A stretch of DNA of 64,000 bases, taken from NCBI GenBank assembly GCA_964561155.1, contig CAZLOI010000001.1:3958-67957 (forward strand), read 5' to 3'. Made by a program: the position numbers and the translations under genes. This DNA is from an uncultured Candidatus Saccharibacteria bacterium. Lineage in GTDB: Bacteria; Patescibacteriota; Dojkabacteria; J137. The notes beneath the pieces are model-generated. The model saw nothing but the letters and a program-made list of their open reading frames with translations, was not told where the DNA came from and searched no databases. This document shows, in pieces, positions 1 through 64,000 of the stretch (the stretch's first letter is position 1; every line of letters starts with the position of its first letter).

Positions 1-819
1 AAATATCTGCATTTCCATCTCTACTTCTTTGATAAACTTCTCTCGATCTTTCTTAGGCATTGCTTTGTATCGTTCTGCTTTCTTGAATAGATCTCTTTCC
101 TTCTCTTCTTCTCTAGATTCTGTCTTAAACTTATCTAGTTGATCCTTAATTTCTTTATGAATACCCTGTGGAGTTATTCCATTGTCTGTATTAAATTTCT
201 CTTGGATACTTCTTCTTCGTCTAGTTTCATCAATTGCCAACTTCATAGAATTTGTAATCTTGTCTGCGTACATTAGTACTCTACCCTGTTCATGTCTCGC
301 AGCTCTACCAATAGTTTGAATTAAACTTGTCTGAGATCTTAGGAATCCTTCCTTGTCTGCATCTAATATTGCAACCAAAGATACTTCTGGTAAATCGAGT
401 CCTTCTCTTAAAAGGTTAATTCCAACCAGTACATCGTATACTCCTTTTCTTAAGTCCTTTAGAATCTCTACTCTTTCTATAGTATCGATATCTGAGTGAA
501 GATATTTACTCTTAACACCTTTCTCTATAAGGTAATCAGATAATTCTTCAGACATTCTTTTTGTTAGTGTTGTAACCAGAACTCTTTGTTTCTTCTTAAT
601 ATTGCTTTCAATCTCTATCATTAAATCCTGTACCTGAGATCTTTCCCAATGGCTTTCGGCAAGGAGAGGCATATCGTTATACCCATTCTCGATTAACGAA
701 CTCTTAAGTGAATTAAATCCTTCAGGACGTGTGGGTCTAACCTCTAGTGTTGGATCTAAAAGTCCAGTAGGACGAATTATCTGATATACAATGCCTTGGT
801 AGTCTTTTGGTAAACTCAT
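1..819 (-). CDS. uvrB: UvrB (excinuclease ABC subunit B) C-terminal region; partial at window edge and N-terminally truncated relative to canonical UvrB
   Basis: Minus-strand translation from ATG at 819..817 gives [30 protein letters not shown]...[18 protein letters not shown]...[69 protein letters not shown]...ITPQGI. This is collinear with E. coli UvrB from about residue 395 onward (helicase domain 3 plus C-terminal region). An in-frame TAA lies 9 codons upstream of the ATG, so domains 1a/1b/2 and the beta-hairpin are not encoded here. The ORF runs off the window at coordinate 1. Confidence 0.7.
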
Positions 820-843
820 ATAAAGATTATACCAAAGCACTGC

Positions 844-872
844 TTGTTACGCATTGATCATTCTTATACAAT
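844..872 (+). promoter_or_regulatory. sigma70-like promoter TTGTTA-N17-TACAAT, 6 nt upstream of the ATG of the VanW-domain gene (candidate leaderless start)
   Basis: TTGTTA at 844-849, 17-nt spacer, TACAAT at 867-872, then AAGAGA, then ATG at 879. No Shine-Dalgarno is visible. Confidence 0.3.
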
Positions 873-878
873 AAGAGA

Positions 879-2384
879 ATGAAGAATCTAGCTTTCTATA
901 GTATTGTTGCAACTCTTGTAATCATATCAGGATGCCTTTCGTACTATATATTCGCAAACACATATAAAACTGATCAACCACTCTTCAACTTCCAAGCAAC
1001 AAACTATATCTACGAAACTATAACAGCAGACCTACTTGGTTCCACCTACGTTACTAGCAGCAGATACGTTCCAGCCGAAGAAATAGCTACGGACTACGGA
1101 AGAGGTACAGATATTGGAAAGGTGCTTTCAGAAGCAGTTGGGATAATAACAGGACCCAACGAAAAAGAATTCTATGTCTTTGATACACAATACTTTATTG
1201 AGAACCTTAAGCTTCCCTTTAAAATATCTGCAGATAATAGCGTATATATAGATAAAGATAACTATCTTCGTAATTGTGAAAGAAATACCTACGATCTTAA
1301 GTTCAACTCAAGAAATATTCAAAACGATATAGATCAAGGAGCTTCTTCAATATCTCTTGATTCATATTTAACAAATCCAGAAAGCCTTGAACTGATATCT
1401 TTGTGTGACGAATACAATGTTACAAAAACAAAAGTTACAGCGATGCTTGGTGCATACTTCGAAGATACTAATTTAACTAAATACTTTAAATACTCTGTCG
1501 ATACAAAAAGATTTGAAGTATCTGATACTATACAGATATCTGAAGCAATATTGGAACTTCGAGATGACTTTGCAAGACCACCGCTTGATCCAGTATACGA
1601 AGAAGTGAATAACGCAATATATCTTCTTTCATACTACGAAAATGGATATGAAATAGATGTCGAGCAAACTTTAAGTAATTTAAGCACATTCCTAGAAAAC
1701 CCAGAGAATGGTTTCAATGTAGAAACATATCTAGTGGAACCCACCATTCTTGCATCAAACAAACCAGTTTTTGATTTTTCTAATCAGATATCTGAAGGAA
1801 AAACTAGAATGGAGTTAATTCGAAATGGCTTTACAAACTGGGTTATTCAGTTCGCAGACTTCGGACTATATGAAATACATAACTACGTAATTAATCCAGG
1901 ACAAGAATTCTCTTTCCTAGGTACAATTAGTCCAAGTAACGGGTTAACTAAATCTGGGTTTCCAATAGATGGTGGAATATGTAACGCTACGACTACAATC
2001 TTTAGAGCAGCTTTAGAAGCAGGGTTACCAATTACAGAGCGATATTATCATTACAAGAATGTTCCATCGTATGATTGGCCATATACTATGAATATCGTTG
2101 ATTCAGCATACTATACCGATCCAAAAGTTGACTTAAAGTTTGTGAATGATACGCCGTATCCAATCCTTATGCGTTTTGAGAAGTATCAGGAAGATGGATA
2201 TCAGTACAATACCGTAAAACTTTATACCAGCAAGAACTTTGATGACAGAAAGGTTGATCTTGTTAACTGGAAGAAATGGAATGAGTTTTCTAATACTCAT
2301 TTCGAAGCTTCGTTTGATCGTGTCGTTTATCAAAATGGAGTTAAGTTAAGAGAGGACAACTTCTACAGCAGGTATTTAGATTAA
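879..2384 (+). CDS. VanW domain-containing protein with N-terminal membrane anchor
   Basis: 501 aa with a hydrophobic N-terminus. C-terminal region PGQEFSFLGTISPSNGL...GGICNATTTIFRAALEAGLPITERYYH...DLKFVNDTPYPILMRF matches the VanW family hallmark (PGExFSF ... GGGvCqvSsTlynAAL.aGL.i.eR.nH ... DLkF.N.T..PI.I). Confidence 0.8.
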   Translation: MKNLAFYSIVATLVIISGCLSYYIFANTYKTDQPLFNFQATNYIYETITADLLGSTYVTSSRYVPAEEIATDYGRGTDIGKVLSEAVGIITGPNEKEFYVFDTQYFIENLKLPFKISADNSVYIDKDNYLRNCERNTYDLKFNSRNIQNDIDQGASSISLDSYLTNPESLELISLCDEYNVTKTKVTAMLGAYFEDTNLTKYFKYSVDTKRFEVSDTIQISEAILELRDDFARPPLDPVYEEVNNAIYLLSYYENGYEIDVEQTLSNLSTFLENPENGFNVETYLVEPTILASNKPVFDFSNQISEGKTRMELIRNGFTNWVIQFADFGLYEIHNYVINPGQEFSFLGTISPSNGLTKSGFPIDGGICNATTTIFRAALEAGLPITERYYHYKNVPSYDWPYTMNIVDSAYYTDPKVDLKFVNDTPYPILMRFEKYQEDGYQYNTVKLYTSKNFDDRKVDLVNWKKWNEFSNTHFEASFDRVVYQNGVKLREDNFYSRYLD

Positions 2385-2473
2385 CACTCTATATCCATTT
2401 ATTGTTACCCGTAATGTCCTTTCGTAATATCTCTTTATTGCACTTTAGTTAATAGATCTATAGAATATACTAA

Positions 2474-3709
2474 ATGTTAAGAATCCTAAGCGTTTTACAC
2501 ATAGTTCTAGCACTTTTTATGCCGATTAGTTCGGTAAATTCTGCGAATTTAGATTCGACAAACTATAGATTGGTTGAACCAAGTATTGGTGAACCTGTTG
2601 GTGGAATAATTGAATCATCTAGTTACAAGATGCTCGTAGACTCAAGTGCTACAGACGACACTATTACAACTAGTTCAAACTATAGATCCGATGCAGGTAC
2701 TGCAAACTTTATAGAAGCTGCTGTTCCAAAGGTTACTTGTTTTGAAACAAGCACTTCTTCTGGAACATGTTCTGCAGGAAGTAATGGTATGCAGGAAGTC
2801 TGCTCTACTCCTGGTTGTTACGACAGAGCAAAGTTTAAGATAGATGCTCAAGGAAACCCAAACGATGTTCGTTATGCTGTACAAATGAGTACGAGTTCTA
2901 CCTTTGCTTCAAACAATTTCTATATTGATAGCGCGACTAGGTTACCTACTCTTTCAATTACAATTGCAGATTTCCTGTACAAGTGTGAATGGGAAGGAAC
3001 TATTCAAGCAGGATATTGTGGAAGTGCAAATACTACATATCAAAAGTTTAATGTATTTGGATTAAGTTCAAACACAACATACTATATACGATTCTCTGCA
3101 TTCCAAGGTGTAACAAGTGATGCTCAGTTTACTCAAAGCGAATGGGGACCATCTGCAAATGCAACCACTGCTGTTCCATCACTAACGCTAGATTTAAATA
3201 TAGCTCCAGATACAGTTACGAATACCAATGTTCCATATATTCTAAACTTTGGTAGCTCCCCTGCAGGTGTTGTTACAACAGCTTCTGACTATATCGTTCT
3301 TAATGTAAGTACGAATGCAGTTAGTGGATTAACTACTTCTGTTAAAGGTTTAAATGGACAATTAGAAAGTGGGTCTAATACCATTCCTGCTGTAAATACA
3401 GATCTAGACACTCTAACCGTTACTAGTGGTTGGGGTATTAGAAATGAATCTACAACAAACTCTCAACAGTATTCAAGCTACTTAGGCTCTGTAACTATTA
3501 GTAATTCTCCTAACGACTTTACAGATGCAGGTGCTGCCAACAAAGTTGGTGCTCCGTCATCTAGTTTTGTTACACTTTTCACTTCAAACCTAATGCCACT
3601 TCATACAGGTATTGCAGGATTTGAATCAAAGATTAAGCCTATAGGTGCTACACCTTCTGGGTTATATGATGAAATAGTTACCTTCATTGTTGTTGGAGAT
3701 TTTGATTAA
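2474..3709 (+). CDS. secreted hypothetical protein (signal peptide, Ser/Thr-rich, several Cys; possible fibronectin-III/Ig-like beta domain)
   Basis: 411 aa. N-terminal MLRILSVLHIVLALFMPISSVNSA looks like a cleavable signal peptide. The composition is typical of extracellular proteins (TTYYIRFSAFQG etc.). No confident family assignment. Confidence 0.45.
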   Translation: MLRILSVLHIVLALFMPISSVNSANLDSTNYRLVEPSIGEPVGGIIESSSYKMLVDSSATDDTITTSSNYRSDAGTANFIEAAVPKVTCFETSTSSGTCSAGSNGMQEVCSTPGCYDRAKFKIDAQGNPNDVRYAVQMSTSSTFASNNFYIDSATRLPTLSITIADFLYKCEWEGTIQAGYCGSANTTYQKFNVFGLSSNTTYYIRFSAFQGVTSDAQFTQSEWGPSANATTAVPSLTLDLNIAPDTVTNTNVPYILNFGSSPAGVVTTASDYIVLNVSTNAVSGLTTSVKGLNGQLESGSNTIPAVNTDLDTLTVTSGWGIRNESTTNSQQYSSYLGSVTISNSPNDFTDAGAANKVGAPSSSFVTLFTSNLMPLHTGIAGFESKIKPIGATPSGLYDEIVTFIVVGDFD

Positions 3710-3739
3710 AGATTCTGATTAATTCTCAATAGATTTCGA

Positions 3740-5107
3740 TTAGAAGATTTCTTCGTAGAACGTTTTTAAGTCTTTCGTTAGATCAAGCTTGTTTAGATTA
3801 AAGTGCATAATACTAAAAGCTGCGGCTAGTACAGAAAGCTTTAAATCATTTACAGATGCATATATAGAAGTTAGCATTAGCATATCAAGGAGAGATTCTT
3901 TCGAGAAAAGCATTCCAGATGTATCAATCTTCTTTTGACCATCATCAAATATTATATTGGTACTAAATCCTTTAACTACTTTTATAGATGAATTGGATTT
4001 AGTAAGCTCCTTTGGACTATCCAATAGTTCTAAATGAATATAATCAAGACTTAGTGTTCTTGATAGATTTATTATTACCCCATCCTTAGCTTCACTTAAT
4101 ATCTTGTTTAATATCAACGAGAATAGTTCCTTCATTTCTTCACTTTGCGCATTTTCAAAAGTATCTATCAATACAATATCACAACTTTGAACTATATCTT
4201 TGTATGTTTTGTTACTTGAACCATTGTAACTATCTGAATGTTTTGCAATACCGGTGCTATTAGAGGAATTAGGAGTACTTGGATTCGAGAGCAAGCTTTG
4301 TATAGACAGCACTTCTATTTCAGTTGGATATGCTATTGCGAATTGCTCTACTCTACGTTGAACTTTGTTTCCGATACCTTTCGTGTCATCGTTAACATCA
4401 TCCAGCGTTACAAACACTATCTTCCCAGCTTTTGACTTATGACTTTTTAGATATGGTTTCTTAATTTCCAATAATTCACCCGGACCAATAACGCTGTGTA
4501 ACGATTCTGGATATATGTTTTCAATAACAAGTGCATTTTTGGTTTTGGGATAGTTAATCGATATAGTTAAACTAGGTGTATATCCAGGAACTGCCTTGTC
4601 TATAGCCAGTATTGGTTTTGAGAAATGAACTATGCGTCTCAAGACATCTGCTGATCTTTTAAGAAGCTTGTCTCCTTCGAAACCAGTTCCAGATAGTGCT
4701 TCGATAATTAAATCACCATTGGGAATATCTTTTGCGTATACATCTTGGAACAAATTTATATTCTTGTTTTTAGATAATTCTAGGAACTTGTTTCTAAATA
4801 GTTCTGAATCAGATTGATTAACTCTTCCTGGAATATATATACGTATCTTTAAATTGCGTTCATTGCTTTCTTTGCCATCATTGCTTTTGAAATCTCTATA
4901 ATATTTTTCTAACTCTTCCGCAATATATAGTGCGTCTAATCCGTTACCTCCCAAACCACAAACGAATATCAAATCTCTGGCGTTTGGGTACTTCTCTAGA
5001 AGAATCTTTAGGAATAGCTTTGCTGATTTCTTGTATATCTCGTCTAGGTCGTATCCAAGATATGAAAGATTGTTGTAAAGGATTCGTGATTTTTGATCAG
5101 AAGTCAT
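3740..5107 (-). CDS. nnr: bifunctional NAD(P)H-hydrate repair enzyme Nnr-like (YjeF_N epimerase plus divergent YjeF_C dehydratase-like domain)
   Basis: N-terminal half FVCGLGGNGLDALYIAEEL...DLIIEALSGTGFEG...PILAIDKAVPG matches the YjeF_N pattern (GxGNNGGDG...DALfGTGl...AiDiPSG). The C-terminal segment VVKGFSTNIIFDDGQKKIDTSG...LSVLAAAFSIMHFNL aligns to the YjeF_C pattern (vlKG..T.I....G......G....G.GD.L.G.I..LLAQ), but the Gly-rich ADP-binding motifs are degenerate. Confidence 0.55.
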   Translation of the reverse strand: MTSDQKSRILYNNLSYLGYDLDEIYKKSAKLFLKILLEKYPNARDLIFVCGLGGNGLDALYIAEELEKYYRDFKSNDGKESNERNLKIRIYIPGRVNQSDSELFRNKFLELSKNKNINLFQDVYAKDIPNGDLIIEALSGTGFEGDKLLKRSADVLRRIVHFSKPILAIDKAVPGYTPSLTISINYPKTKNALVIENIYPESLHSVIGPGELLEIKKPYLKSHKSKAGKIVFVTLDDVNDDTKGIGNKVQRRVEQFAIAYPTEIEVLSIQSLLSNPSTPNSSNSTGIAKHSDSYNGSSNKTYKDIVQSCDIVLIDTFENAQSEEMKELFSLILNKILSEAKDGVIINLSRTLSLDYIHLELLDSPKELTKSNSSIKVVKGFSTNIIFDDGQKKIDTSGMLFSKESLLDMLMLTSIYASVNDLKLSVLAAAFSIMHFNLNKLDLTKDLKTFYEEIF

Positions 5108-5177
5108 ATTGTATTCTATCTGAACAAACTTTTATGAACAAGAAGATTTCGATAACAAGATTTGATATATTAATGTC

Positions 5178-6809
5178 ATGACTGGATTATTTGTAAACTT
5201 AACTCTAATACTTTTCTTGGCTGCGGTATTCTCACTTCTTGCAAAGTGGCTAAGACTACCATCGATTCTTGCCTACATAGCTGCAGGTATTGTCTTTACA
5301 GCTACTGGTTGGGAAGGCCTACATGATCTAGAAGCTTTATCAAAAATTGGAGTAACGCTTCTATTATTTATACTTGGACTTGAATTAAAATTTGGTGAAC
5401 TCAGGAAGGTTGGAAAGATTGCACTGTTAACTGGTATTGGTCAGATTGTATTTACTACAATCTTTGGATACTTCATCTGTATACTTCTCGGGTTTGACCC
5501 AATGACTTCGTTGTTTGTAAGTTTTGCTATAACTTTCTCGAGTACGATTGTGATTGTAAAACTACTTTCAGACAAGAAAGAGTTAACAAGTCTTCATGGA
5601 AGGATTACGGTTGGGTTCCTGTTGGTTCAGGATTTCTCTGCGATTCTTGCTCTAATATTCATGACATCGATTGGAAGTGGGCAAACAGATGTGTTTGCAC
5701 TATTGATTACGTTCCTAAAAGCTATTGGGTTACTTGGTGTTGGCGTTATCTTAAGTCAGGAAGTATTTCCAGCGATAGTTAAAAGAATATCGAATGATAC
5801 TGAAGCGCTTTTCATATTCTCTCTTGCTTGGGCATTTGTATTGGCAGGAATAGTTACATCTCCTTTCTTTGGATTTACGATAGAGATAGGAGGATTTGTT
5901 GCTGGTTTAACTTTGGCCAACTGTTTAGAAAGTACACAGATTGTTTCTAAAGCAAAAGCATTACGGGACTTCTTCATTGTTACATTCTTCGCAGTACTTG
6001 GAGCAAAGCTAGACTTTGCAGGAATTGATACTGTGTTACTTCCATCGTTGGTACTTTCTGTATTTATATTGATAGGTAATCCAGCAATCGTAATGGCAAT
6101 ATTAGGAGCACTTGGATACAAGAGCCGAACAGGGTTTATGTGCGGATTAGCTGTTGCACAGATATCTGAGTTCAGTCTGGTTCTTATCTTCCTAGGGCTT
6201 CAAACGGGTGTTGTTAATGCGTCTGTTGTATCTATGGTTACGTTGGTTGGTATTATCACATTCACTATTTCATCTCTGATGATTCTTCACAGTGAAAGGT
6301 TATATAACTATCTAGCAAAGTATTTAAAGATATTTGAACGAAAGAATATTATTGAGAAGGATTCGTTTAATACAAAAGAGCTGTCTGGTCATACAGTTCT
6401 AATTGGATTAGACAGAATGGGAAAGATTATTGCAAAGAATTTAGGAACAGAGAATACTCTTCTGCTCGATTTTGATCCAGAAGCTGCAAGAGATTTTGTA
6501 GATATGGGATACAACGTTGTGTTTGGAGATGCAACAGATCTTTCTGTTATTGAGAAATGTAGTTTAAAGAATGCCAAGATTATAGTTTCATCTATTCCAA
6601 CTTTCGAAGACAACCTAATACTTTTAAATGCAGTGAAGGAAAAGGCTGGAGAAGGACCTTACGTGATCCTCACAGCGCACAGAATGCATGACAAAGAGGA
6701 GTTGCTTAAGTATGGAGCTGATCATGTAATCATGCCTTACAAGATATCTGGTGAGGTTATTTCAAAGATGATTAAAGATGGGGACTTTGTATCTTCGTTG
6801 AATGTATAG
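5178..6809 (+). CDS. Kef-type monovalent cation:proton antiporter (CPA2) with C-terminal RCK/TrkA-N domain
   Basis: 543 aa. About 12 hydrophobic helices are followed by GHTVLIGLDRMGKIIAKNLGTENTLLLDFDPEAARDFVDMGYNVVFGDATDLSVIEKCSLKNAKIIVS, a Rossmann-type TrkA-N fold (GxGxxG ... D ... GDAT). Confidence 0.7.
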   Translation: MTGLFVNLTLILFLAAVFSLLAKWLRLPSILAYIAAGIVFTATGWEGLHDLEALSKIGVTLLLFILGLELKFGELRKVGKIALLTGIGQIVFTTIFGYFICILLGFDPMTSLFVSFAITFSSTIVIVKLLSDKKELTSLHGRITVGFLLVQDFSAILALIFMTSIGSGQTDVFALLITFLKAIGLLGVGVILSQEVFPAIVKRISNDTEALFIFSLAWAFVLAGIVTSPFFGFTIEIGGFVAGLTLANCLESTQIVSKAKALRDFFIVTFFAVLGAKLDFAGIDTVLLPSLVLSVFILIGNPAIVMAILGALGYKSRTGFMCGLAVAQISEFSLVLIFLGLQTGVVNASVVSMVTLVGIITFTISSLMILHSERLYNYLAKYLKIFERKNIIEKDSFNTKELSGHTVLIGLDRMGKIIAKNLGTENTLLLDFDPEAARDFVDMGYNVVFGDATDLSVIEKCSLKNAKIIVSSIPTFEDNLILLNAVKEKAGEGPYVILTAHRMHDKEELLKYGADHVIMPYKISGEVISKMIKDGDFVSSLNV

Positions 6810-6840
6810 AACAGCAGAATGTTTTAAGTAATTGATACTT

Positions 6841-7392
6841 TTATTTAAACTCCTCCATCTTTTGGAATACAGGAATTAGGTTCGATACATGTTCTTCCAA
6901 TGTTATTCCCATTAGATCTACTCCATATTGAATCTCTTCTCGGTTTATCTTCGCTGCGAACTTAAGCTCCCTAAATCTTTTAAGTACCGATTTTGTTTCC
7001 ATACCGTTAAACCGATCAGCTCCTCGAACCAAAGAGTATGCATAGATTAGTCCAGACATTTCATCTGTAGCAACAAGTACCTTGTCTAGCATCGATTCAG
7101 GTTTAACACCTGTTCTCTCCCACGCATGTGCTGCAACTGCTTGAGTTAGTGCCTCCGGATATCCATTTTCTTTAAAGAACTCAACTGAAACCTTTGGATG
7201 CTCATCTGGATGTTTGTTGTAGTCTAGATCGTGAAGAAGCCCAGTTATATACCAAAGCTCTTTGTCTTCACCATACTTCTCTGCATACATCTCAAGTGCA
7301 TTAGCTACCATCTTTGCGTGCAATATTTGATATGGCTCCGATACCCATTCGTTTAATAGTTTTAATGCTCCATCTCTAGATATTATGCTCAT
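6841..7392 (-). CDS. HD-domain metal-dependent phosphohydrolase
   Basis: 183 aa. ILHAKMVANALEMYAEKYGED...ITGLLHDLDY fits the HD motif (H...HD). Overlaps the upstream ORF by 4 nt (ATGA), i.e. operonic with lysS. Confidence 0.6.
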   Translation of the reverse strand: MSIISRDGALKLLNEWVSEPYQILHAKMVANALEMYAEKYGEDKELWYITGLLHDLDYNKHPDEHPKVSVEFFKENGYPEALTQAVAAHAWERTGVKPESMLDKVLVATDEMSGLIYAYSLVRGADRFNGMETKSVLKRFRELKFAAKINREEIQYGVDLMGITLEEHVSNLIPVFQKMEEFK

Positions 7393-7739
7393 TCTCCAAT
7401 ATATAAATTTGATATACCTCTTAAACTTAGTTCTGAAGTTACCCTCTGGTAATTAAAATGATAAACCTTCAACATATCATTTGGTGTTGGGTTTGCAGGA
7501 TATCTAATCTCACTAAGTTGATAGTAATGATCTTCTGATTTCATTCCTTCTGTATCTTTTCGTTCCACTGTTAGCATATTCCCGTCTACTCTTGGTCTAT
7601 ATACTAAGACTCCATTTTCTTCAGTAAAAGTTAGTACATCCCTCATTACCCAGAATGAAAGAGTTCGTTGAACATTCGTCACTTCTTCATAAGTTGCTTC
7701 CGGTAACTCTGATGTTAGTTGATCTTTCATATTATTCAT
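7389..7739 (-). CDS. hypothetical protein (116 aa), co-transcribed between lysS and the HD hydrolase
   Basis: ORF with consistent codon usage, translationally coupled on both sides. No recognisable motif. Confidence 0.35.
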   Translation of the reverse strand: MNNMKDQLTSELPEATYEEVTNVQRTLSFWVMRDVLTFTEENGVLVYRPRVDGNMLTVERKDTEGMKSEDHYYQLSEIRYPANPTPNDMLKVYHFNYQRVTSELSLRGISNLYIGE

Positions 7740-7758
7740 AAAGTTATTATTTCTTTTC

Positions 7759-9324
7759 TTATTTCTTATCTACCTTAGTTCTATTTGCTTCTAGTTCATC
7801 AAAGTCTAATTCTGTATAAATCTTTCTTGTTAGATCTTCGTAACTAAACTTTAGTTGTGGGAAAGGAACACCTTCTCTTGCTGTTACGTTTTCTAGGAAC
7901 CAGAATACTCTTTCTGAATGTCCATATCCAAAAGTTGGTGGCATTCCATATTCAAGCATCTCTACATAGTCTATATCCAACCATTGAGCTTCGTCATCTC
8001 CATTGTCTCTAAGTTTCTGTTGTTCCAAGAATCTCTCATATTGATCAATCGCATCGTTTACTTCACTCCATCCGTTACCTAGTTCTGAACCTGCAATTAT
8101 TGGTTGAAATCTCTCAACCATATTAGGATTATCTACACTTGCTTTCTGCAGTGGAGACAGGTATTTTGGATGATTAACAAGGAATGCTGGGCCTCCAATA
8201 TTCTTTCTTAATCTCTTCCATAGTGCATCTACTCCTCTTGGAATATTAATTGATCTTTCAAATGATATATTGTGTTTAGTTAATAGCTCCTTAACTTCCT
8301 CGATTGTTATTGTATATATGTCTTTAACTCCGTATGATTCTTTGAAGATCTCATTGAAATCTATTATTTCCCAATCCTTTGAGAAATCTACAGTGAATTC
8401 TCTAATCTGGAATACCATTTGTCCACCGTATACTCTCCCTATTACATACTTGAATAGATCTTGTATTAATTTCATTCCATCTTTCCAGTTTGCATATGCC
8501 CAATAGAATTCCATAGCTACATGCTCAGGAAGATGTTCATCTGAAAGTCCTTCGTTTCTAAATCTTGGTCCAATATCATATACTTTCTCGAATCCTCCAC
8601 CGATTAATCTCTTTAGTGGCAATTCATGGGATATTCTTAAGAAGAAATCTTCATTGATTGCGTTCATGTGAGTCATGAAAGGAACTGCGTCTCCTCCTCC
8701 TGGAATATGTTCCAATACTGGGATACTTATTTCATAGAAGTCAGCTTTATCAAAGAATTCCCTGTGTGCAGTCCAAAATAGCGCTCTTCGTTTTATTCTC
8801 TCTTTTACTTCTGTATTCACATTCATATCAACATATCTTCTTCTGAATCTTTCTTCTTTGTCTTCAAGTGTTGTAGGCATAGGTCGTAGAACCTTTGTTA
8901 GCATGACTATTTCTTTTGCTAGAATTGATTCTTCTCCTCTTTGAGTTTTTGTAACTTCTCCAGATACTTCTATAAAGTCTCCAGCGTCTAGTAAATCAAG
9001 TTCTTCAAAACTTAGGCTTCTTGTTTCTTTAAGCTCTGTAACACTTAGGCCATCGAATCTAATATAGATTTGAATCTTTCCAGTATCATCCATTAGATCC
9101 ATGAATTTAAGCTTTCCGTGAGATCTTATATTCTTTATTCTTCCAGCTACGATTACGTTCTTTCCAGTATAGGAGTCGAAATCTGAAGTTACTTGAGATA
9201 TCTTTGTATCCTTTCTTGTCTCACTTGGGTATGCAGAAACCTTCAACTTTTGTAGTTCATGCAATTTATCTATTCTTTGTTGCCTTTGCCCTAACAAGTC
9301 AGAGGATTCTACTGGATCGTTCAT
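7759..9324 (-). CDS. lysS: lysyl-tRNA synthetase, class II
   Basis: 521 aa. N-terminal OB-fold anticodon-binding region. Core FLRISHELPLKRLIGGGFEKVYDIGPRFRNEGLSDEHLPEHVAMEFYWAYANWKDGMKL aligns with LysRS motif 1/2 region (yLRIapELyLKRLvvGGfErVFEInRnFRNEGis.rHNPEFTmmElY.AYadykD). The C-terminal GMPPTFGYGHSERVFWFL region fits class II motif 3. Confidence 0.85.
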   Translation of the reverse strand: MNDPVESSDLLGQRQQRIDKLHELQKLKVSAYPSETRKDTKISQVTSDFDSYTGKNVIVAGRIKNIRSHGKLKFMDLMDDTGKIQIYIRFDGLSVTELKETRSLSFEELDLLDAGDFIEVSGEVTKTQRGEESILAKEIVMLTKVLRPMPTTLEDKEERFRRRYVDMNVNTEVKERIKRRALFWTAHREFFDKADFYEISIPVLEHIPGGGDAVPFMTHMNAINEDFFLRISHELPLKRLIGGGFEKVYDIGPRFRNEGLSDEHLPEHVAMEFYWAYANWKDGMKLIQDLFKYVIGRVYGGQMVFQIREFTVDFSKDWEIIDFNEIFKESYGVKDIYTITIEEVKELLTKHNISFERSINIPRGVDALWKRLRKNIGGPAFLVNHPKYLSPLQKASVDNPNMVERFQPIIAGSELGNGWSEVNDAIDQYERFLEQQKLRDNGDDEAQWLDIDYVEMLEYGMPPTFGYGHSERVFWFLENVTAREGVPFPQLKFSYEDLTRKIYTELDFDELEANRTKVDKK

Positions 9325-9452
9325 ATATGGTTTATAACTACCGAATTATACCTTGTTCTTCTGCTAATTTGCTATTCTGTCTTTGAAATATTACAAAAGA
9401 CCTATTAATTAATGTTGTTGCCAAATATTGATACCTGCCAGTATAATTCGGC

Positions 9453-9812
9453 GTGATATTTGATAGAGTAAAAAGCCAGGACAATATAATAGGATCAGTG
9501 GATTGCACAGATCTTGAACAGACAGCAGGAACCCTTATGGGCCTTCTTGTAACTATGGGTATGGCTAATCCTGCTACTCCTACCAACAATTCCAATAAAG
9601 CAGTGAGTATAAAGAAGAAGGGAAAAGGATATACAATAACGATTGGCTTATTTAATCCTCCACTTACCTTTACTTGGACAGGACTATTTAAACAAAGTCA
9701 CCTTGTTGAAGTATTGTCGAAGATAATTGAGGATAACAAGAGAATTAGTAGTATCAATACAGTAACAAACCCTTCTGGGCTTAAGTATATTCAGCTTGGG
9801 TTAGCAGTTTAA
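9453..9812 (+). CDS. hypothetical protein (GTG start; first in-frame ATG at residue 29)
   Basis: 119-aa ORF in an otherwise unassigned 720-bp region. TTGCCA-N18-TATAAT (9418-9447) sits 5 nt upstream of the GTG. Coding status is uncertain because overlapping minus-strand short ORFs exist. Confidence 0.2.
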   Translation: MIFDRVKSQDNIIGSVDCTDLEQTAGTLMGLLVTMGMANPATPTNNSNKAVSIKKKGKGYTITIGLFNPPLTFTWTGLFKQSHLVEVLSKIIEDNKRISSINTVTNPSGLKYIQLGLAV

Positions 9813-9988
9813 GGGAAACTAATTGGCTCTGTGAATGATATAGGAGAAAGCACATTTGGACTAGCTATCTGAATATCATTAAACTTCAAAGCAAAGAAAA
9901 GAATCATTAATACATTAATTCCCACTACGATAAGTCCAAAAGTCATTAATCCGTTTTTTCTAGTTGAGTTCATATATTCATTATACAC

Positions 9989-10036
9989 AAACACCGTCCC
10001 TCACGCACTCTTTTAAAAGTCTTTGGGACGGTGTTT
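9989..10036. terminator. 12-bp perfect inverted repeat (AAACACCGTCCC...GGGACGGTGTTT) with 24-nt loop containing a nested CTTTTAAAAG palindrome; probable terminator or structured RNA element downstream of the dsbA-like operon
   Basis: Left arm 9989-10000 and right arm 10025-10036 are exact reverse complements. The element is followed by TTTGGTT on the plus strand and sits 6 nt downstream of the stop of the minus-strand gene ending at 10043. Loop size is atypically large for an intrinsic terminator. Confidence 0.4.
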
Positions 10037-10042
10037 TGGTTA

Positions 10043-10867
10043 TTAGTTCAAGAAACCATCAACAGTACTTTGCATATCTGTATAACTATATGCTCCTGCG
10101 AAATTAATTTCATTAACAAAGAAACCAGGTGTACCAGATACTCCTAAAGAAGTTCCGATAGCTGAGTCATCTGCTATTACGTTGTTATATTTACCCTGTT
10201 CAATACATGATTTAATATATCCTTTATCTACACCATCCGGAACTATAGCTAGCAACTGATCAATTGCTCCATCGTTATTCTTAACAACATCGTTTATTAC
10301 TGCATATCCTTCTGCTGAATAGAATGCATCATGAGCTTCCCAGAATGCACCAACATCATTAGCACAGTAAAGAGCTTTTGTTGAAGTCTCTCCATTTCCG
10401 TGACCGTTAGTATAGAACCACATATAACTTGCTTCTCCAGAATCAACTAACTTCTTGAATTCCTTAACTGGAGCAACATATGTACCTCCATCTTCAACTA
10501 AAGTGAATTGAGCACCTGCTGAAGTATTTAAGTCTCCGTTATTTCCTCCTGCAATATGACAATATGGACAACTAGGATCTGAGAATTCTACAAATGTTAC
10601 TGCTCTACTTGAATCTCCAAATTTAATTCCTTGAGGAGAATCATAAAGTGCTGTAATTGCTTCTCTTGTAACAGTTGCAGCACCACCTGTAGTTGTACCA
10701 GTAGTAGTTGTCGTAGCTGTCGTACCAGTATTAACTCCACCCTTTAGTGAATTGCCGATACTTCCTAAACCAAAATAGATTCCTGTTGTTAGAATAAGCG
10801 CTGAAAGAACTATAGCTATAGGCATAAATAGAGCTTCAAGATTTATTGTTGTTACCTCCTTATCCAT
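10043..10867 (-). CDS. DsbA-like thiol:disulfide oxidoreductase, membrane-anchored, with Thr/Gly-rich linker
   Basis: 274 aa with an N-terminal TM helix and a low-complexity TTATTTTTGTTTGGAAT linker. The thioredoxin fold carries the CPYC active site (FSDPSCPYCHIA) and GVSGTPGFFVN near the C-terminus, typical of DsbA/BdbD-family proteins. Confidence 0.75.
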   Translation of the reverse strand: MDKEVTTINLEALFMPIAIVLSALILTTGIYFGLGSIGNSLKGGVNTGTTATTTTTGTTTGGAATVTREAITALYDSPQGIKFGDSSRAVTFVEFSDPSCPYCHIAGGNNGDLNTSAGAQFTLVEDGGTYVAPVKEFKKLVDSGEASYMWFYTNGHGNGETSTKALYCANDVGAFWEAHDAFYSAEGYAVINDVVKNNDGAIDQLLAIVPDGVDKGYIKSCIEQGKYNNVIADDSAIGTSLGVSGTPGFFVNEINFAGAYSYTDMQSTVDGFLN

Positions 10868-10890
10868 TTAGATTATTTAAAAATTAAATA

Positions 10891-11457
10891 TTATTTACTT
10901 AGTAAAGTATTCCTTAAATATTCAAACTTAGCGTTTAAATCCATACTGAATAATAACCTAGATAAAAAGAATACGCACGGAACGAAAACAATATTACCAA
11001 GAATCTGATTATACAAAAAAGGTAAACCATTTATATAGCTATCCGCTAGTCCTACAAGATCTTTCGTATACATCTTCGATGTAACCACTACTCCAAAATT
11101 CGTCCAGAAGAAAAAGAAAAAAGTAGAAGTTAATCCAGAAAGAACATTTATAGCAACATTGCTTTTAGAATTTGATAATTGATTAACAACTTTTCCTAAG
11201 ATAACTGGGAATAGAAATCCACTCCAAGTAAATAAAGCTATTATTGTATTACCAAGAATAAGATCTGTTAGGAATAAAGAAACTATTGGCACTAGATATG
11301 GACTAAAGCGGTCCCTAAAGAAGAAACCTGCTGAAAAAGAAGTTGCAGTTACGAATTCCACGTTATAGCCTATTCGAAAAACTGTTCTAGTTAATAGTAC
11401 AACTACAACTGCTATAAAGATGAATAGGAATGTGTTTAGCGATTTCTGATGTTTCAT
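10891..11457 (-). CDS. integral membrane protein (5-6 TM), possibly an ECF-transporter S-component-like protein
   Basis: The ORF track gives 10891..11490. The in-frame ATG at 11457 (MKHQKSLNTFLFIFIAVVVVLL) abuts the stop of the upstream gene and is the more likely start. The 188-aa size, hydrophobic profile and adjacency to a DUF4430-like protein are reminiscent of CbrT-type S components (inference only). Confidence 0.4.
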   Translation of the reverse strand: MKHQKSLNTFLFIFIAVVVVLLTRTVFRIGYNVEFVTATSFSAGFFFRDRFSPYLVPIVSLFLTDLILGNTIIALFTWSGFLFPVILGKVVNQLSNSKSNVAINVLSGLTSTFFFFFWTNFGVVVTSKMYTKDLVGLADSYINGLPFLYNQILGNIVFVPCVFFLSRLLFSMDLNAKFEYLRNTLLSK

Positions 11458-12119
11458 TATATCTCTGTCGTGAATGCTACAAGCTTCCAATCTACAACAT
11501 CACCTTCAGCCAATACTAGATCTGATATTCCAACTGCTGCTGGATTTCCGTTTACACTTAATTCCCAGAATTCTGATGTAGAATCTGCAGCTATTCCGTT
11601 TACAGCTGTTACAAATTTACCGAACGATGAATCTGAATATTCAAAGCTAAATTCAGGATCCGCTGCTGCAAGCCTAGTCATGTAATCGAATGCAGTTTCA
11701 TTTTCCTCAGGAACAAGATTAAAAGTAATGGATCCTTCATCGGTGTTCACTACTACAGAAACAAATGATGTTAATTGAGTCCCTTCTGCTGTATCTTTAA
11801 ATTCACAAACCTGAACACACTGTAACGTACATACTTCCTGCTCTGGATTATTCCTACATGCAGATGCACATTCATTGAATACCCCACCTTCGTTTACACA
11901 CATTGCTTCAGAAATACCCTCACACTCCTGGGATTCTTCTAACCAAGTACCATTATTGTCTTCACAGTATGTTTGCAACTCTGATTTTGATTCAACATTA
12001 TCTTCTGTTGCAGGAGTCTTTGAATTATTTGATAGAAGGACAGCAATAAAAGCAATTGCTGCTATTACTACGACAGTTAAAACAGCAGTTAAGATACTTT
12101 TTGATCTAGAAGATTCCAT
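11457..12119 (-). CDS. membrane-anchored Cys-rich extracytoplasmic protein with DUF4430-like C-terminal domain
   Basis: The ORF track start (12221) lies in an implausible leader. The ATG at 12119 gives MESSRSKSILTAVLTVVVIAAIAFIAVLL (signal anchor). A 10-Cys module follows (CEDNNGTWLEESQECEGISEAMCVNEGGVFNECASACRNNPEQEVCTLQCVQVCEF). The C-terminus FGKFVTAVNGIAADSTSEFWELSVNGNPAAVGISDLVLAEGDVVDWKL fits the DUF4430 pattern (G.fv..I.G.......W...vNG.....g.....l..GD.v.w.y). Confidence 0.5.
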   Translation of the reverse strand: MESSRSKSILTAVLTVVVIAAIAFIAVLLSNNSKTPATEDNVESKSELQTYCEDNNGTWLEESQECEGISEAMCVNEGGVFNECASACRNNPEQEVCTLQCVQVCEFKDTAEGTQLTSFVSVVVNTDEGSITFNLVPEENETAFDYMTRLAAADPEFSFEYSDSSFGKFVTAVNGIAADSTSEFWELSVNGNPAAVGISDLVLAEGDVVDWKLVAFTTEI

Positions 12120-12340
12120 GTTTATTTCATAATAAATACCTTGGTATAGAATAAAAAAATCAGAACTAAATGTCAAAGGAAAAATACTATATGTTGGTAC
12201 CGAAGGATCGCCAACACACAACTAGTAGATATCTGTTAACTAATTATTCGATGCATTTTGTATTACAAAACAATGTGAGTTATTTTTGGGAATGATATAA
12301 CTTCATCAACTCTAGAGTTATATTTATTATTTATAAAAAT

Positions 12341-12658
12341 ATGAACATGCAACAGCTTGTTTTGCTCGGAAGAGCGACACGCGACACAGAAGAGCTAACT
12401 TCAAAGGAAGACAAGAAGTACGCTAAATTCAGTGTTGCGGTAAATGAATTTAATGGTAAGACTAAGGAAGAGAAGACTACTTTCTACGATATACTCGTAT
12501 TCGGCCCAACAGCTGAATCAGCAGTCGAGAAAGTTAAGAAAGGAGATGCGGTTATGGTTATGGGTAAACCAGAAGTCGAAGCTTTTATCTCTAAGAAAGA
12601 TAAGGAGCCAAAGGTTTCTATTACAGTAATCTCTGAATCTTGGAGAGTTTTAAAGTAA
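12341..12658 (+). CDS. ssb: single-stranded DNA-binding protein (short form, no acidic tail)
   Basis: 105 aa. LVLLGRATRDTEEL...AKFSVAVNEF...FYDILVFGPTAESAVEKVKKGDAVMVMGK matches the SSB OB-fold pattern (vilvGrLtrDPelR...a.ftlAvnr...f..vv.w...Ae.va.ylkKGs.v.veGrl). Confidence 0.6.
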   Translation: MNMQQLVLLGRATRDTEELTSKEDKKYAKFSVAVNEFNGKTKEEKTTFYDILVFGPTAESAVEKVKKGDAVMVMGKPEVEAFISKKDKEPKVSITVISESWRVLK

Positions 12659-12691
12659 AACTATAGTCACTTCTTTTTGATAAGCACTCTG

Positions 12692-12727
12692 GCCCCCTAG
12701 TTCCTGCAGGATCTAGGGGTGTTGATT
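12692..12727 (+). terminator. near-perfect 26-nt palindrome CCCCTAGTTCCTGCAGGATCTAGGGG followed by TGTTGATTTTACT; intrinsic terminator candidate after ssb
   Basis: 7-bp arms CCCCTAG/CTAGGGG (12694-12700 / 12713-12719) flank an inner palindrome TCCTGCAGGA. A T-rich tract lies immediately 3'. Located 35 nt after the ssb stop. Confidence 0.45.
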
Positions 12728-12747
12728 TTACTAAGCTGGTATATAAT

Positions 12748-13926
12748 ATGCTCATGGAACCCCTAGCATCACTTTACAGACCAGACAACCTAGATGAATT
12801 CATCGGACAAGAGAAACTTACAGATCAAGTTAGGAAACTAATCACTAATAATAGGTTACCTTCTATGATTTTCTGGGGTCCGCCTGGAACTGGAAAGACA
12901 ACACTTGCATACATTATTTCTAAAACTTTCAATTCGGAATTCTTCAAGCTATCTGCTGTAAATAGCGGAAAAGCAAAGCTTAACTTAATTGTTAAGAAAG
13001 CAATGACTTCAAGAAAAGATGGCAAGAATACTATTTTGTTTCTTGATGAAATACATAGATGGAATAAAGCTCAACAAGATGCTCTTCTACCATATGTAGA
13101 AAAAGGAGTTATAACACTAATAGGTGCAACAACTGAAAATCCATCATTCTCATTAATTCCAGCTCTACTCTCTCGAAGCAGAGTCTTTACTTTCTACAAA
13201 CATTCTCAACTAGATGTCGTTAAGTTTGTAAATAGACTGTTATCAAAACTCGCATCTGATATTAAGATTGATTCTAAAGCTATTGAAAAGATTGCAGAAT
13301 CTAGTGATGGAGATCTAAGAACAGCTGGCAATATTGTTGATTACATAATCAACTTAGGAATGAAAAAGATTGGAGTTAAGGATTTAAAAGATGTTATTGA
13401 AAACTTTCTTCAGTATGAACGTGGTGGTGAAGACCATTACAATATAATATCGGCTGTACATAAATCGTTACGTGATTCAGATCCAGACGGTGGAGTCTAT
13501 TGGGTAATGAGAATGATTGCAGCTGGGGAAGATCCAGTTTACATTGCAAGAAGACTTGTTAGATTTGCATCAGAAGATATTGGTAATGCAGATCCAATGG
13601 CATTGATACTAGCTAACTCTGTAATGGATACTTGCAAGAATCTAGGTATGCCTGAAGCAGATGTAGCTCTGGTTCAGCTTGCAATATATCTAGCAAAAGC
13701 TCCAAAGGATAATAGTGCGACAGTTGCTGCAGGCCTTGCAAGAATTGATATAGACAAGTATGGTTCCTTGCCTGTTCCTATGCATATAAGGAATGCTCCT
13801 ACAAAGTTTATGAAGGAAGAAGGTTATGGGAAAGGGTATAAATACTATCATGACCATAAAGATGATCCTAACTTTAGCCAGGAGCATTTACCTGATGAAT
13901 TAAAGGATAGAAAATATGTCCCCTAG
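12748..13926 (+). CDS. rarA: replication-associated recombination protein A (AAA+ ATPase RarA/MgsA)
   Basis: [44 protein letters not shown] (Walker A), [38 protein letters not shown] (Walker B/sensor), plus the C-terminal MgsA helical domain. The likely true start is the second ATG at 12754, which sits 6 nt after TATAAT at 12742-12747. Confidence 0.85.
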
Positions 13927-13928
13927 AC

Positions 13929-13957
13929 TTGGCAACATTTCACATGATTGCTATAAT
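13929..13957 (+). promoter_or_regulatory. near-consensus sigma70 promoter TTGGCA-N17-TATAAT, 5 nt upstream of ATG 13963 (predicts a leaderless mRNA)
   Basis: TTGGCA at 13929-13934, exactly 17-nt spacer, TATAAT at 13952-13957, then CTTGC, then ATG. No SD sequence. Confidence 0.45.
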
Positions 13958-13962
13958 CTTGC

Positions 13963-15021
13963 ATGGATAAGATTAGCCAGGCACCAAAGTTTGTAGCAAG
14001 TTTTGATGAGAGCCCAAAGAACTCTCGAGAATGGCATGCCTTAATCTCTCTAGTTAACACTGCACTATCTACTGGAATATCCCAAGAAACACTACAAGAC
14101 TTAAAGGAATTAAGCTTTAGATTGAGAAATGAACTTCAAGAATTACCACTACTATTCAAAGACAAGATAGCTATTGCAAAGCGACTTGTTCTTATCGATT
14201 GCCTCGTATATTCACAGGATCCTGCATACGAATACCCTATTGAACTGAAATACGACCCATACTTTATTAGAGAAGAGGTTGATAGCGTAATAGATAGATG
14301 CGACCTTAGTTCTCCTAGATTCTTTGGACTTTTTGAACTAGTTAAGATTCATGCTGAATTTGCTAATCATAGTTCTGCTTTCAATGATTATTTAGATGAA
14401 CTTACAAATGATCTTTCAACAATATTACATAGCAACAAAGATGAACTTGCAGAATCTCTAAAGGACGAACTAGAAACAGGAGCTATAGAAGCTGGTGTAT
14501 CAAAGAATGACAAAGATGGTAAAACCTTTGCTCCAAAACGCGCAAGAAGAAAGAGGGGTAATATTTATGATCTTGATGATCTTCATACAAGAGGAATATC
14601 GATTCTAGATGTTGACGTCAAAAGTGTTATCGCTTCTCAGAAAAAGAAAGATCTTGTAGGTGCTACAAAGGTATTTATAGAGATAATGCTTGATTTCTAC
14701 CAAGACGAAGTAGCTATGTTTACTGAATCATCTCCTGAATATTTGTATCATGGATCTAAAACTGAAGAAAGAATGGAGTATGTGAATACCGAAATCAACG
14801 ATGCTGTTGAACTACTTAGTTTTTGGATTGAGGAAGCTTGCAAAGCTATAAAGAATAGAAATGCACAGCATAGACTTATTTCAGAAGCATTTTTGTATTT
14901 GCACTATGCTTTAATCGACATAGCTAATCAATATGTATTAGAAAGTGAAGAGACACCTTTTATTGGTGTCCTACACAATCTTGCACAAAGAAATGAACTT
15001 CTAAAGCCACAAGAGGCTTAA
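13963..15021 (+). CDS. hypothetical cytoplasmic protein (352 aa, predicted alpha-helical, acidic)
   Basis: Long intact ORF with genome-typical codon usage. No recognisable catalytic motif. The internal KRARRKRG basic patch is the only notable feature. Confidence 0.4.
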   Translation: MDKISQAPKFVASFDESPKNSREWHALISLVNTALSTGISQETLQDLKELSFRLRNELQELPLLFKDKIAIAKRLVLIDCLVYSQDPAYEYPIELKYDPYFIREEVDSVIDRCDLSSPRFFGLFELVKIHAEFANHSSAFNDYLDELTNDLSTILHSNKDELAESLKDELETGAIEAGVSKNDKDGKTFAPKRARRKRGNIYDLDDLHTRGISILDVDVKSVIASQKKKDLVGATKVFIEIMLDFYQDEVAMFTESSPEYLYHGSKTEERMEYVNTEINDAVELLSFWIEEACKAIKNRNAQHRLISEAFLYLHYALIDIANQYVLESEETPFIGVLHNLAQRNELLKPQEA

Positions 15022-16266
15022 TTACTTCTTTGGTTTTGCATTTACACTTTGGTTCACTAGCAACGCTACTATCATTCCTGAAAGTACAGCAGAAACTACT
15101 CCAACAATATCGTATATTACCCAATTCTTTGATAGAGGTCCTAGGACAATCACTATTGCAAGTAAAGCTATGAATAGGTTTCTAAGTAGGTTCTTTGTAT
15201 ACCACTTACCTTTATAGAACATGTAAATTAGGAATACTCCCAAAGATATTAATACTATCATTGAAATAAATGTTGCAGTGGATAGAACAGCTGATGAAAG
15301 TTTAAGCAAACTTATTGTTGTTAGTACAAATAATACAGCAATTAACAATTGTCTCTTTCCAAGTATCTTTCTATTAATCCAATACAATACTCCTGTTACT
15401 ATCAACACAACTGCTGCTCCAAAGATAAATTGAGAAGCCAAACTATTTAACGGGAAATTTACAGGTAGCTCAACAACGTTTTCATCTATTGTAAATGCAT
15501 ATTCACTAGCTATACTTTCTGTAAAGTATGCTTTAACAATTGATAATGATCTAATTGTATTAACGTTTTGTGATACTGGTACCAATCTGAATGTTGTTTC
15601 TGGGTCACTTGTGAACTGTGTCTTTGCAACAAAGAATGCTTGTGCTCCATCGATATTCATGTAGAAATATCCTTGAGCAATGTTTCCTGACATTGCTGTT
15701 GTTAATTGAGGAAGTCTTTCAGTTCTAAATGATACAACCAAGTGATTTCCTAATGCAGGTAGGTATGTTTGTGTAACAGCACCAACGATATCGTAATCGA
15801 ACACATCAACTGGTGTTGTTCCATCTTGTCCAAAGAACTCGAACTTTGCTGCAGCTACCAACTGCTTTGTTAGTTCTGGAATCTCTTGATAGTATTTAGG
15901 ATATTCAAAAACAATTGATTCTGAATCTCTATAAATATTTACATCGTATAATCCAGATACCAATGCTCTATTTTGAAATCTAACCAATCCATCTGCAATA
16001 ACTGCTTCCTTTTGTTCCTCTGTTAATTCTTTTTCACCAAAGTCTGGTGTTGTCTTTAGTTGATATGATGGATAAAGACCCTTGCCCTCTCTTATATTTC
16101 CAATTGTAGAACCTGAATACAATAAGTTTCCATCAATTTCTGGATACTTAATTGAGTTCTCTCCAATCTTTACTGTGAATGATGGGATAACAAAAAGTAG
16201 AAGGATTGTATTGATTAATAGAAGAAGGAATACGCTGAATTTAATTTTCTTTATTTTACTAAACAT
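15022..16266 (-). CDS. hypothetical membrane protein (N-terminal signal anchor, about 260-aa extracytoplasmic domain, 4 C-terminal TM helices)
   Basis: 414 aa. N-terminal FSVFLLLLINTILLLFVIPSF and a C-terminal hydrophobic block FIFGAAVVLIVTGVLYW...LIAVLFVLTTISLL...FISMIVLISLGVFLIYMF...LFIALLAIVIVLG. Confidence 0.4.
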   Translation of the reverse strand: MFSKIKKIKFSVFLLLLINTILLLFVIPSFTVKIGENSIKYPEIDGNLLYSGSTIGNIREGKGLYPSYQLKTTPDFGEKELTEEQKEAVIADGLVRFQNRALVSGLYDVNIYRDSESIVFEYPKYYQEIPELTKQLVAAAKFEFFGQDGTTPVDVFDYDIVGAVTQTYLPALGNHLVVSFRTERLPQLTTAMSGNIAQGYFYMNIDGAQAFFVAKTQFTSDPETTFRLVPVSQNVNTIRSLSIVKAYFTESIASEYAFTIDENVVELPVNFPLNSLASQFIFGAAVVLIVTGVLYWINRKILGKRQLLIAVLFVLTTISLLKLSSAVLSTATFISMIVLISLGVFLIYMFYKGKWYTKNLLRNLFIALLAIVIVLGPLSKNWVIYDIVGVVSAVLSGMIVALLVNQSVNAKPKK

Positions 16267-16326
16267 AATAAGATTGATAATATTAATTGAGATTATATAC
16301 TATTTGACTAAAATCTTTAAACAATT

Positions 16327-16593
16327 ATGGACGATGGAACACAAAACACTAATTCAAATTCAGATACTATAACTAGACTTCAAAATTTAGCGAGAGTAAG
16401 TAGATTTCTTGCAACTCAGATAAATGACTCAACTGAAGAATCCGATTACTTTATAGCAAAGCAATCATTAAAGGATTTCTCAGCTGAACTATTAGGTCTT
16501 CCTCTAGAACCGCAACTCAAAGAAGATATGCGATTGTTTGTAGAATTCTTAAACACATCGCTTGAGAATAAGTACAAATTACATAGAGGATAG
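16327..16593 (+). CDS. hypothetical small protein (88 aa)
   Basis: ORF only. Its 3' end overlaps the convergent Fic-like gene by 15 nt. Confidence 0.2.
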   Translation: MDDGTQNTNSNSDTITRLQNLARVSRFLATQINDSTEESDYFIAKQSLKDFSAELLGLPLEPQLKEDMRLFVEFLNTSLENKYKLHRG

Positions 16594-17619
16594 TCGATAT
16601 TTCGTTCCTCTACCCTGTCCTTCTATCTTTAGAAGATTCTTGTCTACTAGGTCGTTTAGATCTCTAAATGCAGTCATTGTTGAAACATCCATCATATGAC
16701 AATAGTCTTCTCTCTTTATCGAAGGTACTGTTTGTAGATACCTTAGAACCTTTAACTGTCTTGGGTTTAGATCCAAGAAAGGTTGTTTTTTAGATTTCTC
16801 ATCTTCCATTAACAATTCAGATACTGATTCTTTGATATCAAGTAAGTCCTTATTTATGGTATCTAGAAACACTTCTACAAAAGGAGCCATATCGTTACTG
16901 TTTCTTGAAACTCGTAAGCCTTCGATGAATCTTGAGAAATTCGAATACAGGTTCTTTGCAAAAGATGTATATGTCCTTAATGAAAGTCCAGATTTGTATA
17001 GAAGATAATCTATCATTGCGATAGTGGTTACCTTGTTGCCGTAATTGTATGGTGAAATATCAAGAAGCTTATAGAACAAAACTGCAGCTCTTATAAGTGG
17101 TGTTACTGTTGTTGTTGAATTATTGTACCAATCAATCAACTTGCTTAACTCTATTTCAGGTTGTGCGATTTCTTTATTCTTTAGTTCATACCAATCATCA
17201 TACTTGTCAGGAGTATTGTCTGAATATACAGATCTGAAGTTAAGATCATCAAGACTATATATTCCGTTATTCAACATCTTGTTAACTTGCAACAAAATTG
17301 GGGTATCTACTTCTGCATATCCATCTACGGAAGTTGAATGAGTAAATTCTTTTACGATCTTAAAGTTCTTAAGTAGCTGTGCTCTCTCGTCTTTAATCTC
17401 TACTTGTGTTGCTGTAACGATTTTTTCTGCATCTTTTAAATCTATTTCTAAACCTAAGAGCAAAGAAAGATAGAATATATCGTTTGATTTTGCACTCAAT
17501 TGAAGCTTTGATTTAACTCCATTTGAAAGCTCAAGTAGCTGTACAGCAGTTTTATTTGCTTCTATCTTAACTAATCTTGTTACGATTCTGTCGTTGTATG
17601 TAAATTTTGGTTCTAGCAT
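16579..17619 (-). CDS. Fic/DOC family protein with degenerate active-site motif and C-terminal winged-helix domain
   Basis: 346 aa. The C-terminal LNPRQLKVLRYLQTVPSIKREDYCHMMDVSTMTAFRDLNDLVDKNLLKIEGQGRGTKYRL is the typical Fic C-terminal wHTH. The Fic core aligns LIRAAVLFYKLLDISPYNYGNKVTTIAM to consensus ikAalaHyqFeaIHPFxDGNGRvgRlL. The canonical HPFx[D/E]GNGR is therefore SPYNYGNKV (residues 189-197, nt 17029-17055), with H, F, D, second G and R all substituted. Confidence 0.65.
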   Translation of the reverse strand: MLEPKFTYNDRIVTRLVKIEANKTAVQLLELSNGVKSKLQLSAKSNDIFYLSLLLGLEIDLKDAEKIVTATQVEIKDERAQLLKNFKIVKEFTHSTSVDGYAEVDTPILLQVNKMLNNGIYSLDDLNFRSVYSDNTPDKYDDWYELKNKEIAQPEIELSKLIDWYNNSTTTVTPLIRAAVLFYKLLDISPYNYGNKVTTIAMIDYLLYKSGLSLRTYTSFAKNLYSNFSRFIEGLRVSRNSNDMAPFVEVFLDTINKDLLDIKESVSELLMEDEKSKKQPFLDLNPRQLKVLRYLQTVPSIKREDYCHMMDVSTMTAFRDLNDLVDKNLLKIEGQGRGTKYRLSSM

Positions 17620-17631
17620 ATCTTAATTGTA

Positions 17632-19098
17632 TCACAGGGATAATGGATGCCGTCTACACAGAGCTTCGACTTGAGCCTTCAGTAAAGAGAATTCAGAAGA
17701 TTTTGATATAGTAATTTCTTCTAATTTTTCTTGGAATTCTTTGAAGCTCTTAAACTCCAAATTCTTCACAATCCCAATCACTTTATCAACAATTTCAAAC
17801 ACTTTTCCTATCGAATCTTCCTTAAATCCTCTGGTAGTTACAAAAGGGGTTCCAAACCTGACACCGGAGGGTGACACTGGTGACCCTTTTTCAAAAGGAA
17901 CTGTGTTTTTGTTTGTAATTATTCCAATTGAAGCCAATGCCTTGGAAACTACTCTTCCAGAAATAATATCTCCTGATTTGTTTCTTTGATTTGAGAAATC
18001 TACTAATACCATGTGCTTGTCTGTTCCTCCACTCACTACTTTGTATCCTTTGTTAATAAATAATTCAGATAGTTTCTTTGCATTACTTACAACATTCTTT
18101 GCGTATGTTCTAAATTCATCTGTGCTTGCTTCGTATAAGCTTTGGAGTATACCTGCGATACTATGGTTAAAAGGACCACCTAATAACCCCGGCATGACTG
18201 ATTTATTGATTAACTCTATATACTCCTTCTTGCACATTACAACAGCTCCTCTAGGACCTCGTAGCGTCTTGTGAGTTGTAAAGGTTACAAAGTCTGCATA
18301 TGGAAAAGGAGAAGGATGAACTCCACCTGCTATCAAACCTGCCTCATGCGCCACATCTGCAAGGAAAAATACTTTCTTTGAAGTTTGTTTCTCGTATTCA
18401 TCTAGTATCTCCCTAATTCTTTTAAAGTCTGTGAATCTTGTATATGCAGTTCCTCCTGTTATTAGCATCTTTGGATTGTATGTTCTTAGGTATTCACCAA
18501 AGCTTTCATAATCTAGAAGCTGTGTTTCTTCATCAACACGATACTGTACTATGTTAAACACCTTCGAATTGAAATTTGATTTAACACTACCTCCTTTATA
18601 TATACCTGAAACTTCAAGGGTTTCAGACTCTTTTTCTGTAGTATTGTTTTGTTTATCCGAAGCTTTTGCTTCATTATTTTTTGTCTCGTTTTTTGTTTCA
18701 TTTTTTGGTGTATAGCTCCAGCCATGACTTAAATGACCTCCATCTGGAAGATACATTGAAAGAATGGTATCTCCAATATTTAGCACAGCATTATATACAA
18801 CAAGATTCGCAGTACTTCCAGAAAGTACCTGTACATTTGCGTCCCATAAATCAATCAAATCCTCAGGTAGCATTACCTGCTTAACCATTCTGATACACGC
18901 TGCTTCTAGAACATCTACATTCTCATTTCCTTCGTAGTATCTTGCTCCTACATTGCCTTCAGAATATTTATGCATGAATACAGAACCAGTTGCTTCCCGT
19001 ACTGCTTTAGATGTGAAGTTTTCAGAAGGAATAAGATTTATCGTATTCTGCTGTCTTTCTTCTTCTTTTTTGATTAGATTTTTGAGGTCATTATTCAT
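17632..19098 (-). CDS. glyA: serine hydroxymethyltransferase with about 47-aa low-complexity insertion
   Basis: 488 aa. INLIPSENFTSKAVREATGSVFMHKYSEG...GARYYEG and VTFTTHKTLRGPRG (PLP-lysine region) are diagnostic. The insertion SYTPKNETKNETKNNEAKASDKQNNTTEKESETLEVSGIYKGGSVKS lies between the HGW and NFS(K) positions (nt 18577-18717). Confidence 0.9.
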   Translation of the reverse strand: MNNDLKNLIKKEEERQQNTINLIPSENFTSKAVREATGSVFMHKYSEGNVGARYYEGNENVDVLEAACIRMVKQVMLPEDLIDLWDANVQVLSGSTANLVVYNAVLNIGDTILSMYLPDGGHLSHGWSYTPKNETKNETKNNEAKASDKQNNTTEKESETLEVSGIYKGGSVKSNFNSKVFNIVQYRVDEETQLLDYESFGEYLRTYNPKMLITGGTAYTRFTDFKRIREILDEYEKQTSKKVFFLADVAHEAGLIAGGVHPSPFPYADFVTFTTHKTLRGPRGAVVMCKKEYIELINKSVMPGLLGGPFNHSIAGILQSLYEASTDEFRTYAKNVVSNAKKLSELFINKGYKVVSGGTDKHMVLVDFSNQRNKSGDIISGRVVSKALASIGIITNKNTVPFEKGSPVSPSGVRFGTPFVTTRGFKEDSIGKVFEIVDKVIGIVKNLEFKSFKEFQEKLEEITISKSSEFSLLKAQVEALCRRHPLSL

Positions 19099-19145
19099 AT
19101 TTGACGAGAAAGATTCTAACAGATATATTGGGTTTTTGATTGCAA

Positions 19146-20381
19146 TTACACACTTCGAAGCCTAGATTTTGGGATCTTTAATTTCTCAGGAGTTACTAGG
19201 ATTAATACAACACCTATAACTATTGCTACCAAACCCCAAATGATGAAAGATTCTTTGAATCCAAATAGCTGTACCAATACACCAGATAATAAAGGTCCTG
19301 CGATATATCCTAGTGAATGAGTTGATTGAAATATTGCTTCAACATGTACCTTAAATTCCTCTGCCCTACTTTCGATATCACTAAATACTGCTCGCATTAG
19401 TATGAAAGATATTGAACTGAATGAACTAAATAATGATACTGCGACTAGAAGCATAAGTGTATCGTGAATAAAAAGCATAGGAATGATTGCCATTCCACTT
19501 ATCACAAGCAAAATGTAGCTTAAGAATTTCTTCCTATGCTTTATTACAATCTTTGAGAATATAAAGCTCAAGATTAATTCAGGTAATGTAAATGCAACCA
19601 ACAATATCCATCCCAATCCATTGTGTCCAAAGAGTGATTCACCGTACAATCCTCCAAACGTCCAGAAAAAAGCATTGATCATCGTTAAAAATATTAAAAC
19701 TATGATCATTGGATACGTCTTTGATTCTAGAATTACCCAATACTTCACTTCCTTTATAAATGAAATTGTATGTACAATCTTTGATTCCTTTTTAAATACA
19801 GTTTCATTTTTAGATGTTGCGAGTACTAGCGAGAACATTAAAGCGATTGCATACAAAACAAATACCACAACCCTTGCAACAATTTGGTCAGCAGCCAAAG
19901 TAACAGATGCAACTATTGGTCCGATAAAGGCGCAGAATGTTAGGAATGTATAAATAATACCCCAGGTTTTTGTAAACTCCTTCTTCTTGTCAACGTCCAA
20001 TACGCATTCCTGCCTTGCGAATCCAAGGAATTCGTAATATATACCCCAAATCATAGAAGCAGCAACGAATAACAGTGGTTGTCCTAAATCATGTCCTAAA
20101 AAAAGCAGTACTGGGAAACAAAGTCCTAATATAACTCCAATAAGGTTTGCGTTCTTCCAGCTTAGTTTAGGAAACAATACCGGGAAAAGTAAGTCACTAA
20201 TTAAACCTGCAATTGACGACATTGCCATTATTATTCCAACTAGTGTAAATGAGTTAACAGTATCTTCAACAACAACTGGGAATAAGTAGGAAAGAATTGC
20301 ATCGCCTAAGAATAGGAATAAAGTTGAGAGCAACAACAAGTTTAACGAACTGCTTTTGGTTAAGTAACTGAATCTCATCAT
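19146..20381 (-). CDS. MFS-type transporter (12 TM)
   Basis: 411 aa, 12 predicted hydrophobic helices in a 6+6 arrangement with a central loop. Generic major-facilitator-like topology. Confidence 0.65.
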   Translation of the reverse strand: MMRFSYLTKSSSLNLLLLSTLFLFLGDAILSYLFPVVVEDTVNSFTLVGIIMAMSSIAGLISDLLFPVLFPKLSWKNANLIGVILGLCFPVLLFLGHDLGQPLLFVAASMIWGIYYEFLGFARQECVLDVDKKKEFTKTWGIIYTFLTFCAFIGPIVASVTLAADQIVARVVVFVLYAIALMFSLVLATSKNETVFKKESKIVHTISFIKEVKYWVILESKTYPMIIVLIFLTMINAFFWTFGGLYGESLFGHNGLGWILLVAFTLPELILSFIFSKIVIKHRKKFLSYILLVISGMAIIPMLFIHDTLMLLVAVSLFSSFSSISFILMRAVFSDIESRAEEFKVHVEAIFQSTHSLGYIAGPLLSGVLVQLFGFKESFIIWGLVAIVIGVVLILVTPEKLKIPKSRLRSV

Positions 20382-20793
20382 AAAAGTATTCTATAGAAGA
20401 TAGATACCAACGACAAGGAGGAAAGGTAGAAAGAAGGAATGAAAGAAAAGATATACGGAAATAATGATCTGAAATTATAATTTCTTCGCAGGAATGAAGA
20501 AACTAGTATGAAATTGATATTGTTTTTTGGTCTCGGCCGAGCTCGACTCTTTCTGGAATGTATAATGTGGTTCGCGTACATACCAACTAAACTTTTTAGG
20601 GTTTAAAGGCAACTTACTTCTTCCAAAAAGAATCAAATAGATGATACCAACCACCATATTTATATTCAATGGAAATCTGACTAGACACAGGTCTCGTGGC
20701 AGTAGAATTAATATATACCTAGAATATAACTTTATATCCCTAATATCTTTTCTGTAGCTTCTCTTTTGATCAAGATCTAAGTATAATCTTTTT

Positions 20794-21870
20794 ATGGATA
20801 CTGAAAGAATAAAGAATTTAAAAAATAGAATTGAGTCTATTGTCAGAAAAAAAGATAAGGACAAGCTTCTTTCTACCCAAGCTGAACTTGAACAAAAACT
20901 TCAGGTAGATGGCTTCTGGAATGACAATGAAAGTGCTCAGAAAGTGATGAAGGAACTAAGTGATACTAAGGCTGAATTAGAAGAACTGCAAAGCCTTTCG
21001 AGCAGCATCGAGAGTATTGAACAATTGTCACAAGATGGCGACGAAGACACTGCTATTGCCATAATAAACGATGAACTAGATAAGCTTGAGAAACAGGTTG
21101 ATCAAATTGAGTTAGATACGTTTCTGTCAGGTAAGTTTGACAAGGCCAACGCTATTTTGAAGATAGTTGCAGGACAAGGAGGCACAGAAGCTAGTGATTG
21201 GGCAGAGATGGTTTTTAGGATGTATTTAAGATTTTGTAATTCCAAGGGTTGGACCATAAACGTTATCGATGAACTACGTGGTGCAGAGGCTGGAATTGAC
21301 TCTATTACTTTCCAAGTTTCAGGTAGCTATGTATACGGATACTTGAAGAGAGAACATGGTACACATAGACTTGTTAGGAATTCTCCATTCAATGCACAGG
21401 GGTTAAGACAAACTTCTTTTGCAGGTGTAGAAGTAATGCCGATTGTTGATGAAGATATCGATATAGATATTAATGAAGCCGATCTAGAATTCTCGGCTGT
21501 ACGAAGTAGCGGCGCTGGAGGACAGAATGTAAATAAGGTCGCTAGTAAGGTGCGTATAGTACATAAACCAACGGGTATTGTAGTTGAATCTTCTGCTCAA
21601 AGATCTCAGTCTCAAAACAGAGAAACTGCTATGAAGATGTTAAAAGCAAAGTTGTATGAAATCGAAGAGGACAAGAAGAAGAGTGAACTTAAAAATATTA
21701 AGGGAGACTATGTTGTAGCAGGTTGGGGTACTCAGATTAGAAACTATGTATTAAGTCCATATAGGCTTGTAAAGGATACAAGGACAGGTGCAGAAACTGG
21801 AAATACAGACGCAGTGTTAAACGGGGATATTCAGATGTTTATAGACGCTGAAATCAGATTGCTTAATTAA
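20794..21870 (+). CDS. prfB: peptide chain release factor 2 (single continuous ORF, no programmed +1 frameshift site)
   Basis: The SPF tripeptide (VRNSPFNAQGLRQTSFAGVEV) and GGQ (RSSGAGGQNVNKVASKVRIVHKPTGIVV) are diagnostic of RF2. The N-terminus aligns to E. coli RF2 across the region where E. coli has the CUU UGA C shift, without interruption. TATAAT at 20782-20787 sits 6 nt before the ATG. Confidence 0.9.
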   Translation: MDTERIKNLKNRIESIVRKKDKDKLLSTQAELEQKLQVDGFWNDNESAQKVMKELSDTKAELEELQSLSSSIESIEQLSQDGDEDTAIAIINDELDKLEKQVDQIELDTFLSGKFDKANAILKIVAGQGGTEASDWAEMVFRMYLRFCNSKGWTINVIDELRGAEAGIDSITFQVSGSYVYGYLKREHGTHRLVRNSPFNAQGLRQTSFAGVEVMPIVDEDIDIDINEADLEFSAVRSSGAGGQNVNKVASKVRIVHKPTGIVVESSAQRSQSQNRETAMKMLKAKLYEIEEDKKKSELKNIKGDYVVAGWGTQIRNYVLSPYRLVKDTRTGAETGNTDAVLNGDIQMFIDAEIRLLN

Positions 21871-22364
21871 GCAAGATATTCTTTAATCTTGTCCATTAAT
21901 TGCTGAGGTTCTACTTCAACCTTCATTAGGTATCCTGTAGCTCCTAGTTTCATTGCAGTTTCGATAGCCATATCTCCACCAAGGTTTGTAAGCATTACAA
22001 TCTTTGGTTTACCATATTTCTCTGGGTCTGCTTTAATCTTACTCAATACATCGATACCATCCATCTTAGGCATAACGATATCTAGTAGAACTAAATCAAA
22101 ATCCCCTTTCTCTGATTCTACCTTCGCTAGTGCATCTACACCATCTGTTGCAGAAGATACTTCGTAGCTTGGTTCTTGAGATAGCATTTGAACAAAAATT
22201 TCTAGAGAATCTGGTTCATCTTCAACGATCAAGATCTTTTTCTTAACAACATCCGCAACACCATCTCCCATGGCTTGAGGTGCAACCGCATATGAATGAT
22301 TTGATCCAGGAGAAGTTACTCTGCCACTTTGCAAGTTATCCTGTTGTGGTAAAGATGTATGCAT
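21867..22364 (-). CDS. single-domain response regulator (CheY-like receiver) with about 40-aa N-terminal extension
   Basis: KKILIVEDEPDSLEIFVQML...DLVLLDIVMPKMDGIDVLSKIK...KIVMLTNLGGDMAIETAMKLGATGYLMKV shows the receiver acidic pocket, phospho-Asp and conserved K. No output domain and no adjacent histidine kinase. Confidence 0.75.
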   Translation of the reverse strand: MHTSLPQQDNLQSGRVTSPGSNHSYAVAPQAMGDGVADVVKKKILIVEDEPDSLEIFVQMLSQEPSYEVSSATDGVDALAKVESEKGDFDLVLLDIVMPKMDGIDVLSKIKADPEKYGKPKIVMLTNLGGDMAIETAMKLGATGYLMKVEVEPQQLMDKIKEYLA

Positions 22365-22447
22365 ATTTGAACTGTAAAAAGATATTATCCATTATTATCT
22401 GTATCAGCCCCTGTGTCAAGATTCTTTGGAAGATGTTAACAAACATT

Positions 22448-23221
22448 CTAGTCTAAAAGCGTTAGAATCTCTGGCTCTGAGTCAGTTATGAGCACCATAT
22501 GTTCAAACATAACACCTTTGCTTCCATCCTTTGTCTTTAGTGTCCAACCATCTTCGTCTATTTTTAAATCAGCTGATCCTAATGTTATCTGATTTTCTAT
22601 ACACAGAATCATTCCCTTTTGTAACTTCGCTCCACTTCCCTTAACACCATAACTTGGTATTTCTGGTGACAAATGCAAACTTCTACCAATTCCATGACCT
22701 ACATATGTTGTTACATAATTAAACCCTGCAAGGTCAGCTACACTTTGTAGTGCATTTGAAATATCTCCAACACTGTTTCCTTTAACTGCCTGTTTAACAG
22801 CAGTATCTATACAAAGCTTTCCTGTTTGCATTAATCTTGTTTCATCCTCATTCAGGGTCCCTAATCCAACAGTTACACAGTGATCGGTATAGAATCCTTT
22901 ATGTACTATTCCGAAGTCTAGCTTTACAATATCTCCTGATTTAAAGATTCTTTCTTCTTTAGGTATTGCGTGAAGTATTTCATCGTTAGTTGAAATACAG
23001 ATATTATGAACGTATGGTCCTTTAACTCCCCTCACTCCATAGAATGAAGGCTTTACGCCATTCTCTACACAAAGCTCTCCTGCTAGTTGATCAAGATATG
23101 AAGCATTAACTCCAATCTTTGTTTCATCTCTAATTTTTTTAAGAATTGATACAGATATCGCAGTTGCCTCTTTTAGTATCTTATATTCAATATCGTTTTT
23201 TATTATGTTATCTCCTATCAT
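22448..23221 (-). CDS. map: methionine aminopeptidase type I
   Basis: 257 aa. Pita-bread fold motifs GDIVKLDFGIVHKGFYTDHCVTVGLG and HGIGRSLHLSPEIPSYG, plus metal ligands (D, D, H, E, E). Confidence 0.85.
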   Translation of the reverse strand: MIGDNIIKNDIEYKILKEATAISVSILKKIRDETKIGVNASYLDQLAGELCVENGVKPSFYGVRGVKGPYVHNICISTNDEILHAIPKEERIFKSGDIVKLDFGIVHKGFYTDHCVTVGLGTLNEDETRLMQTGKLCIDTAVKQAVKGNSVGDISNALQSVADLAGFNYVTTYVGHGIGRSLHLSPEIPSYGVKGSGAKLQKGMILCIENQITLGSADLKIDEDGWTLKTKDGSKGVMFEHMVLITDSEPEILTLLD

Positions 23222-24078
23222 GCTAGTGTAAGTATAACTCCTCCTGCAACAGCTAACAAAGATGTTAATAATTTAAGTTTAATATTCTTCCTTTCCTTTA
23301 AGAAGAAGTAGCTCAGAATTACTGTAAGAAAGATTGATAGCTGTAGAAGTGGTGAGACAATTGATGCCTCAGCTCCCATCTTGTATGCTTGAAAGGCTAG
23401 AATTGTACTTAGTGCGTAGAATAATGCCAATCCTATATTTTTTACGTAATCGTTTGTTTTGAAATCTCTAATTTCAAGATACTTTCTACCAGGTAATATT
23501 AGAGATATTGATAATAGACCAGGTAAAAGAAATGCTAAAGATAAAAATGAAAGCAGATCAACCTTGGTAGAAATGTATACATCGTTTACAAACGCTATTG
23601 CTAAGAGAATAGCAGCAATTAATGGATACAAAAGAGCTCTATCGAATTTCAGTTTTCCAGATTCTAGAGTCAATAGAACTACCGCAATGAAGATTAAAAC
23701 TATTCCTACCACTTTTACAAGTGTAATAGTTTCGCTTAGAACAATTGCGGATACTATTAATACCCATGCTGCACTCGATGAGAACAGTATCGTTACAGTA
23801 CCTGCTTCACTTTGTTTAAAAGCTTTAAAGAGGAAGTAATTCATTGCTGTATAAAGCAGGGCAAGTAGTATTAAGTTAGGAATATAGTTCTCAATTCCAT
23901 CGAGATTAAATCCATTCAATACTGCGAATACGAAGATTATAAATGAACTGAAGAACTGAAAGATAACTGATGCGAATTCGCTAGATATTTTTGAACCCTG
24001 ATATATTTTCTTCTGTAGAACTCTAGCTACAGAAGAAAATAGTATCGAACCGATAATTAAGGGTACCCAAGCTATCAT
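23218..24078 (-). CDS. EamA/DMT-superfamily transporter (10 TM)
   Basis: 286 aa. Two internally repeated 5-TM halves, typical of drug/metabolite transporter proteins. Translationally coupled to map and serS. Confidence 0.55.
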   Translation of the reverse strand: MIAWVPLIIGSILFSSVARVLQKKIYQGSKISSEFASVIFQFFSSFIIFVFAVLNGFNLDGIENYIPNLILLALLYTAMNYFLFKAFKQSEAGTVTILFSSSAAWVLIVSAIVLSETITLVKVVGIVLIFIAVVLLTLESGKLKFDRALLYPLIAAILLAIAFVNDVYISTKVDLLSFLSLAFLLPGLLSISLILPGRKYLEIRDFKTNDYVKNIGLALFYALSTILAFQAYKMGAEASIVSPLLQLSIFLTVILSYFFLKERKNIKLKLLTSLLAVAGGVILTLA

Positions 24079-25415
24079 TTAATAATATCCTTTCCTACAA
24101 AGTCTCTCAGTGCTTCTGGAACAGTTACACTTCCATCTTCATTTTGATAGTGTTCGATTATCGCAATTAATAATCTATGTGTTGCTCCTGTATCGTTTAA
24201 GGTATATGCAAACTTAGTTTCTCCAGTAGCTGTTTTGTATTTAATTCCTAATCTTCTAGACTGATAGTCTGTAGTGATACTGTTAGACATGATCTCCATA
24301 TATTTCTTTTCACTTGGCAACCAAACTTCAATATCGTACTTCTTAGCAGCTGCGTAGTACCCTAGATCTCCATGACACATATTAATTACATGATATGGAA
24401 GCTTTAGTTCCTGTAACATCCACTCGTTTATAGATAGAAGATATTCTTGTACTTCACGAGCCTTGTCTAAATCTGCAGGAATAATCATATTCATCTCTAC
24501 CTTGTCGAATTGATGTGTTCGCTTTATTCCTCGTACATCTTTTCCCCAAGATCCAACTTCAGATCTAAAGCATGGTGTCTGAGCCATCACTTTAACTGGC
24601 ATCTCACTTTCGTTTAATATTGTATCTGCAAAATATCCAAAGTTGCTTGGCTCAGAAGAACCTACAAGATTTAATGTAGTTGCAGTATCTTCGAGATACT
24701 TGTTTTCAATTCTATATACCTGATCCGCATCTCCAGGAAACTGACTTGAACCATACATAGCAAAATCCTTTACTAGCAATGGAACAATCATAGGAGAGAA
24801 ACCTTCTTTCAAAAGTTTTTTAAATAGCAAGTTAAATACTCCTAGTATCAAAAGTGCTCCATCTCCTTTTAGGTAATAGAATCTACTTCCAGATACTTTT
24901 GCTCCTGCTTCTAAATCAATCATCCCTAGCGCTTCTCCAATTTCCCAGTGTGGTTTAACATCCATCTTTGGATTTGGCATATATTCACCTGATGCTTCCG
25001 CCTTACCTAGTTTCTCTTTATCAAAATATCCAGTTTCTGGATGCCATGCTTTAACTTCTATATTGTCATCAGATGTCTTTCCAGCAGGAACTTCTTCCAA
25101 TGGAATATTTGGTATCCAGTCATTCATTTCTTTCCATTCTCTGTTTAATACTCCAAGTTCTTCTTCCTTTCCTTTTAGTTCTGTCTTTAATGCTGTAATT
25201 CTAGCCAACACGTCTCCTTCAGGTTTTCCCTTAAGTTCTTTGTTGATAGAGTTAAGCTCTGCTTGTAAATCGTTAGTCTGCTTAATTAAGTTTCTTCTTT
25301 CAGAATCGACTCTTAACCAGTTTTCTGTGGATACTTTAGAGGAATCAAGTCTACCTATCTCTATTAAGTATGTAAGGATTTCTGGATTCTCACGTATTCG
25401 ATCTACGTCGATCAT
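24075..25415 (-). CDS. serS: seryl-tRNA synthetase
   Basis: N-terminal coiled-coil arm. Class II motifs FRSEVGSWGKDVRGIKRTHQFDKVEMNMI and TLNDTGATHRLLIAIIEHYQNEDGSVTVPEALRDFVG. Confidence 0.9.
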   Translation of the reverse strand: MIDVDRIRENPEILTYLIEIGRLDSSKVSTENWLRVDSERRNLIKQTNDLQAELNSINKELKGKPEGDVLARITALKTELKGKEEELGVLNREWKEMNDWIPNIPLEEVPAGKTSDDNIEVKAWHPETGYFDKEKLGKAEASGEYMPNPKMDVKPHWEIGEALGMIDLEAGAKVSGSRFYYLKGDGALLILGVFNLLFKKLLKEGFSPMIVPLLVKDFAMYGSSQFPGDADQVYRIENKYLEDTATTLNLVGSSEPSNFGYFADTILNESEMPVKVMAQTPCFRSEVGSWGKDVRGIKRTHQFDKVEMNMIIPADLDKAREVQEYLLSINEWMLQELKLPYHVINMCHGDLGYYAAAKKYDIEVWLPSEKKYMEIMSNSITTDYQSRRLGIKYKTATGETKFAYTLNDTGATHRLLIAIIEHYQNEDGSVTVPEALRDFVGKDIIK

Positions 25416-25476
25416 ATGAATAAAATAACGATAATGTATTGATTATATCGCATTCTATGCATACTTTAATAGCGAT

Positions 25477-26802
25477 TTAAATGAGAGAACGACCCTCTGT
25501 TCTTGGAAGAAGTTTTATTGAATTTTGTCCAGCAATGTTTCCACTGCTCCATGCCCAACTTAAATTAAACCCTCCAACATCTCCATCTACGTCTAGTATT
25601 TCACCACAGAAGTATAGACCAGATACTAGCTTCGACTCGAGTGTATCTTCATCGATATCCTTGGTATCAATACCACCTGCTGTAAACTCGGCTTCATTCC
25701 ATCCTCTTGTTCCATCAATCTTAACTACAAAGCTTCCTAGTGCATCTACGAGTTGATTCTTTTCAGCTCCCGTTAGAGACTTCACTTTCTTGCTTTGGTT
25801 CAACCCAATTGCTCTTGGGAATGTTTCTGCAAACTTGTTTGGGAATAATCCATAGAGACTTTTATCTAACTGCAGTTCTGGTCTATGATCCCACCTTATT
25901 TGTAACTCCTCTTTTATGTCTTCTTTGCTCTTTCCTGGAAAGAAATTAATCTCAATCTCTACTCCACTTTTCTCTTCTCGATTAATATGAATTGATATTT
26001 CTCTTGAGATATTTAAGATAGCAGGACCTGATAATCCGTATTGAGTAAACATTACATCATCAGTTCTAGTCTTAATTCTCTTCCCATTTATAATTGATGT
26101 TACCTCTGCTTCTAATTTCATTCCCTGAAGGAAATGAGAAAGCGGATTTTTTGATACTAGCGGAAGTGCCGAAGGAACTGGTGTAATTACCTTGTGCCCA
26201 AAGGATTCTGCTAAATCATATCCTGAACCATTTGACCCTAACGCTGGATATGTCTTACCTCCAGCGGATAGAATTAGCTTCTTGCAAGTAAACATCTCCA
26301 TTCTCATTTCCTTCCCGCTTTGATCAAGAATTGTTGTTTTAAGAATAAATTCGTTTTCAGATCTCTTAACAATGTTCTCTACTTGAGTTAGAAGGTGAAT
26401 CTCAATTCCAAGTAGTTTTAACTCTTCTTCTAGTACTGCTGTAATTGTTTTGGCTTGATCTGTTGTTGGGAATAGTTTCCCGATATCTGTTTTTTGTTCA
26501 ACATAGAGCTTCACACCTAGGTCTCCAAAGAATTTTAGTATTTCAGCGTAACCAAATTTTGAAAGTGTAGTATTCGGGAAGCCAGGGTTATTAGTGTAGT
26601 AGTGATTATCTATACTCTTATCTAAATTGACGTTGGTAACATTACATCTACCAGCACCGCATACTAGTATCTTCCTACCTAATGCAAATGTTCTATCTAC
26701 AATAGCTACTGAACTGTATGGATTAGCTCTCTTTGCGGAAATTGCAGCCATTTGGCCTGCAGCTCCTCCTCCGATTATTATTAGATCAAAGTGATTATTC
26801 AT
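25477..26802 (-). CDS. HI0933/BaiN-family FAD-dependent flavoprotein oxidoreductase
   Basis: N-terminal FDLIIIGGGAAGQMAAISA (Rossmann GxGxxG), ILSAGGKTYPALGSNGSGYDLAESFGH, and the C-terminal ILDVDGDVGGFNLSWAWSSG, which is characteristic of this family. Confidence 0.75.
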   Translation of the reverse strand: MNNHFDLIIIGGGAAGQMAAISAKRANPYSSVAIVDRTFALGRKILVCGAGRCNVTNVNLDKSIDNHYYTNNPGFPNTTLSKFGYAEILKFFGDLGVKLYVEQKTDIGKLFPTTDQAKTITAVLEEELKLLGIEIHLLTQVENIVKRSENEFILKTTILDQSGKEMRMEMFTCKKLILSAGGKTYPALGSNGSGYDLAESFGHKVITPVPSALPLVSKNPLSHFLQGMKLEAEVTSIINGKRIKTRTDDVMFTQYGLSGPAILNISREISIHINREEKSGVEIEINFFPGKSKEDIKEELQIRWDHRPELQLDKSLYGLFPNKFAETFPRAIGLNQSKKVKSLTGAEKNQLVDALGSFVVKIDGTRGWNEAEFTAGGIDTKDIDEDTLESKLVSGLYFCGEILDVDGDVGGFNLSWAWSSGNIAGQNSIKLLPRTEGRSLI

Positions 26803-26848
26803 ACCCTGATTATATGTGGAAGGCTATAGCGAAGCAAGGAGTCTCAGT

Positions 26849-27010
26849 TCAAAGCTCTTTTTGGTCTTTATGTTTCGAATCTCTTTGTGATCTCTTTTTT
26901 AATAGTATTCTAATTACAGAACCTAGAAAGATCACAGTTCCTACTCCAAAAATAATAATTATGTGGAACCCGTAACGCTCTATTAGTTCGAATATTGTAT
27001 TTTCTTCCAT
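26849..27010 (-). CDS. candidate small membrane protein (53 aa; below the ORF-track length cutoff)
   Basis: The minus strand reads ATG GAA GAA AAT...TGA, giving MEENTIFELIERYGFHIIIIFGVGTVIFLGSVIRILLKKRSQRDSKHKDQKEL: one hydrophobic helix followed by a basic tail. It lies in an otherwise empty 365-bp intergenic region. Confidence 0.25.
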   Translation of the reverse strand: MEENTIFELIERYGFHIIIIFGVGTVIFLGSVIRILLKKRSQRDSKHKDQKEL

Positions 27011-27168
27011 ATAAAATTACTGAACAAGTATTGTCTTTCAAAATATTTGAGTTGGTATAGTTGAAAAAGATTGAGATTAGCAGTGAAGTTTTTTATGTAC
27101 TGAAAAAGGATAAGGTATATTGGAGAAAATGTAAAGAATTTTCTTCGGAAGTCTTATCTGTGTTTGTT

Positions 27169-27474
27169 TTATGGCTCTCCTTTTTTATCTTTGTATGTTC
27201 CAAGAAGCTTTATAACTTCTTCGAAGACTTTCTCTAGTTCGTGTTCCTTTAACCCCAGGTTCTTAGCCAGTGTTAAAAGCAGTGTGATTAAGATATTCTG
27301 AACACCATCTTGAAGAGTTGCGTTGGAAGTACCAGTTCTAGTGTTGTTTGTTTGAATCTCTATTGCTCCTTCGAACTTTTGATCTACCTTACCTTGTACT
27401 TCGTTAAAAGAAGAATCTAGAGCCTGCGTTACTGCTTCTCTAATTTGTTCTAATCGTTCCCCTGAATTTTCCAT
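27169..27474 (-). CDS. hypothetical protein (101 aa)
   Basis: ORF only. No motif recognised. Confidence 0.3.
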   Translation of the reverse strand: MENSGERLEQIREAVTQALDSSFNEVQGKVDQKFEGAIEIQTNNTRTGTSNATLQDGVQNILITLLLTLAKNLGLKEHELEKVFEEVIKLLGTYKDKKGEP

Positions 27475-27541
27475 ACGAGATTATATCGCGAAAGCCCTTT
27501 TCTACAAAGAAATCTTGCAAGTTTTTTGGGTTGGCGTAGCC

Positions 27542-28057
27542 CTACACTTGCTTCTCCATCAGGTATACATCTATATATTTCTTTCCGCTTTTCAATTCGT
27601 TTTTTAGAACACCACTTAGTTCAAACCCGAACTTCTTGTACAGCTCTACTGCGTGAGATTGGCTTGAAGCAACCATTAGGGATATTTTTTTGATATGATC
27701 TCTTTTCTTAATCTCATCAAATACCTCGTTCATTAATATCTTTGAATACCCTTTTCCTCTCTTTTCAGGTTTCGTGTATACCCAAACAATTGATGCTATG
27801 TGCTCTTTCTTGCTCTTGTCTTCATACAAGATACCTCCCATACTTACGATTTCTCCATCTTCTAGTCCAAACAGCATTGATTGATTCTCTTCGGTTAGGA
27901 ATGGAAATAGGTATGATTCCCACCAAAACATAGAGTTATGTTCATACTCAGCTATAGTTACACTGAATGCATCTGGATCAGATTCCAAAGCAAGCAACAT
28001 CATTTCTTTTAGGGAGATTAGATCCGAGAGAGTTCCTTTACGTACCTTAAAGCTCAT
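27542..28057 (-). CDS. GNAT-family N-acetyltransferase
   Basis: VWVYTKPEKRGKGYSKILMNEVFDEIKK...HAVELYKKFGFE matches GNAT motif A (Q/RxxGxG/A) and motif B. Confidence 0.7.
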   Translation of the reverse strand: MSFKVRKGTLSDLISLKEMMLLALESDPDAFSVTIAEYEHNSMFWWESYLFPFLTEENQSMLFGLEDGEIVSMGGILYEDKSKKEHIASIVWVYTKPEKRGKGYSKILMNEVFDEIKKRDHIKKISLMVASSQSHAVELYKKFGFELSGVLKNELKSGKKYIDVYLMEKQV

Positions 28058-28608
28058 TATGGTACGCTAACTTGTATTTCTGCAGTAGCGTTCTTGTCTT
28101 CTACAAATACATTTACTTTGATTGTATTAATACCTGAAGGAAGTTTTTTAATCACTCCACCTATATTGTCTCTAGTTAATGCGTTTTCAAGAGCTGTAGT
28201 TGTTGTTCCATCTGCATTGTTGAATGTCCAGTATGCATCGTATGAATATGGTCCCCATTCTAATCCATTTGCAGTTGGTGTTATTCTAAATTGATAGTTT
28301 CTTGATGAAGGGTTTATTACCGAAGCATCTATTGCAACGGATACTTGAATTCCAGCTAGGGCATCGTCAACTGAAGCATTCTGGTTTCCAAGTAATATTG
28401 TAAAGCCCAAACTTCCAGCAAGGACAGCAAATGCAAGAAATGAGTATAGTGGTCGTCCTAGGAATCCAAATCTAGGAGCTATAGCTTCTTGGTATCTACG
28501 ATTCTGGTATATAGCAAGGATTATTAGTCCTATTATTACCAGAACAAGAGCTGCTATTATCAAAGACACTGCAGGATTTTCTTGAACGAACGTTGTTATT
28601 TCTTCCAT
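28057..28608 (-). CDS. membrane-anchored hypothetical protein with extracytoplasmic beta-rich domain
   Basis: 183 aa. TM helices SLIIAALVLVIIGLIILAI and LYSFLAFAVLAGSLGFTILL, then a domain with no recognisable motif. Confidence 0.35.
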   Translation of the reverse strand: MEEITTFVQENPAVSLIIAALVLVIIGLIILAIYQNRRYQEAIAPRFGFLGRPLYSFLAFAVLAGSLGFTILLGNQNASVDDALAGIQVSVAIDASVINPSSRNYQFRITPTANGLEWGPYSYDAYWTFNNADGTTTTALENALTRDNIGGVIKKLPSGINTIKVNVFVEDKNATAEIQVSVP

Positions 28609-28612
28609 ATTG

Positions 28613-29284
28613 TTATACTTTCCAGTTTATCTCTTTTAATCCCTTAGTTGCAAGATATTCGTTTGTTTTGCTAAAAGGTTTGCTTCCAAAGAATCCAGTA
28701 TGAGCACTGAACGGTGATGGATGTGGGGATAATATAACATGATGCTTGGTAGAATCAATGAGTGTTTGTTTCTTTTGAGCATATGCTCCCCAGAGAATGA
28801 ATACTACGTTCTCCTTTTTGTCTGATATTGTCTTTATCACTGAGTCTGTAAATATCTCCCATCCTCTTCCTGCATGACTTCCAGGTTTTCCTTGTTCGAC
28901 AGTTAACACTGCATTCAAAAGAAGAACACCTTGAGAAGCCCACTCAGATAGATCTCCATTTACAGATCTTGGAATATTTAAATCAGTTTCGAGTTCTTTA
29001 TATATATTTTGCAATGAAGGTGGCAATCTATTCCCGTTTTCAACTGCGAACGAAAGTCCAATAGCGGTTTTAGGTGAATGGTATGGATCTTGTCCAAGTA
29101 TCACTACCCTACAATCTTCGAATGAACAAAGGTCGAATGCTCTGAATATATTTGGACCTGCAGGATGTATAGTGTGCTTAGCGTATTCATCTTTAACAAA
29201 GGCAATTAGTGTTTCGAAGTATTGTTTGTTGAATTCATCTTCTAAATGAATCTTCCAGGATTCTGATATGCGTATATTGGACAT
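28613..29284 (-). CDS. ung: uracil-DNA glycosylase, family 1
   Basis: Water-activating loop VVILGQDPYH, and the C-terminal HPSPFSAHTGFFGSKPF (HPSPLS-type leucine-intercalation loop). Confidence 0.85.
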   Translation of the reverse strand: MSNIRISESWKIHLEDEFNKQYFETLIAFVKDEYAKHTIHPAGPNIFRAFDLCSFEDCRVVILGQDPYHSPKTAIGLSFAVENGNRLPPSLQNIYKELETDLNIPRSVNGDLSEWASQGVLLLNAVLTVEQGKPGSHAGRGWEIFTDSVIKTISDKKENVVFILWGAYAQKKQTLIDSTKHHVILSPHPSPFSAHTGFFGSKPFSKTNEYLATKGLKEINWKV

Positions 29285-29306
29285 ATGATGTTTTAGAAGA
29301 ACTAGA

Positions 29307-29963
29307 TTACTTTGATATCGATACTGTAGCTACGAAATCATAGAACTTTTGTATCTCTGCTCTATTCTCTTCTTCATTGATTGAAAGTCTGCCTGAATTA
29401 AAACAGACTGTATCTTCGAAACAACCAACTATCTCTGTTGTTAGACTAGGAAGTGGCTCTGTAGTTTCATCGGATTCTGTTGTTTCTTGTAGTTCTAAAT
29501 CATCTTGAACAAAGTATTCGGTAAAGGATATTTCTCCGAATGCAAAAGTCTTATCAATTGTTATAGTACCTGTAGAAAACTGAGTGTTTGTAAAGGAGCT
29601 TGGAAGAGAAATGTAGTATGTTTCTGTACCGTTAGAAACTAGATGTATATTACACTCTAAAGTATTTTCACAATATATTTCTTCGGATCTAGTTCCATCA
29701 AAAGAAAGTCCTACCTCCCATCCTGTAGAAAGCGTTGCCTTGTAGTTGTTGTAAATTAGTTCGTTTGATACTGTGATTGGTATTTCTGCATAATTATTTG
29801 GGCTATCTTCTATAATTTGTTGAGGCTCAGTAACTAGTGGTGAATTAACTAGTAGGTTAAAAAATACCACTCCTACTACCAATAGGAAAAGGATACCCAA
29901 GGTTAGCTGTATTCTTTTTGCTGTAAATATCGTTTTTAGGCTATTGATTTTCGGTTCGTCCAT
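29307..29963 (-). CDS. membrane-anchored hypothetical protein
   Basis: 218 aa. N-terminal TM LTLGILFLLVVGVVFFNLLV, an extracytoplasmic domain with four Cys, and an acidic tail. Confidence 0.35.
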   Translation of the reverse strand: MDEPKINSLKTIFTAKRIQLTLGILFLLVVGVVFFNLLVNSPLVTEPQQIIEDSPNNYAEIPITVSNELIYNNYKATLSTGWEVGLSFDGTRSEEIYCENTLECNIHLVSNGTETYYISLPSSFTNTQFSTGTITIDKTFAFGEISFTEYFVQDDLELQETTESDETTEPLPSLTTEIVGCFEDTVCFNSGRLSINEEENRAEIQKFYDFVATVSISK

Positions 29964-30012
29964 AATTTTTTGCTATACTTAAAGTATATTTGATTTATAG
30001 ATCTAGGTAAAC

Positions 30013-30267
30013 ATGAAAAAATCGATACTAGAGTTACTTCGAGAAAAGGATTCAAAGCTAATAGCGGTTGATCACGATACTGGTGAGAAGATTACGAATA
30101 TGAGCAAGGAGCTTGAGACAACACCTGCAGACATCATATGCTCTGCTTTAACTCTGCTCGAGCTTTCAGTTGGGAAGGAGATTATTCTTGTTGATAATAA
30201 GAGTAATACACAGACTACGATAAGTGCTTTAACTACTAAAGAGTTAGATAAAAAAAGCGATGAATAA
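30013..30267 (+). CDS. hypothetical small protein (84 aa)
   Basis: ORF overlapping the next gene by 8 nt (co-transcription likely). Confidence 0.3.
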   Translation: MKKSILELLREKDSKLIAVDHDTGEKITNMSKELETTPADIICSALTLLELSVGKEIILVDNKSNTQTTISALTTKELDKKSDE

Positions 30268-30688
30268 GAAAAGCGATACATTTATACAGTTTATAGATCC
30301 ACAGGAGCTTATTGAATTCATACCTGATAAAGACCTAGGTTCTGTTGAAATGGAACCAGGAGATGAAAGTATTGAGGTTCTAGGTACTTCAGATCCTATG
30401 AGAATTACTGAAAGTATCAAGGTTGATGCAGAAAGCTATGCGATTGTTAAGAAGGAGGATACTAGAGGAAGACTTGCAATTATCTATACTGTAGCAACGC
30501 TTTTAATCTTTGTTTTTGTTATACTACTAAGCTTTATTGAATCCATAATAAACAAGACTAGTTTGGTTGCTAATTTGACCCAGATAATCCCATTGATTTC
30601 TGGTGTGCTGTTTGGAACATTAGGTTTTGTTTTAGGATATTATTTTAGAAATGATACTAACGAAGGAAATACAGACAAAAATCGATAA
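30260..30688 (+). CDS. hypothetical membrane protein (2 TM)
   Basis: 142 aa. A soluble N-terminal 75 aa is followed by LAIIYTVATLLIFVFVILLSFI and IIPLISGVLFGTLGFVLGYYF. Confidence 0.35.
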   Translation: MNKKSDTFIQFIDPQELIEFIPDKDLGSVEMEPGDESIEVLGTSDPMRITESIKVDAESYAIVKKEDTRGRLAIIYTVATLLIFVFVILLSFIESIINKTSLVANLTQIIPLISGVLFGTLGFVLGYYFRNDTNEGNTDKNR

Positions 30689-31691
30689 GATAATTAAGAA
30701 GATTGAAGGATCTAATAAGATTCTTGTAGTCTCGGATTCTGCACGTGTGGATGAAGACTGTATCTACTCTGGTTTAACTCTTAGGTGGTTATTCGAGAAG
30801 ATGGGTAAGAGTGTTGATAATGTTATTTTTGCTAAGGTTAACGATGAATTTGGTGCTAAGAAGGATGTAGAAATGGTTAGTTCAATGTTTACAGAAGATG
30901 TTGATTTTCATGAATACGATCTAGTTGTATTGGTTGATTCACCACAGTGGTCTAGGATATTAACTATTAAGTCCGAAGAAATCTTGTTACTTCATGGAAA
31001 GGACAAGTTTGTTTCTTTTGATCACCACTTGCCTGAAGATATAGATGCCGATTTAGGAGACTATTCCATTAACATGGAAGCTTCATCAACTGGATTGATA
31101 ATATACGAGACTTTGTTTAAGACCCTTGGAATAACTCCAGATTTAACTTGTGCTGAATATATCTACAGTACAATTATTTCAGATACCCAGTGCCTTAGAG
31201 TTAACTCTAATGCTGTAACTTTTAACGCATGTGCAGAGTTACAAAATCTTGGCGTTGAACATCAGAAACTTGTAGAAGATATGTCTGAAGTTACAAAAGA
31301 CGCTGTAGATTTCTTCGCATATTGTCTTTCAAAGACAGAGTATTATCCTGAAATCAAAGCTACTGTCCTATTTCAAGATCAAGAGTTCGAGGACTATTGT
31401 AATTCTGTATTTGGAGACTCTTGGAGAAATCAGGAAATGCTGAGTATGTACAAGGAAAACTTTATGAGAAGAGTTCAAGGTTTTGAGCATGGATTAATAT
31501 TCTGGGTACCATACGACAGAACTAGGACAAAAGTTTCTTGGAGATCAAAAGAATATATAACCTTCGATTTGGCAGGAATGCTTAACGGTCTTGGCTTTAA
31601 GTTAGGTGGTCACAAGAACGCAGGAGGAGGATTTGTTTCTATGGATATAGAATCCCTACGAAAGATGCTGTCTGAATACGCATCCAAGTAG
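30651..31691 (+). CDS. DHH/DHHA1-family phosphoesterase (NrnA-like nanoRNase / pAp phosphatase)
   Basis: ILVVSDSARVDEDC (motif I DxD), LVVLVDSP (motif II), FDHH (motif III), and the C-terminal LGGHKNAGGGF (DHHA1 GGGH motif). The start is uncertain because it overlaps the upstream ORF by 38 nt. Confidence 0.7.
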   Translation: MILTKEIQTKIDKIIKKIEGSNKILVVSDSARVDEDCIYSGLTLRWLFEKMGKSVDNVIFAKVNDEFGAKKDVEMVSSMFTEDVDFHEYDLVVLVDSPQWSRILTIKSEEILLLHGKDKFVSFDHHLPEDIDADLGDYSINMEASSTGLIIYETLFKTLGITPDLTCAEYIYSTIISDTQCLRVNSNAVTFNACAELQNLGVEHQKLVEDMSEVTKDAVDFFAYCLSKTEYYPEIKATVLFQDQEFEDYCNSVFGDSWRNQEMLSMYKENFMRRVQGFEHGLIFWVPYDRTRTKVSWRSKEYITFDLAGMLNGLGFKLGGHKNAGGGFVSMDIESLRKMLSEYASK

Positions 31692-31692
31692 T

Positions 31693-33252
31693 TTAAGCTA
31701 CTAGTCTTTTCAAACACTCTTCTTTCCCTAGTACCTGCATTGCTTCAAACATAGGAGGTGAAAATGGACTCCCTACTATTGCCACTCTTAATACCATGAA
31801 GATGTCTCCTGCTTTTGCATTTAATTCTTCAGCTATTTGTCTAACTCCTTTCTCCCATTCTTCATGCCACCATTTAGATGCATCTTCAGGAAGCTTAGAT
31901 ATATGAGAGTTTAGTTTCTGAATAATTGCTGGAATATTCTCTCGAACCTTGTCTAGCTGTTTAATCTCCCAGTTAATATTAACCGGTGCTTTATAGAAGA
32001 ATTCTAACTGCTGTAATACATGCCAGAAATTAACTGCTCTTTCTTGAAGAAGAGATAGTTGTTTCTGAAGCATTGTTTGGTCTGAATTTAATAGAGTCTT
32101 AGCAAACTCAATTAGTTCGTACATTCTCTCCTTGCTCTCTACTTTATATTCACCTTCCTCTACAAGATTCAAAACTAGGTCTTCATCACTTTGTGTTGTT
32201 AGGAACTTCTCTATCCAGTATCTAAACTCTGTTGTTAATTCTTCAAGTGTTAGCTCTCTTAAATATATACCATTAAACCAATCCATCTTCTTGTTATCCC
32301 AAGTAGCATTAGCCTTCTGAAGTCCTTCCATATCAAAAGCTTCAACATATTCTTGTAGACTAAAGATCTCTCTATTATCCTTTGGTGCCCAACCAAGAAG
32401 CATTAGGTAGTTTAATATTGCTGGTTTTAGATATCCTCGAATTGGTAGCCCATTGATTCTGAAACTACCTGTTCTTTTTGAAAACTTCTTTCCTGGAGTA
32501 TTTGGATCCAAGATTACAGTAAAGTGGCCAATGTGTGGCATATCTTCTTTCTTAACACCAAGACCTTCATAGATGAGCATGTGAACTGGTGTTGTAGATA
32601 GCCATTCAGATCCTCTGAAAACATGAGTTATATCCATTGCAATATCGTCATACATAGCAGCCAAATGATATGTTGGAATTCCATTTGATTTAACAATGAT
32701 CATGTCATCGACATCTGCTGAATCCCAAACAACTGTATTCTTGGTTACTGAATCGTAGAATTCAATCTTCCTATTCTCTGGTACTTTAATCCTAACTACA
32801 TACGCTTCTCCGTTAGATACTTTTGTAGCAACTTCTTCCTGTGTTAGGTTCCTGCACTTTCCGTCATATTTTGTTCTTTGTTTTGCAAGTGTTTGCTGTT
32901 CTCTAAGTTCTTCTAATCTCTCTTGTGAACAAAAACATTTGTATGCATATCCATTCTCTATTAACTTTTCAGATGCTTTTTTGTATAGATCTAACCTTTC
33001 TGTTTGTGTATATGGAGCATATGGTCCTCCTTTGTCTGGTCCTTCGTCCCAATCCATTCCGAATTCCCGTATCCACTTCATGTTGTATTCAAGCGCACCT
33101 TCTACAAGTCTAGTCTGGTCTGTATCTTCGTTTCTCCAAATAAACTGGCCACCGTTTTTTCTTGCAAGTGCGTAGTTGATTAGGAATCTTGATAGCATTC
33201 CTAAATGAGCATATCCTGTTGGACTTGGAGCCATTCTTGTTCTAACTTTCAT
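31693..33252 (-). CDS. gltX: glutamyl-tRNA synthetase
   Basis: RMAPSPTGYAHLGMLSRFLINY (HIGH-class motif), KFSKRTGS (KMSKS), and a class I catalytic core plus anticodon-binding helical domain. 519 aa. Confidence 0.9.
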   Translation of the reverse strand: MKVRTRMAPSPTGYAHLGMLSRFLINYALARKNGGQFIWRNEDTDQTRLVEGALEYNMKWIREFGMDWDEGPDKGGPYAPYTQTERLDLYKKASEKLIENGYAYKCFCSQERLEELREQQTLAKQRTKYDGKCRNLTQEEVATKVSNGEAYVVRIKVPENRKIEFYDSVTKNTVVWDSADVDDMIIVKSNGIPTYHLAAMYDDIAMDITHVFRGSEWLSTTPVHMLIYEGLGVKKEDMPHIGHFTVILDPNTPGKKFSKRTGSFRINGLPIRGYLKPAILNYLMLLGWAPKDNREIFSLQEYVEAFDMEGLQKANATWDNKKMDWFNGIYLRELTLEELTTEFRYWIEKFLTTQSDEDLVLNLVEEGEYKVESKERMYELIEFAKTLLNSDQTMLQKQLSLLQERAVNFWHVLQQLEFFYKAPVNINWEIKQLDKVRENIPAIIQKLNSHISKLPEDASKWWHEEWEKGVRQIAEELNAKAGDIFMVLRVAIVGSPFSPPMFEAMQVLGKEECLKRLVA

Positions 33253-33297
33253 ATCTTTGTTTTAAAACTTATGGATATTGGTATTAGTCTGATTATA

Positions 33298-34083
33298 TCA
33301 GAAAAGAATCTTTGATTTTGCAGTATCAATAGCACTTTCTGTCCCTACAAGGTAGAAGTCCATATTTTGGTATCTTACAATCTCAAGCTTTGCTCCAGAT
33401 TCCTCTGCTATTAGAAGACCTGCGAATATATCTGCTTTCTCTTTTGTCTTCCTGATACTCTTAATGAATATTTGGAAATAGTTTCGAGATAGGTAGCAAA
33501 GAGATAGTGCACCACTTCCTAGCATTCTTGTTTTAAGGAATTCTTCTATAGATCTTTGGTAGCAGACATGTAGCCAAGTAGCTTCGGACTTGTCTTTAAT
33601 AACGTGATCGAAGCTTAATATTGTTCTATCAACTGTTACATTTTGTTTGAATTTAAGCTCTACTTCAGTTTTACCATTAATTAATCTGGCACCCATCCCT
33701 TTCTCTGCTACAAAGATTTCTCCTGTCATAATATTGGCCACTATTGCAAATACAGAAGTCTCATCGAGTATTCGAACTATAGATATAGAACTTAATGGCA
33801 CTCCGTGCAAATATTGACCAGTTCCATCTATCGGATCTATAAGCCAGCCACCTTCATCTCCACCTGATTCTTCTCCCCATACTCTTTCCTCTGGAAAACT
33901 TTCCTTAAGAAACTCTTTAAGCTTCTCTTCAATATATGAATCTACTTCGGATACAAGTTCATGGTTATCCTTCTCCGAAAAGGAACTTGGGACATTTTCT
34001 TTGGCGTATGAAGCGAGTTGTTTTACTAGAAGTATTAGTTTCTTGTATTTAGCTTTATTTGACTTCATCGAGGATTCTTTCAT
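33298..34083 (-). CDS. inositol monophosphatase / 3'(2'),5'-bisphosphate nucleotidase family protein
   Basis: WGEESGG...GWLIDPIDGTGQYLHGVP (metal-binding DPIDGT motif) and the C-terminal ADIFAGLLIAEESGAKL (WD..AG-type motif). Confidence 0.75.
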   Translation of the reverse strand: MKESSMKSNKAKYKKLILLVKQLASYAKENVPSSFSEKDNHELVSEVDSYIEEKLKEFLKESFPEERVWGEESGGDEGGWLIDPIDGTGQYLHGVPLSSISIVRILDETSVFAIVANIMTGEIFVAEKGMGARLINGKTEVELKFKQNVTVDRTILSFDHVIKDKSEATWLHVCYQRSIEEFLKTRMLGSGALSLCYLSRNYFQIFIKSIRKTKEKADIFAGLLIAEESGAKLEIVRYQNMDFYLVGTESAIDTAKSKILF

Positions 34084-35629
34084 GATTTATATCCATAGTT
34101 TCAAGGAACTCTCTGTTTCCTTCCAAGAACTTATCAATATTTAAAAGCAAAGATTCAGAAGGTCTTAACTCGTTTACCTTTAGAATTCTTTTGATTTCCT
34201 CTTCCCCTATACCATCTGCATTATCAATCGATGCTCCTACTAGACTTAGAATCAAAGATACTTCATATTCTGAATACTTAAGACCTTTTTGACCTGGTGC
34301 AAACACTGTCCAATTTAAAACTCTATGAATACCAACATCTAATCCTTCCTCCTTTACCTTAGATTCAAGTTCATCAAAATTAACAGGAAGCTTCCTCTGC
34401 TCTTCATACACCGATGCGTAGTATTCAGCATACCCATCAACCCTATCTGGATTAATCTCAGGAATTATTAACTGTATTCTTCCAACTTTTGCTACAACTT
34501 GTTTTATCTGATCTAGAAGTATTGGTTCATTTTCTTGAATAAAGGAGTTTGCAAACATGTAGACAGGCTTCTCACTTGCTCGTATCTTATCTCCGAATTG
34601 ATTTATGATTGGCAACCAGTTGGCTACAGATCCAGGTGGTACTATCCAGTATGCCGTAGTTTCTACAATTGTATCAAAAAGATTTTGAATTTCTTCAACA
34701 TCCGTTACTTCTTCAGTACAATCAGCATTTACAAAGAGCTTGTAGCTTTCTGCAAGAAGCTTGTCGGCTGTTTCCATATTATCTATCACTCCTTCTCCTT
34801 TGATTCTTTCTCCTTTCTCAGTTATAGCTTGAAGGTGGAGACCTCGCTCTCTAAGGATTCTTAACCATAGATTCTTTGGAATTAGATTCAGATTCCTTAG
34901 AAGACCAAAGAAGAGTTCTTGCACCGAAACTTTTTCTTGGTCGAAATCAGATGATGATTCAATACTTGGACCTCTGTTCTTAAATGCCTGAACGCACTCT
35001 ATATAAAGAAAGTGGAGAATTAGATTTCCTACAGAATGCTTCACTTCAATTGAATCCGAAATAGTGTACTTGCTTTCAGCTGCTTGTTTGAATAGCTCCA
35101 GGTATTTCTGGAATCGTCTTTCTAGTACAAAAGCCAAGTCATCTGAATCGTAATCTCGTTGTTCACCATAATATGATCTAAAAAGCATCTCTCCAATTCC
35201 TGCTTTCTCTATCTTGTGCTGCGGATCTGTTATTAAAGATACTAGAAGGGAATAGGATGCTTTCTCGAACTTTCCATCTTCAAGTCTTCGTTTGAAAAGC
35301 TTTCCGTATAGTTCGCTCCATCTAGATATCTGATTACGCAAATCTCCAAGAGGAGGCGCGTCAATTTCTTCAGATGTAAGGAGGGAGTATAGTTCTCGGA
35401 AATTAGGCAAGTTCCACAAATATTGAGTTAGTTCTCTAATGATACCTGTGTGTCCTCCACTGTCTGCTCCAGTTAATATTGACTGCAAAAGCTTGCCTTT
35501 GACTCCAAAATCTCTCGTACATAGCCAGTCAAATACTACTGATGCATCTCCTGAATGGGCTAATATTGTTCCTATGTTCATATGTCTTAATGAATATATG
35601 AATTTAATTGATGGGTAAGGAATTGTCAA
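34055..35629 (-). CDS. hypothetical protein, possibly a highly divergent YvcK/CofD (UPF0052)-like protein with large insertion
   Basis: LQSILTGADSGGHTGIIRELTQY resembles the family motif ltaIvtvaDDGGSSGrLRrE. The far-downstream WIVPPGSVANWLPIINQFG resembles ivigPGSlyTSilPnLlvpgi. The spacing between the motifs is about 250 aa longer than in canonical members. Weak assignment. Confidence 0.3.
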   Translation of the reverse strand: MTIPYPSIKFIYSLRHMNIGTILAHSGDASVVFDWLCTRDFGVKGKLLQSILTGADSGGHTGIIRELTQYLWNLPNFRELYSLLTSEEIDAPPLGDLRNQISRWSELYGKLFKRRLEDGKFEKASYSLLVSLITDPQHKIEKAGIGEMLFRSYYGEQRDYDSDDLAFVLERRFQKYLELFKQAAESKYTISDSIEVKHSVGNLILHFLYIECVQAFKNRGPSIESSSDFDQEKVSVQELFFGLLRNLNLIPKNLWLRILRERGLHLQAITEKGERIKGEGVIDNMETADKLLAESYKLFVNADCTEEVTDVEEIQNLFDTIVETTAYWIVPPGSVANWLPIINQFGDKIRASEKPVYMFANSFIQENEPILLDQIKQVVAKVGRIQLIIPEINPDRVDGYAEYYASVYEEQRKLPVNFDELESKVKEEGLDVGIHRVLNWTVFAPGQKGLKYSEYEVSLILSLVGASIDNADGIGEEEIKRILKVNELRPSESLLLNIDKFLEGNREFLETMDINHERILDEVK

Positions 35630-35680
35630 ATTCAGTTTCAGGAAAGCTTGTCTGTAGTATAATTCAGGAGTTATATAAAA

Positions 35681-36454
35681 ATGCAGAACATGTTAAGAAT
35701 TGAGAATCTAAAAGTAAACTTAAGCGAAGGAGACAAAGAAATTCTTCATGGAATCAACCTAGATATTAACCCTGGTGAAATCGTAATTATCAATGGCAAG
35801 AATGGATCGGGAAAGAGCACGTTAGTTAATGCGATCATGGGGAATCCACAGTTTAAAGTAACTGAAGGAAAGGCAACTATTCTCAACGAATCTTTTGATG
35901 ACCATACTTTGAGTTTGATTGATGAAGAGTTTGAAAAAAGAAATGCTAAAACAAACGAAATAGAAATTGAGATTTCATCAATAGAACCAAACGAAAGATC
36001 ATTGGCAGGATTGTATCTTGCTAACCAATATCCAACAGAAATACCAGGAGTTGGGTTAACTCACTTCTTAAGACTTATCTACAATTCTCGAAGACCAAAG
36101 GATCAGCAACTTAACGTATACAAGTTTAAGCTTCTTCTTAAAGAAAAGTGTGAACTAATAAAATATCCTGAACACTTGCTAACAAGGAACCTTAATGAAG
36201 GTTTTAGTGGTGGTGAAAAGAAGAAGACAGAGATTCTTCAAATGCTAATTTTAGAACCTAGATATGTGATGCTTGATGAAGTAGATTCAGGTCTTGATAG
36301 GCAGTCTGTTAAAGATGTCTTTCAAGGATTGTCTGACTTTAAGAAAGTTCTTCCCAATACTGCTTTCCTAATCATTTCTCATTACGACAAAGTTCAGGAG
36401 TATATGAAACCTGACAGGACTGTGGAAATGAGCGAAGGGTTGATAGTTGGATAA
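35681..36454 (+). CDS. sufC: Fe-S cluster assembly ATPase SufC (with about 25-aa insertion)
   Basis: GKNGSGKSTLVNAIMGNPQFKVTEGKATILNE (SufC-specific GxPxYxVTxG), NQYPTEIPGV, and LLTRNLNEGFSGGEKKKTEILQMLILEPRYVMLDEVDSGLD align closely with E. coli SufC. AGGAG at 35666-35670 is 10 nt upstream of the ATG. No sufB/sufD/sufS is adjacent. Confidence 0.8.
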   Translation: MQNMLRIENLKVNLSEGDKEILHGINLDINPGEIVIINGKNGSGKSTLVNAIMGNPQFKVTEGKATILNESFDDHTLSLIDEEFEKRNAKTNEIEIEISSIEPNERSLAGLYLANQYPTEIPGVGLTHFLRLIYNSRRPKDQQLNVYKFKLLLKEKCELIKYPEHLLTRNLNEGFSGGEKKKTEILQMLILEPRYVMLDEVDSGLDRQSVKDVFQGLSDFKKVLPNTAFLIISHYDKVQEYMKPDRTVEMSEGLIVG

Positions 36455-36514
36455 AGCTTTTTAAATCACTTTCTAATCTCACCCATTCACAATTTCTCTT
36501 TGATTTCTAAAAAG

Positions 36515-36543
36515 TTGATCTTCAGACAATACACCAGTATACT
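36515..36543 (+). promoter_or_regulatory. sigma70-like promoter TTGATC-N17-TATACT upstream of 36589
   Basis: TTGATC at 36515-36520, 17-nt spacer, TATACT at 36538-36543, about 45 nt before the ATG. Confidence 0.3.
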
Positions 36544-36588
36544 ATAGTATTTGCACAAAACTATATTTACTATTTACAACTTAAGCAT

Positions 36589-37845
36589 ATGCCAAGGAAA
36601 AGAAATTTGGAGTCATCTCCACTACTAGCTAGTCGCGTAGGAGCCAATGCGAGCACAGTAAATCCTGAGAGGTTAGACCAAGCAAGATTTACTGAGATCC
36701 AGGAAAGTTCTACGAATGAAAGCAACACTCTTCGAATTATTATTTACATCGCCATAGTTATTGCAGTTGGTGTAGGAGCAGCTATTGTTGTTCGAAACAT
36801 GTCTACAACTACTACTCCTGAAACAAATACAGATACTGTAGATGAAACTCCAGTTGTTGAAGAACAAACATTTGAAGTTGCAACAACAGTTAAAGCAAAC
36901 TCTGCAGCAACTGATGCTCCAGAAGATAGCGACTTTGTAACATCACTAACTTCAAAGATTGGTGATTCTGCAACATTATTAAGCACTGCTACTCTAGAAA
37001 CTGTATTTATAGAAAAGTATCAATCATTTGATAGAGTTGAACTAACATTCTCAACAGTAAAACTACCTTCTATTACACTTAACTTTGCACAGAGCAAGAA
37101 GTCTCTATCAATCCCATTAACTGACATTATGGAAGTTGCTGAGGATATTAAGACAACCGCAGTTGTAAACAATGTAATTGCAGGATATACATACAATTCA
37201 ACAGTTCCTGAAATAGTCCTATCTTTTGATGAAGCATCGGAATATAGAATAGTAGTAAAAGGAAATGTTTTAACTATAGATTTAAAGAAAGAAAGTGTTA
37301 GTCTAGAAGCTCCAGCTACAACTCCAGATCCAGTAGTTGAAGAACCAATGGAAGAAGAGGAAGTGGTGTCTGATGGCTCAAAGCCAGCAGCTCCATTCTA
37401 TGTAAATGAATTCTCAAAGACAAAGCAGTATATTTCAAGTGAAGTATCAACAAATACAATTGCGTACAATAACTACTTTGTTTATGACGCTAATACTTTC
37501 TTTGAATTCAGCATTGGTGCTGAAGGATTAGGAGGAGATGCAAATATTCCAAACGCTACTGCTGAGTATGTATCTGAAGGTGGAAAGGATTACATTCAAA
37601 TTGAAGTAAGTAATCTTTCAAATACACCATTCCAGGTTTCTAGAGGAAAAACTGCTGCACAAATTCAAAGTGAAACAGGTCTTGATGTATCGGGTGCAAA
37701 CTTTGTAGGTATTTCTCTAGTTAGCTTTGCGGATGGGATGGCTACATACAGAATTGAGGTAAAGAATAAGGCAGATTTCAATTTGTCTATTGAAGAATGG
37801 ACAGATGGTGTTACAGATATTTTAAGTATACAGATTAAGGACTAA
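36589..37845 (+). CDS. membrane-anchored extracytoplasmic hypothetical protein (Thr/Pro/Glu-rich linkers; two repeated beta-rich modules)
   Basis: 418 aa. A cytoplasmic 45 aa, then TM LRIIIYIAIVIAVGVGAAIVV, TTTTPETNTDT and PATTPDPVVEEPMEEEE linkers, and repeated segments (RVELTFS...ITLNF; YRIVVKGNVLTIDL; YRIEVKNKADFNLSI). Confidence 0.35.
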   Translation: MPRKRNLESSPLLASRVGANASTVNPERLDQARFTEIQESSTNESNTLRIIIYIAIVIAVGVGAAIVVRNMSTTTTPETNTDTVDETPVVEEQTFEVATTVKANSAATDAPEDSDFVTSLTSKIGDSATLLSTATLETVFIEKYQSFDRVELTFSTVKLPSITLNFAQSKKSLSIPLTDIMEVAEDIKTTAVVNNVIAGYTYNSTVPEIVLSFDEASEYRIVVKGNVLTIDLKKESVSLEAPATTPDPVVEEPMEEEEVVSDGSKPAAPFYVNEFSKTKQYISSEVSTNTIAYNNYFVYDANTFFEFSIGAEGLGGDANIPNATAEYVSEGGKDYIQIEVSNLSNTPFQVSRGKTAAQIQSETGLDVSGANFVGISLVSFADGMATYRIEVKNKADFNLSIEEWTDGVTDILSIQIKD

Positions 37846-38723
37846 TGAGATTTAAAGTTTTAAATAACATTTTACTGATTTGGATATTCCTAATGCTTAT
37901 TGGTGTTGGCTTGGGCATGGTTCTAATAGTACAAAAGACCAATGCCCCTGCCGATTCCCAAGCGGGTGATATTTCTGGTGTATTTCTTGAAATAGATTCT
38001 GTTGATAATAGAAATGTTTTCAATGTAGATGAGATTGCAGAATATAGCCTTACTTTCCGAGATACTACAAGTATAGGACAAAGCTTTGATCAGTTAAATA
38101 TCAAGGTCCAGTATCCTCTTGCTTCTCTAGAACCTATAGATGATCAGTTCTACACTCTGGGAGACAATGTAATGCCTTTGAGCGATGATATTAGTGAATG
38201 TCGATCTATCGATACAGCCACTGGGTGTGTTGAGTTTAGTCTAGCCAAGGTTAGTGGAAGTGTTCTGGAGGATAGCGAAGTTTTAGGAAGTATTTTCTTT
38301 AAAGCTATCAGCAATACAACAGAAGCTTCTGAAATTATCCTAGGTGCTGAATCTAACTTTACTTTCAATGAAGATCTTCATTCATATGTTTCTTTAAGTA
38401 CTTCTGGAACCAAAACTCCAATTGTACAGAGCTCTGCTCTATTCAAGATTCAGAACAAATGTCTTGGAGACTATAACGGAGTAAAAGATGGAGAATCTGA
38501 AGTAGATATTCAAGATTTAGTTAAGTTTGGTAGTAAGTTTGGTACACTTCTTAGTGAGAAGGATATCTTTAATTACGACCTTGTTCCTACAGAACCTAGT
38601 TGTGAAAACTGTACACCTAGACTTGATGAGTTCGATCTAAAGGTAATTATGGCTAACTACGGAGGTAGTTGTAAGTATGATAGAGACAATGTACCTGATC
38701 ATGATGAATTATTAAACCTTTAA
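37845..38723 (+). CDS. secreted/anchored protein with cohesin-like N-terminal domain and dockerin-like C-terminal Ca-binding repeats
   Basis: N-terminal TM. The C-terminus carries GDYNGVKDGESEVDIQDLVKFGSKFG and DLVPTEPSCENCTPRLDEFDLKVIMANYGG, which resemble the dockerin duplicated segment (GDvNgDGkVnsxDltllkryll). The start overlaps the upstream stop (ATGA). Confidence 0.4.
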   Translation: MRFKVLNNILLIWIFLMLIGVGLGMVLIVQKTNAPADSQAGDISGVFLEIDSVDNRNVFNVDEIAEYSLTFRDTTSIGQSFDQLNIKVQYPLASLEPIDDQFYTLGDNVMPLSDDISECRSIDTATGCVEFSLAKVSGSVLEDSEVLGSIFFKAISNTTEASEIILGAESNFTFNEDLHSYVSLSTSGTKTPIVQSSALFKIQNKCLGDYNGVKDGESEVDIQDLVKFGSKFGTLLSEKDIFNYDLVPTEPSCENCTPRLDEFDLKVIMANYGGSCKYDRDNVPDHDELLNL

Positions 38724-38724
38724 T

Positions 38725-39282
38725 ATGAGATATCAAACATTTGCATTAACAATAGTAGCGGTTGCATTAACCTTTGGATTCATTGGAGTCTGGGCAATAT
38801 ATATGCAGAATCCTTCTACGACTACAAATACAAATGTTAATAATCTAGAAAGTGTTGTTGTTAATATGGATAGCCCATATACCTTTAATTTCAACTACTC
38901 AACTTCTAGAGTTGAACTAAACGAAACTCAGGATCTATCGGTATTTCTAAATTCAGACTCTAGCGAGCTTTTTAGAGGTGCTGAAGTATTGCTTTCGTAT
39001 GATCCAACAAAGATTAAAATTGATAGTATAACGGGCTCTCCTGGCTCTTTTGATGCATATGCAGATCCTCTAGACAATTCAGGTATTATTAAAATCGCCG
39101 GTGTTACTACTGAAGACAAGGTATTGAACTTTGGTGTAGAGATTCTACGTATCAAGTTTACAAAGATTGCTTCTGGTTCTTCAGAGATCAAGATACTTGG
39201 TGGAGAGAATAATTCTAAGGTAGTTGATGATACTTTCGAAGCTTTTGCTAGCAATGAAACAATATTAACTGTTTCAGATTAA
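38725..39282 (+). CDS. cohesin domain-like secreted protein
   Basis: Signal anchor FALTIVAVALTFGFIGVWAI, then FRGAEVLLSYDPTKIKIDSITGSPGSFDAYADPLDNSGIIKIAGVT...VEILRIKFTKIASGSSEIKILG, which resembles cohesin consensus (gaeftLsYDpsvLevvsv.aG...........g.i.iag). 2 nt after the upstream stop. Confidence 0.4.
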   Translation: MRYQTFALTIVAVALTFGFIGVWAIYMQNPSTTTNTNVNNLESVVVNMDSPYTFNFNYSTSRVELNETQDLSVFLNSDSSELFRGAEVLLSYDPTKIKIDSITGSPGSFDAYADPLDNSGIIKIAGVTTEDKVLNFGVEILRIKFTKIASGSSEIKILGGENNSKVVDDTFEAFASNETILTVSD

Positions 39283-39328
39283 TCTAATCTTAACTTTAGT
39301 TCTCCTTCCACTTTAAACCTTCGCCTTT

Positions 39329-41275
39329 CTATTCAAACAGTTTTGTATGAACCTGTTTGGCTTCTACATCGGATAGGTTGATGTAACTAATTCTAAAGGT
39401 ATATACAGAACCTGCATCTGATTTGAACTCATCTAATAGGCTCCAGGAATATACGTTGTTTCTAATATCATTAAGCTTTGTTACAATTGTTGAAACTGCT
39501 TCTTCTTGATTAGTAGCTTTAATATTTGTATCTAAATCAAATACTCTCTGTGTAATCTCTAAGCTTCTGGATGCAGTAGACTTTAATGAATTTAGTAAAT
39601 CGATGTTTATTTCTACAAAAGTGAATTCTGTTCCTGTTACAAACTTATTCGAGATACCTATTACTCCAATCTCCTTCCCATCAACAACAAGGTTATATGT
39701 ATTGCTTGGGTGCATAATCGAAGCTACATCTGAAGCCTTGATCATTGTTAGCTTTGAGCTACCAAGAATTGGTGCAGCCATAGATTCTACATCGTTAAAT
39801 ACTTCGTTAAGCTTCACACCACTAGATAGCATACCTAGGGAATAGTGTTCCCTGTATTCGCTATTTATTAATCTAAATACCTTTCCTGTTTCAAAGAACG
39901 ATACATCAGAAAGGTTGTTCTTTATTGATTTAACAAAGTGTCCCCTTAGACTCATTAGAATATTTGATCTTAGGTATGGGACTTCTTCATTTATTGAGTT
40001 TGTTGTTTTAATTGCAACAGATATATCTGCTTCTGTTTGAGTTACATCTTCTTCGGAAACCAATACCCATGATCTAACTTCGTTGTATCCTTTAGATGCA
40101 AGATCCAAAGAAATGCTATCTAGAGTTCTAAGTACACTTGGTGTTATATCATCCGTTGATTCGATATTAATGTTACTTAAGCTAACTTGGTCGTATCCAT
40201 ATATTCGAATTACTTCTTCGATAAGATCTTCTTCCAAAGTTACATCCAATCGATTAGCAGCTGCTTTAAATGTATATACGTCGGCAAGATTGCTAACTGT
40301 TTGAAACCCTAGTCTATTTAGGATTGTTTCTGCTTCATCATTTCCAATCTCTACTCCTACAATCTGTCTCATTCTATTCATATCAAGTGTTATGTTTTCT
40401 ATGACTGTTGGAACTTTGTATATATCAGTTTTATTTGAAACAATATTTCCGTTACAGTTTTCAAGGATTAACGATACCAACCAATCAAATGCTTGAGGAA
40501 GTGTCTCTGGATCCATGAACTTTTCAAGTCTTGTTCCTGCTTCTGTTATGATATTAAGTTTTCTTGAGTTCTGTCTAACAACACCTCCATCATATACTGC
40601 CATTTCAAGGATGATATTTTTTGTATTTGGATTTATCTCTACCTCTTTTCCTCCGATAAAGGTTAGGCTAACTGGCTTGCTTCCATCGGATATTGTAAGT
40701 ATCGAAGAATCAATTTCTAACTTTGTTCCATCAAGTGTAGTAAAGTTTTCATTTTGAACAGAGTACTGCCAGATGAGTCTTCCTGAGTTTAATAGATCTC
40801 GGTCGAATGGGTGGGATGCATGACCTGTTTCTAGCATTACGTAGTTAGTTAGATCTACAAGATTACTTATGCTATTTATCTGATATTGATTAAGGTAGTT
40901 CTTAAGCCATTCTGGTGATTCTCCAACTTCTACATTTTCTATTTCAACAGCAACAACTCTCTTTACTCCTTTCTCTGTTTCTACTGCTATGTTTGCTTCC
41001 CTTTCGTTTGTGTATGTAGGTGTTGCAAATTCTGGTAGTACTAGTGGTATGTTGTAGTATGCCGATATTTCTCTAGCAAGACCTAATACTCCAAAACAAT
41101 CTGCTCTGTTTTGTCTAACTTCAAGATCAAGAAGGTAGTCAGGGTTACCTTGGTACTCTACTTCATAGAACTTGTCCAACATGTATCCAATCTTTGTGAA
41201 TGCAGCAGCAACGTCTTTAGGTCCGTCTGTTAGTTCTGGTAGATATTTTTTTAATTGTGAGAATAGTAAATACAT
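39329..41275 (-). CDS. pheT: phenylalanyl-tRNA synthetase beta subunit (lacking the N-terminal EMAP-like tRNA-binding domain)
   Basis: 648 aa. B3/B4 domain NPDYLLDLEVRQNRADCFGVLGLAREISAYYNIPL (tpNRpDclsvlGiAREvaA), a B5-like segment NITLDMNRMRQIVGVEIGNDEAETILNRLGF, and a C-terminal FDX-ACB-like end. No pheS is adjacent. Confidence 0.75.
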   Translation of the reverse strand: MYLLFSQLKKYLPELTDGPKDVAAAFTKIGYMLDKFYEVEYQGNPDYLLDLEVRQNRADCFGVLGLAREISAYYNIPLVLPEFATPTYTNEREANIAVETEKGVKRVVAVEIENVEVGESPEWLKNYLNQYQINSISNLVDLTNYVMLETGHASHPFDRDLLNSGRLIWQYSVQNENFTTLDGTKLEIDSSILTISDGSKPVSLTFIGGKEVEINPNTKNIILEMAVYDGGVVRQNSRKLNIITEAGTRLEKFMDPETLPQAFDWLVSLILENCNGNIVSNKTDIYKVPTVIENITLDMNRMRQIVGVEIGNDEAETILNRLGFQTVSNLADVYTFKAAANRLDVTLEEDLIEEVIRIYGYDQVSLSNINIESTDDITPSVLRTLDSISLDLASKGYNEVRSWVLVSEEDVTQTEADISVAIKTTNSINEEVPYLRSNILMSLRGHFVKSIKNNLSDVSFFETGKVFRLINSEYREHYSLGMLSSGVKLNEVFNDVESMAAPILGSSKLTMIKASDVASIMHPSNTYNLVVDGKEIGVIGISNKFVTGTEFTFVEINIDLLNSLKSTASRSLEITQRVFDLDTNIKATNQEEAVSTIVTKLNDIRNNVYSWSLLDEFKSDAGSVYTFRISYINLSDVEAKQVHTKLFE

Positions 41276-41321
41276 ACTTATGGATTATATGAAATATTGG
41301 GCAATGGAGCAATCATAAAGG

Positions 41322-42014
41322 CTACTTTATAAAGATTCCTGAGTTAAATCTTTTACCAATGGTACTTGCGTACCAAGATAGACTTAAGGAGTATAGTGTA
41401 TTAATACAACTGTCACTAGGTCTTACCTTGCAGGTAAAGGATATATCTCTTTCTAGAATACATTTCATCACTTTGTATTCTTCTTCGTTTATCGAGTACT
41501 CTCCCACTCCTTCAAATATGCCTGGTGTATCTGAGTTTGCAGATACCATTGGACTATACTCTGGGAGTTCCTGCATGTATCCAGACAAGTGTATGTGTCT
41601 AATGATGAAGGTTGCGGTTTTGAATTTAAAGTTGTTTCCAACTGAGCTATTAAGCAATATTACAAAATCGTTGTAGAGATCCTCATTTTCTACTTCTTCG
41701 TATGCAAAATTATCTACAACTTCACATATTCCTTGAATAAAGAAAAGTGATTGCTGATCGTGTTTTAGATTCTCAAACTCGTTTAAGAGTTTTATATCTG
41801 TAACTATCTCCATTGCATATCCAGTCTTCTTCTTTATCTCTACCATGTTACCCATATCAACAGCGTGAGCCTTTCGGCTCTTTGGAGATTTGATAGATTT
41901 AAGGATATGGGTATGTTTCTTCCCGGTTGTAGAGATAAAGGTGATGAGCTTATCAGATGCAGAATAATTCTTTACCTTTAGAATAACTCCTGTCTCTTTA
42001 TTCTCCCCTTGCAT
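41322..42014 (-). CDS. recO: RecO-like DNA repair protein
   Basis: The N-terminal OB-fold pattern TGVILKVKNYSASDKLITFISTTGKKHTHILKSIKSPKSRKA resembles RecO (GivL...fgEsDli..llT...Gr.......g.rk.KS). 230 aa. No C-terminal zinc finger. Overlaps the secY start by 17 nt. Moderate-low certainty. Confidence 0.45.
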   Translation of the reverse strand: MQGENKETGVILKVKNYSASDKLITFISTTGKKHTHILKSIKSPKSRKAHAVDMGNMVEIKKKTGYAMEIVTDIKLLNEFENLKHDQQSLFFIQGICEVVDNFAYEEVENEDLYNDFVILLNSSVGNNFKFKTATFIIRHIHLSGYMQELPEYSPMVSANSDTPGIFEGVGEYSINEEEYKVMKCILERDISFTCKVRPSDSCINTLYSLSLSWYASTIGKRFNSGIFIK

Positions 42015-43545
42015 ATAGAGAGTAGTTTCTTGCAGCTCTCAGAGAAGCATACTGTCTCCTTGTATCAAGAATAACTCCTACCATAATTAGGATACTTGTA
42101 CCTCCAATACTTGAAAGCAATGCTAGATTACTTCCTGTAGATGTTAGTACCAAACTCCTACCTAGGTTTGGAATTAGGGCGATTAGGCCTAAGAATATTG
42201 ATCCTACGAATGATATTCTAAGCAATACTCCTCCAATATAGTTCTCTGTTGATTTTCCAGGTCTTATTCCAGGAACAAAGCCTCCAGACTTGTTTAGATT
42301 CTCTGCAGTATCTTTTGGATTCATAACAATGAATGAATAGAAGACACCAAAGGCTACAATTAGTACAAAGTATATTGCATCAAATATTAATGTATTGGTT
42401 GTAACTGATGTGCTTTGTTGTGCAAAAAGGAAACTGTTTCTTAGTGATGTTGTGAAATCTGTAGGACCTCCTGCTCCACTTTCAACCAGAGGAACAATTA
42501 GCTGAGGGATTGATAGAAGCGCATATGCAAAGATAACAGGCATAACTCCAGTAACTGTGAATTTGATAGGTAGGAATGATTTCTTTCCAATCTCATCTCC
42601 TCTTAGTCTTCTAGCGTATTGTATCTCCACATTTCTATGAGATTCGCTTACATAGACAACTGCGACAATCATCAGGAATAGCCCTATCAGGACTCCAACA
42701 AAGGCTACGAATATAGGACTCGCCAATACTCCAGTATTTCCATTAAAGAAATCAAAAGCAATTCTTTGGAAGTCTAGTGTTTGTAAGTCTTGAGTAACAA
42801 GTCCTGGTAGACTTGAAATGATACCTAACATGATAACTATTGATGATCCATTTCCAATTCCTTTCTCTGTAATAATTTCAGATAACCACATTAGGAACAC
42901 AGTACCTGCAGCCAACATTAATGCCATGAATACGACCTTGCCCATAGATGGCCAGTCCATACCCGGTGCATGAGGTATTAGATATAGTGGATTTCCAGAT
43001 GTTTCTCCTGGTACTGAACTTGCGAAGTCAGTCTGAGAGATTAATAGGATATATGAAATTGAGTATATGAATGCTAGAGGGAATGTAATGATTCTAGTTA
43101 TCTGGTTCAATACCTGTCTTCCTCTTTCACCTTCTTCTTGTAATGCTTTTAGTCTTCCGAATACATATGGAAGTAGCTGCATGATGATAGACGCATTAAT
43201 GTATGCAGCTAATCCTAGACCGATAATACTTGGTGTTTCTAATCTATTTCCTGTAAATACTGTGAACAAGTAGTTAGCCTCGTTTGCTCCCTTGTTCTCA
43301 AATAGTGTTTGGTAAACTGTCATATCAACTCCAGGTAATGGAATTGCAGATAGTGTTCTGTAGATCACAACTATTAGTAGTGTTACTAATACTTTGTTTC
43401 TAATTTCTTTATTGTTTATTACATCTTTAACAACATTAAAGAATCTGTTGTTTGGTAGTTTGATATTTATCCTTGGGAATCTTCTTGTCTTTGTATTACC
43501 CTTAGGTGATTTTGCTAATGTAGCGTAGTTTTTATCAAGGCTCAT
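41998..43545 (-). CDS. secY: preprotein translocase subunit SecY (with about 35-aa basic N-terminal extension)
   Basis: 10 TM. EIRNKVLVTLLIVVIYRTLSAIPLPGVD matches the SecY N-terminal signature (lrkrilfTl..l.vyRigs.IPiPGid). Synteny: immediately downstream of rplO. Confidence 0.85.
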   Translation of the reverse strand: MSLDKNYATLAKSPKGNTKTRRFPRINIKLPNNRFFNVVKDVINNKEIRNKVLVTLLIVVIYRTLSAIPLPGVDMTVYQTLFENKGANEANYLFTVFTGNRLETPSIIGLGLAAYINASIIMQLLPYVFGRLKALQEEGERGRQVLNQITRIITFPLAFIYSISYILLISQTDFASSVPGETSGNPLYLIPHAPGMDWPSMGKVVFMALMLAAGTVFLMWLSEIITEKGIGNGSSIVIMLGIISSLPGLVTQDLQTLDFQRIAFDFFNGNTGVLASPIFVAFVGVLIGLFLMIVAVVYVSESHRNVEIQYARRLRGDEIGKKSFLPIKFTVTGVMPVIFAYALLSIPQLIVPLVESGAGGPTDFTTSLRNSFLFAQQSTSVTTNTLIFDAIYFVLIVAFGVFYSFIVMNPKDTAENLNKSGGFVPGIRPGKSTENYIGGVLLRISFVGSIFLGLIALIPNLGRSLVLTSTGSNLALLSSIGGTSILIMVGVILDTRRQYASLRAARNYSLYARGE

Positions 43546-43603
43546 ATTTAGTAAACGACAAATAAACGTATAAAATTATAGCACGCAGGATAGTGAGTTG
43601 ACT

Positions 43604-43640
43604 GCTAAGTTTAGAAATTAAAAATAAAAAAACTCTATTT
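43604..43640 (-). terminator. intrinsic terminator between rplO and secY (stem AAACTCTA/TAGAGTTT with GAAA tetraloop, then U-rich tract)
   Basis: Plus-strand 43621-43640 is aaactcta tttc tagagttt. On the minus-strand transcript the hairpin is followed by UUUUUAUUUUUAAUUUC (revcomp of 43604-43620). 32 nt downstream of the rplO stop. A TATAAT (plus attata 43566-43571) follows on the minus strand. Confidence 0.45.
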
Positions 43641-43671
43641 CTAGAGTTTCTTATCCAGATCCATTTATATA

Positions 43672-44136
43672 TTATTCTACAGATCCTCCTGCTTTCTCAA
43701 TACTTTCCTTTGCCTTTGCTGATGTCTGTAAGTTCTTGATATTTATCTTTGTAGATATTTCTTTGTCGAACAATACTTTAATTCCTAAGTCTTTGTTGTA
43801 TCTTGGTGTGATTAATCCATATTCGATTAATACAGCAACATCGATATCTGTAATCTTATTCTCAGTAGCGATAGCTTCTAAGTCAGATAACTGAATAGGT
43901 TGATTGTTAACCTTGCTTGCAAAGTATGCTCTTGTGAATCCCTTTAGTTTAGGTAGTCTTCTTGAAATTGGGTTTTGTCCTCCTTCAAATCCTGGTCTTG
44001 GTTGCTTGTGTCCTCCTCTTGCTGTAGCTCCCTTTCCTCCTCTTCCAACTGTATGTCCTCCAACACCAGAAGCGTATCCTCTTCCTAATTTCTTAGATTT
44101 CTTAATTGTTTTTGGTGATGGTAAGTTATTAATCAT
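43672..44136 (-). CDS. rplO: 50S ribosomal protein L15
   Basis: KKLGRGYASGVGGHTVGRGGKGATARGGHKQPRPGFEGGQNPISRRLPKLKGF is the canonical L15 Gly/Arg-rich N-terminus. Confidence 0.9.
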   Translation of the reverse strand: MINNLPSPKTIKKSKKLGRGYASGVGGHTVGRGGKGATARGGHKQPRPGFEGGQNPISRRLPKLKGFTRAYFASKVNNQPIQLSDLEAIATENKITDIDVAVLIEYGLITPRYNKDLGIKVLFDKEISTKINIKNLQTSAKAKESIEKAGGSVE

Positions 44137-44140
44137 ATTC

Positions 44141-44725
44141 TTATAGTCTACTTGTTCTTAATAATGATAATGCCTGCACTGCTGCGTATGCATTAGTAAT
44201 CTTGTTGTCAGCTCCTAAGATCTTTCCTAAAATATCACTGATTCCAGCTGCTTCTGCAACAAGTCTAACTGAAGATCCTGCAATAATTCCAGTTCCTGGA
44301 TATGCTGGTTTCAATAGAACCTTTGATGCTTTGAATTTAGTTAGAACTTCATGAGGAATTGTATTTCCCTTTAGGTTTACGTGAATCATGTTCTTCTTTG
44401 CATTGTTTACAGCTTTTGTTTGTGCTGATCTAACATCATCTCCTTTTCCTAATCCTAGTCCTACCTTTCCTTTTCTATCTCCAACAACAACGAATACACT
44501 TAGTTTCATTCTTCTTCCTCCCTTATACATCTTTGTAACTCTATTTACATCGATAATCTTAATATCGAATGGATCTTGTTCTCTTGGTGCTCTTTCTCCT
44601 CTCTCTCTCTTCTTGAAAGGTCTTCTACCTCCTCTCTCTTCTTGAACAGGTGCTGGAGCTACTAATGCAGCTGCTGCTTTCTGATCTACTACTTCTTGTG
44701 TTTGTATTTCTTTACTGTTGTCCAT
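44141..44725 (-). CDS. rpsE: 30S ribosomal protein S5 (N-terminal Ala/Arg/Glu-rich extension)
   Basis: IDVNRVTKMYKGGRRMKLSVFVVVGDRKGKVGLGLGKGDDVRSAQTKA...AGSSVRLVAEAAGISDILGKILG. No rpmD (L30) ORF lies between rpsE and rplO (4-nt gap). Confidence 0.9.
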   Translation of the reverse strand: MDNSKEIQTQEVVDQKAAAALVAPAPVQEERGGRRPFKKRERGERAPREQDPFDIKIIDVNRVTKMYKGGRRMKLSVFVVVGDRKGKVGLGLGKGDDVRSAQTKAVNNAKKNMIHVNLKGNTIPHEVLTKFKASKVLLKPAYPGTGIIAGSSVRLVAEAAGISDILGKILGADNKITNAYAAVQALSLLRTSRL

Positions 44726-44731
44726 ATTGTA

Positions 44732-45082
44732 TTAAAGGTTAATTCCAGCTGATCTAATTCCGTCAGCAAGAGCTTTTACATTACCGTGATATTTGTATCC
44801 ACTTCTATCAAAAACTCCTTTATCAATTCCTAAATCTGATAATTTCTTACCGATTGTCTTTCCTACTTCAGTTGATCTTTCAACTCCATTCTTTCCTTTT
44901 ACTTCTGCATCACTCGCACTAGCTAATGTTACTCTTGTAACATCATCAACTGCTTGAACATAGATGTGCTTTGCAGATCTATATACAGTTAATCTAGGCT
45001 TCTCTGGAGATCCAGATACTGTCTTTCGAATGTGCATCTTTCTCTTTGTTTTGTTTATGTTTCTTCTTGCTTGTGTTTTCAT
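44732..45082 (-). CDS. rplR: 50S ribosomal protein L18
   Basis: RKTVSGSPEKPRLTVYRSAKHIYVQAVDDVTRVTLASAS. Confidence 0.9.
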   Translation of the reverse strand: MKTQARRNINKTKRKMHIRKTVSGSPEKPRLTVYRSAKHIYVQAVDDVTRVTLASASDAEVKGKNGVERSTEVGKTIGKKLSDLGIDKGVFDRSGYKYHGNVKALADGIRSAGINL

Positions 45083-45084
45083 AT

Positions 45085-45639
45085 TTATTTAGCTGACTTT
45101 GTTGATTTCTTCTTTACTCTTTCTCCCTTGTATCTAATTCCTTTTCCTTTGTATGGTTCTGGCTCTCTAAAACTTCTTATCTTAGCTGCAGCCTCTCCTA
45201 CCTTCTGTTTGTCATATCCTGATACTTTTATGTTTGTCTGTTCTTCAACTATTACATCTACTCCAACTGGTGGTTCATAGTTAATCTTGTGTGAGTAACC
45301 TAAGGATAAAACTAATTTTCTACCTTGTACTTCTGCTCTGTATCCAATTCCAACTATTTCTAGTGCTTTTGAATATCCTTCAGTTACACCTAATACCATG
45401 TTGTTTATCAATGTTCTGTACAATCCATGAAATGAATTATTCTGTTTGCTCTCGTCTGCAGGAGTCATCTTAACTACTCCATCTTCAACAACTGTGTTTA
45501 CTCCGTGTCTTACAGACTGAGTTAAACTTCCCTTTGGACCAGTTACAAATACTTCCTGGTGACCATAAGATCCTCCATTCTTTACTTCTACTGTTACTCC
45601 TTGTGGTATTGTTATTTCTAGTTTTCCAATTCTCGACAT
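45085..45639 (-). CDS. rplF: 50S ribosomal protein L6
   Basis: MSRIGKLEITIPQGVTVEVKNGG...VTGPKGSL, plus the duplicated L6 alpha/beta domains. 184 aa. Confidence 0.9.
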   Translation of the reverse strand: MSRIGKLEITIPQGVTVEVKNGGSYGHQEVFVTGPKGSLTQSVRHGVNTVVEDGVVKMTPADESKQNNSFHGLYRTLINNMVLGVTEGYSKALEIVGIGYRAEVQGRKLVLSLGYSHKINYEPPVGVDVIVEEQTNIKVSGYDKQKVGEAAAKIRSFREPEPYKGKGIRYKGERVKKKSTKSAK

Positions 45640-45640
45640 C

Positions 45641-46033
45641 TTAGAATATGTAACAAATGTATTCTCCTCCTACTTTAGTCTGTATTGCAGTCTTATCAGT
45701 AATCACTCCGCTTGGTGTTGAGAATATTGCTACTCCCATTCCGCTCATGATTGGTTTGATCTCTTTGTATCCTCTGTATTTTCTAATTCCAGGTTTTGAC
45801 ACTCTTACTAATTCTCTAATTGCAGATTCTCCATTTACGTATCTTAGTGTTAGATTCAAAGTACTTTGTGGCTTTGTTTCCTCTACATCGAAACTTTCAA
45901 TGAATCCTTGTTCCTTTAATATTTCACTAATTCTAACTAGCATTTTGCTAGAAGGCATAGAGACAGTTTCCTGCTTCTTTTGGATCGCATTTCTTATTCT
46001 TGTTAGGTAATCACCTATTGAGTCTCCGACCAT
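45641..46033 (-). CDS. rpsH: 30S ribosomal protein S8
   Basis: DSIGDYLTRIRNAIQKKQETVSMPSSKMLVRISEILKEQGFIESFDV. Confidence 0.9.
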   Translation of the reverse strand: MVGDSIGDYLTRIRNAIQKKQETVSMPSSKMLVRISEILKEQGFIESFDVEETKPQSTLNLTLRYVNGESAIRELVRVSKPGIRKYRGYKEIKPIMSGMGVAIFSTPSGVITDKTAIQTKVGGEYICYIF

Positions 46034-46042
46034 TTTTAAATA

Positions 46043-46255
46043 TTAAAAGCTATATTTCATAACACCTGGTAGTTCCCCAGCAAGTGCTTGTTTTCTAAAA
46101 CAGATCCTACACATCTTGAATTTTCTTACGTAACTTCTTGGTCTTCCACACACTGCACATCTGTGCTTCAATCTCACTTTTTTAAAATGAGTATTTCCAT
46201 TTTGGATCTTTTCCAAGTTCTTATTGTATTTTGCTATCGCTGCTTTGTTTGCCAT
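46043..46255 (-). CDS. rpsN: 30S ribosomal protein S14 type Z (zinc-ribbon form)
   Basis: 70 aa with [38 protein letters not shown] (C-x2-C...C-x2-C Zn ribbon). Confidence 0.85.
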
Positions 46256-46302
46256 AAAAACCTTTGAATTATATCGTTATACGCTATATTAATCAATTAA
46301 TA

Positions 46303-46854
46303 TTACTTTCTCCTTCTTTCGAAAGGCATTCCTAAAAGTTCAAGTAATTTGTAAGCTTGATCCTTGTTTGGTGCAGTTGTATTAACTACTACTTGCAATG
46401 ATCTAATCTTAACAAATGTTGATGTATCAATCTCTGGGAATATAGTATGTTCCTTTATTCCTAGAGTATATCCTCCCTTTGAATCAAATGATCTTCCAGA
46501 AACTCCTCTGAAGTCCTTAATTCTAGGTAGTGTTACATTTACTAATTTGTCAAAAAAGCTCCACATCTTCTCACCTCTTAGGGTTACCTTGATTCCGTTA
46601 GGAGTACCTTCTCTCAATTTAAAGTTTGAAATAGCCTCTGTTGAATGAACAACAATAGGTTTCTGTCCTGTAATCTGTGCAATAGTCTCACTCATCTCAT
46701 CTACAACTGCTGTGTTGTTCTTGAACTCAGATCCGATACCAGCATTCACTACAATCTTTTGAAGTGTAGGAATAGCCATAACGTTCTTAATTCCGAACTC
46801 TTCTTGCATTTTCTTTGCTATCTCTTTTTGGTATTTTGTTTTTAAGTCTGACAT
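46303..46854 (-). CDS. rplE: 50S ribosomal protein L5
   Basis: LKTKYQKEIAKKMQEEFGIKNVMAIPTLQKIVVNAGIG...RGMPFERRRK. Confidence 0.9.
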   Translation of the reverse strand: MSDLKTKYQKEIAKKMQEEFGIKNVMAIPTLQKIVVNAGIGSEFKNNTAVVDEMSETIAQITGQKPIVVHSTEAISNFKLREGTPNGIKVTLRGEKMWSFFDKLVNVTLPRIKDFRGVSGRSFDSKGGYTLGIKEHTIFPEIDTSTFVKIRSLQVVVNTTAPNKDQAYKLLELLGMPFERRRK

Positions 46855-46856
46855 TT

Positions 46857-47189
46857 TTATTTAATTAATTCTCCACTTTTTTTAAAATATCTGAATTTCT
46901 TTCCAGTCTTCTCATCAATCTTCAAACCTACTCTACTTGGAACTTTTGATTTAGGATCAATCAACATCACATTAGATGCATCGATTGGTTTTTCAATCTG
47001 AATGATTCCTCCCTCGATTCCTAAAGATGGGTTTGGCTTCTGAGCTTTCTTCACTATGTTAACACCTTTGATCAATACTTTAACCTGCTTTGTATCTTTA
47101 TCTACAATAACTGCTTCGATCTCTCCCTGCTTTCCAGCATCTTTTCCTCTCATTACTTGTACTTTGTCTCCTTTTATTAGTTTATTCAT
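46857..47189 (-). CDS. rplX: 50S ribosomal protein L24
   Basis: IKGDKVQVMRGKDAGKQGEIEAVIVDKDTKQVKVLIKGVNIVKK (KOW motif). Confidence 0.9.
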   Translation of the reverse strand: MNKLIKGDKVQVMRGKDAGKQGEIEAVIVDKDTKQVKVLIKGVNIVKKAQKPNPSLGIEGGIIQIEKPIDASNVMLIDPKSKVPSRVGLKIDEKTGKKFRYFKKSGELIK

Positions 47190-47190
47190 A

Positions 47191-47574
47191 TTAAAGAACC
47201 TCTGGTGCCATTGAAATAATCTTATTAAATCCTCTATCTTTTAACTCTCTAGCAATTGGTCCGAAGATTCTAGTTCCTTTTGGATCTTTAGTCTCCTTTA
47301 CAATTAAAGCTGCTGAGTTTTCGTCAAATTTAATATGAGAACCATCCTTTCGTCTCATTTCCTTCTTGCATCTAATTACAACTGCATGAACAACATCTCC
47401 TTTCTTGTAGTTTGAGTTTGGCATTACTTTCTTTACAGAAGCACTTACAATATCTCCAACATATCCGAACTTTGAGAATGTTCTTCCTTTCTTTCCTCCC
47501 AATACTTGGATTACCATAATTTCTTTGGCACCTGTATTGTCAGCTACTTTTAATCTAGATAATTTCTGTATCAT
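47191..47574 (-). CDS. rplN: 50S ribosomal protein L14
   Basis: [27 protein letters not shown]...[10 protein letters not shown]. Confidence 0.9.
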
Positions 47575-47827
47575 GTTTTTTAATCTTAACTAAAAATACC
47601 CAAGACTTTCTTGGTGAAAGCTTTCTTCCTTCTCCTATCTCAACAATGTCTCCTACTGCAACTTCCTTAGAATCTGCAATATCTACAACATAACTCTTAT
47701 GCTTTTTAACAGTCTTTCCATACTTAGGGTGAGCATACTTTGTTTCTACCCTTACCTTAATTGTATTAGGAGTAGATATTTTTGCTACCTTTCCAGTCAA
47801 TGTTTTCTTATTCTTATTATTTTCCAT
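47555..47827 (-). CDS. rpsQ: 30S ribosomal protein S17
   Basis: [45 protein letters not shown]. The 3' end overlaps rplN by 20 nt. Confidence 0.9.
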
Positions 47828-47990
47828 TTGCTTTTGTTAATAATCTAGCAATTTCCTTTCTTAGTAATTTAAGCTTTGCTGTATTCTTTTCTGCTCCCGT
47901 AACTACATCTAACTTTAGTCTAGTTAGTTCTTTTCTAAGATCTACCAAAGAATTTGATTCTGTTTTTGTTTCAACTGCTTTCTTTGCCAT
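47817..47990 (-). CDS. rpmC: 50S ribosomal protein L29 (57 aa; below ORF-track cutoff)
   Basis: The minus strand from ATG at 47990 reads [57 protein letters not shown], an L29-like helical hairpin in the conserved position between rplP and rpsQ. Its TAA overlaps the rpsQ start (AAUGGAAAAUAA). Confidence 0.75.
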   Translation of the reverse strand: MAKKAVETKTESNSLVDLRKELTRLKLDVVTGAEKNTAKLKLLRKEIARLLTKANGK

Positions 47991-47993
47991 ATC

Positions 47994-48410
47994 TTAAAAA
48001 GTTACTTGTTTGTCAATTATTCTAGTTTTTACAGAAATCTTTCTTGCTGCTCTCTCTAGCGCTTCTCTACATGTTGCTTCAGGTAAACCTCCTATTTCAA
48101 AAAGAACTAGTGCTGGTCTAACTACTGCTACAAAGTGATCTACAGGTCCCTTACCTCCTCCTCTAACAACTTCGTCACTCTTCTTTGTAACTGGTTTATG
48201 AGGGAAAATCTTAACCCATAGCTTTCCTTTTCTGTCTGTATAGTTTGCAACTGCCTTTCTTGCTGACTCAATTTCTCTTGAATGTACCCATCCTCTTTCA
48301 GTAGCTTGTAGACCGAAGTCTCCGTAAGCAACTTCTGATCCTCTTAATGAGATTCCGTTCATCTTTCCTCTGAATTCTTTGTTGTACTTTCTTTTCTTAG
48401 GTTGCAACAT
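47994..48410 (-). CDS. rplP: 50S ribosomal protein L16
   Basis: MLQPKKRKYNKEFRGKMNGISLRGSEVAYGDFGLQATERGWVHSREIESARKA...VKIFPHKPVTKK. Confidence 0.9.
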   Translation of the reverse strand: MLQPKKRKYNKEFRGKMNGISLRGSEVAYGDFGLQATERGWVHSREIESARKAVANYTDRKGKLWVKIFPHKPVTKKSDEVVRGGGKGPVDHFVAVVRPALVLFEIGGLPEATCREALERAARKISVKTRIIDKQVTF

Positions 48411-48415
48411 ATATT

Positions 48416-49072
48416 TTAGTCAATTGTGTATGTATTTTTCTCTCCTTTATTTATCCAAACCTTGATTCCGTGTTTTCCTGCTCTTGGTACTTGTGCTTCT
48501 ACATTTGCGTAGTCGATATCAGCTCTAATAGTGTGTCTTGGAACAAATCCCCAAGATACCTTTTCCTTTCTAGCCATATCAGCTCCCTTAATTCTTCCTC
48601 CTACCCAAATCGTTATTCCTTTAATCAAACCTGTTGCTTTTGCTGCGTCTGCTGCTTTCTGCATTGCCATCTTTGGTGCTACTCTTTTTTCACACTGTGC
48701 TGCAATGTTTTCTGCTACTAACTTTGCAATTGTATCAGGGTTCTTTACTTCAAATGGTTTAACTTCTACTGGTTGACCAACTAATTTTGTTAGTTCGTCT
48801 TTTAATGCAGTAATACCTGCACCGCTTCTTCCGATTACAACTCCTGGTCTAGCTACGAATAGCTCAACTACAATCTTGTTAATCATTCTCTTAATTACAA
48901 CAGATGCAACACCTGCTGACTTAAGCTTCTCGTTAACTAACTTCTTTATCTTTCGATCCATCAAAAATTTATCTGCATAAGTTTCCTTTGATGCATACCA
49001 TCTTGATGTCCAATTTTTGTTTACTCCAACTCTAAATCCTATTGGATTTACTTTGTGCGAACCTCTAGCCAT
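48416..49072 (-). CDS. rpsC: 30S ribosomal protein S3
   Basis: MARGSHKVNPIGFRVGVNKNWTSRWYASKETYADKFLMD, then KH domain, then VIGRSGAGITALKDEL. Confidence 0.9.
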   Translation of the reverse strand: MARGSHKVNPIGFRVGVNKNWTSRWYASKETYADKFLMDRKIKKLVNEKLKSAGVASVVIKRMINKIVVELFVARPGVVIGRSGAGITALKDELTKLVGQPVEVKPFEVKNPDTIAKLVAENIAAQCEKRVAPKMAMQKAADAAKATGLIKGITIWVGGRIKGADMARKEKVSWGFVPRHTIRADIDYANVEAQVPRAGKHGIKVWINKGEKNTYTID

Positions 49073-49126
49073 AAAAAAATACTTACAAAAGTATGTGTGA
49101 TTATATCATCTAAACACCATTATTTG

Positions 49127-49579
49127 CTACTCTGATTTACCTTTTACAGTAGCTTTTTTAACGCTCTTTTCAGCAGTAACTTTCTTCACTTTTTTAACAG
49201 ATTTTTCAGTAACTTCGTCATTCTTTTTTTCCTTTTTCTCAACTCTTTCGTCTGATACTACAACTAGTAGGTTTGTTACACCTCTATTCATCATAAAGTA
49301 TCCAGCTCCTTTTGCCTTTGGATGTCCCTTTCTTATTCTAATAGCACCTTTATCAACTCTTAATTCTTTAATGTATAAATCATTCAATGATGCACCTTTG
49401 CTTGAAGCATTTGCTGCTGCTGATTTCAACCCCTTGTATACATGTACTGCTGTTCCCTTGTTCATGAACTTAAGAACATTTAAAGCTTCGTAAACACTCA
49501 TACCCTTTACAACTTCTGCTGGTATTCGCATCTTCTTTGCTGATTTTCCTATGTTGTTTATTATTGCTTTAGCTTCCAT
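49127..49579 (-). CDS. rplV: 50S ribosomal protein L22 (Lys-rich C-terminal extension)
   Basis: AKKMRIPAEVVKGMSVYEALNVLKFMNKGTA...IKELRVDKGAIRIRKGHPKAKG, plus a VKKVKKVTAEKSVKKATVKGK tail. Confidence 0.9.
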   Translation of the reverse strand: MEAKAIINNIGKSAKKMRIPAEVVKGMSVYEALNVLKFMNKGTAVHVYKGLKSAAANASSKGASLNDLYIKELRVDKGAIRIRKGHPKAKGAGYFMMNRGVTNLLVVVSDERVEKKEKKNDEVTEKSVKKVKKVTAEKSVKKATVKGKSE

Positions 49580-49592
49580 ATGTTAGTTTTAA

Positions 49593-49883
49593 TTATTTTG
49601 CTCCAGGCGCTGCTGCAGCTATTTTACCTTTCTTACTATGTCCACTGAACTTTCTTGTAAAAGAAAACTCTCCTAACTTATGCCCAACCATTGATTCTGT
49701 AACGAATACTTTGTTGAAGTATTTTCCGTTATGAACTTCAAAGTTTAATCCCACCATTTCTGGAGAAATTGCTGAACTTCTTGACCATGTTTTAATTGTC
49801 TTGTTTCCACCGTTCTTTGCAGCGACTACCTTCTTCATTAAAGATTCTTCTACAAATGGTCCTTTCTTTAAACTTCTAGACAT
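49593..49883 (-). CDS. rpsS: 30S ribosomal protein S19
   Basis: [19 protein letters not shown]...[50 protein letters not shown]. Confidence 0.9.
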
Positions 49884-49888
49884 ATTTA

Positions 49889-50752
49889 TTAAATAATAGT
49901 TTTTGTTTTCTTAAATTTATTAGTTTCAGGTCTTCTTCTAATAATGAACTTACCTGTTGGATTCTTCATACTTCTTGTTCTCTTTCCGATTAGGTTACCC
50001 CATCTGTCTGATTTAGGTCCTCCAGTTCCGTGTCTACCTCCCTTTCCTTGTCCTCCAGCGTGAGGGTGTTTTGTAGACATAGCTACTCCTCTAACTGTTG
50101 GTCTTACTCCCTTAAGTCTCTTTCTTCCTGCCTTTCCTAGTTTTACATTCTTTTGGTCCATATTACTTACGAAACCAATTGATGCATAACAATCTTCTTT
50201 TACTAATCTCAATTCTCCACTTGGCATTTTCAATTGAACATATCCCTGGTCTCCTCCCATCACTTGTATTCTTGTTCCAGCTGATCTTGCAATGACTGCT
50301 CCTTCACTTGGGTACAACTCTACAGAGTGAACAAAAGTTCCCTGAGGTATATTCTTTAGCTTCATTCCATTTCCCAAAGATATTGGTGCAACATCTGAAT
50401 TTATAACCTTGTGACCAACCTTTAATCCGTCTGGTGCCAAGATATATTTTCTATCTCCATCAATGTATTTGATCAATGCAATAAATGCTGTTCTGTTTGG
50501 ATCGTATTCAATTGTTTCAACTGTTCCTGCTACTTCTTTCTTAGTTCTCTTGAAATCAATAATTCTATATGCTCTCTTAACGCCAGCTCCTTGGTGTCTC
50601 ATTGTTACTCTTCCTAGGTTATTTCTACCACCCTGACTTCTTAAATCAGTAGTCAATGGCTTATATGGACCTGTCTTTGTAAGCTCTGATCGATCAATCA
50701 GCACTGCATGTCTCACTCCTGCGCTTGTTGGTTTAAATTTCTTTAGTGCCAT
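49889..50752 (-). CDS. rplB: 50S ribosomal protein L2
   Basis: [15 protein letters not shown]...[28 protein letters not shown]...[20 protein letters not shown]. Confidence 0.9.
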
Positions 50753-50765
50753 ATATTAATATTAA

Positions 50766-51044
50766 TTACTTCTCTAATAAATCAAACTTATCGTTAGCTC
50801 CAAGCTTAAAGTACATGATCTTTCTATCCTTTAATTTGATAGCCTTACCAGATACTCTATCTCTTTTGTACTTTCCCATTCTACTTGTAGTCTTTACATC
50901 TACAATCTTCATTCCGTATGCTGCTTCAAATTCTTTCTTTGCACTAGTCTTGTTTGCATTTACATCTACTTCGAAAGCTACATATTTGTTAGCCTTGTAC
51001 TCGTTAATTGATTTTTCTGTTACAACTGGTTTTCTTAGTATCAT
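50766..51044 (-). CDS. rplW: 50S ribosomal protein L23
   Basis: MILRKPVVTEKSINEYKANKYVAFEVDVNANKTSAKKEFEAAYGMKIVDVKT. Confidence 0.9.
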   Translation of the reverse strand: MILRKPVVTEKSINEYKANKYVAFEVDVNANKTSAKKEFEAAYGMKIVDVKTTSRMGKYKRDRVSGKAIKLKDRKIMYFKLGANDKFDLLEK

Positions 51045-51661
51045 AAACTTCTTTCCTTAAGGTTATTTAATGCAGCCTCTTCAATGATCAAGTGACCAGA
51101 GTTTAAAAGATCGTAAACACTTACTTCTCCAACGAACATAATTCTTACATTCTGAATGTTTGAGAAAGCCTTTAGAGCATTCTGTTCTACATTCTCAGTA
51201 ATGATTGTTACCTTCTTTGGTGAATTAAATGATTCTAAAATCTTGTTAGCATCTTTAATTGAAGCCTCAACTGCTACCTTATCTACTACTGAAACTTTTC
51301 CAGCACTAAATACCTTAGCAAGAGCATTCTTTAAAGCTACTTTCTTAAACTTCTTATTCAAATCTCTACTCCAGTTAACATCACTTGAAGGTCCATGTGC
51401 TCTTCCTCCTCCTCTCCAAATTGGTGATCTTGATGATCCTGATCTTGCTCTACCTGTACCTTTTTGTGCCCATGGCTTCTTTCCTCCTCCTCTTACTTCT
51501 GCCTTAGTCTTTGTATTTGCATTTCCTTCTCTTTGATTTGAAAGATATACATATACATACTGAGACAATATTCTATCGTTTGGTTTAACATCAAATACTG
51601 CTTCGTCTAGTGTTATTTCCTTAAGCTTTTTGTTTTGTACTGTTACTAAATCTACTTTCAT
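51041..51661 (-). CDS. rplD: 50S ribosomal protein L4
   Basis: TKAEVRGGGKKPWAQKGTGRARSGSSRSPIWRGGGRAHGP. Confidence 0.9.
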   Translation of the reverse strand: MKVDLVTVQNKKLKEITLDEAVFDVKPNDRILSQYVYVYLSNQREGNANTKTKAEVRGGGKKPWAQKGTGRARSGSSRSPIWRGGGRAHGPSSDVNWSRDLNKKFKKVALKNALAKVFSAGKVSVVDKVAVEASIKDANKILESFNSPKKVTIITENVEQNALKAFSNIQNVRIMFVGEVSVYDLLNSGHLIIEEAALNNLKERSL

Positions 51662-51662
51662 A

Positions 51663-52268
51663 TTATCGAGACTTAATTATTGCGTAAGTACCTCTAGCAC
51701 CAGGAACTGATCCTCTTATTGCTAGTAGATTATTTACTGTATCTATATATTCAACTTGTAATCCTAAAACTGTCTTTGTTCTGTTTCCCATGTGTCCTCC
51801 CATCTTCTTTCCTTTGAATACTCTTCCAGGGATTGCTCTAGATCCTAAAGATCCAGGTGCTCTTTCTCTGTCAGAAGAACCGTGAGTTCTTGGCATTCCG
51901 TGGAATCCCCATCTCTTAACAACACCTTGAAAACCTTTTCCCTTTGTTACTCCAGTTACTGAAACCTGATCTCCTAATTCAAAAAGATCTGCTCCTAGCT
52001 TCTGTCCTGCTTCTACTGTTACATCTTCTTTAACTGTAAATGTTCCTTTAAATCTTGGAACAATGTTCAAAGCCTTGTATTTTCCTGTCTCTGCCTTTGT
52101 TCCCTTTCTCTTATTATCTTTTACTAATTCGTATTGATTCTTCTCTCCAACCTTAGCAGTCTTGCTTACGTAGTTCTCTGATACATCAAAGATAGTTACA
52201 GAAATAACTTCTCCGTTGTCTTTAAACACTTGTGTCATTCCAATTTTCTTTCCTAGGATTGCTTTCAT
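51663..52268 (-). CDS. rplC: 50S ribosomal protein L3
   Basis: MKAILGKKIGMTQVFKDNGEVISVTIFDV...GKGFQGVVKRWGFHGMPRTHGSSDRERAPGSLGS. Confidence 0.9.
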   Translation of the reverse strand: MKAILGKKIGMTQVFKDNGEVISVTIFDVSENYVSKTAKVGEKNQYELVKDNKRKGTKAETGKYKALNIVPRFKGTFTVKEDVTVEAGQKLGADLFELGDQVSVTGVTKGKGFQGVVKRWGFHGMPRTHGSSDRERAPGSLGSRAIPGRVFKGKKMGGHMGNRTKTVLGLQVEYIDTVNNLLAIRGSVPGARGTYAIIKSR

Positions 52269-52279
52269 AATAATCTTTA

Positions 52280-52582
52280 TTAACTTTTGATTTGAACCTC
52301 AATTCCTGCAGGAAGTTGCATATGAGAAAGTGATTCAATCGTCTTTACATTAAAATCAACTACATCTACTAATCTTGTGTGCTCAAATAACTTGAAATGC
52401 TCTTTAGACTTACCATCGATATGTGGACCTTTATGAATTGCCATACTCCATCTTTTTGTAGGAAGAGGAATAGGACCCTTTATCTTGGCACCTGTATCAA
52501 TTACAGCTTTTGCAATATCCATCGTTGCTTTATCAACAACTTTGAAGTCAAATCCTTTTATTTTAACTCTTATTTTTTGCAT
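52280..52582 (-). CDS. rpsJ: 30S ribosomal protein S10
   Basis: MQKIRVKIKGFDFKVVDKATMDIAKAVIDTGAKIKGPIPLPTKRWSMAIHKGPHIDGKSKEHFKLFEHTRLVDVVDFNVKTIESL. Confidence 0.9.
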   Translation of the reverse strand: MQKIRVKIKGFDFKVVDKATMDIAKAVIDTGAKIKGPIPLPTKRWSMAIHKGPHIDGKSKEHFKLFEHTRLVDVVDFNVKTIESLSHMQLPAGIEVQIKS

Positions 52583-52614
52583 TGTTTTTATTTAAAGATC
52601 TATCTTCTATTCTG

Positions 52615-52650
52615 CGCCTTCGATTATAGCAAACGAAGACCCGGAATAAA
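52615..52650 (-). promoter_or_regulatory. candidate S10-operon promoter immediately downstream of the tuf terminator
   Basis: The minus strand reads ...GGCTTTTATTCCGGGTCTTCGTTTGCTATAATCGAAGG.... TATAAT corresponds to plus 52623-52628, about 40 nt before the rpsJ ATG. The -35 is weak (TTATTC). Confidence 0.3.
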
Positions 52651-52679
52651 AGCCCCCTCTATGTTTTTTACATAGAGGG
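52640..52679 (-). terminator. intrinsic terminator downstream of tuf (9-bp stem CCCTCTATG/CATAGAGGG, 7-nt loop, then GGCUUUUAUU)
   Basis: Arms at 52655-52663 and 52671-52679 are exact complements. The U-rich tract lies on the minus-strand transcript (revcomp of 52640-52654). 17 nt after the tuf stop. Confidence 0.5.
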
Positions 52680-52695
52680 AGACTCTTATAAATCA

Positions 52696-53889
52696 TTAGC
52701 TTGCAATTGCGGTAATTACACCTGCTCCAACTGTTCTTCCTCCTTCTCTAATAGCGAAGGTCATCTTTTCTTCAAGAGCTACTTTAGTTCCCAATCTAAC
52801 TTCTGCTGTGATGTTATCACCTGGCATAACTAGTTGAGTTCCTTCAGACAAGATAACTTCTCCAGTTACGTCTGCAGTTCCAATATAGAACTGTGGTTTG
52901 TATCCAGATCCGAATCCTGTATGTCTTCCTCCTTCATCCTTTGATAGGATATAGATTTCAGCCTTGAATGCAGTGTGTGGTTTAATTGAACCCTTAGCTG
53001 CTAGAACCTGACCTCTTTCAATATCTTCTCTCTTGATACCTCTGATTAATAATCCAACGTTGTCTCCAGCCTGTCCTTCTGTCATCTGCTTCTTGAACAT
53101 CTCAACTCCTGTGATTGTTACCTCTTTAGCAGTTTCCATCAAACCGATCTGTTCTACAATGTCGTTAATCTTAACTTTTCCTCTTCCGATTCTACCTGTT
53201 GCAACTGTTCCTCTTCCTTCGATAGAGAATACATCTTCAACCTGCATTAAGAATGGTTTGTCGATCTCTCTTTCTGGCATTGGAATTGTTTCGTCCATAG
53301 CCTTTAATAGAGCCGCCATAGTCTCGTCTCCGTCCTTCTCTCCAGTTGTACCATACAATGCTGATCCAACTACAAATGGAACTTTGTCTGCTTCGTAACC
53401 ATATGTCTTCATTAGGTCTTTCATTTCTTCCTTAATCAATTCAAGAAGATCTGGGTCTGTATTGTCATCAAATCTATTGATGAATACAACCAAGTGCTTA
53501 ACTCCAACTTGATTAGCAAGAAGTAAATGCTCCTTTGTCTGAGGCATTGGTCCATCTGCTGCTGAAACTACAATAATTGCGCCGTCCATCTGAGCTGCTC
53601 CAGTGATCATATTCTTGATGTAGTCTTTATGTCCTGGACAGTCGATATGTGCGTAGTGTCTTACTTCAGATTCATATTCAACGTGTGAAGATGCAACTGT
53701 AACGATCTTGTTAGATCCTGCTCTTGCAATACCTCCCTTAGCGATATCAGAATAGGACTTGCCTGAATTCTGCCATCCCTTTCTCTGAGAGTATGATACT
53801 AAAGCAGCTGTTAAAGTTGTCTTTCCGTGGTCGATATGACCTAAAGTTCCGACATTTACATGTGGCTTTGATCTTACAAACTCTGCCAT
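52696..53889 (-). CDS. tuf: elongation factor Tu
   Basis: [23 protein letters not shown] (G1), DCPGHKDY (G3), NKFD (G4), full length 397 aa. Confidence 0.95.
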
Positions 53890-54106
53890 AACTGTCTTTT
53901 AAAATATAAAATAAAATTCTTTTGGTTTAGTTTATACCAACTGGTATTAATACTCGCTGACTTATTATCCAGTAAATTTAATTACCAAGATATTCGTGAA
54001 AAACGGGTAAACTAAAGTAGGATTATAATCTATAAATAGTGATAATTCAACAAAATCGGCTTGGAATTTAACTACAGATTATAAATTCAAAATTGAGGTA
54101 ATTTTG

Positions 54107-55129
54107 TTACTGATTTATCAAAAATTTATTCAGAACCATTCCACTTTCTTTGTATTCCTTAGCAAGTTCAAGTCCAATATACCTATAATGCCAAGGCTCG
54201 TATGAATAACCTGTTTCAGAAGTCTTGTCTTTAGGATACGAAAGTACATATCCATAGTTATGAGCATTTTCTTGCAACCAAATACCTGCTGCTGTTGAAT
54301 CAAAGGCTTCAGTAAAGTCAAATCCTGAGTCTGCACTCATAAAGTCGACTGCTGTTCCAAGCTGATGCTCGGAATATCCAGCTCTTGCCGAAATCTTATC
54401 AGCTTCTTCAAGTCCTAACTGTCTTACCCACTCAACGTATTGTCTAAACTGAACTATGTAGGATCTATAGCCTGATGCTACTACTATATCCTTTCCCGTA
54501 TCGGTCTTTAAGTTTCGAAGCATAATAGCTAAGGCGTCTGCTGCTTCAGTTCGCAACTTTATTCCAGGAGCATTTGTATATAAAAGCTTATCTACATTTA
54601 GGTCGACTAAATCTATTGGCTCAAACGTTGTATAAAGCTTTACGCCTTTCTTAACATTGGCTCCAAGATCGTTACCATCTACAAATATGTATGGATCAAA
54701 CTCAGGAACATCCCTCATTCCAAGTGGGAATGAAAAGTTCTCTCTGGTTATACTTGGCTTCACTTTTGAAATATTGCCAGATCCATCCTGAATCTCTATT
54801 TCTGGAGTTGTTAACCCTAAAGCTGCATTGAATACTTCCAATACGTATACATTTCTACCATCTTCTGAGGTGTCTAAATAATGTAGTTGATACTTTTCTG
54901 AATTAACTGCACTCACTTCTTCGTCTGCGTATACAAGAAAACTAGTTCTTGGCTGGAGAGTTGTTATATTTGTAAGGGGCAATTCAAGAGTCGGTGCTTG
55001 AGAATCTGCCTCTGTCTGTGTCTGTAATCCTTCACTACTTTGAAGCTTTATTACCAGGAATACTGCTGCAACAGCAGCGATTACAACAAGAAGAGAGATT
55101 AATAGGTTTCTTTTTAGATTTGTCTTCAT
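54107..55129 (-). CDS. peptidase M15 (VanY-like D-Ala-D-Ala carboxypeptidase) with N-terminal membrane anchor
   Basis: ASGYRSY...YSEHQLGTAVDF (SxHxxGxAxD zinc-binding motif) and YSYEPWHYRYIG (ExxH motif). N-terminal TM LLISLLVVIAAVAAVFLVI. Confidence 0.8.
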   Translation of the reverse strand: MKTNLKRNLLISLLVVIAAVAAVFLVIKLQSSEGLQTQTEADSQAPTLELPLTNITTLQPRTSFLVYADEEVSAVNSEKYQLHYLDTSEDGRNVYVLEVFNAALGLTTPEIEIQDGSGNISKVKPSITRENFSFPLGMRDVPEFDPYIFVDGNDLGANVKKGVKLYTTFEPIDLVDLNVDKLLYTNAPGIKLRTEAADALAIMLRNLKTDTGKDIVVASGYRSYIVQFRQYVEWVRQLGLEEADKISARAGYSEHQLGTAVDFMSADSGFDFTEAFDSTAAGIWLQENAHNYGYVLSYPKDKTSETGYSYEPWHYRYIGLELAKEYKESGMVLNKFLINQ

Positions 55130-55157
55130 ACATTATTATACACGCTAACGATCTGAC

Positions 55158-55793
55158 TCACATTTCTTTTTGAATCTGTTCCTGAGTAAATGTAAATGAC
55201 ATACCATCAGGATCAACAAGGAAATATTTCGCTACTTCTAACAAATCATCCTCATTCACAGTTTTCAATAATAGATCGCGTGCCAAATTATACTCAGACC
55301 ACCTTGGATCATCACTCTTCCAAGCTTTACATACTACCAATAGCCTAAGGTAGTTATCAAAAAGCTCTCTTTTACGCTTATACATATCGTTCGTACATCT
55401 TTTCATCCAGTACATAAGCCCCACTTCTGCACCATCATGATCCATATCTTGAAGGCTTGGTACATCTACAGGGAGACTAAATGTAATTTCACTTGAATTA
55501 GAAATGTATAGACTTCTAATTGTATGAATAACACTAGTTGGAATATGTGCGAGTACAAGGTTCTGAAAGCTCTCAGTCATTTCTTCAAAGCTACCTCTCA
55601 ACGAAACAAATAAGTATCTATCAAATAACTCAGTATTTTCAGAGTATGCTCTTTGACACTCATCTAAATGAAAGCTATCTACATATTGATTTCTTCCTTG
55701 GAACATTTCTAAAGCTTCTACATCGGGAAAACGATCGCAGCTAAAAGGATTAATGGGACTGGCTTGTACTAATTCGTCTTCAGGAATTGACAC
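55158..55793 (-). CDS. hypothetical cytoplasmic protein (start uncertain; track start is GTG)
   Basis: 211-aa ORF with no recognisable motif. The first in-frame ATG is at residue 30. Confidence 0.35.
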   Translation of the reverse strand: MSIPEDELVQASPINPFSCDRFPDVEALEMFQGRNQYVDSFHLDECQRAYSENTELFDRYLFVSLRGSFEEMTESFQNLVLAHIPTSVIHTIRSLYISNSSEITFSLPVDVPSLQDMDHDGAEVGLMYWMKRCTNDMYKRKRELFDNYLRLLVVCKAWKSDDPRWSEYNLARDLLLKTVNEDDLLEVAKYFLVDPDGMSFTFTQEQIQKEM

Positions 55794-55802
55794 TATATTT
55801 GG

Positions 55803-56309
55803 ATGTTAACAATACAATATTATATTCATAAATTCCTTTTTGGCAATGATATACTTATAGCTATGCAAAGCATTGAACTTAAACTTACAAATAGCGATCT
55901 CGATCTACATATCGACGAAGATACAGACATAGTTGCGAAGTATGATGGCAGAAGTAACTCAAACCTGAAAACAAAGATTAACTTTATCCATTCACATAGA
56001 AATATTAAATCTAGAATACTAATCAAGGCAGTATTGAAAGATTCATCGCGTTTTGATTTCGAAGGTGTATTAAAAATATTGAAAGGTGCGTCTGGTACCG
56101 ATACATATTTGAAGGTAGACTGTCTTATTCTTTCTGACAAAGCATATGCAAGAGCTGTACCTAGCCTTGAGATTAATGAGAATGATGTTAAAGGAGGTCA
56201 CGGTGCAACTATTGGACATATTGATTCTGAACAAATGTACTACCTAACTTCCAAGGGTTTAACTCCAAGCCAGGCCGAGAAAGAGATCGTAAAAGCCTTC
56301 CTAAAATAA
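55803..56309 (+). CDS. SufB/SufD-family C-terminal fragment protein (beta-helix end plus C-terminal helical domain only)
   Basis: IHSHRNIKSRILIKAVLKDSSRFDFEGVLKILKGASGTDTYLKVDCLILSDKAYARAVPSLEINENDVKGGHGATIGHIDSEQMYYLTSKGLTPSQAEKEIVKAFL aligns with E. coli SufD/SufB C-terminal about 110 residues (...[46 protein letters not shown]). Total length is only 148-168 aa versus 400+ for canonical SufB/D. A more plausible start is ATG 55863 (MQSIELKL), 7 nt after TATACT. Confidence 0.6.
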   Translation: MLTIQYYIHKFLFGNDILIAMQSIELKLTNSDLDLHIDEDTDIVAKYDGRSNSNLKTKINFIHSHRNIKSRILIKAVLKDSSRFDFEGVLKILKGASGTDTYLKVDCLILSDKAYARAVPSLEINENDVKGGHGATIGHIDSEQMYYLTSKGLTPSQAEKEIVKAFLK

Positions 56310-56493
56310 AATTCTAAAAGAAAAAAATTCCCCGATCTAAACATATATGGGAAGATACGGACACCACCCCAAAATTTTCTATATCAGGCTTCTATTCTCT
56401 TAGGATTTAGTATAGGATATTGTAAGTTGTCCAAAATATATTTTTTTGGCATAACGATTTTGACTTAATTACAATTTTTTATACTAATAATTT

Positions 56494-59400
56494 ATGGACA
56501 GAATATTCTCAAGGATCGGAATAGTATTAATAATCACACTGGTACTCGGAGGTTTATCATTAAACAATTCGGGCTCAGTTGCTGCTGATCCTATAGATCC
56601 GACACAGAGAATGTATTTAACAGATGAAATCCACGTGTCCTCTGGGCAATCTGAATCCTCACTTGCATCAGGATATTTAAGTTTTGCCGATGAGTATGGT
56701 TCACCTGGAGAGGATACAGGATATATCTTTGCACACTTGAATTGGACATATCCTACGAGCGGACCTGTAATAGCAGTTAATTCAGTTCCATCTGGATTCA
56801 CACTTGTTGATCAAACTTCATATAATTTAAATGTAAACGATACTGAGAATACAGACATAGAGTATGCCTTTGTGGCTGCTCTCTATGCGTATAACACTAA
56901 TACGTATGAAGATAATGTAAGTTTTGGATTCGACGGAGTATTTACTACAGCTAGTATGCGTGTCGTTCCAGTCGAAGGAGTAGATACTATGACTCCATAC
57001 GCTCCAGTTACTACTAACGGTACTACTGTTTCGCAACCTGAGACAGAGAATGGTGCGATTAGTACTCCTTTGGCCTTTGCTAGTGTTGCATATAACGATG
57101 GTATTGATTTCGCCCCTTGGTTTGAAACCACTGAAATCCCAACAAGTAATTACGACTGTTACCCATGTCAGTACAATGTAATCTATACGCAAACTGAAAC
57201 TGATGACACTGAAATGCCTCAGGTTTCTATCGAGGACTATTCTTTTCAGAGTGTCGATGCCCCTTATTCACAAATTGCTGTGCAATTAAATTTTGTAGAA
57301 TTCGGTACACCACAATTAACACTTGACTCTGCTACTCTTGAAGATTTCATGCTTGTAGGATCTGGTACGGCAACGACTAGTGGAGGTGCATTTATAGTTG
57401 ATGATCTGTTTTGTGATGTATGGGATCCAAACCTTAGTCAATACGTCAACATGTCAAACTGTGCTACTCCTGATGATGGAACATACGATTCAGCATTTGA
57501 AGTTTATGATATTAGTTTAGATATGACGGGTTCGGCTGCCGGAACATACAGTCTTGAGTTATTGTTTGATGAATATAATACAGCATCAGGAAATAGCAGT
57601 CCAACCCCGCTTGTAGAACTCGAAATTATTATGGATGAGTTTGGAGATGGTACAGTTGAGCTTCTAGGTGGTAGTGGGGTATTCGAAGTAGTTATCGATA
57701 CAGGACCAACAGTGGTTGGCAACGACGTAACAGTAACAGGACACGCTACATCTCAAGGAGGAGCGTACAATATATCTGATTTTGAATTTTACGTAAACGC
57801 TCAGTTTGTTGATATAAACGCTGAAGATGGATCATTTGATGAACCAATAGAAGAATTCACTTGGACTCTTAATGATCTAGCCGTCGGTAGCTATACACTA
57901 GAATTCTATGCATATGAATCTGATGGAGTTACAACAAATTGGACAATAGATTATGGAGGACCTGAAATTAGAACCTTTGACATACTACCTTCTGTCGTAC
58001 AGGTATCGCTAACTTCAGGACCAACTGTTGTTGGAAGAGAAGTTACAGTTGTTGGAGAAGCTACAGCAAGAGATCCTGCATGGCAAGTAACTGATGTTTT
58101 GTATGAAGTAAGAAATGCTTCTGGAGGTGCAGTTTATGCTTCTGGTTCAGTTCCTGCTACAGATGGAAACTATGATGGTGAACAAATAGAAAGTTTTACC
58201 TTTGTTCTTGACGATATACCTAACGGAGACTATTTACTGGATATTTGGGCTACAGAAGATGACTTTGGAGCAGGTACTGGTACTAGTGATGAACTAAATC
58301 TAAACTTTGAAATATTTATCGCCCCAGCTTTAGACTTTACTATAACTGGTCCTACAACGTCTGGAACAAGTAGTTACGTTCACTTCGAAGGTACATTAGA
58401 AGACACAGCTCCGTATAATATTGACAGAATATATTACACAGTAGAAAGTGGACCTGAAATAGATATACTTCCTGTTGATGGAGTATTTGATGAGTCTTTA
58501 GAAGAATTTGAAATTGATGCTGGTCCATTCTTTGATGGAACATTCAATGACATAAGGATCTATGGTGTAAATGAAATCAATTCAAGTATTCAGGAAACAT
58601 TCCTCAATACAACAGTAAACAATTCAAGTACAGCAGCAGACTGCGAACTAAGTAACCACGCAACTCCCACAAACGATACAACACCTACTCATACAGTTAC
58701 TTGTACTAGTCCAGACAACATAATTAAGATGGAATACAGAGTTGCTCAGGAAGTTGGAGTATTCCAAATACCTTGGACAGATATCCCACAGGGTTCCCTT
58801 TCAGCTGGTTCTTACGGATCTACATCTGTAACAGCAAGTATTACAACTTCTGCTATTCCTGATGGAAACACATCATTTGTAATTAATGCATATACAGGTA
58901 CAGGTAAATTCCATACAAATGAACCGGAAAACTTTCAAACAGGTGTAGCACCTGCACCTTACGATGTATTTGTTGTTGAAGCTACAGACAATAGTGCACC
59001 TACTATCAAACTAAACCCAATACTGCCTAATCCAGTGACATCAACAGCACCATTTATAACTGGAAGCTGTCAGGATGTTCACCCATTTGATACAAACTCA
59101 AATATTGCGACATTGCAGTATAGAATTGATGGTGGAAGTTGGACAACTATTCCTCCACTAAATGCACCTTTAGATACACCTATTGAATACTTTAGTTACC
59201 AATTACCAGAATTAGCAATTGATACATATGTATTAGATGTTAGATGTATTGACTCCGCAGGAAGGGATACAAACGCTCTAGGTGGAAATCAAACACTAAA
59301 CTTTGAAATAATAGCCCAGCCGGATGTTGAACCTGAGGAAGTTATTATTGTAGAAAACTTTACAGATGATAGTTTAAATTCTATCAATGAAACAACAGCT

Positions 59401-62400
59401 ATCTGGGGTAATGGATATATTAGACTAAAGGAAGAGATAGACTTTGATAAGACTTTAATCGACTCTGATGGTTTCGTTGATAGATACGGTTCCGTATTCT
59501 CCGATGAATTCCCATTAGCTGGAAGTGGAGATAACGTATGGTATGCAGTGGACTATGGAGTAAATAACTACGGATTAAAAAGATACAACACACTATCTAC
59601 TGCCATTACTGAGTATCAGAACATTTCTACATCCAGGTTAATAGATGTTGAGCCATTCTCACATGGAGGCATAGACTACGTTCTTGTTACACACGGAGGT
59701 GGACTTGCATTATTGCGAGTAGATACTGAAGCTCTGACAAATGTAACTTACGGTGGTTTACCAACAGCATTCTATCAGCCTAGAGGAATATATAGAGATA
59801 CTAGAAATGCAAACCTTGGATTCTATATTGGGAACGCGGTAACACTTGGAGGAACTGCAAATACATACTACTTAGACCTAAACGGTACTCCTACAACACT
59901 TGGTGATGATACATTTACTTGGTATACAACATCTCCAGGATTCGAACTTGATAATGTTGTTAGATCAGTTCTTGATACAACAAACAATGTACTGTACCTT
60001 GCTCAGTTTGGAGATGGATTGATTAGAATTGACGATGGTGGAACTCCTCTAAACTTAGGTGATGACACTAGAACGTTATTTGATTTCAATGACTTTGCTG
60101 ATGCAAGTACTATCTCAGGACTTGTTGTTGACCCTGCAGACGATGGTCTATTCATTACAACTCATTTAAATCAATCTAGACTATTCTACCTTGATGCAAA
60201 TGGGACACCTTTAAACGGTGCTGACGATACAGTTACTCAACTTGCAGATACATTAGACTTACTACAACAAAGAATTGATAACCTAGTATTCGTTGAAGGT
60301 CCTGAATATGTTGGAGGACAACTGTTCATGATGACTAGAACTGGAAAGCTATTCTACTACAATACAAACGGTACATATAGCCAAGCATCTGACGATACAG
60401 AAATACTTTGGGAAACAAATGAAGGATTATTCCCAGAATACATCTCTGATATCTATGTAGCTGACTACAACACAGTGTATGGAAACTTCCAGCATACTGG
60501 TATGTCTAGAATTGATCTAAACAGAAGTTGGGAGGATACAGGAGATGCTGTAACTATCTCAATTCCACCTGAAGTTAGACTTATTGTTAACAACATTAAC
60601 CTAGAAGACGTGCTTGTTGGTCCACTTCTTGAAGACGTAGATGGATTACAGGAACCTAATAGTGAATCAGTTGGAGTTCAGTATTTTGTCTCAATTGACG
60701 ATGGTGTTACATATGACGAATTAACAGTTGGAGAACTTAAGACAGTTCTTGAAGAAGACTATAGATTGAAACTAAAGATCACTCTTACAAAGATTGGTTT
60801 AAATAGTAAGACACCAATTATCGAAGGATTTACTCTTGCCTATGGGGCATACGAAGGCCCTATAGCACCTGAAGATGTTGATAGTTTAGACATTGTAGTC
60901 TCTCCTACTACATTCAATACAGATACCAACTTCAATATAACAGTACGAGCTTTGGATATTCTAGGTTTCCCAGTAGCTAGTGTAGATGATGTAGGTTCTA
61001 TGCAATTAAAAGACTTTGTTACAGATGCGAATGTTGATGCATTAACACCAATAACTCTAGACTTTAATGATGGTGTAGCTACAATTACAACTGCACAAAT
61101 TAGCCAGGCGGGATCTTACAAGATTACTGCTACTCACGGAGCAGAATCAGTAGATTCAGTTCAGCTAACAGTAAATCAAGGACCACTTCCAGACCCAGAT
61201 CCAGAGCCTGGAATAACTCATACATTATCATTCTTTACAGATACTCCTACAATTCAAAAAGGAAACGCAGCAATCCTTACATGGAATACAACAAATACTG
61301 TATCAGCAACCATTCAAGGATATGGTTCAGTTCCTGTAAATGGAAACTTGTCTGTGTCACCTGAAGTAACAACTACATACTACATAACAGCATTTGATGC
61401 AGAGGGAGATACATTAACCGCATCACTTACTATTACTGTTGTAGATGGTGTTGGAAGTCAGACACCTGTTTCAACTCCACTAGATGATGAAGGGAATCCT
61501 ATTCCACTAGAACTAATCGTTCCTGATGATTACATTGAAGTCTTAATAGGTAACCCAGTTACAATCACATGGACTACTGAAGGTAATCCAGACAGTGTTT
61601 ATATCGACTATCTTGGAAGAAACGCAACTAGCTCAGGAAGCTTTGAGTTCTACCCAGATCGAGACATTGTAATTACAATTACTGCTACAAGAGGAGGTGA
61701 AACTATTACCAGAACAATAACTATTAGAGTTATCGATGGATTACCAAATCCATATACACCTGCTCTAGTTGCTGCTACTGGTATCTTATTAACTAGCTTA
61801 ATGACTGGCGGAATTGCACAGTACTTCTCATTGTTCCTAGGATTAGTATTATTCAGAAAAAGAAGATACTGGGGTGTTGTTTACAATGCTTCGAAGTACC
61901 TACCTATTCCATTCGTAACAGTACGTGTGTACAAAGTTACAATGAAAGCAAAGGAATATGTAGCTCAAACTGTTACAGACCTTGAAGGTAAGTATGGAAT
62001 TCCTGTTGGAATTGAAGGTGAATATCAGGTTGAATTCATTCACGATGGATATAGAACTGAAGTTAAGAACCTTTCTATTCAACAGAACTCAGACATCATT
62101 CTAGATGTTGGTATGATCGAACTAGATACTGAAGGTATGCCATTAAGTAGCAAGATTAAGATATTCTTTAAAGAGAATTCCCCTACAATCATGCAGTGGT
62201 TAAGAGTTGCAATCATTGCCTTAATGCTTGTTGGTGCATACATTACTCTACAGGTAATAAGTCTATCACCTCTAGCTATTAACTATATTGTTCTTGTACT
62301 CTACGCTGTTGCAATAGTTACTCAAACTATTGTTCTCTTGAGTCCATACATTAATGTTAAGCGAGGTAAGGTTGTTGAGATTTCTTCTAAGAGACCTGTT

Positions 62401-62637
62401 AAAGGAGCTGTATTTAGAATTCTTGGAGACAATCAAAAAGCTACACAAGGCGTTGAAAGCCTTTCATTCACAAATGACTATGGAGTACTTAAGATTAGAG
62501 TTGCTCCAGGTAAGTATGCATATCAGGTATCAAAACCTGGGTATGAGGCTAACACTGGTGAAATGAGAATAGATGAGTCAGGAAAGATAACTGAAACGAT
62601 CTATATGACTAAAGGATCAGGAGGCTTTGGATCATAA
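56494..62637 (+). CDS. giant (2047 aa) cell-surface protein: signal peptide, N-terminal domain, Ig-like tandem repeats, beta-propeller-like repeat region, Ig-like pair, and C-terminal TM helices interleaved with two PEGA/carboxypeptidase-regulatory-like domains
   Basis: Uninterrupted 6.1-kb ORF. N-terminal MDRIFSRIGIVLIITLVLGGLSLNNSGSVAA. About 100-aa repeats share V(T/V)G.AT...Y.V......DG.FDE..EEF.F.L..L..G.Y.L...A. Four to five repeats spaced about 50 aa apart read LDLNGTPTTLGDDTF / IDDGGTPLNLGDDTR / LDANGTPLNGADDTV / YNTNGTYSQASDDTE. C-terminal segments TLSFFTDTPTIQKGNAAILTWNTTNTVSATIQGYGSVPVNG...TTTYYITAF form a PKD/Ig-like pair. TM segments are ALVAATGILLTSLMTGGIAQYFSLFLGLVLF and IIALMLVGAYITLQVISLSPLAINYIVLVLYAVAIV. 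PEGA-like blocks are VRVYKVTMKAKEYVAQTVTDLEGKYGIPVGIEGEYQVEFIHDGYRTEV and GAVFRILGDNQKATQGVESLSFTNDYGVLKIRVAPGKYAYQVSKPGYEANTGEMRI. Confidence 0.75.
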   Translation: MDRIFSRIGIVLIITLVLGGLSLNNSGSVAADPIDPTQRMYLTDEIHVSSGQSESSLASGYLSFADEYGSPGEDTGYIFAHLNWTYPTSGPVIAVNSVPSGFTLVDQTSYNLNVNDTENTDIEYAFVAALYAYNTNTYEDNVSFGFDGVFTTASMRVVPVEGVDTMTPYAPVTTNGTTVSQPETENGAISTPLAFASVAYNDGIDFAPWFETTEIPTSNYDCYPCQYNVIYTQTETDDTEMPQVSIEDYSFQSVDAPYSQIAVQLNFVEFGTPQLTLDSATLEDFMLVGSGTATTSGGAFIVDDLFCDVWDPNLSQYVNMSNCATPDDGTYDSAFEVYDISLDMTGSAAGTYSLELLFDEYNTASGNSSPTPLVELEIIMDEFGDGTVELLGGSGVFEVVIDTGPTVVGNDVTVTGHATSQGGAYNISDFEFYVNAQFVDINAEDGSFDEPIEEFTWTLNDLAVGSYTLEFYAYESDGVTTNWTIDYGGPEIRTFDILPSVVQVSLTSGPTVVGREVTVVGEATARDPAWQVTDVLYEVRNASGGAVYASGSVPATDGNYDGEQIESFTFVLDDIPNGDYLLDIWATEDDFGAGTGTSDELNLNFEIFIAPALDFTITGPTTSGTSSYVHFEGTLEDTAPYNIDRIYYTVESGPEIDILPVDGVFDESLEEFEIDAGPFFDGTFNDIRIYGVNEINSSIQETFLNTTVNNSSTAADCELSNHATPTNDTTPTHTVTCTSPDNIIKMEYRVAQEVGVFQIPWTDIPQGSLSAGSYGSTSVTASITTSAIPDGNTSFVINAYTGTGKFHTNEPENFQTGVAPAPYDVFVVEATDNSAPTIKLNPILPNPVTSTAPFITGSCQDVHPFDTNSNIATLQYRIDGGSWTTIPPLNAPLDTPIEYFSYQLPELAIDTYVLDVRCIDSAGRDTNALGGNQTLNFEIIAQPDVEPEEVIIVENFTDDSLNSINETTAIWGNGYIRLKEEIDFDKTLIDSDGFVDRYGSVFSDEFPLAGSGDNVWYAVDYGVNNYGLKRYNTLSTAITEYQNISTSRLIDVEPFSHGGIDYVLVTHGGGLALLRVDTEALTNVTYGGLPTAFYQPRGIYRDTRNANLGFYIGNAVTLGGTANTYYLDLNGTPTTLGDDTFTWYTTSPGFELDNVVRSVLDTTNNVLYLAQFGDGLIRIDDGGTPLNLGDDTRTLFDFNDFADASTISGLVVDPADDGLFITTHLNQSRLFYLDANGTPLNGADDTVTQLADTLDLLQQRIDNLVFVEGPEYVGGQLFMMTRTGKLFYYNTNGTYSQASDDTEILWETNEGLFPEYISDIYVADYNTVYGNFQHTGMSRIDLNRSWEDTGDAVTISIPPEVRLIVNNINLEDVLVGPLLEDVDGLQEPNSESVGVQYFVSIDDGVTYDELTVGELKTVLEEDYRLKLKITLTKIGLNSKTPIIEGFTLAYGAYEGPIAPEDVDSLDIVVSPTTFNTDTNFNITVRALDILGFPVASVDDVGSMQLKDFVTDANVDALTPITLDFNDGVATITTAQISQAGSYKITATHGAESVDSVQLTVNQGPLPDPDPEPGITHTLSFFTDTPTIQKGNAAILTWNTTNTVSATIQGYGSVPVNGNLSVSPEVTTTYYITAFDAEGDTLTASLTITVVDGVGSQTPVSTPLDDEGNPIPLELIVPDDYIEVLIGNPVTITWTTEGNPDSVYIDYLGRNATSSGSFEFYPDRDIVITITATRGGETITRTITIRVIDGLPNPYTPALVAATGILLTSLMTGGIAQYFSLFLGLVLFRKRRYWGVVYNASKYLPIPFVTVRVYKVTMKAKEYVAQTVTDLEGKYGIPVGIEGEYQVEFIHDGYRTEVKNLSIQQNSDIILDVGMIELDTEGMPLSSKIKIFFKENSPTIMQWLRVAIIALMLVGAYITLQVISLSPLAINYIVLVLYAVAIVTQTIVLLSPYINVKRGKVVEISSKRPVKGAVFRILGDNQKATQGVESLSFTNDYGVLKIRVAPGKYAYQVSKPGYEANTGEMRIDESGKITETIYMTKGSGGFGS
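57697..58623 (+). repeat. three consecutive about 100-aa Ig-like domain repeats inside the giant ORF (protein-level tandem repeat; additional diverged copies downstream)
   Basis: Repeat units begin TGPTVVGNDVTVTGHATSQGG..., TSGPTVVGREVTVVGEATARDP..., TGPTTSGTSSYVHFEGTLEDTAP.... Each contains a DG.FDE.(I/L)EEF core. Confidence 0.4.
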
Positions 62638-62654
62638 GAGAGATACTAGCTATA

Positions 62655-62684
62655 GAAAAAGGCAGGGTAACCTGCCTTTTCTTA
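62655..62684. terminator. bidirectional intrinsic terminator between convergent giant-protein gene and CHRD gene
   Basis: AAAAA GGCAGG GTAA CCTGCC TTTTTC. 6-bp GC-rich stem (62660-62665 / 62670-62675), GTAA loop, flanked by an A-tract 5' and a T-tract 3'. 18 nt after the stop at 62637 and 13 nt after the minus-strand stop at 62697. Confidence 0.6.
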
Positions 62685-62696
62685 TACATATTAATA

Positions 62697-63179
62697 TTAG
62701 AAATCTAAGTCTCCACAAGAGAAGTAAACACTAGATTCAGCAGCTGATTTATGGACGTTTAAAGCTAATTCACCTTGAGACATTAAAGTTGCTAGTGTTG
62801 TATCTAACAAGGTAACAGAGGATCCATCTACAACATCATTCAATGGATACACTACACCACCAGGTACTGGACATCTTCCTGTGTGAATATGAGCAGGTTC
62901 AGGAGTATCTGTTGAATTAGATAGTGTTATAGCAACCTCTACTTGCTCTCCCATTTCTGTAAATACAACTGTACCATTCTGACCAGACTCATTCTGTTCA
63001 GTAAGAGCGAATACTGTATTTGGAACAGTGTCATCTGCCAATTCAATATCGTCATCGGTATCTACTGTTACTGGAACATTGTTTGCTGCATTGTTCTGCA
63101 ACAAAAGGAATATAGCGACTACAATAAGTACGACTCCTATAACTAGGACCCATACCATACTTCTATTTTCTTCCTCCAT
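62697..63179 (-). CDS. CHRD domain-containing exported protein
   Basis: N-terminal TM MVWVLVIGVVLIVVAIFLLL. TEQNESGQNGTVVFTEMGEQVEVAITLSN...PAHIHTGRCPVPGGVVYPL...LALNVHKS fits the CHRD pattern (E.sg.sGta.f.l.g..l.y.l.v.gl....aaHIH.Ga.Ge.GpVvv.L). Confidence 0.5.
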   Translation of the reverse strand: MEEENRSMVWVLVIGVVLIVVAIFLLLQNNAANNVPVTVDTDDDIELADDTVPNTVFALTEQNESGQNGTVVFTEMGEQVEVAITLSNSTDTPEPAHIHTGRCPVPGGVVYPLNDVVDGSSVTLLDTTLATLMSQGELALNVHKSAAESSVYFSCGDLDF

Positions 63180-63283
63180 AAAGTATTGATAAGAAATAAA
63201 GTAATATAGTCTATTATTATATGGGAAGCCAGTTTATGCAAGCTTAGGGCTTTTAGCCTCGAGTGGGAAACGAAATGAAAAAA

Positions 63284-63365
63284 TGCTGACGGAGGGAGTC
63301 GAACCCTCACACCTTGCGGTACTAGTTCCTAAGACTAGCGCGTATACCAGTTCCGCCACGTCAGC
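63284..63365 (-). tRNA. tRNA-Leu (anticodon UAG), class II tRNA with long variable arm; CCA not encoded
   Basis: The minus strand reads GCTGACG-TG-GCG-GAACTGGTATA-CGC-G-CTAGT-CTTAGGA-ACTAG-TACCGCAAGGTGT-GAGGG-TTCGACT-CCCTC-CGTCAGC-A. 7-bp acceptor, 3-bp D stem with long D loop, 5-bp anticodon stem, anticodon loop CU-UAG-GA, 13-nt variable arm, T-loop TTCGACT, discriminator A, then a T-run. Confidence 0.8.
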
Positions 63366-63431
63366 TGAGTCCTTAAGTTTAACACAAAACTGCCCCAGTT
63401 TCCCAGAGCAGTCTCGTTAAATTCTATTTAT

Positions 63432-63983
63432 TTACTTAATTCTAAACTCAGTTGGAGTATCATCAAACAAACTATCGCTTACCTTAAGTGTTAAGCTTGA
63501 AGGATTATCATCAACCAAGAAAGCAATTCTCCCTGTAAATGTTTCTCCTGCAGCAATTTCTAGATCTAATCTTTCCTCAGATGGGATATCGTAGAAGAAA
63601 TTCTGAGAATAACTCTGTCCATCCTCATTTACTAGATCAATGTATAAGATACTACTAAATGTAGTTGGTGATGTTCCCTGGTTTTTAACATCCATAGTAA
63701 TAACGTAGTTACTTCCATCTGTTACTACATCATCTACTGCAACAGCAAAGTTACCCTCACCCCCGAAAAGATCTCCGAAATTGTAATCTTCATCTGAGTT
63801 ATCTGTATCATCTGTATCTGTAGAAGTATCAGTGTCATCTGTAGATGCATCTGTATCGTTATCTGTTGGAACAAATACTGTATCTAGAGAATCCAATCTT
63901 GCAGCTGTTCCAAAAAGATTATGAACAAAAGAAGCACCAGTAGCCCAAAGAATAACAAAGATTCCAACACAACATAGAATCAA
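63432..63983 (-). CDS. exported hypothetical protein with Asp/Thr-rich acidic linker and DUF4352-like beta-sandwich domain (N-terminus may extend beyond the window)
   Basis: TM MILCCVGIFVILWATGASFV, a linker DNDTDASTDDTDTSTDTDDTDNSDEDYNF, then VAVDDVVTDGSNYVITMDVKNQGTSPTTFSSILYIDLVNEDGQSY...LEIAAGETFTGRIAFLVDDN, which resembles the DUF4352 immunoglobulin-like lipoprotein fold. Confidence 0.4.
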   Translation of the reverse strand: MILCCVGIFVILWATGASFVHNLFGTAARLDSLDTVFVPTDNDTDASTDDTDTSTDTDDTDNSDEDYNFGDLFGGEGNFAVAVDDVVTDGSNYVITMDVKNQGTSPTTFSSILYIDLVNEDGQSYSQNFFYDIPSEERLDLEIAAGETFTGRIAFLVDDNPSSLTLKVSDSLFDDTPTEFRIK

Positions 63984-64000
63984 GAAAGCAATAATTCCTA

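Follow-up and report, generated by a model that had tools for sequence, protein, structure and literature searches.

The suf operon of B. subtilis, with the gene order sufCDSUB, represents the Gram-positive type of SUF system, which includes SufU. Within the SufBC2D scaffold, SufD is the least understood subunit. The canonical protein spans 345-445 aa, arranged as an N-terminal helical domain, a long beta-helix and then a helical C-terminal domain, and H360 is the only SufD residue known to be critical in E. coli (PMC5571166). This histidine belongs to the SufB-SufD interface and is positioned where the beta-helix ends on its C-terminal side (PMC5571166); SufB residues C405 and E434 are found at the same interface, where the core ends C-terminally (PMC5571166; PMC12442378). 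E. coli SufC binds the C-terminal helical domain (PMC5571166; PMC12442378). A naturally shortened member of the SufBD family that partners a SufC-type ATPase is provided by SmsB of M. jannaschii (MJ0034, 316 aa; PDB 9H78, 9H7Y), a homodimerising scaffold of the SufB type that operates with neither SufD nor SufS. A search of the full-text literature found no description of a SufD of one-third the usual length as the norm in Patescibacteria (CPR).

Here we analyse a 64-kb window, the whole stretch of DNA under study, that encodes a short SufD-like protein, hereafter mini-SufD, and, 19 kb from it, a SufC ATPase, the only other member of a suf operon that the window contains. The explanation we favour, with a probability of roughly 0.7, is that mini-SufD is a naturally minimised, 148-aa Patescibacteria SufD that takes part in a SufBC2D-like scaffold, with sufB, sufS and sufU presumably situated in other parts of the genome.

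Gene limits, affinities and fold of mini-SufD

The open-reading-frame listing of the window places an ORF of 168 aa on the forward strand at 55803-56309. The true start is probably the ATG at 55863, yielding a coding sequence at 55863..56309 for a product of 148 aa, plus stop codon, that comprises about three turns of SufBD beta-helix and, after them, two C-terminal helices. Three observations favour this start. All homologues align from the methionine at ORF residue 21 (M21), and in many relatives, among them L006, L010-L012, L016 and L017, the ORF itself begins at the equivalent of M21. The in-frame extension of 20 codons (55803..55862, forward strand) has no counterpart in homologues and differs from that of a 93%-identical relative, L143, by three nonsynonymous and no synonymous changes. 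Finally, the extension contains, on the minus strand, the promoter-like match TTGCCA-16-TATAAT (55846->55819), which agrees with a sigma-70-like promoter at 11 of 12 positions and would serve a divergently transcribed 211-aa gene; such matches are no commoner here than in shuffled sequence, and this last observation is weak evidence for a start at 55863. The 20 codons are probably untranslated and would form a promoter region shared with the divergent gene. The window has a G+C content of 35.9% and reads well in genetic code 11, with long intact ORFs that include one of 2047 aa.

The match to the Pfam family PF01458 (SUFBD_core) is well above the gathering threshold of 27 bits (125.1 bits, E=3.8e-36) and partial, extending over profile positions 109-232 of 232 and ORF residues 43-166. 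The preliminary description of this locus had proposed a C-terminal-only SufB/D-like protein at 55803-56309, and its proposal is borne out by this coverage; the failure to match the SufBD profile that it had envisaged did not occur. Its estimate of about 110 matching residues was too low, as the homologous part amounts to approximately 125-148 residues, but the GGHGATIG motif that it named is indeed present, with the histidine codon at 56199-56201. Against the NCBIfam equivalog models, mini-SufD scores 131.6 bits with TIGR01981 (SufD; cut-off 222, model positions 134-260 of 275) and 77 bits with TIGR01980 (SufB). It stays under both cut-offs because it corresponds to the C-terminal part alone. 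The score against the SmsB model, NF052511, is 44.6 bits for a cut-off of 650.

A profile built from the mini-SufD family aligns to residues 269-394 of the 423 in E. coli SufD and to residues 349-468 of the 495 in E. coli SufB, with 90 bits for SufD in the PDB vs 53 bits for SufB, and every score places mini-SufD nearer to SufD than SufB. Its kinship with SufB is nevertheless clear in the C-terminal core, where hhalign pairs the family with residues 333-467 of a 487-aa CPR SufB at a probability of 99.6% and where the histidine column is common to both (SufB H433). SufB proteins (495 aa in E. coli, 442-497 aa in CPR) differ from mini-SufD in possessing region A, with its sulfur tunnel and C254 as the acceptor of persulfide, and mini-SufD has valine in the C405 column and glycine in the E434 column. 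SmsB resembles mini-SufD as a shortened partner of a SufC-type ATPase, with distant similarity in sequence and fold, but it is twice as long and belongs to a two-gene smsCB system that dispenses with SufD and SufS, whereas relatives of mini-SufD have a separate full-length SufB along with SufS and SufU. On these comparisons, mini-SufD is neither SufB nor SmsB.

E. coli SufD (423 aa; PDB 1VH4, 2ZU0, 5AWF) and mini-SufD share the fold of the last right-handed beta-helix turns and of the helices that follow, with about 30% identity across E. coli residues 269-394, an invariant histidine aligned with H360 and a conserved DxEQxxYLxSRG helix segment. Missing from mini-SufD, relative to the E. coli protein, are the helical N-terminal domain and some two-thirds of the beta-helix (E. 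coli residues 1 to approximately 247), as well as the last 29 or so residues of the C-terminal helical domain, so that at 148 aa the canonical three-domain architecture is absent. It also differs from canonical SufD in falling under the TIGR01981 cut-off, in being unlinked from other suf genes in the window and in carrying a cysteine near the SufB C405 column.

An AlphaFold2 model computed on a 40-sequence alignment predicts, with high confidence (pLDDT 97, pTM 0.88), nine beta-strands in about three beta-helix turns and then two helices. When this model is compared with the PDB by Foldseek, the best matches are E. coli SufD (5AWF_B, 2ZU0) and SufB (5AWF_A), with query-normalised TM-scores of 0.8-0.84; SmsB is matched far more weakly, and the remaining matches are noise. 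Twenty alignment columns are invariant, among them the VKGGHGAT motif, whose histidine (H113 of the 148-aa form, codon 56199..56201, forward strand) falls in the column of E. coli SufD H360 and SufB H433 and is conserved in 40/40 family sequences and in 55/55 mini-SufDs taken from genomic loci. The segment most like SufD and SufB is formed by the two C-terminal helices (residues 122-130 and 135-147; 56226..56303, forward strand), which align with E. coli SufD residues 369-394, approximately, and may constitute a SufC-docking element.

Judged from these alignments, mini-SufD retains the parts of SufD to which a function has been ascribed, namely the end of the beta-helix, the interface histidine and the C-terminal domain's first two helices. 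[quoted passage not shown] A canonical docking mode is not guaranteed, since mini-SufD lacks the last 29 or so residues of that domain and the SufC of the window lacks its own C-terminus.

Conservation of mini-SufD and arrangement of suf genes in relatives

A word-indexed protein search identified 40 clusters of homologous proteins at 47-93% identity, all of them 144-179 aa long, and the same length and start persist down to 37% identity. Scanning one genome per GTDB species yielded 50 loci, with match-bearing ORFs of 148-214 aa, whose titles refer mostly to Dojkabacteria, Levyibacteriota, Microgenomates, Paceibacterota or "Patescibacteria group"; the names Saccharibacteria or Gammaproteobacteria in the titles of some TPA MAGs are probably mislabelling. 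The close relatives of mini-SufD are all or nearly all Patescibacteria. Of the 150 top-ranking representatives (at 50% identity) that a full HMMER pass over 1.84 billion representatives retrieved, about 130 are shorter than 260 aa, and full-length SufDs (345-445 aa) occur only sporadically. Over a 148-codon core, the comparison of mini-SufD with its counterpart in L143 gives a dN/dS of 0.093 at a dS of 0.34, about as low as the 0.084 obtained for EF-Tu in the same pair, which shows purifying selection on mini-SufD in the immediate lineage of the window. Mini-SufD is therefore a real, selected gene, and a short SufD is normal in Patescibacteria.

The genomic context of these relatives places mini-SufD within a recognisable system. 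In 25 loci the operon is complete, with the order sufC-sufB-miniSufD-sufS-sufU and a SufB of 442-497 aa, and at least 36 loci (these 25 and 11 others, several of which end at contig ends) have a gene for full-length SufB within 10 kb of mini-sufD, usually directly upstream. In these relatives, as in canonical systems, mini-SufD is encoded beside full-length sufB, sufC and sufS, and this arrangement indicates that mini-SufD occupies the SufD slot. There, mini-SufD is the SufD component of a SUF system of five genes that includes SufU. By this operon position in relatives and by its best similarity, the protein of the window is a SufD orthologue and would work like SufD. The Patescibacteria operon resembles that of B. 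subtilis in holding SufC, SufB, SufD, SufS and SufU, without SufE or SufA in the operon, but it differs in gene order, in a SufD of about one-third the usual length and in its dispersal in the clade of the window. The preliminary description had also supposed that a full-length sufB elsewhere in the genome would make the short gene a simple pseudogene, a supposition that was mis-framed, given that at least 36 related loci pair full-length SufB with a short SufD.

Three grades can be distinguished in a neighbour-joining tree of mini-SufD, built without bootstrap. Intact operons prevail in most Dojkabacteria, Levyibacteriota, Microgenomates and others. In a second clade (L002, L003, L020, L028), the genes are split into a sufC-sufB pair and a miniD-sufS-(170-aa gene)-sufU group located 5-7 kb apart. 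The sister of this clade is a single group of stand-alone mini-sufD genes that comprises the window, L001/L008, L006-L017 and L029, and L143 shows the same mini-sufD arrangement. A further locus, L062, lies on a contig without mini-SufD and was assigned to the split clade by gene order alone; there, a ferredoxin gene adjoins sufC. The split clade has kept SufB (L002, L003, L020, L028, L062), SufS (L002, L020, L028) and SufU (L002, L028).

In the stand-alone clade, which is Dojkabacteria-like, sufC is also found by itself, and sufC and mini-sufD flank a cluster of SecY, ribosomal-protein and EF-Tu genes. The ORF map of the window shows the ribosomal-protein and EF-Tu portion on the minus strand at 43672..53889, between sufC and mini-sufD, and a synteny of ribosomal proteins, EF-Tu, VanY and mini-SufD is common to the window, L001 and L143. 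Genes for SecY, RecO and PheT adjoin sufC both in the window and in L059-L061, and stand-alone SufC orthologues are present in AP024679.1, OY969472.1 and a Logan contig; the distance from sufC to mini-sufD, 19 kb in the window, is about 30-31 kb in AP024679.1 and OY969472.1. Upstream of mini-sufD, the 211-aa gene on the opposite strand is conserved, with a dN/dS of 0.12.

The sufC gene of the window (35681..36454, forward strand) encodes a divergent SufC ATPase that scores 231.5 bits with TIGR01978, above the cut-off of 212.8. The match falls into two stretches because of an insertion of about 30 aa, which compared with operon-type SufC precedes the Q-loop region, and the last 20 or so residues are missing. 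The alignment shows its ATPase motifs (Walker A, signature, Walker B, H-loop) to be intact. An intact, stand-alone sufC with an insertion at this position, about 19 kb from mini-sufD, had been noted from the outset, and that observation is confirmed by the profile score and the aligned motifs. Both the insertion and the C-terminal loss recur in L062, of the sister clade.

Mini-SufD of the stand-alone clade likewise has its peculiarities. It lacks a short C-terminal tail found in other Patescibacteria, and it contains a cysteine (C87 of the 148-aa form, codon 56121..56123, forward strand) that hhalign places two residues past the SufB C405 column. This cysteine is present in all members of the stand-alone clade and in L002, L020, L028 and L058, and it is absent from L003 and all other aligned loci. 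The idea that it constitutes a clade-specific signature of SufB replacement was rejected, as the residue also occurs in loci that have SufB. The short form of mini-SufD (L002, L003, L020, L028), the cysteine (L002, L020, L028) and the changes in SufC (L062) are all shared with SufB-bearing loci of the sister clade, and for this reason they imply neither a SufB-free system nor a change in function.

The scattering of suf genes in the window, first described as a fragmented SUF system, is real as far as gene positions go, and it is best read as an old, conserved, clade-specific dispersal of an ancestral sufC-sufB-sufD-sufS-sufU operon instead of as the sign of an incomplete or decaying system. 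What the locus holds is a little-described natural minimal SufD, and not a fragmented or decaying system.

SufB, proposed assembly and rival explanations

In the assembly that we propose, mini-SufD would pair edge-to-edge with a full-length SufB and recruit one of two SufC ATPases, giving rise to a SufBC2D-like scaffold. The retained beta-helix turns would provide the SufB-SufD interface, along with the histidine that acts as a cluster ligand (the equivalent of E. coli H360), and the retained first helices of the C-terminal domain would act as the docking site for SufC. Binding of ATP would lead to SufC dimerisation, opening the interface between SufB and mini-SufD for cluster assembly, with sulfur supplied by SufS and SufU. 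The lost parts, namely the helical domain at the N-terminus and the first two-thirds of the beta-helix, would be expendable in such a scheme, as no essential SufD residue is known there. In the subclade of the window, the ancestral operon has become dispersed, with sufB, sufS and sufU presumably residing elsewhere in the genome.

Neither blastp nor tblastn detected homologues of SufB, SufS or SufU in the 64-kb window, and Pfam scans of its large ORFs outside the ribosomal-protein block likewise revealed none of the three, in agreement with the initial remark that sufB and sufS are not found nearby. A conserved protein of about 420 aa encoded downstream of sufC was considered as a degenerate SufB and rejected (hhalign probability 0.2%); inspection of its translation shows one apparent hydrophobic segment and no cysteine. 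Across approximately 384 kb of stand-alone-clade loci, tblastn identified mini-SufD only, with no sufB, sufS or sufU even as decayed fragments. A SufB profile compiled from 12 SufBs of Dojkabacteria and the sister clade was also used for searching, and the best 120 of 8000 matches include none on the large contigs of the stand-alone clade that carry its SufC or mini-SufD (462563, 817811, 299293, 1140724 and 862240 bp). Contigs of Dojkabacteria with intact operons do appear among these 120, and the SufC proteins of the stand-alone clade are present in the database searched. The lack of a match from the large contigs of the clade among the best 120 suggests that SufB is divergent, truncated or absent there. 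A metagenome scan with a sister-clade SufB (P0099) produced 80 loci, none on a JGI contig of 1,149,470 bp that carries a SufC of the clade, and the genomic contexts of P0117, P0157 and P0099 are intact or sister-type operons, none belonging to the stand-alone clade.

Genes for Fe-S client proteins were sought in the same neighbourhoods. No convincing client was found among the Pfam-annotated genes of the window, L001, L059-L061 and L143, nor by a scan for cysteine motifs in 18 loci of the stand-alone clade. The uracil-DNA glycosylase encoded in the window is of family 1 (Ung), a family that, to our knowledge, carries no Fe-S cluster.

These findings give some weight to a different reading, in which the subclade has lost SufB, SufS and SufU and retains a SufC2-(mini-SufD)2 complex. 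Such a complex might serve as a tiny Fe-S scaffold, with the conserved histidine and the clade-specific cysteine of each protomer and with sulfide supplying the sulfur as in SMS systems, or it might have another role, for instance in iron handling. Complexes of the SufC2D2 type are known for E. coli (PDB 2zu0; PMC12442378), and SMS systems consisting only of SufBC can use sulfide (PMC12192291). The reading accords with the lack of SufB, SufS and SufU in the examined loci of the clade, down to the level of pseudogenes in tblastn, with the best 120 SufB matches being devoid of its large contigs even though its SufCs are in the database, with the lack of client genes in the sampled regions, and with SufC and mini-SufD being both divergent and both shortened at the C-terminus. 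The view obtained of the clade, however, covers the same two neighbourhoods throughout, about 20-64 kb of each genome of approximately 0.9-1.2 Mb, and a divergent or shortened SufB would escape the best 120 of 8000 matches. Moreover, every peculiarity of the clade's SufC and mini-SufD is common to sister-clade loci that have SufB, the interface histidine is still invariant, and SufD alone is not known to assemble clusters. We therefore consider the loss of SufB improbable, with perhaps one chance in six, and deem it slightly less probable again that a SufC-(mini-SufD) module of about 400 residues is either the smallest known Fe-S scaffold, in which a mini-SufD homodimer contributes histidine and cysteine ligands and sulfide supplies the sulfur, or else a SufCD unit operating outside Fe-S assembly. 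Should the subclade truly lack SufB, it would possess a new minimal system. Phylogenetic bracketing and the invariant interface histidine favour the canonical reading, in which SufB is encoded elsewhere in the genome, and to which we assign a likelihood equal to or a little above that of the favoured explanation as a whole.

The remaining alternatives question the gene itself. Mini-sufD might be a functionless remnant, all that survives, at the 3′ end, of a once full-length sufD or sufB broken by deletion or rearrangement, as could be suspected from a protein that represents only the C-terminal 35% or so of canonical SufD and fails the SufD equivalog cut-off, in a window where suf genes are scattered. 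Yet a remnant would hardly display a dN/dS as low as that of EF-Tu, nor a length and start that stay the same throughout 40 protein clusters and 50 species, invariant motifs and a compact, confidently predicted fold, and the DNA upstream of it is a conserved gene on the opposite strand instead of decayed sufD. The selection and conservation data refute the pseudogene reading, which we regard as extremely improbable. The preliminary description had left the choice between a non-canonical partner of SufC and a remnant; the former is much closer to the truth, and the latter is rejected. Least probable of all is an artefact whereby a wrong start, a frameshift, another genetic code or an assembly break conceals a full-length gene. 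The start listed for the ORF, 55803, does indeed probably err by 20 codons, but the forward strand upstream has no ORF of at least 50 aa that resembles SufBD, a SufB query in tblastn matches 55953-56306 only, code 11 yields long intact ORFs throughout the window, and the same gene structure is seen in independent assemblies, closed chromosomes included.

If mini-SufD acts as proposed, its family amounts to an evolutionary deletion experiment that reveals which third of SufD is needed, and it leads to the prediction that SufD can do without its N-terminal helical domain and the greater part of its beta-helix. With 148 aa and a confidently predicted fold, mini-SufD may also offer a small target for studying how SufC is coupled to the SufB-SufD interface. 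Automated surveys could wrongly score genomes of this kind as being without SufD or SufC, because mini-SufDs and divergent SufCs lie near or under the equivalog cut-offs. Annotation pipelines already label such proteins "SufD family".

SufC and the genes that flank it

SufC (window 35681-36454, + strand) carries an insertion of about 30 residues past the strand following Walker A, which is common to its lineage and to the sister clade that retains SufB, and in both groups the protein lacks the final ~20 residues of canonical SufC; several of its orthologues are named merely 'ABC transporter ATP-binding protein' by NCBI. In every genome examined from the stand-alone clade, the subclade in which sufC and mini-sufD each stand alone, an ORF for a protein of ~420-440 aa lies downstream of sufC (window 36589-37845, + strand; counterparts in the SufC loci L059, 10865-12154, L060, 10900-12216, and L061, 11493-12755). 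This protein has no match in either Pfam or NCBIfam and, by inspection, contains a single hydrophobic segment close to the N-terminus and no cysteines. Its slot is that of sufB in the intact sufC-sufB-miniSufD-sufS-sufU operons of relatives; kinship with SufB was ruled out (hhalign probability 0.2%). Divergent from sufC, a gene for a 524-aa protein (window 34055-35629, - strand) has CofD (2-phospho-L-lactate transferase-like) as its sole match, below threshold, and a 512-aa equivalent is found upstream of sufC in L061.

Genes beside mini-sufD

Between VanY and mini-sufD, the gene for the shortened SufD, lies a 211-aa ORF (window 55158-55793, - strand) with no family match, which is found in the 93%-identical relative L143 and is missing from the Dojkabacteria locus L001, where mini-sufD directly adjoins VanY. 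Its dN/dS of 0.12 identifies it as a genuine, lineage-specific gene. A predicted surface protein of 2047 aa (window 56494-62637, + strand) combines an N-terminal signal/anchor with numerous repeated Ig-like stretches, one CarboxypepD_reg domain and C-terminal hydrophobic segments; its L143 orthologue has just 1768 aa, so the length of this protein differs among close relatives.

SUF genes and record labels in relatives

Several Dojkabacteria SufB proteins reach 643-867 aa, with intein and LAGLIDADG homing-endonuclease domains (PF14890, PF14528), and are intein-containing SufBs of CPR bacteria (locus L019, 5510-8002; proteins P0041, P0053, P0056, P0058, P0065, P0078, P0094 and P0114). In candidate division WS6 bacterium OLB20 (L024), a frameshift divides sufB into overlapping ORFs of 496 and 86 aa (8514-10004 and 9715-9975); either the sequence is in error at this point or the gene is disrupted.

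Sister-clade loci have an additional gene inserted between sufS and sufU (L002, 12799-13311; L020, 9438-10028; L028, 10712-11524; L052, 6973-7548). Its product, 170-270 aa long and without Pfam match, may serve the SUF system as an accessory component specific to this lineage.

Patescibacteria-type sufC-sufB-miniSufD-sufS-sufU operons also occur in TPA MAG records titled 'uncultured Gammaproteobacteria bacterium' (L036, L037, L039, L040, L049) or 'Candidatus Saccharibacteria' (L006, L009-L011, L015 and others). These organism labels look unreliable, because the mini-SufDs encoded there group with Levyibacteriota/Microgenomates or with Dojkabacteria.
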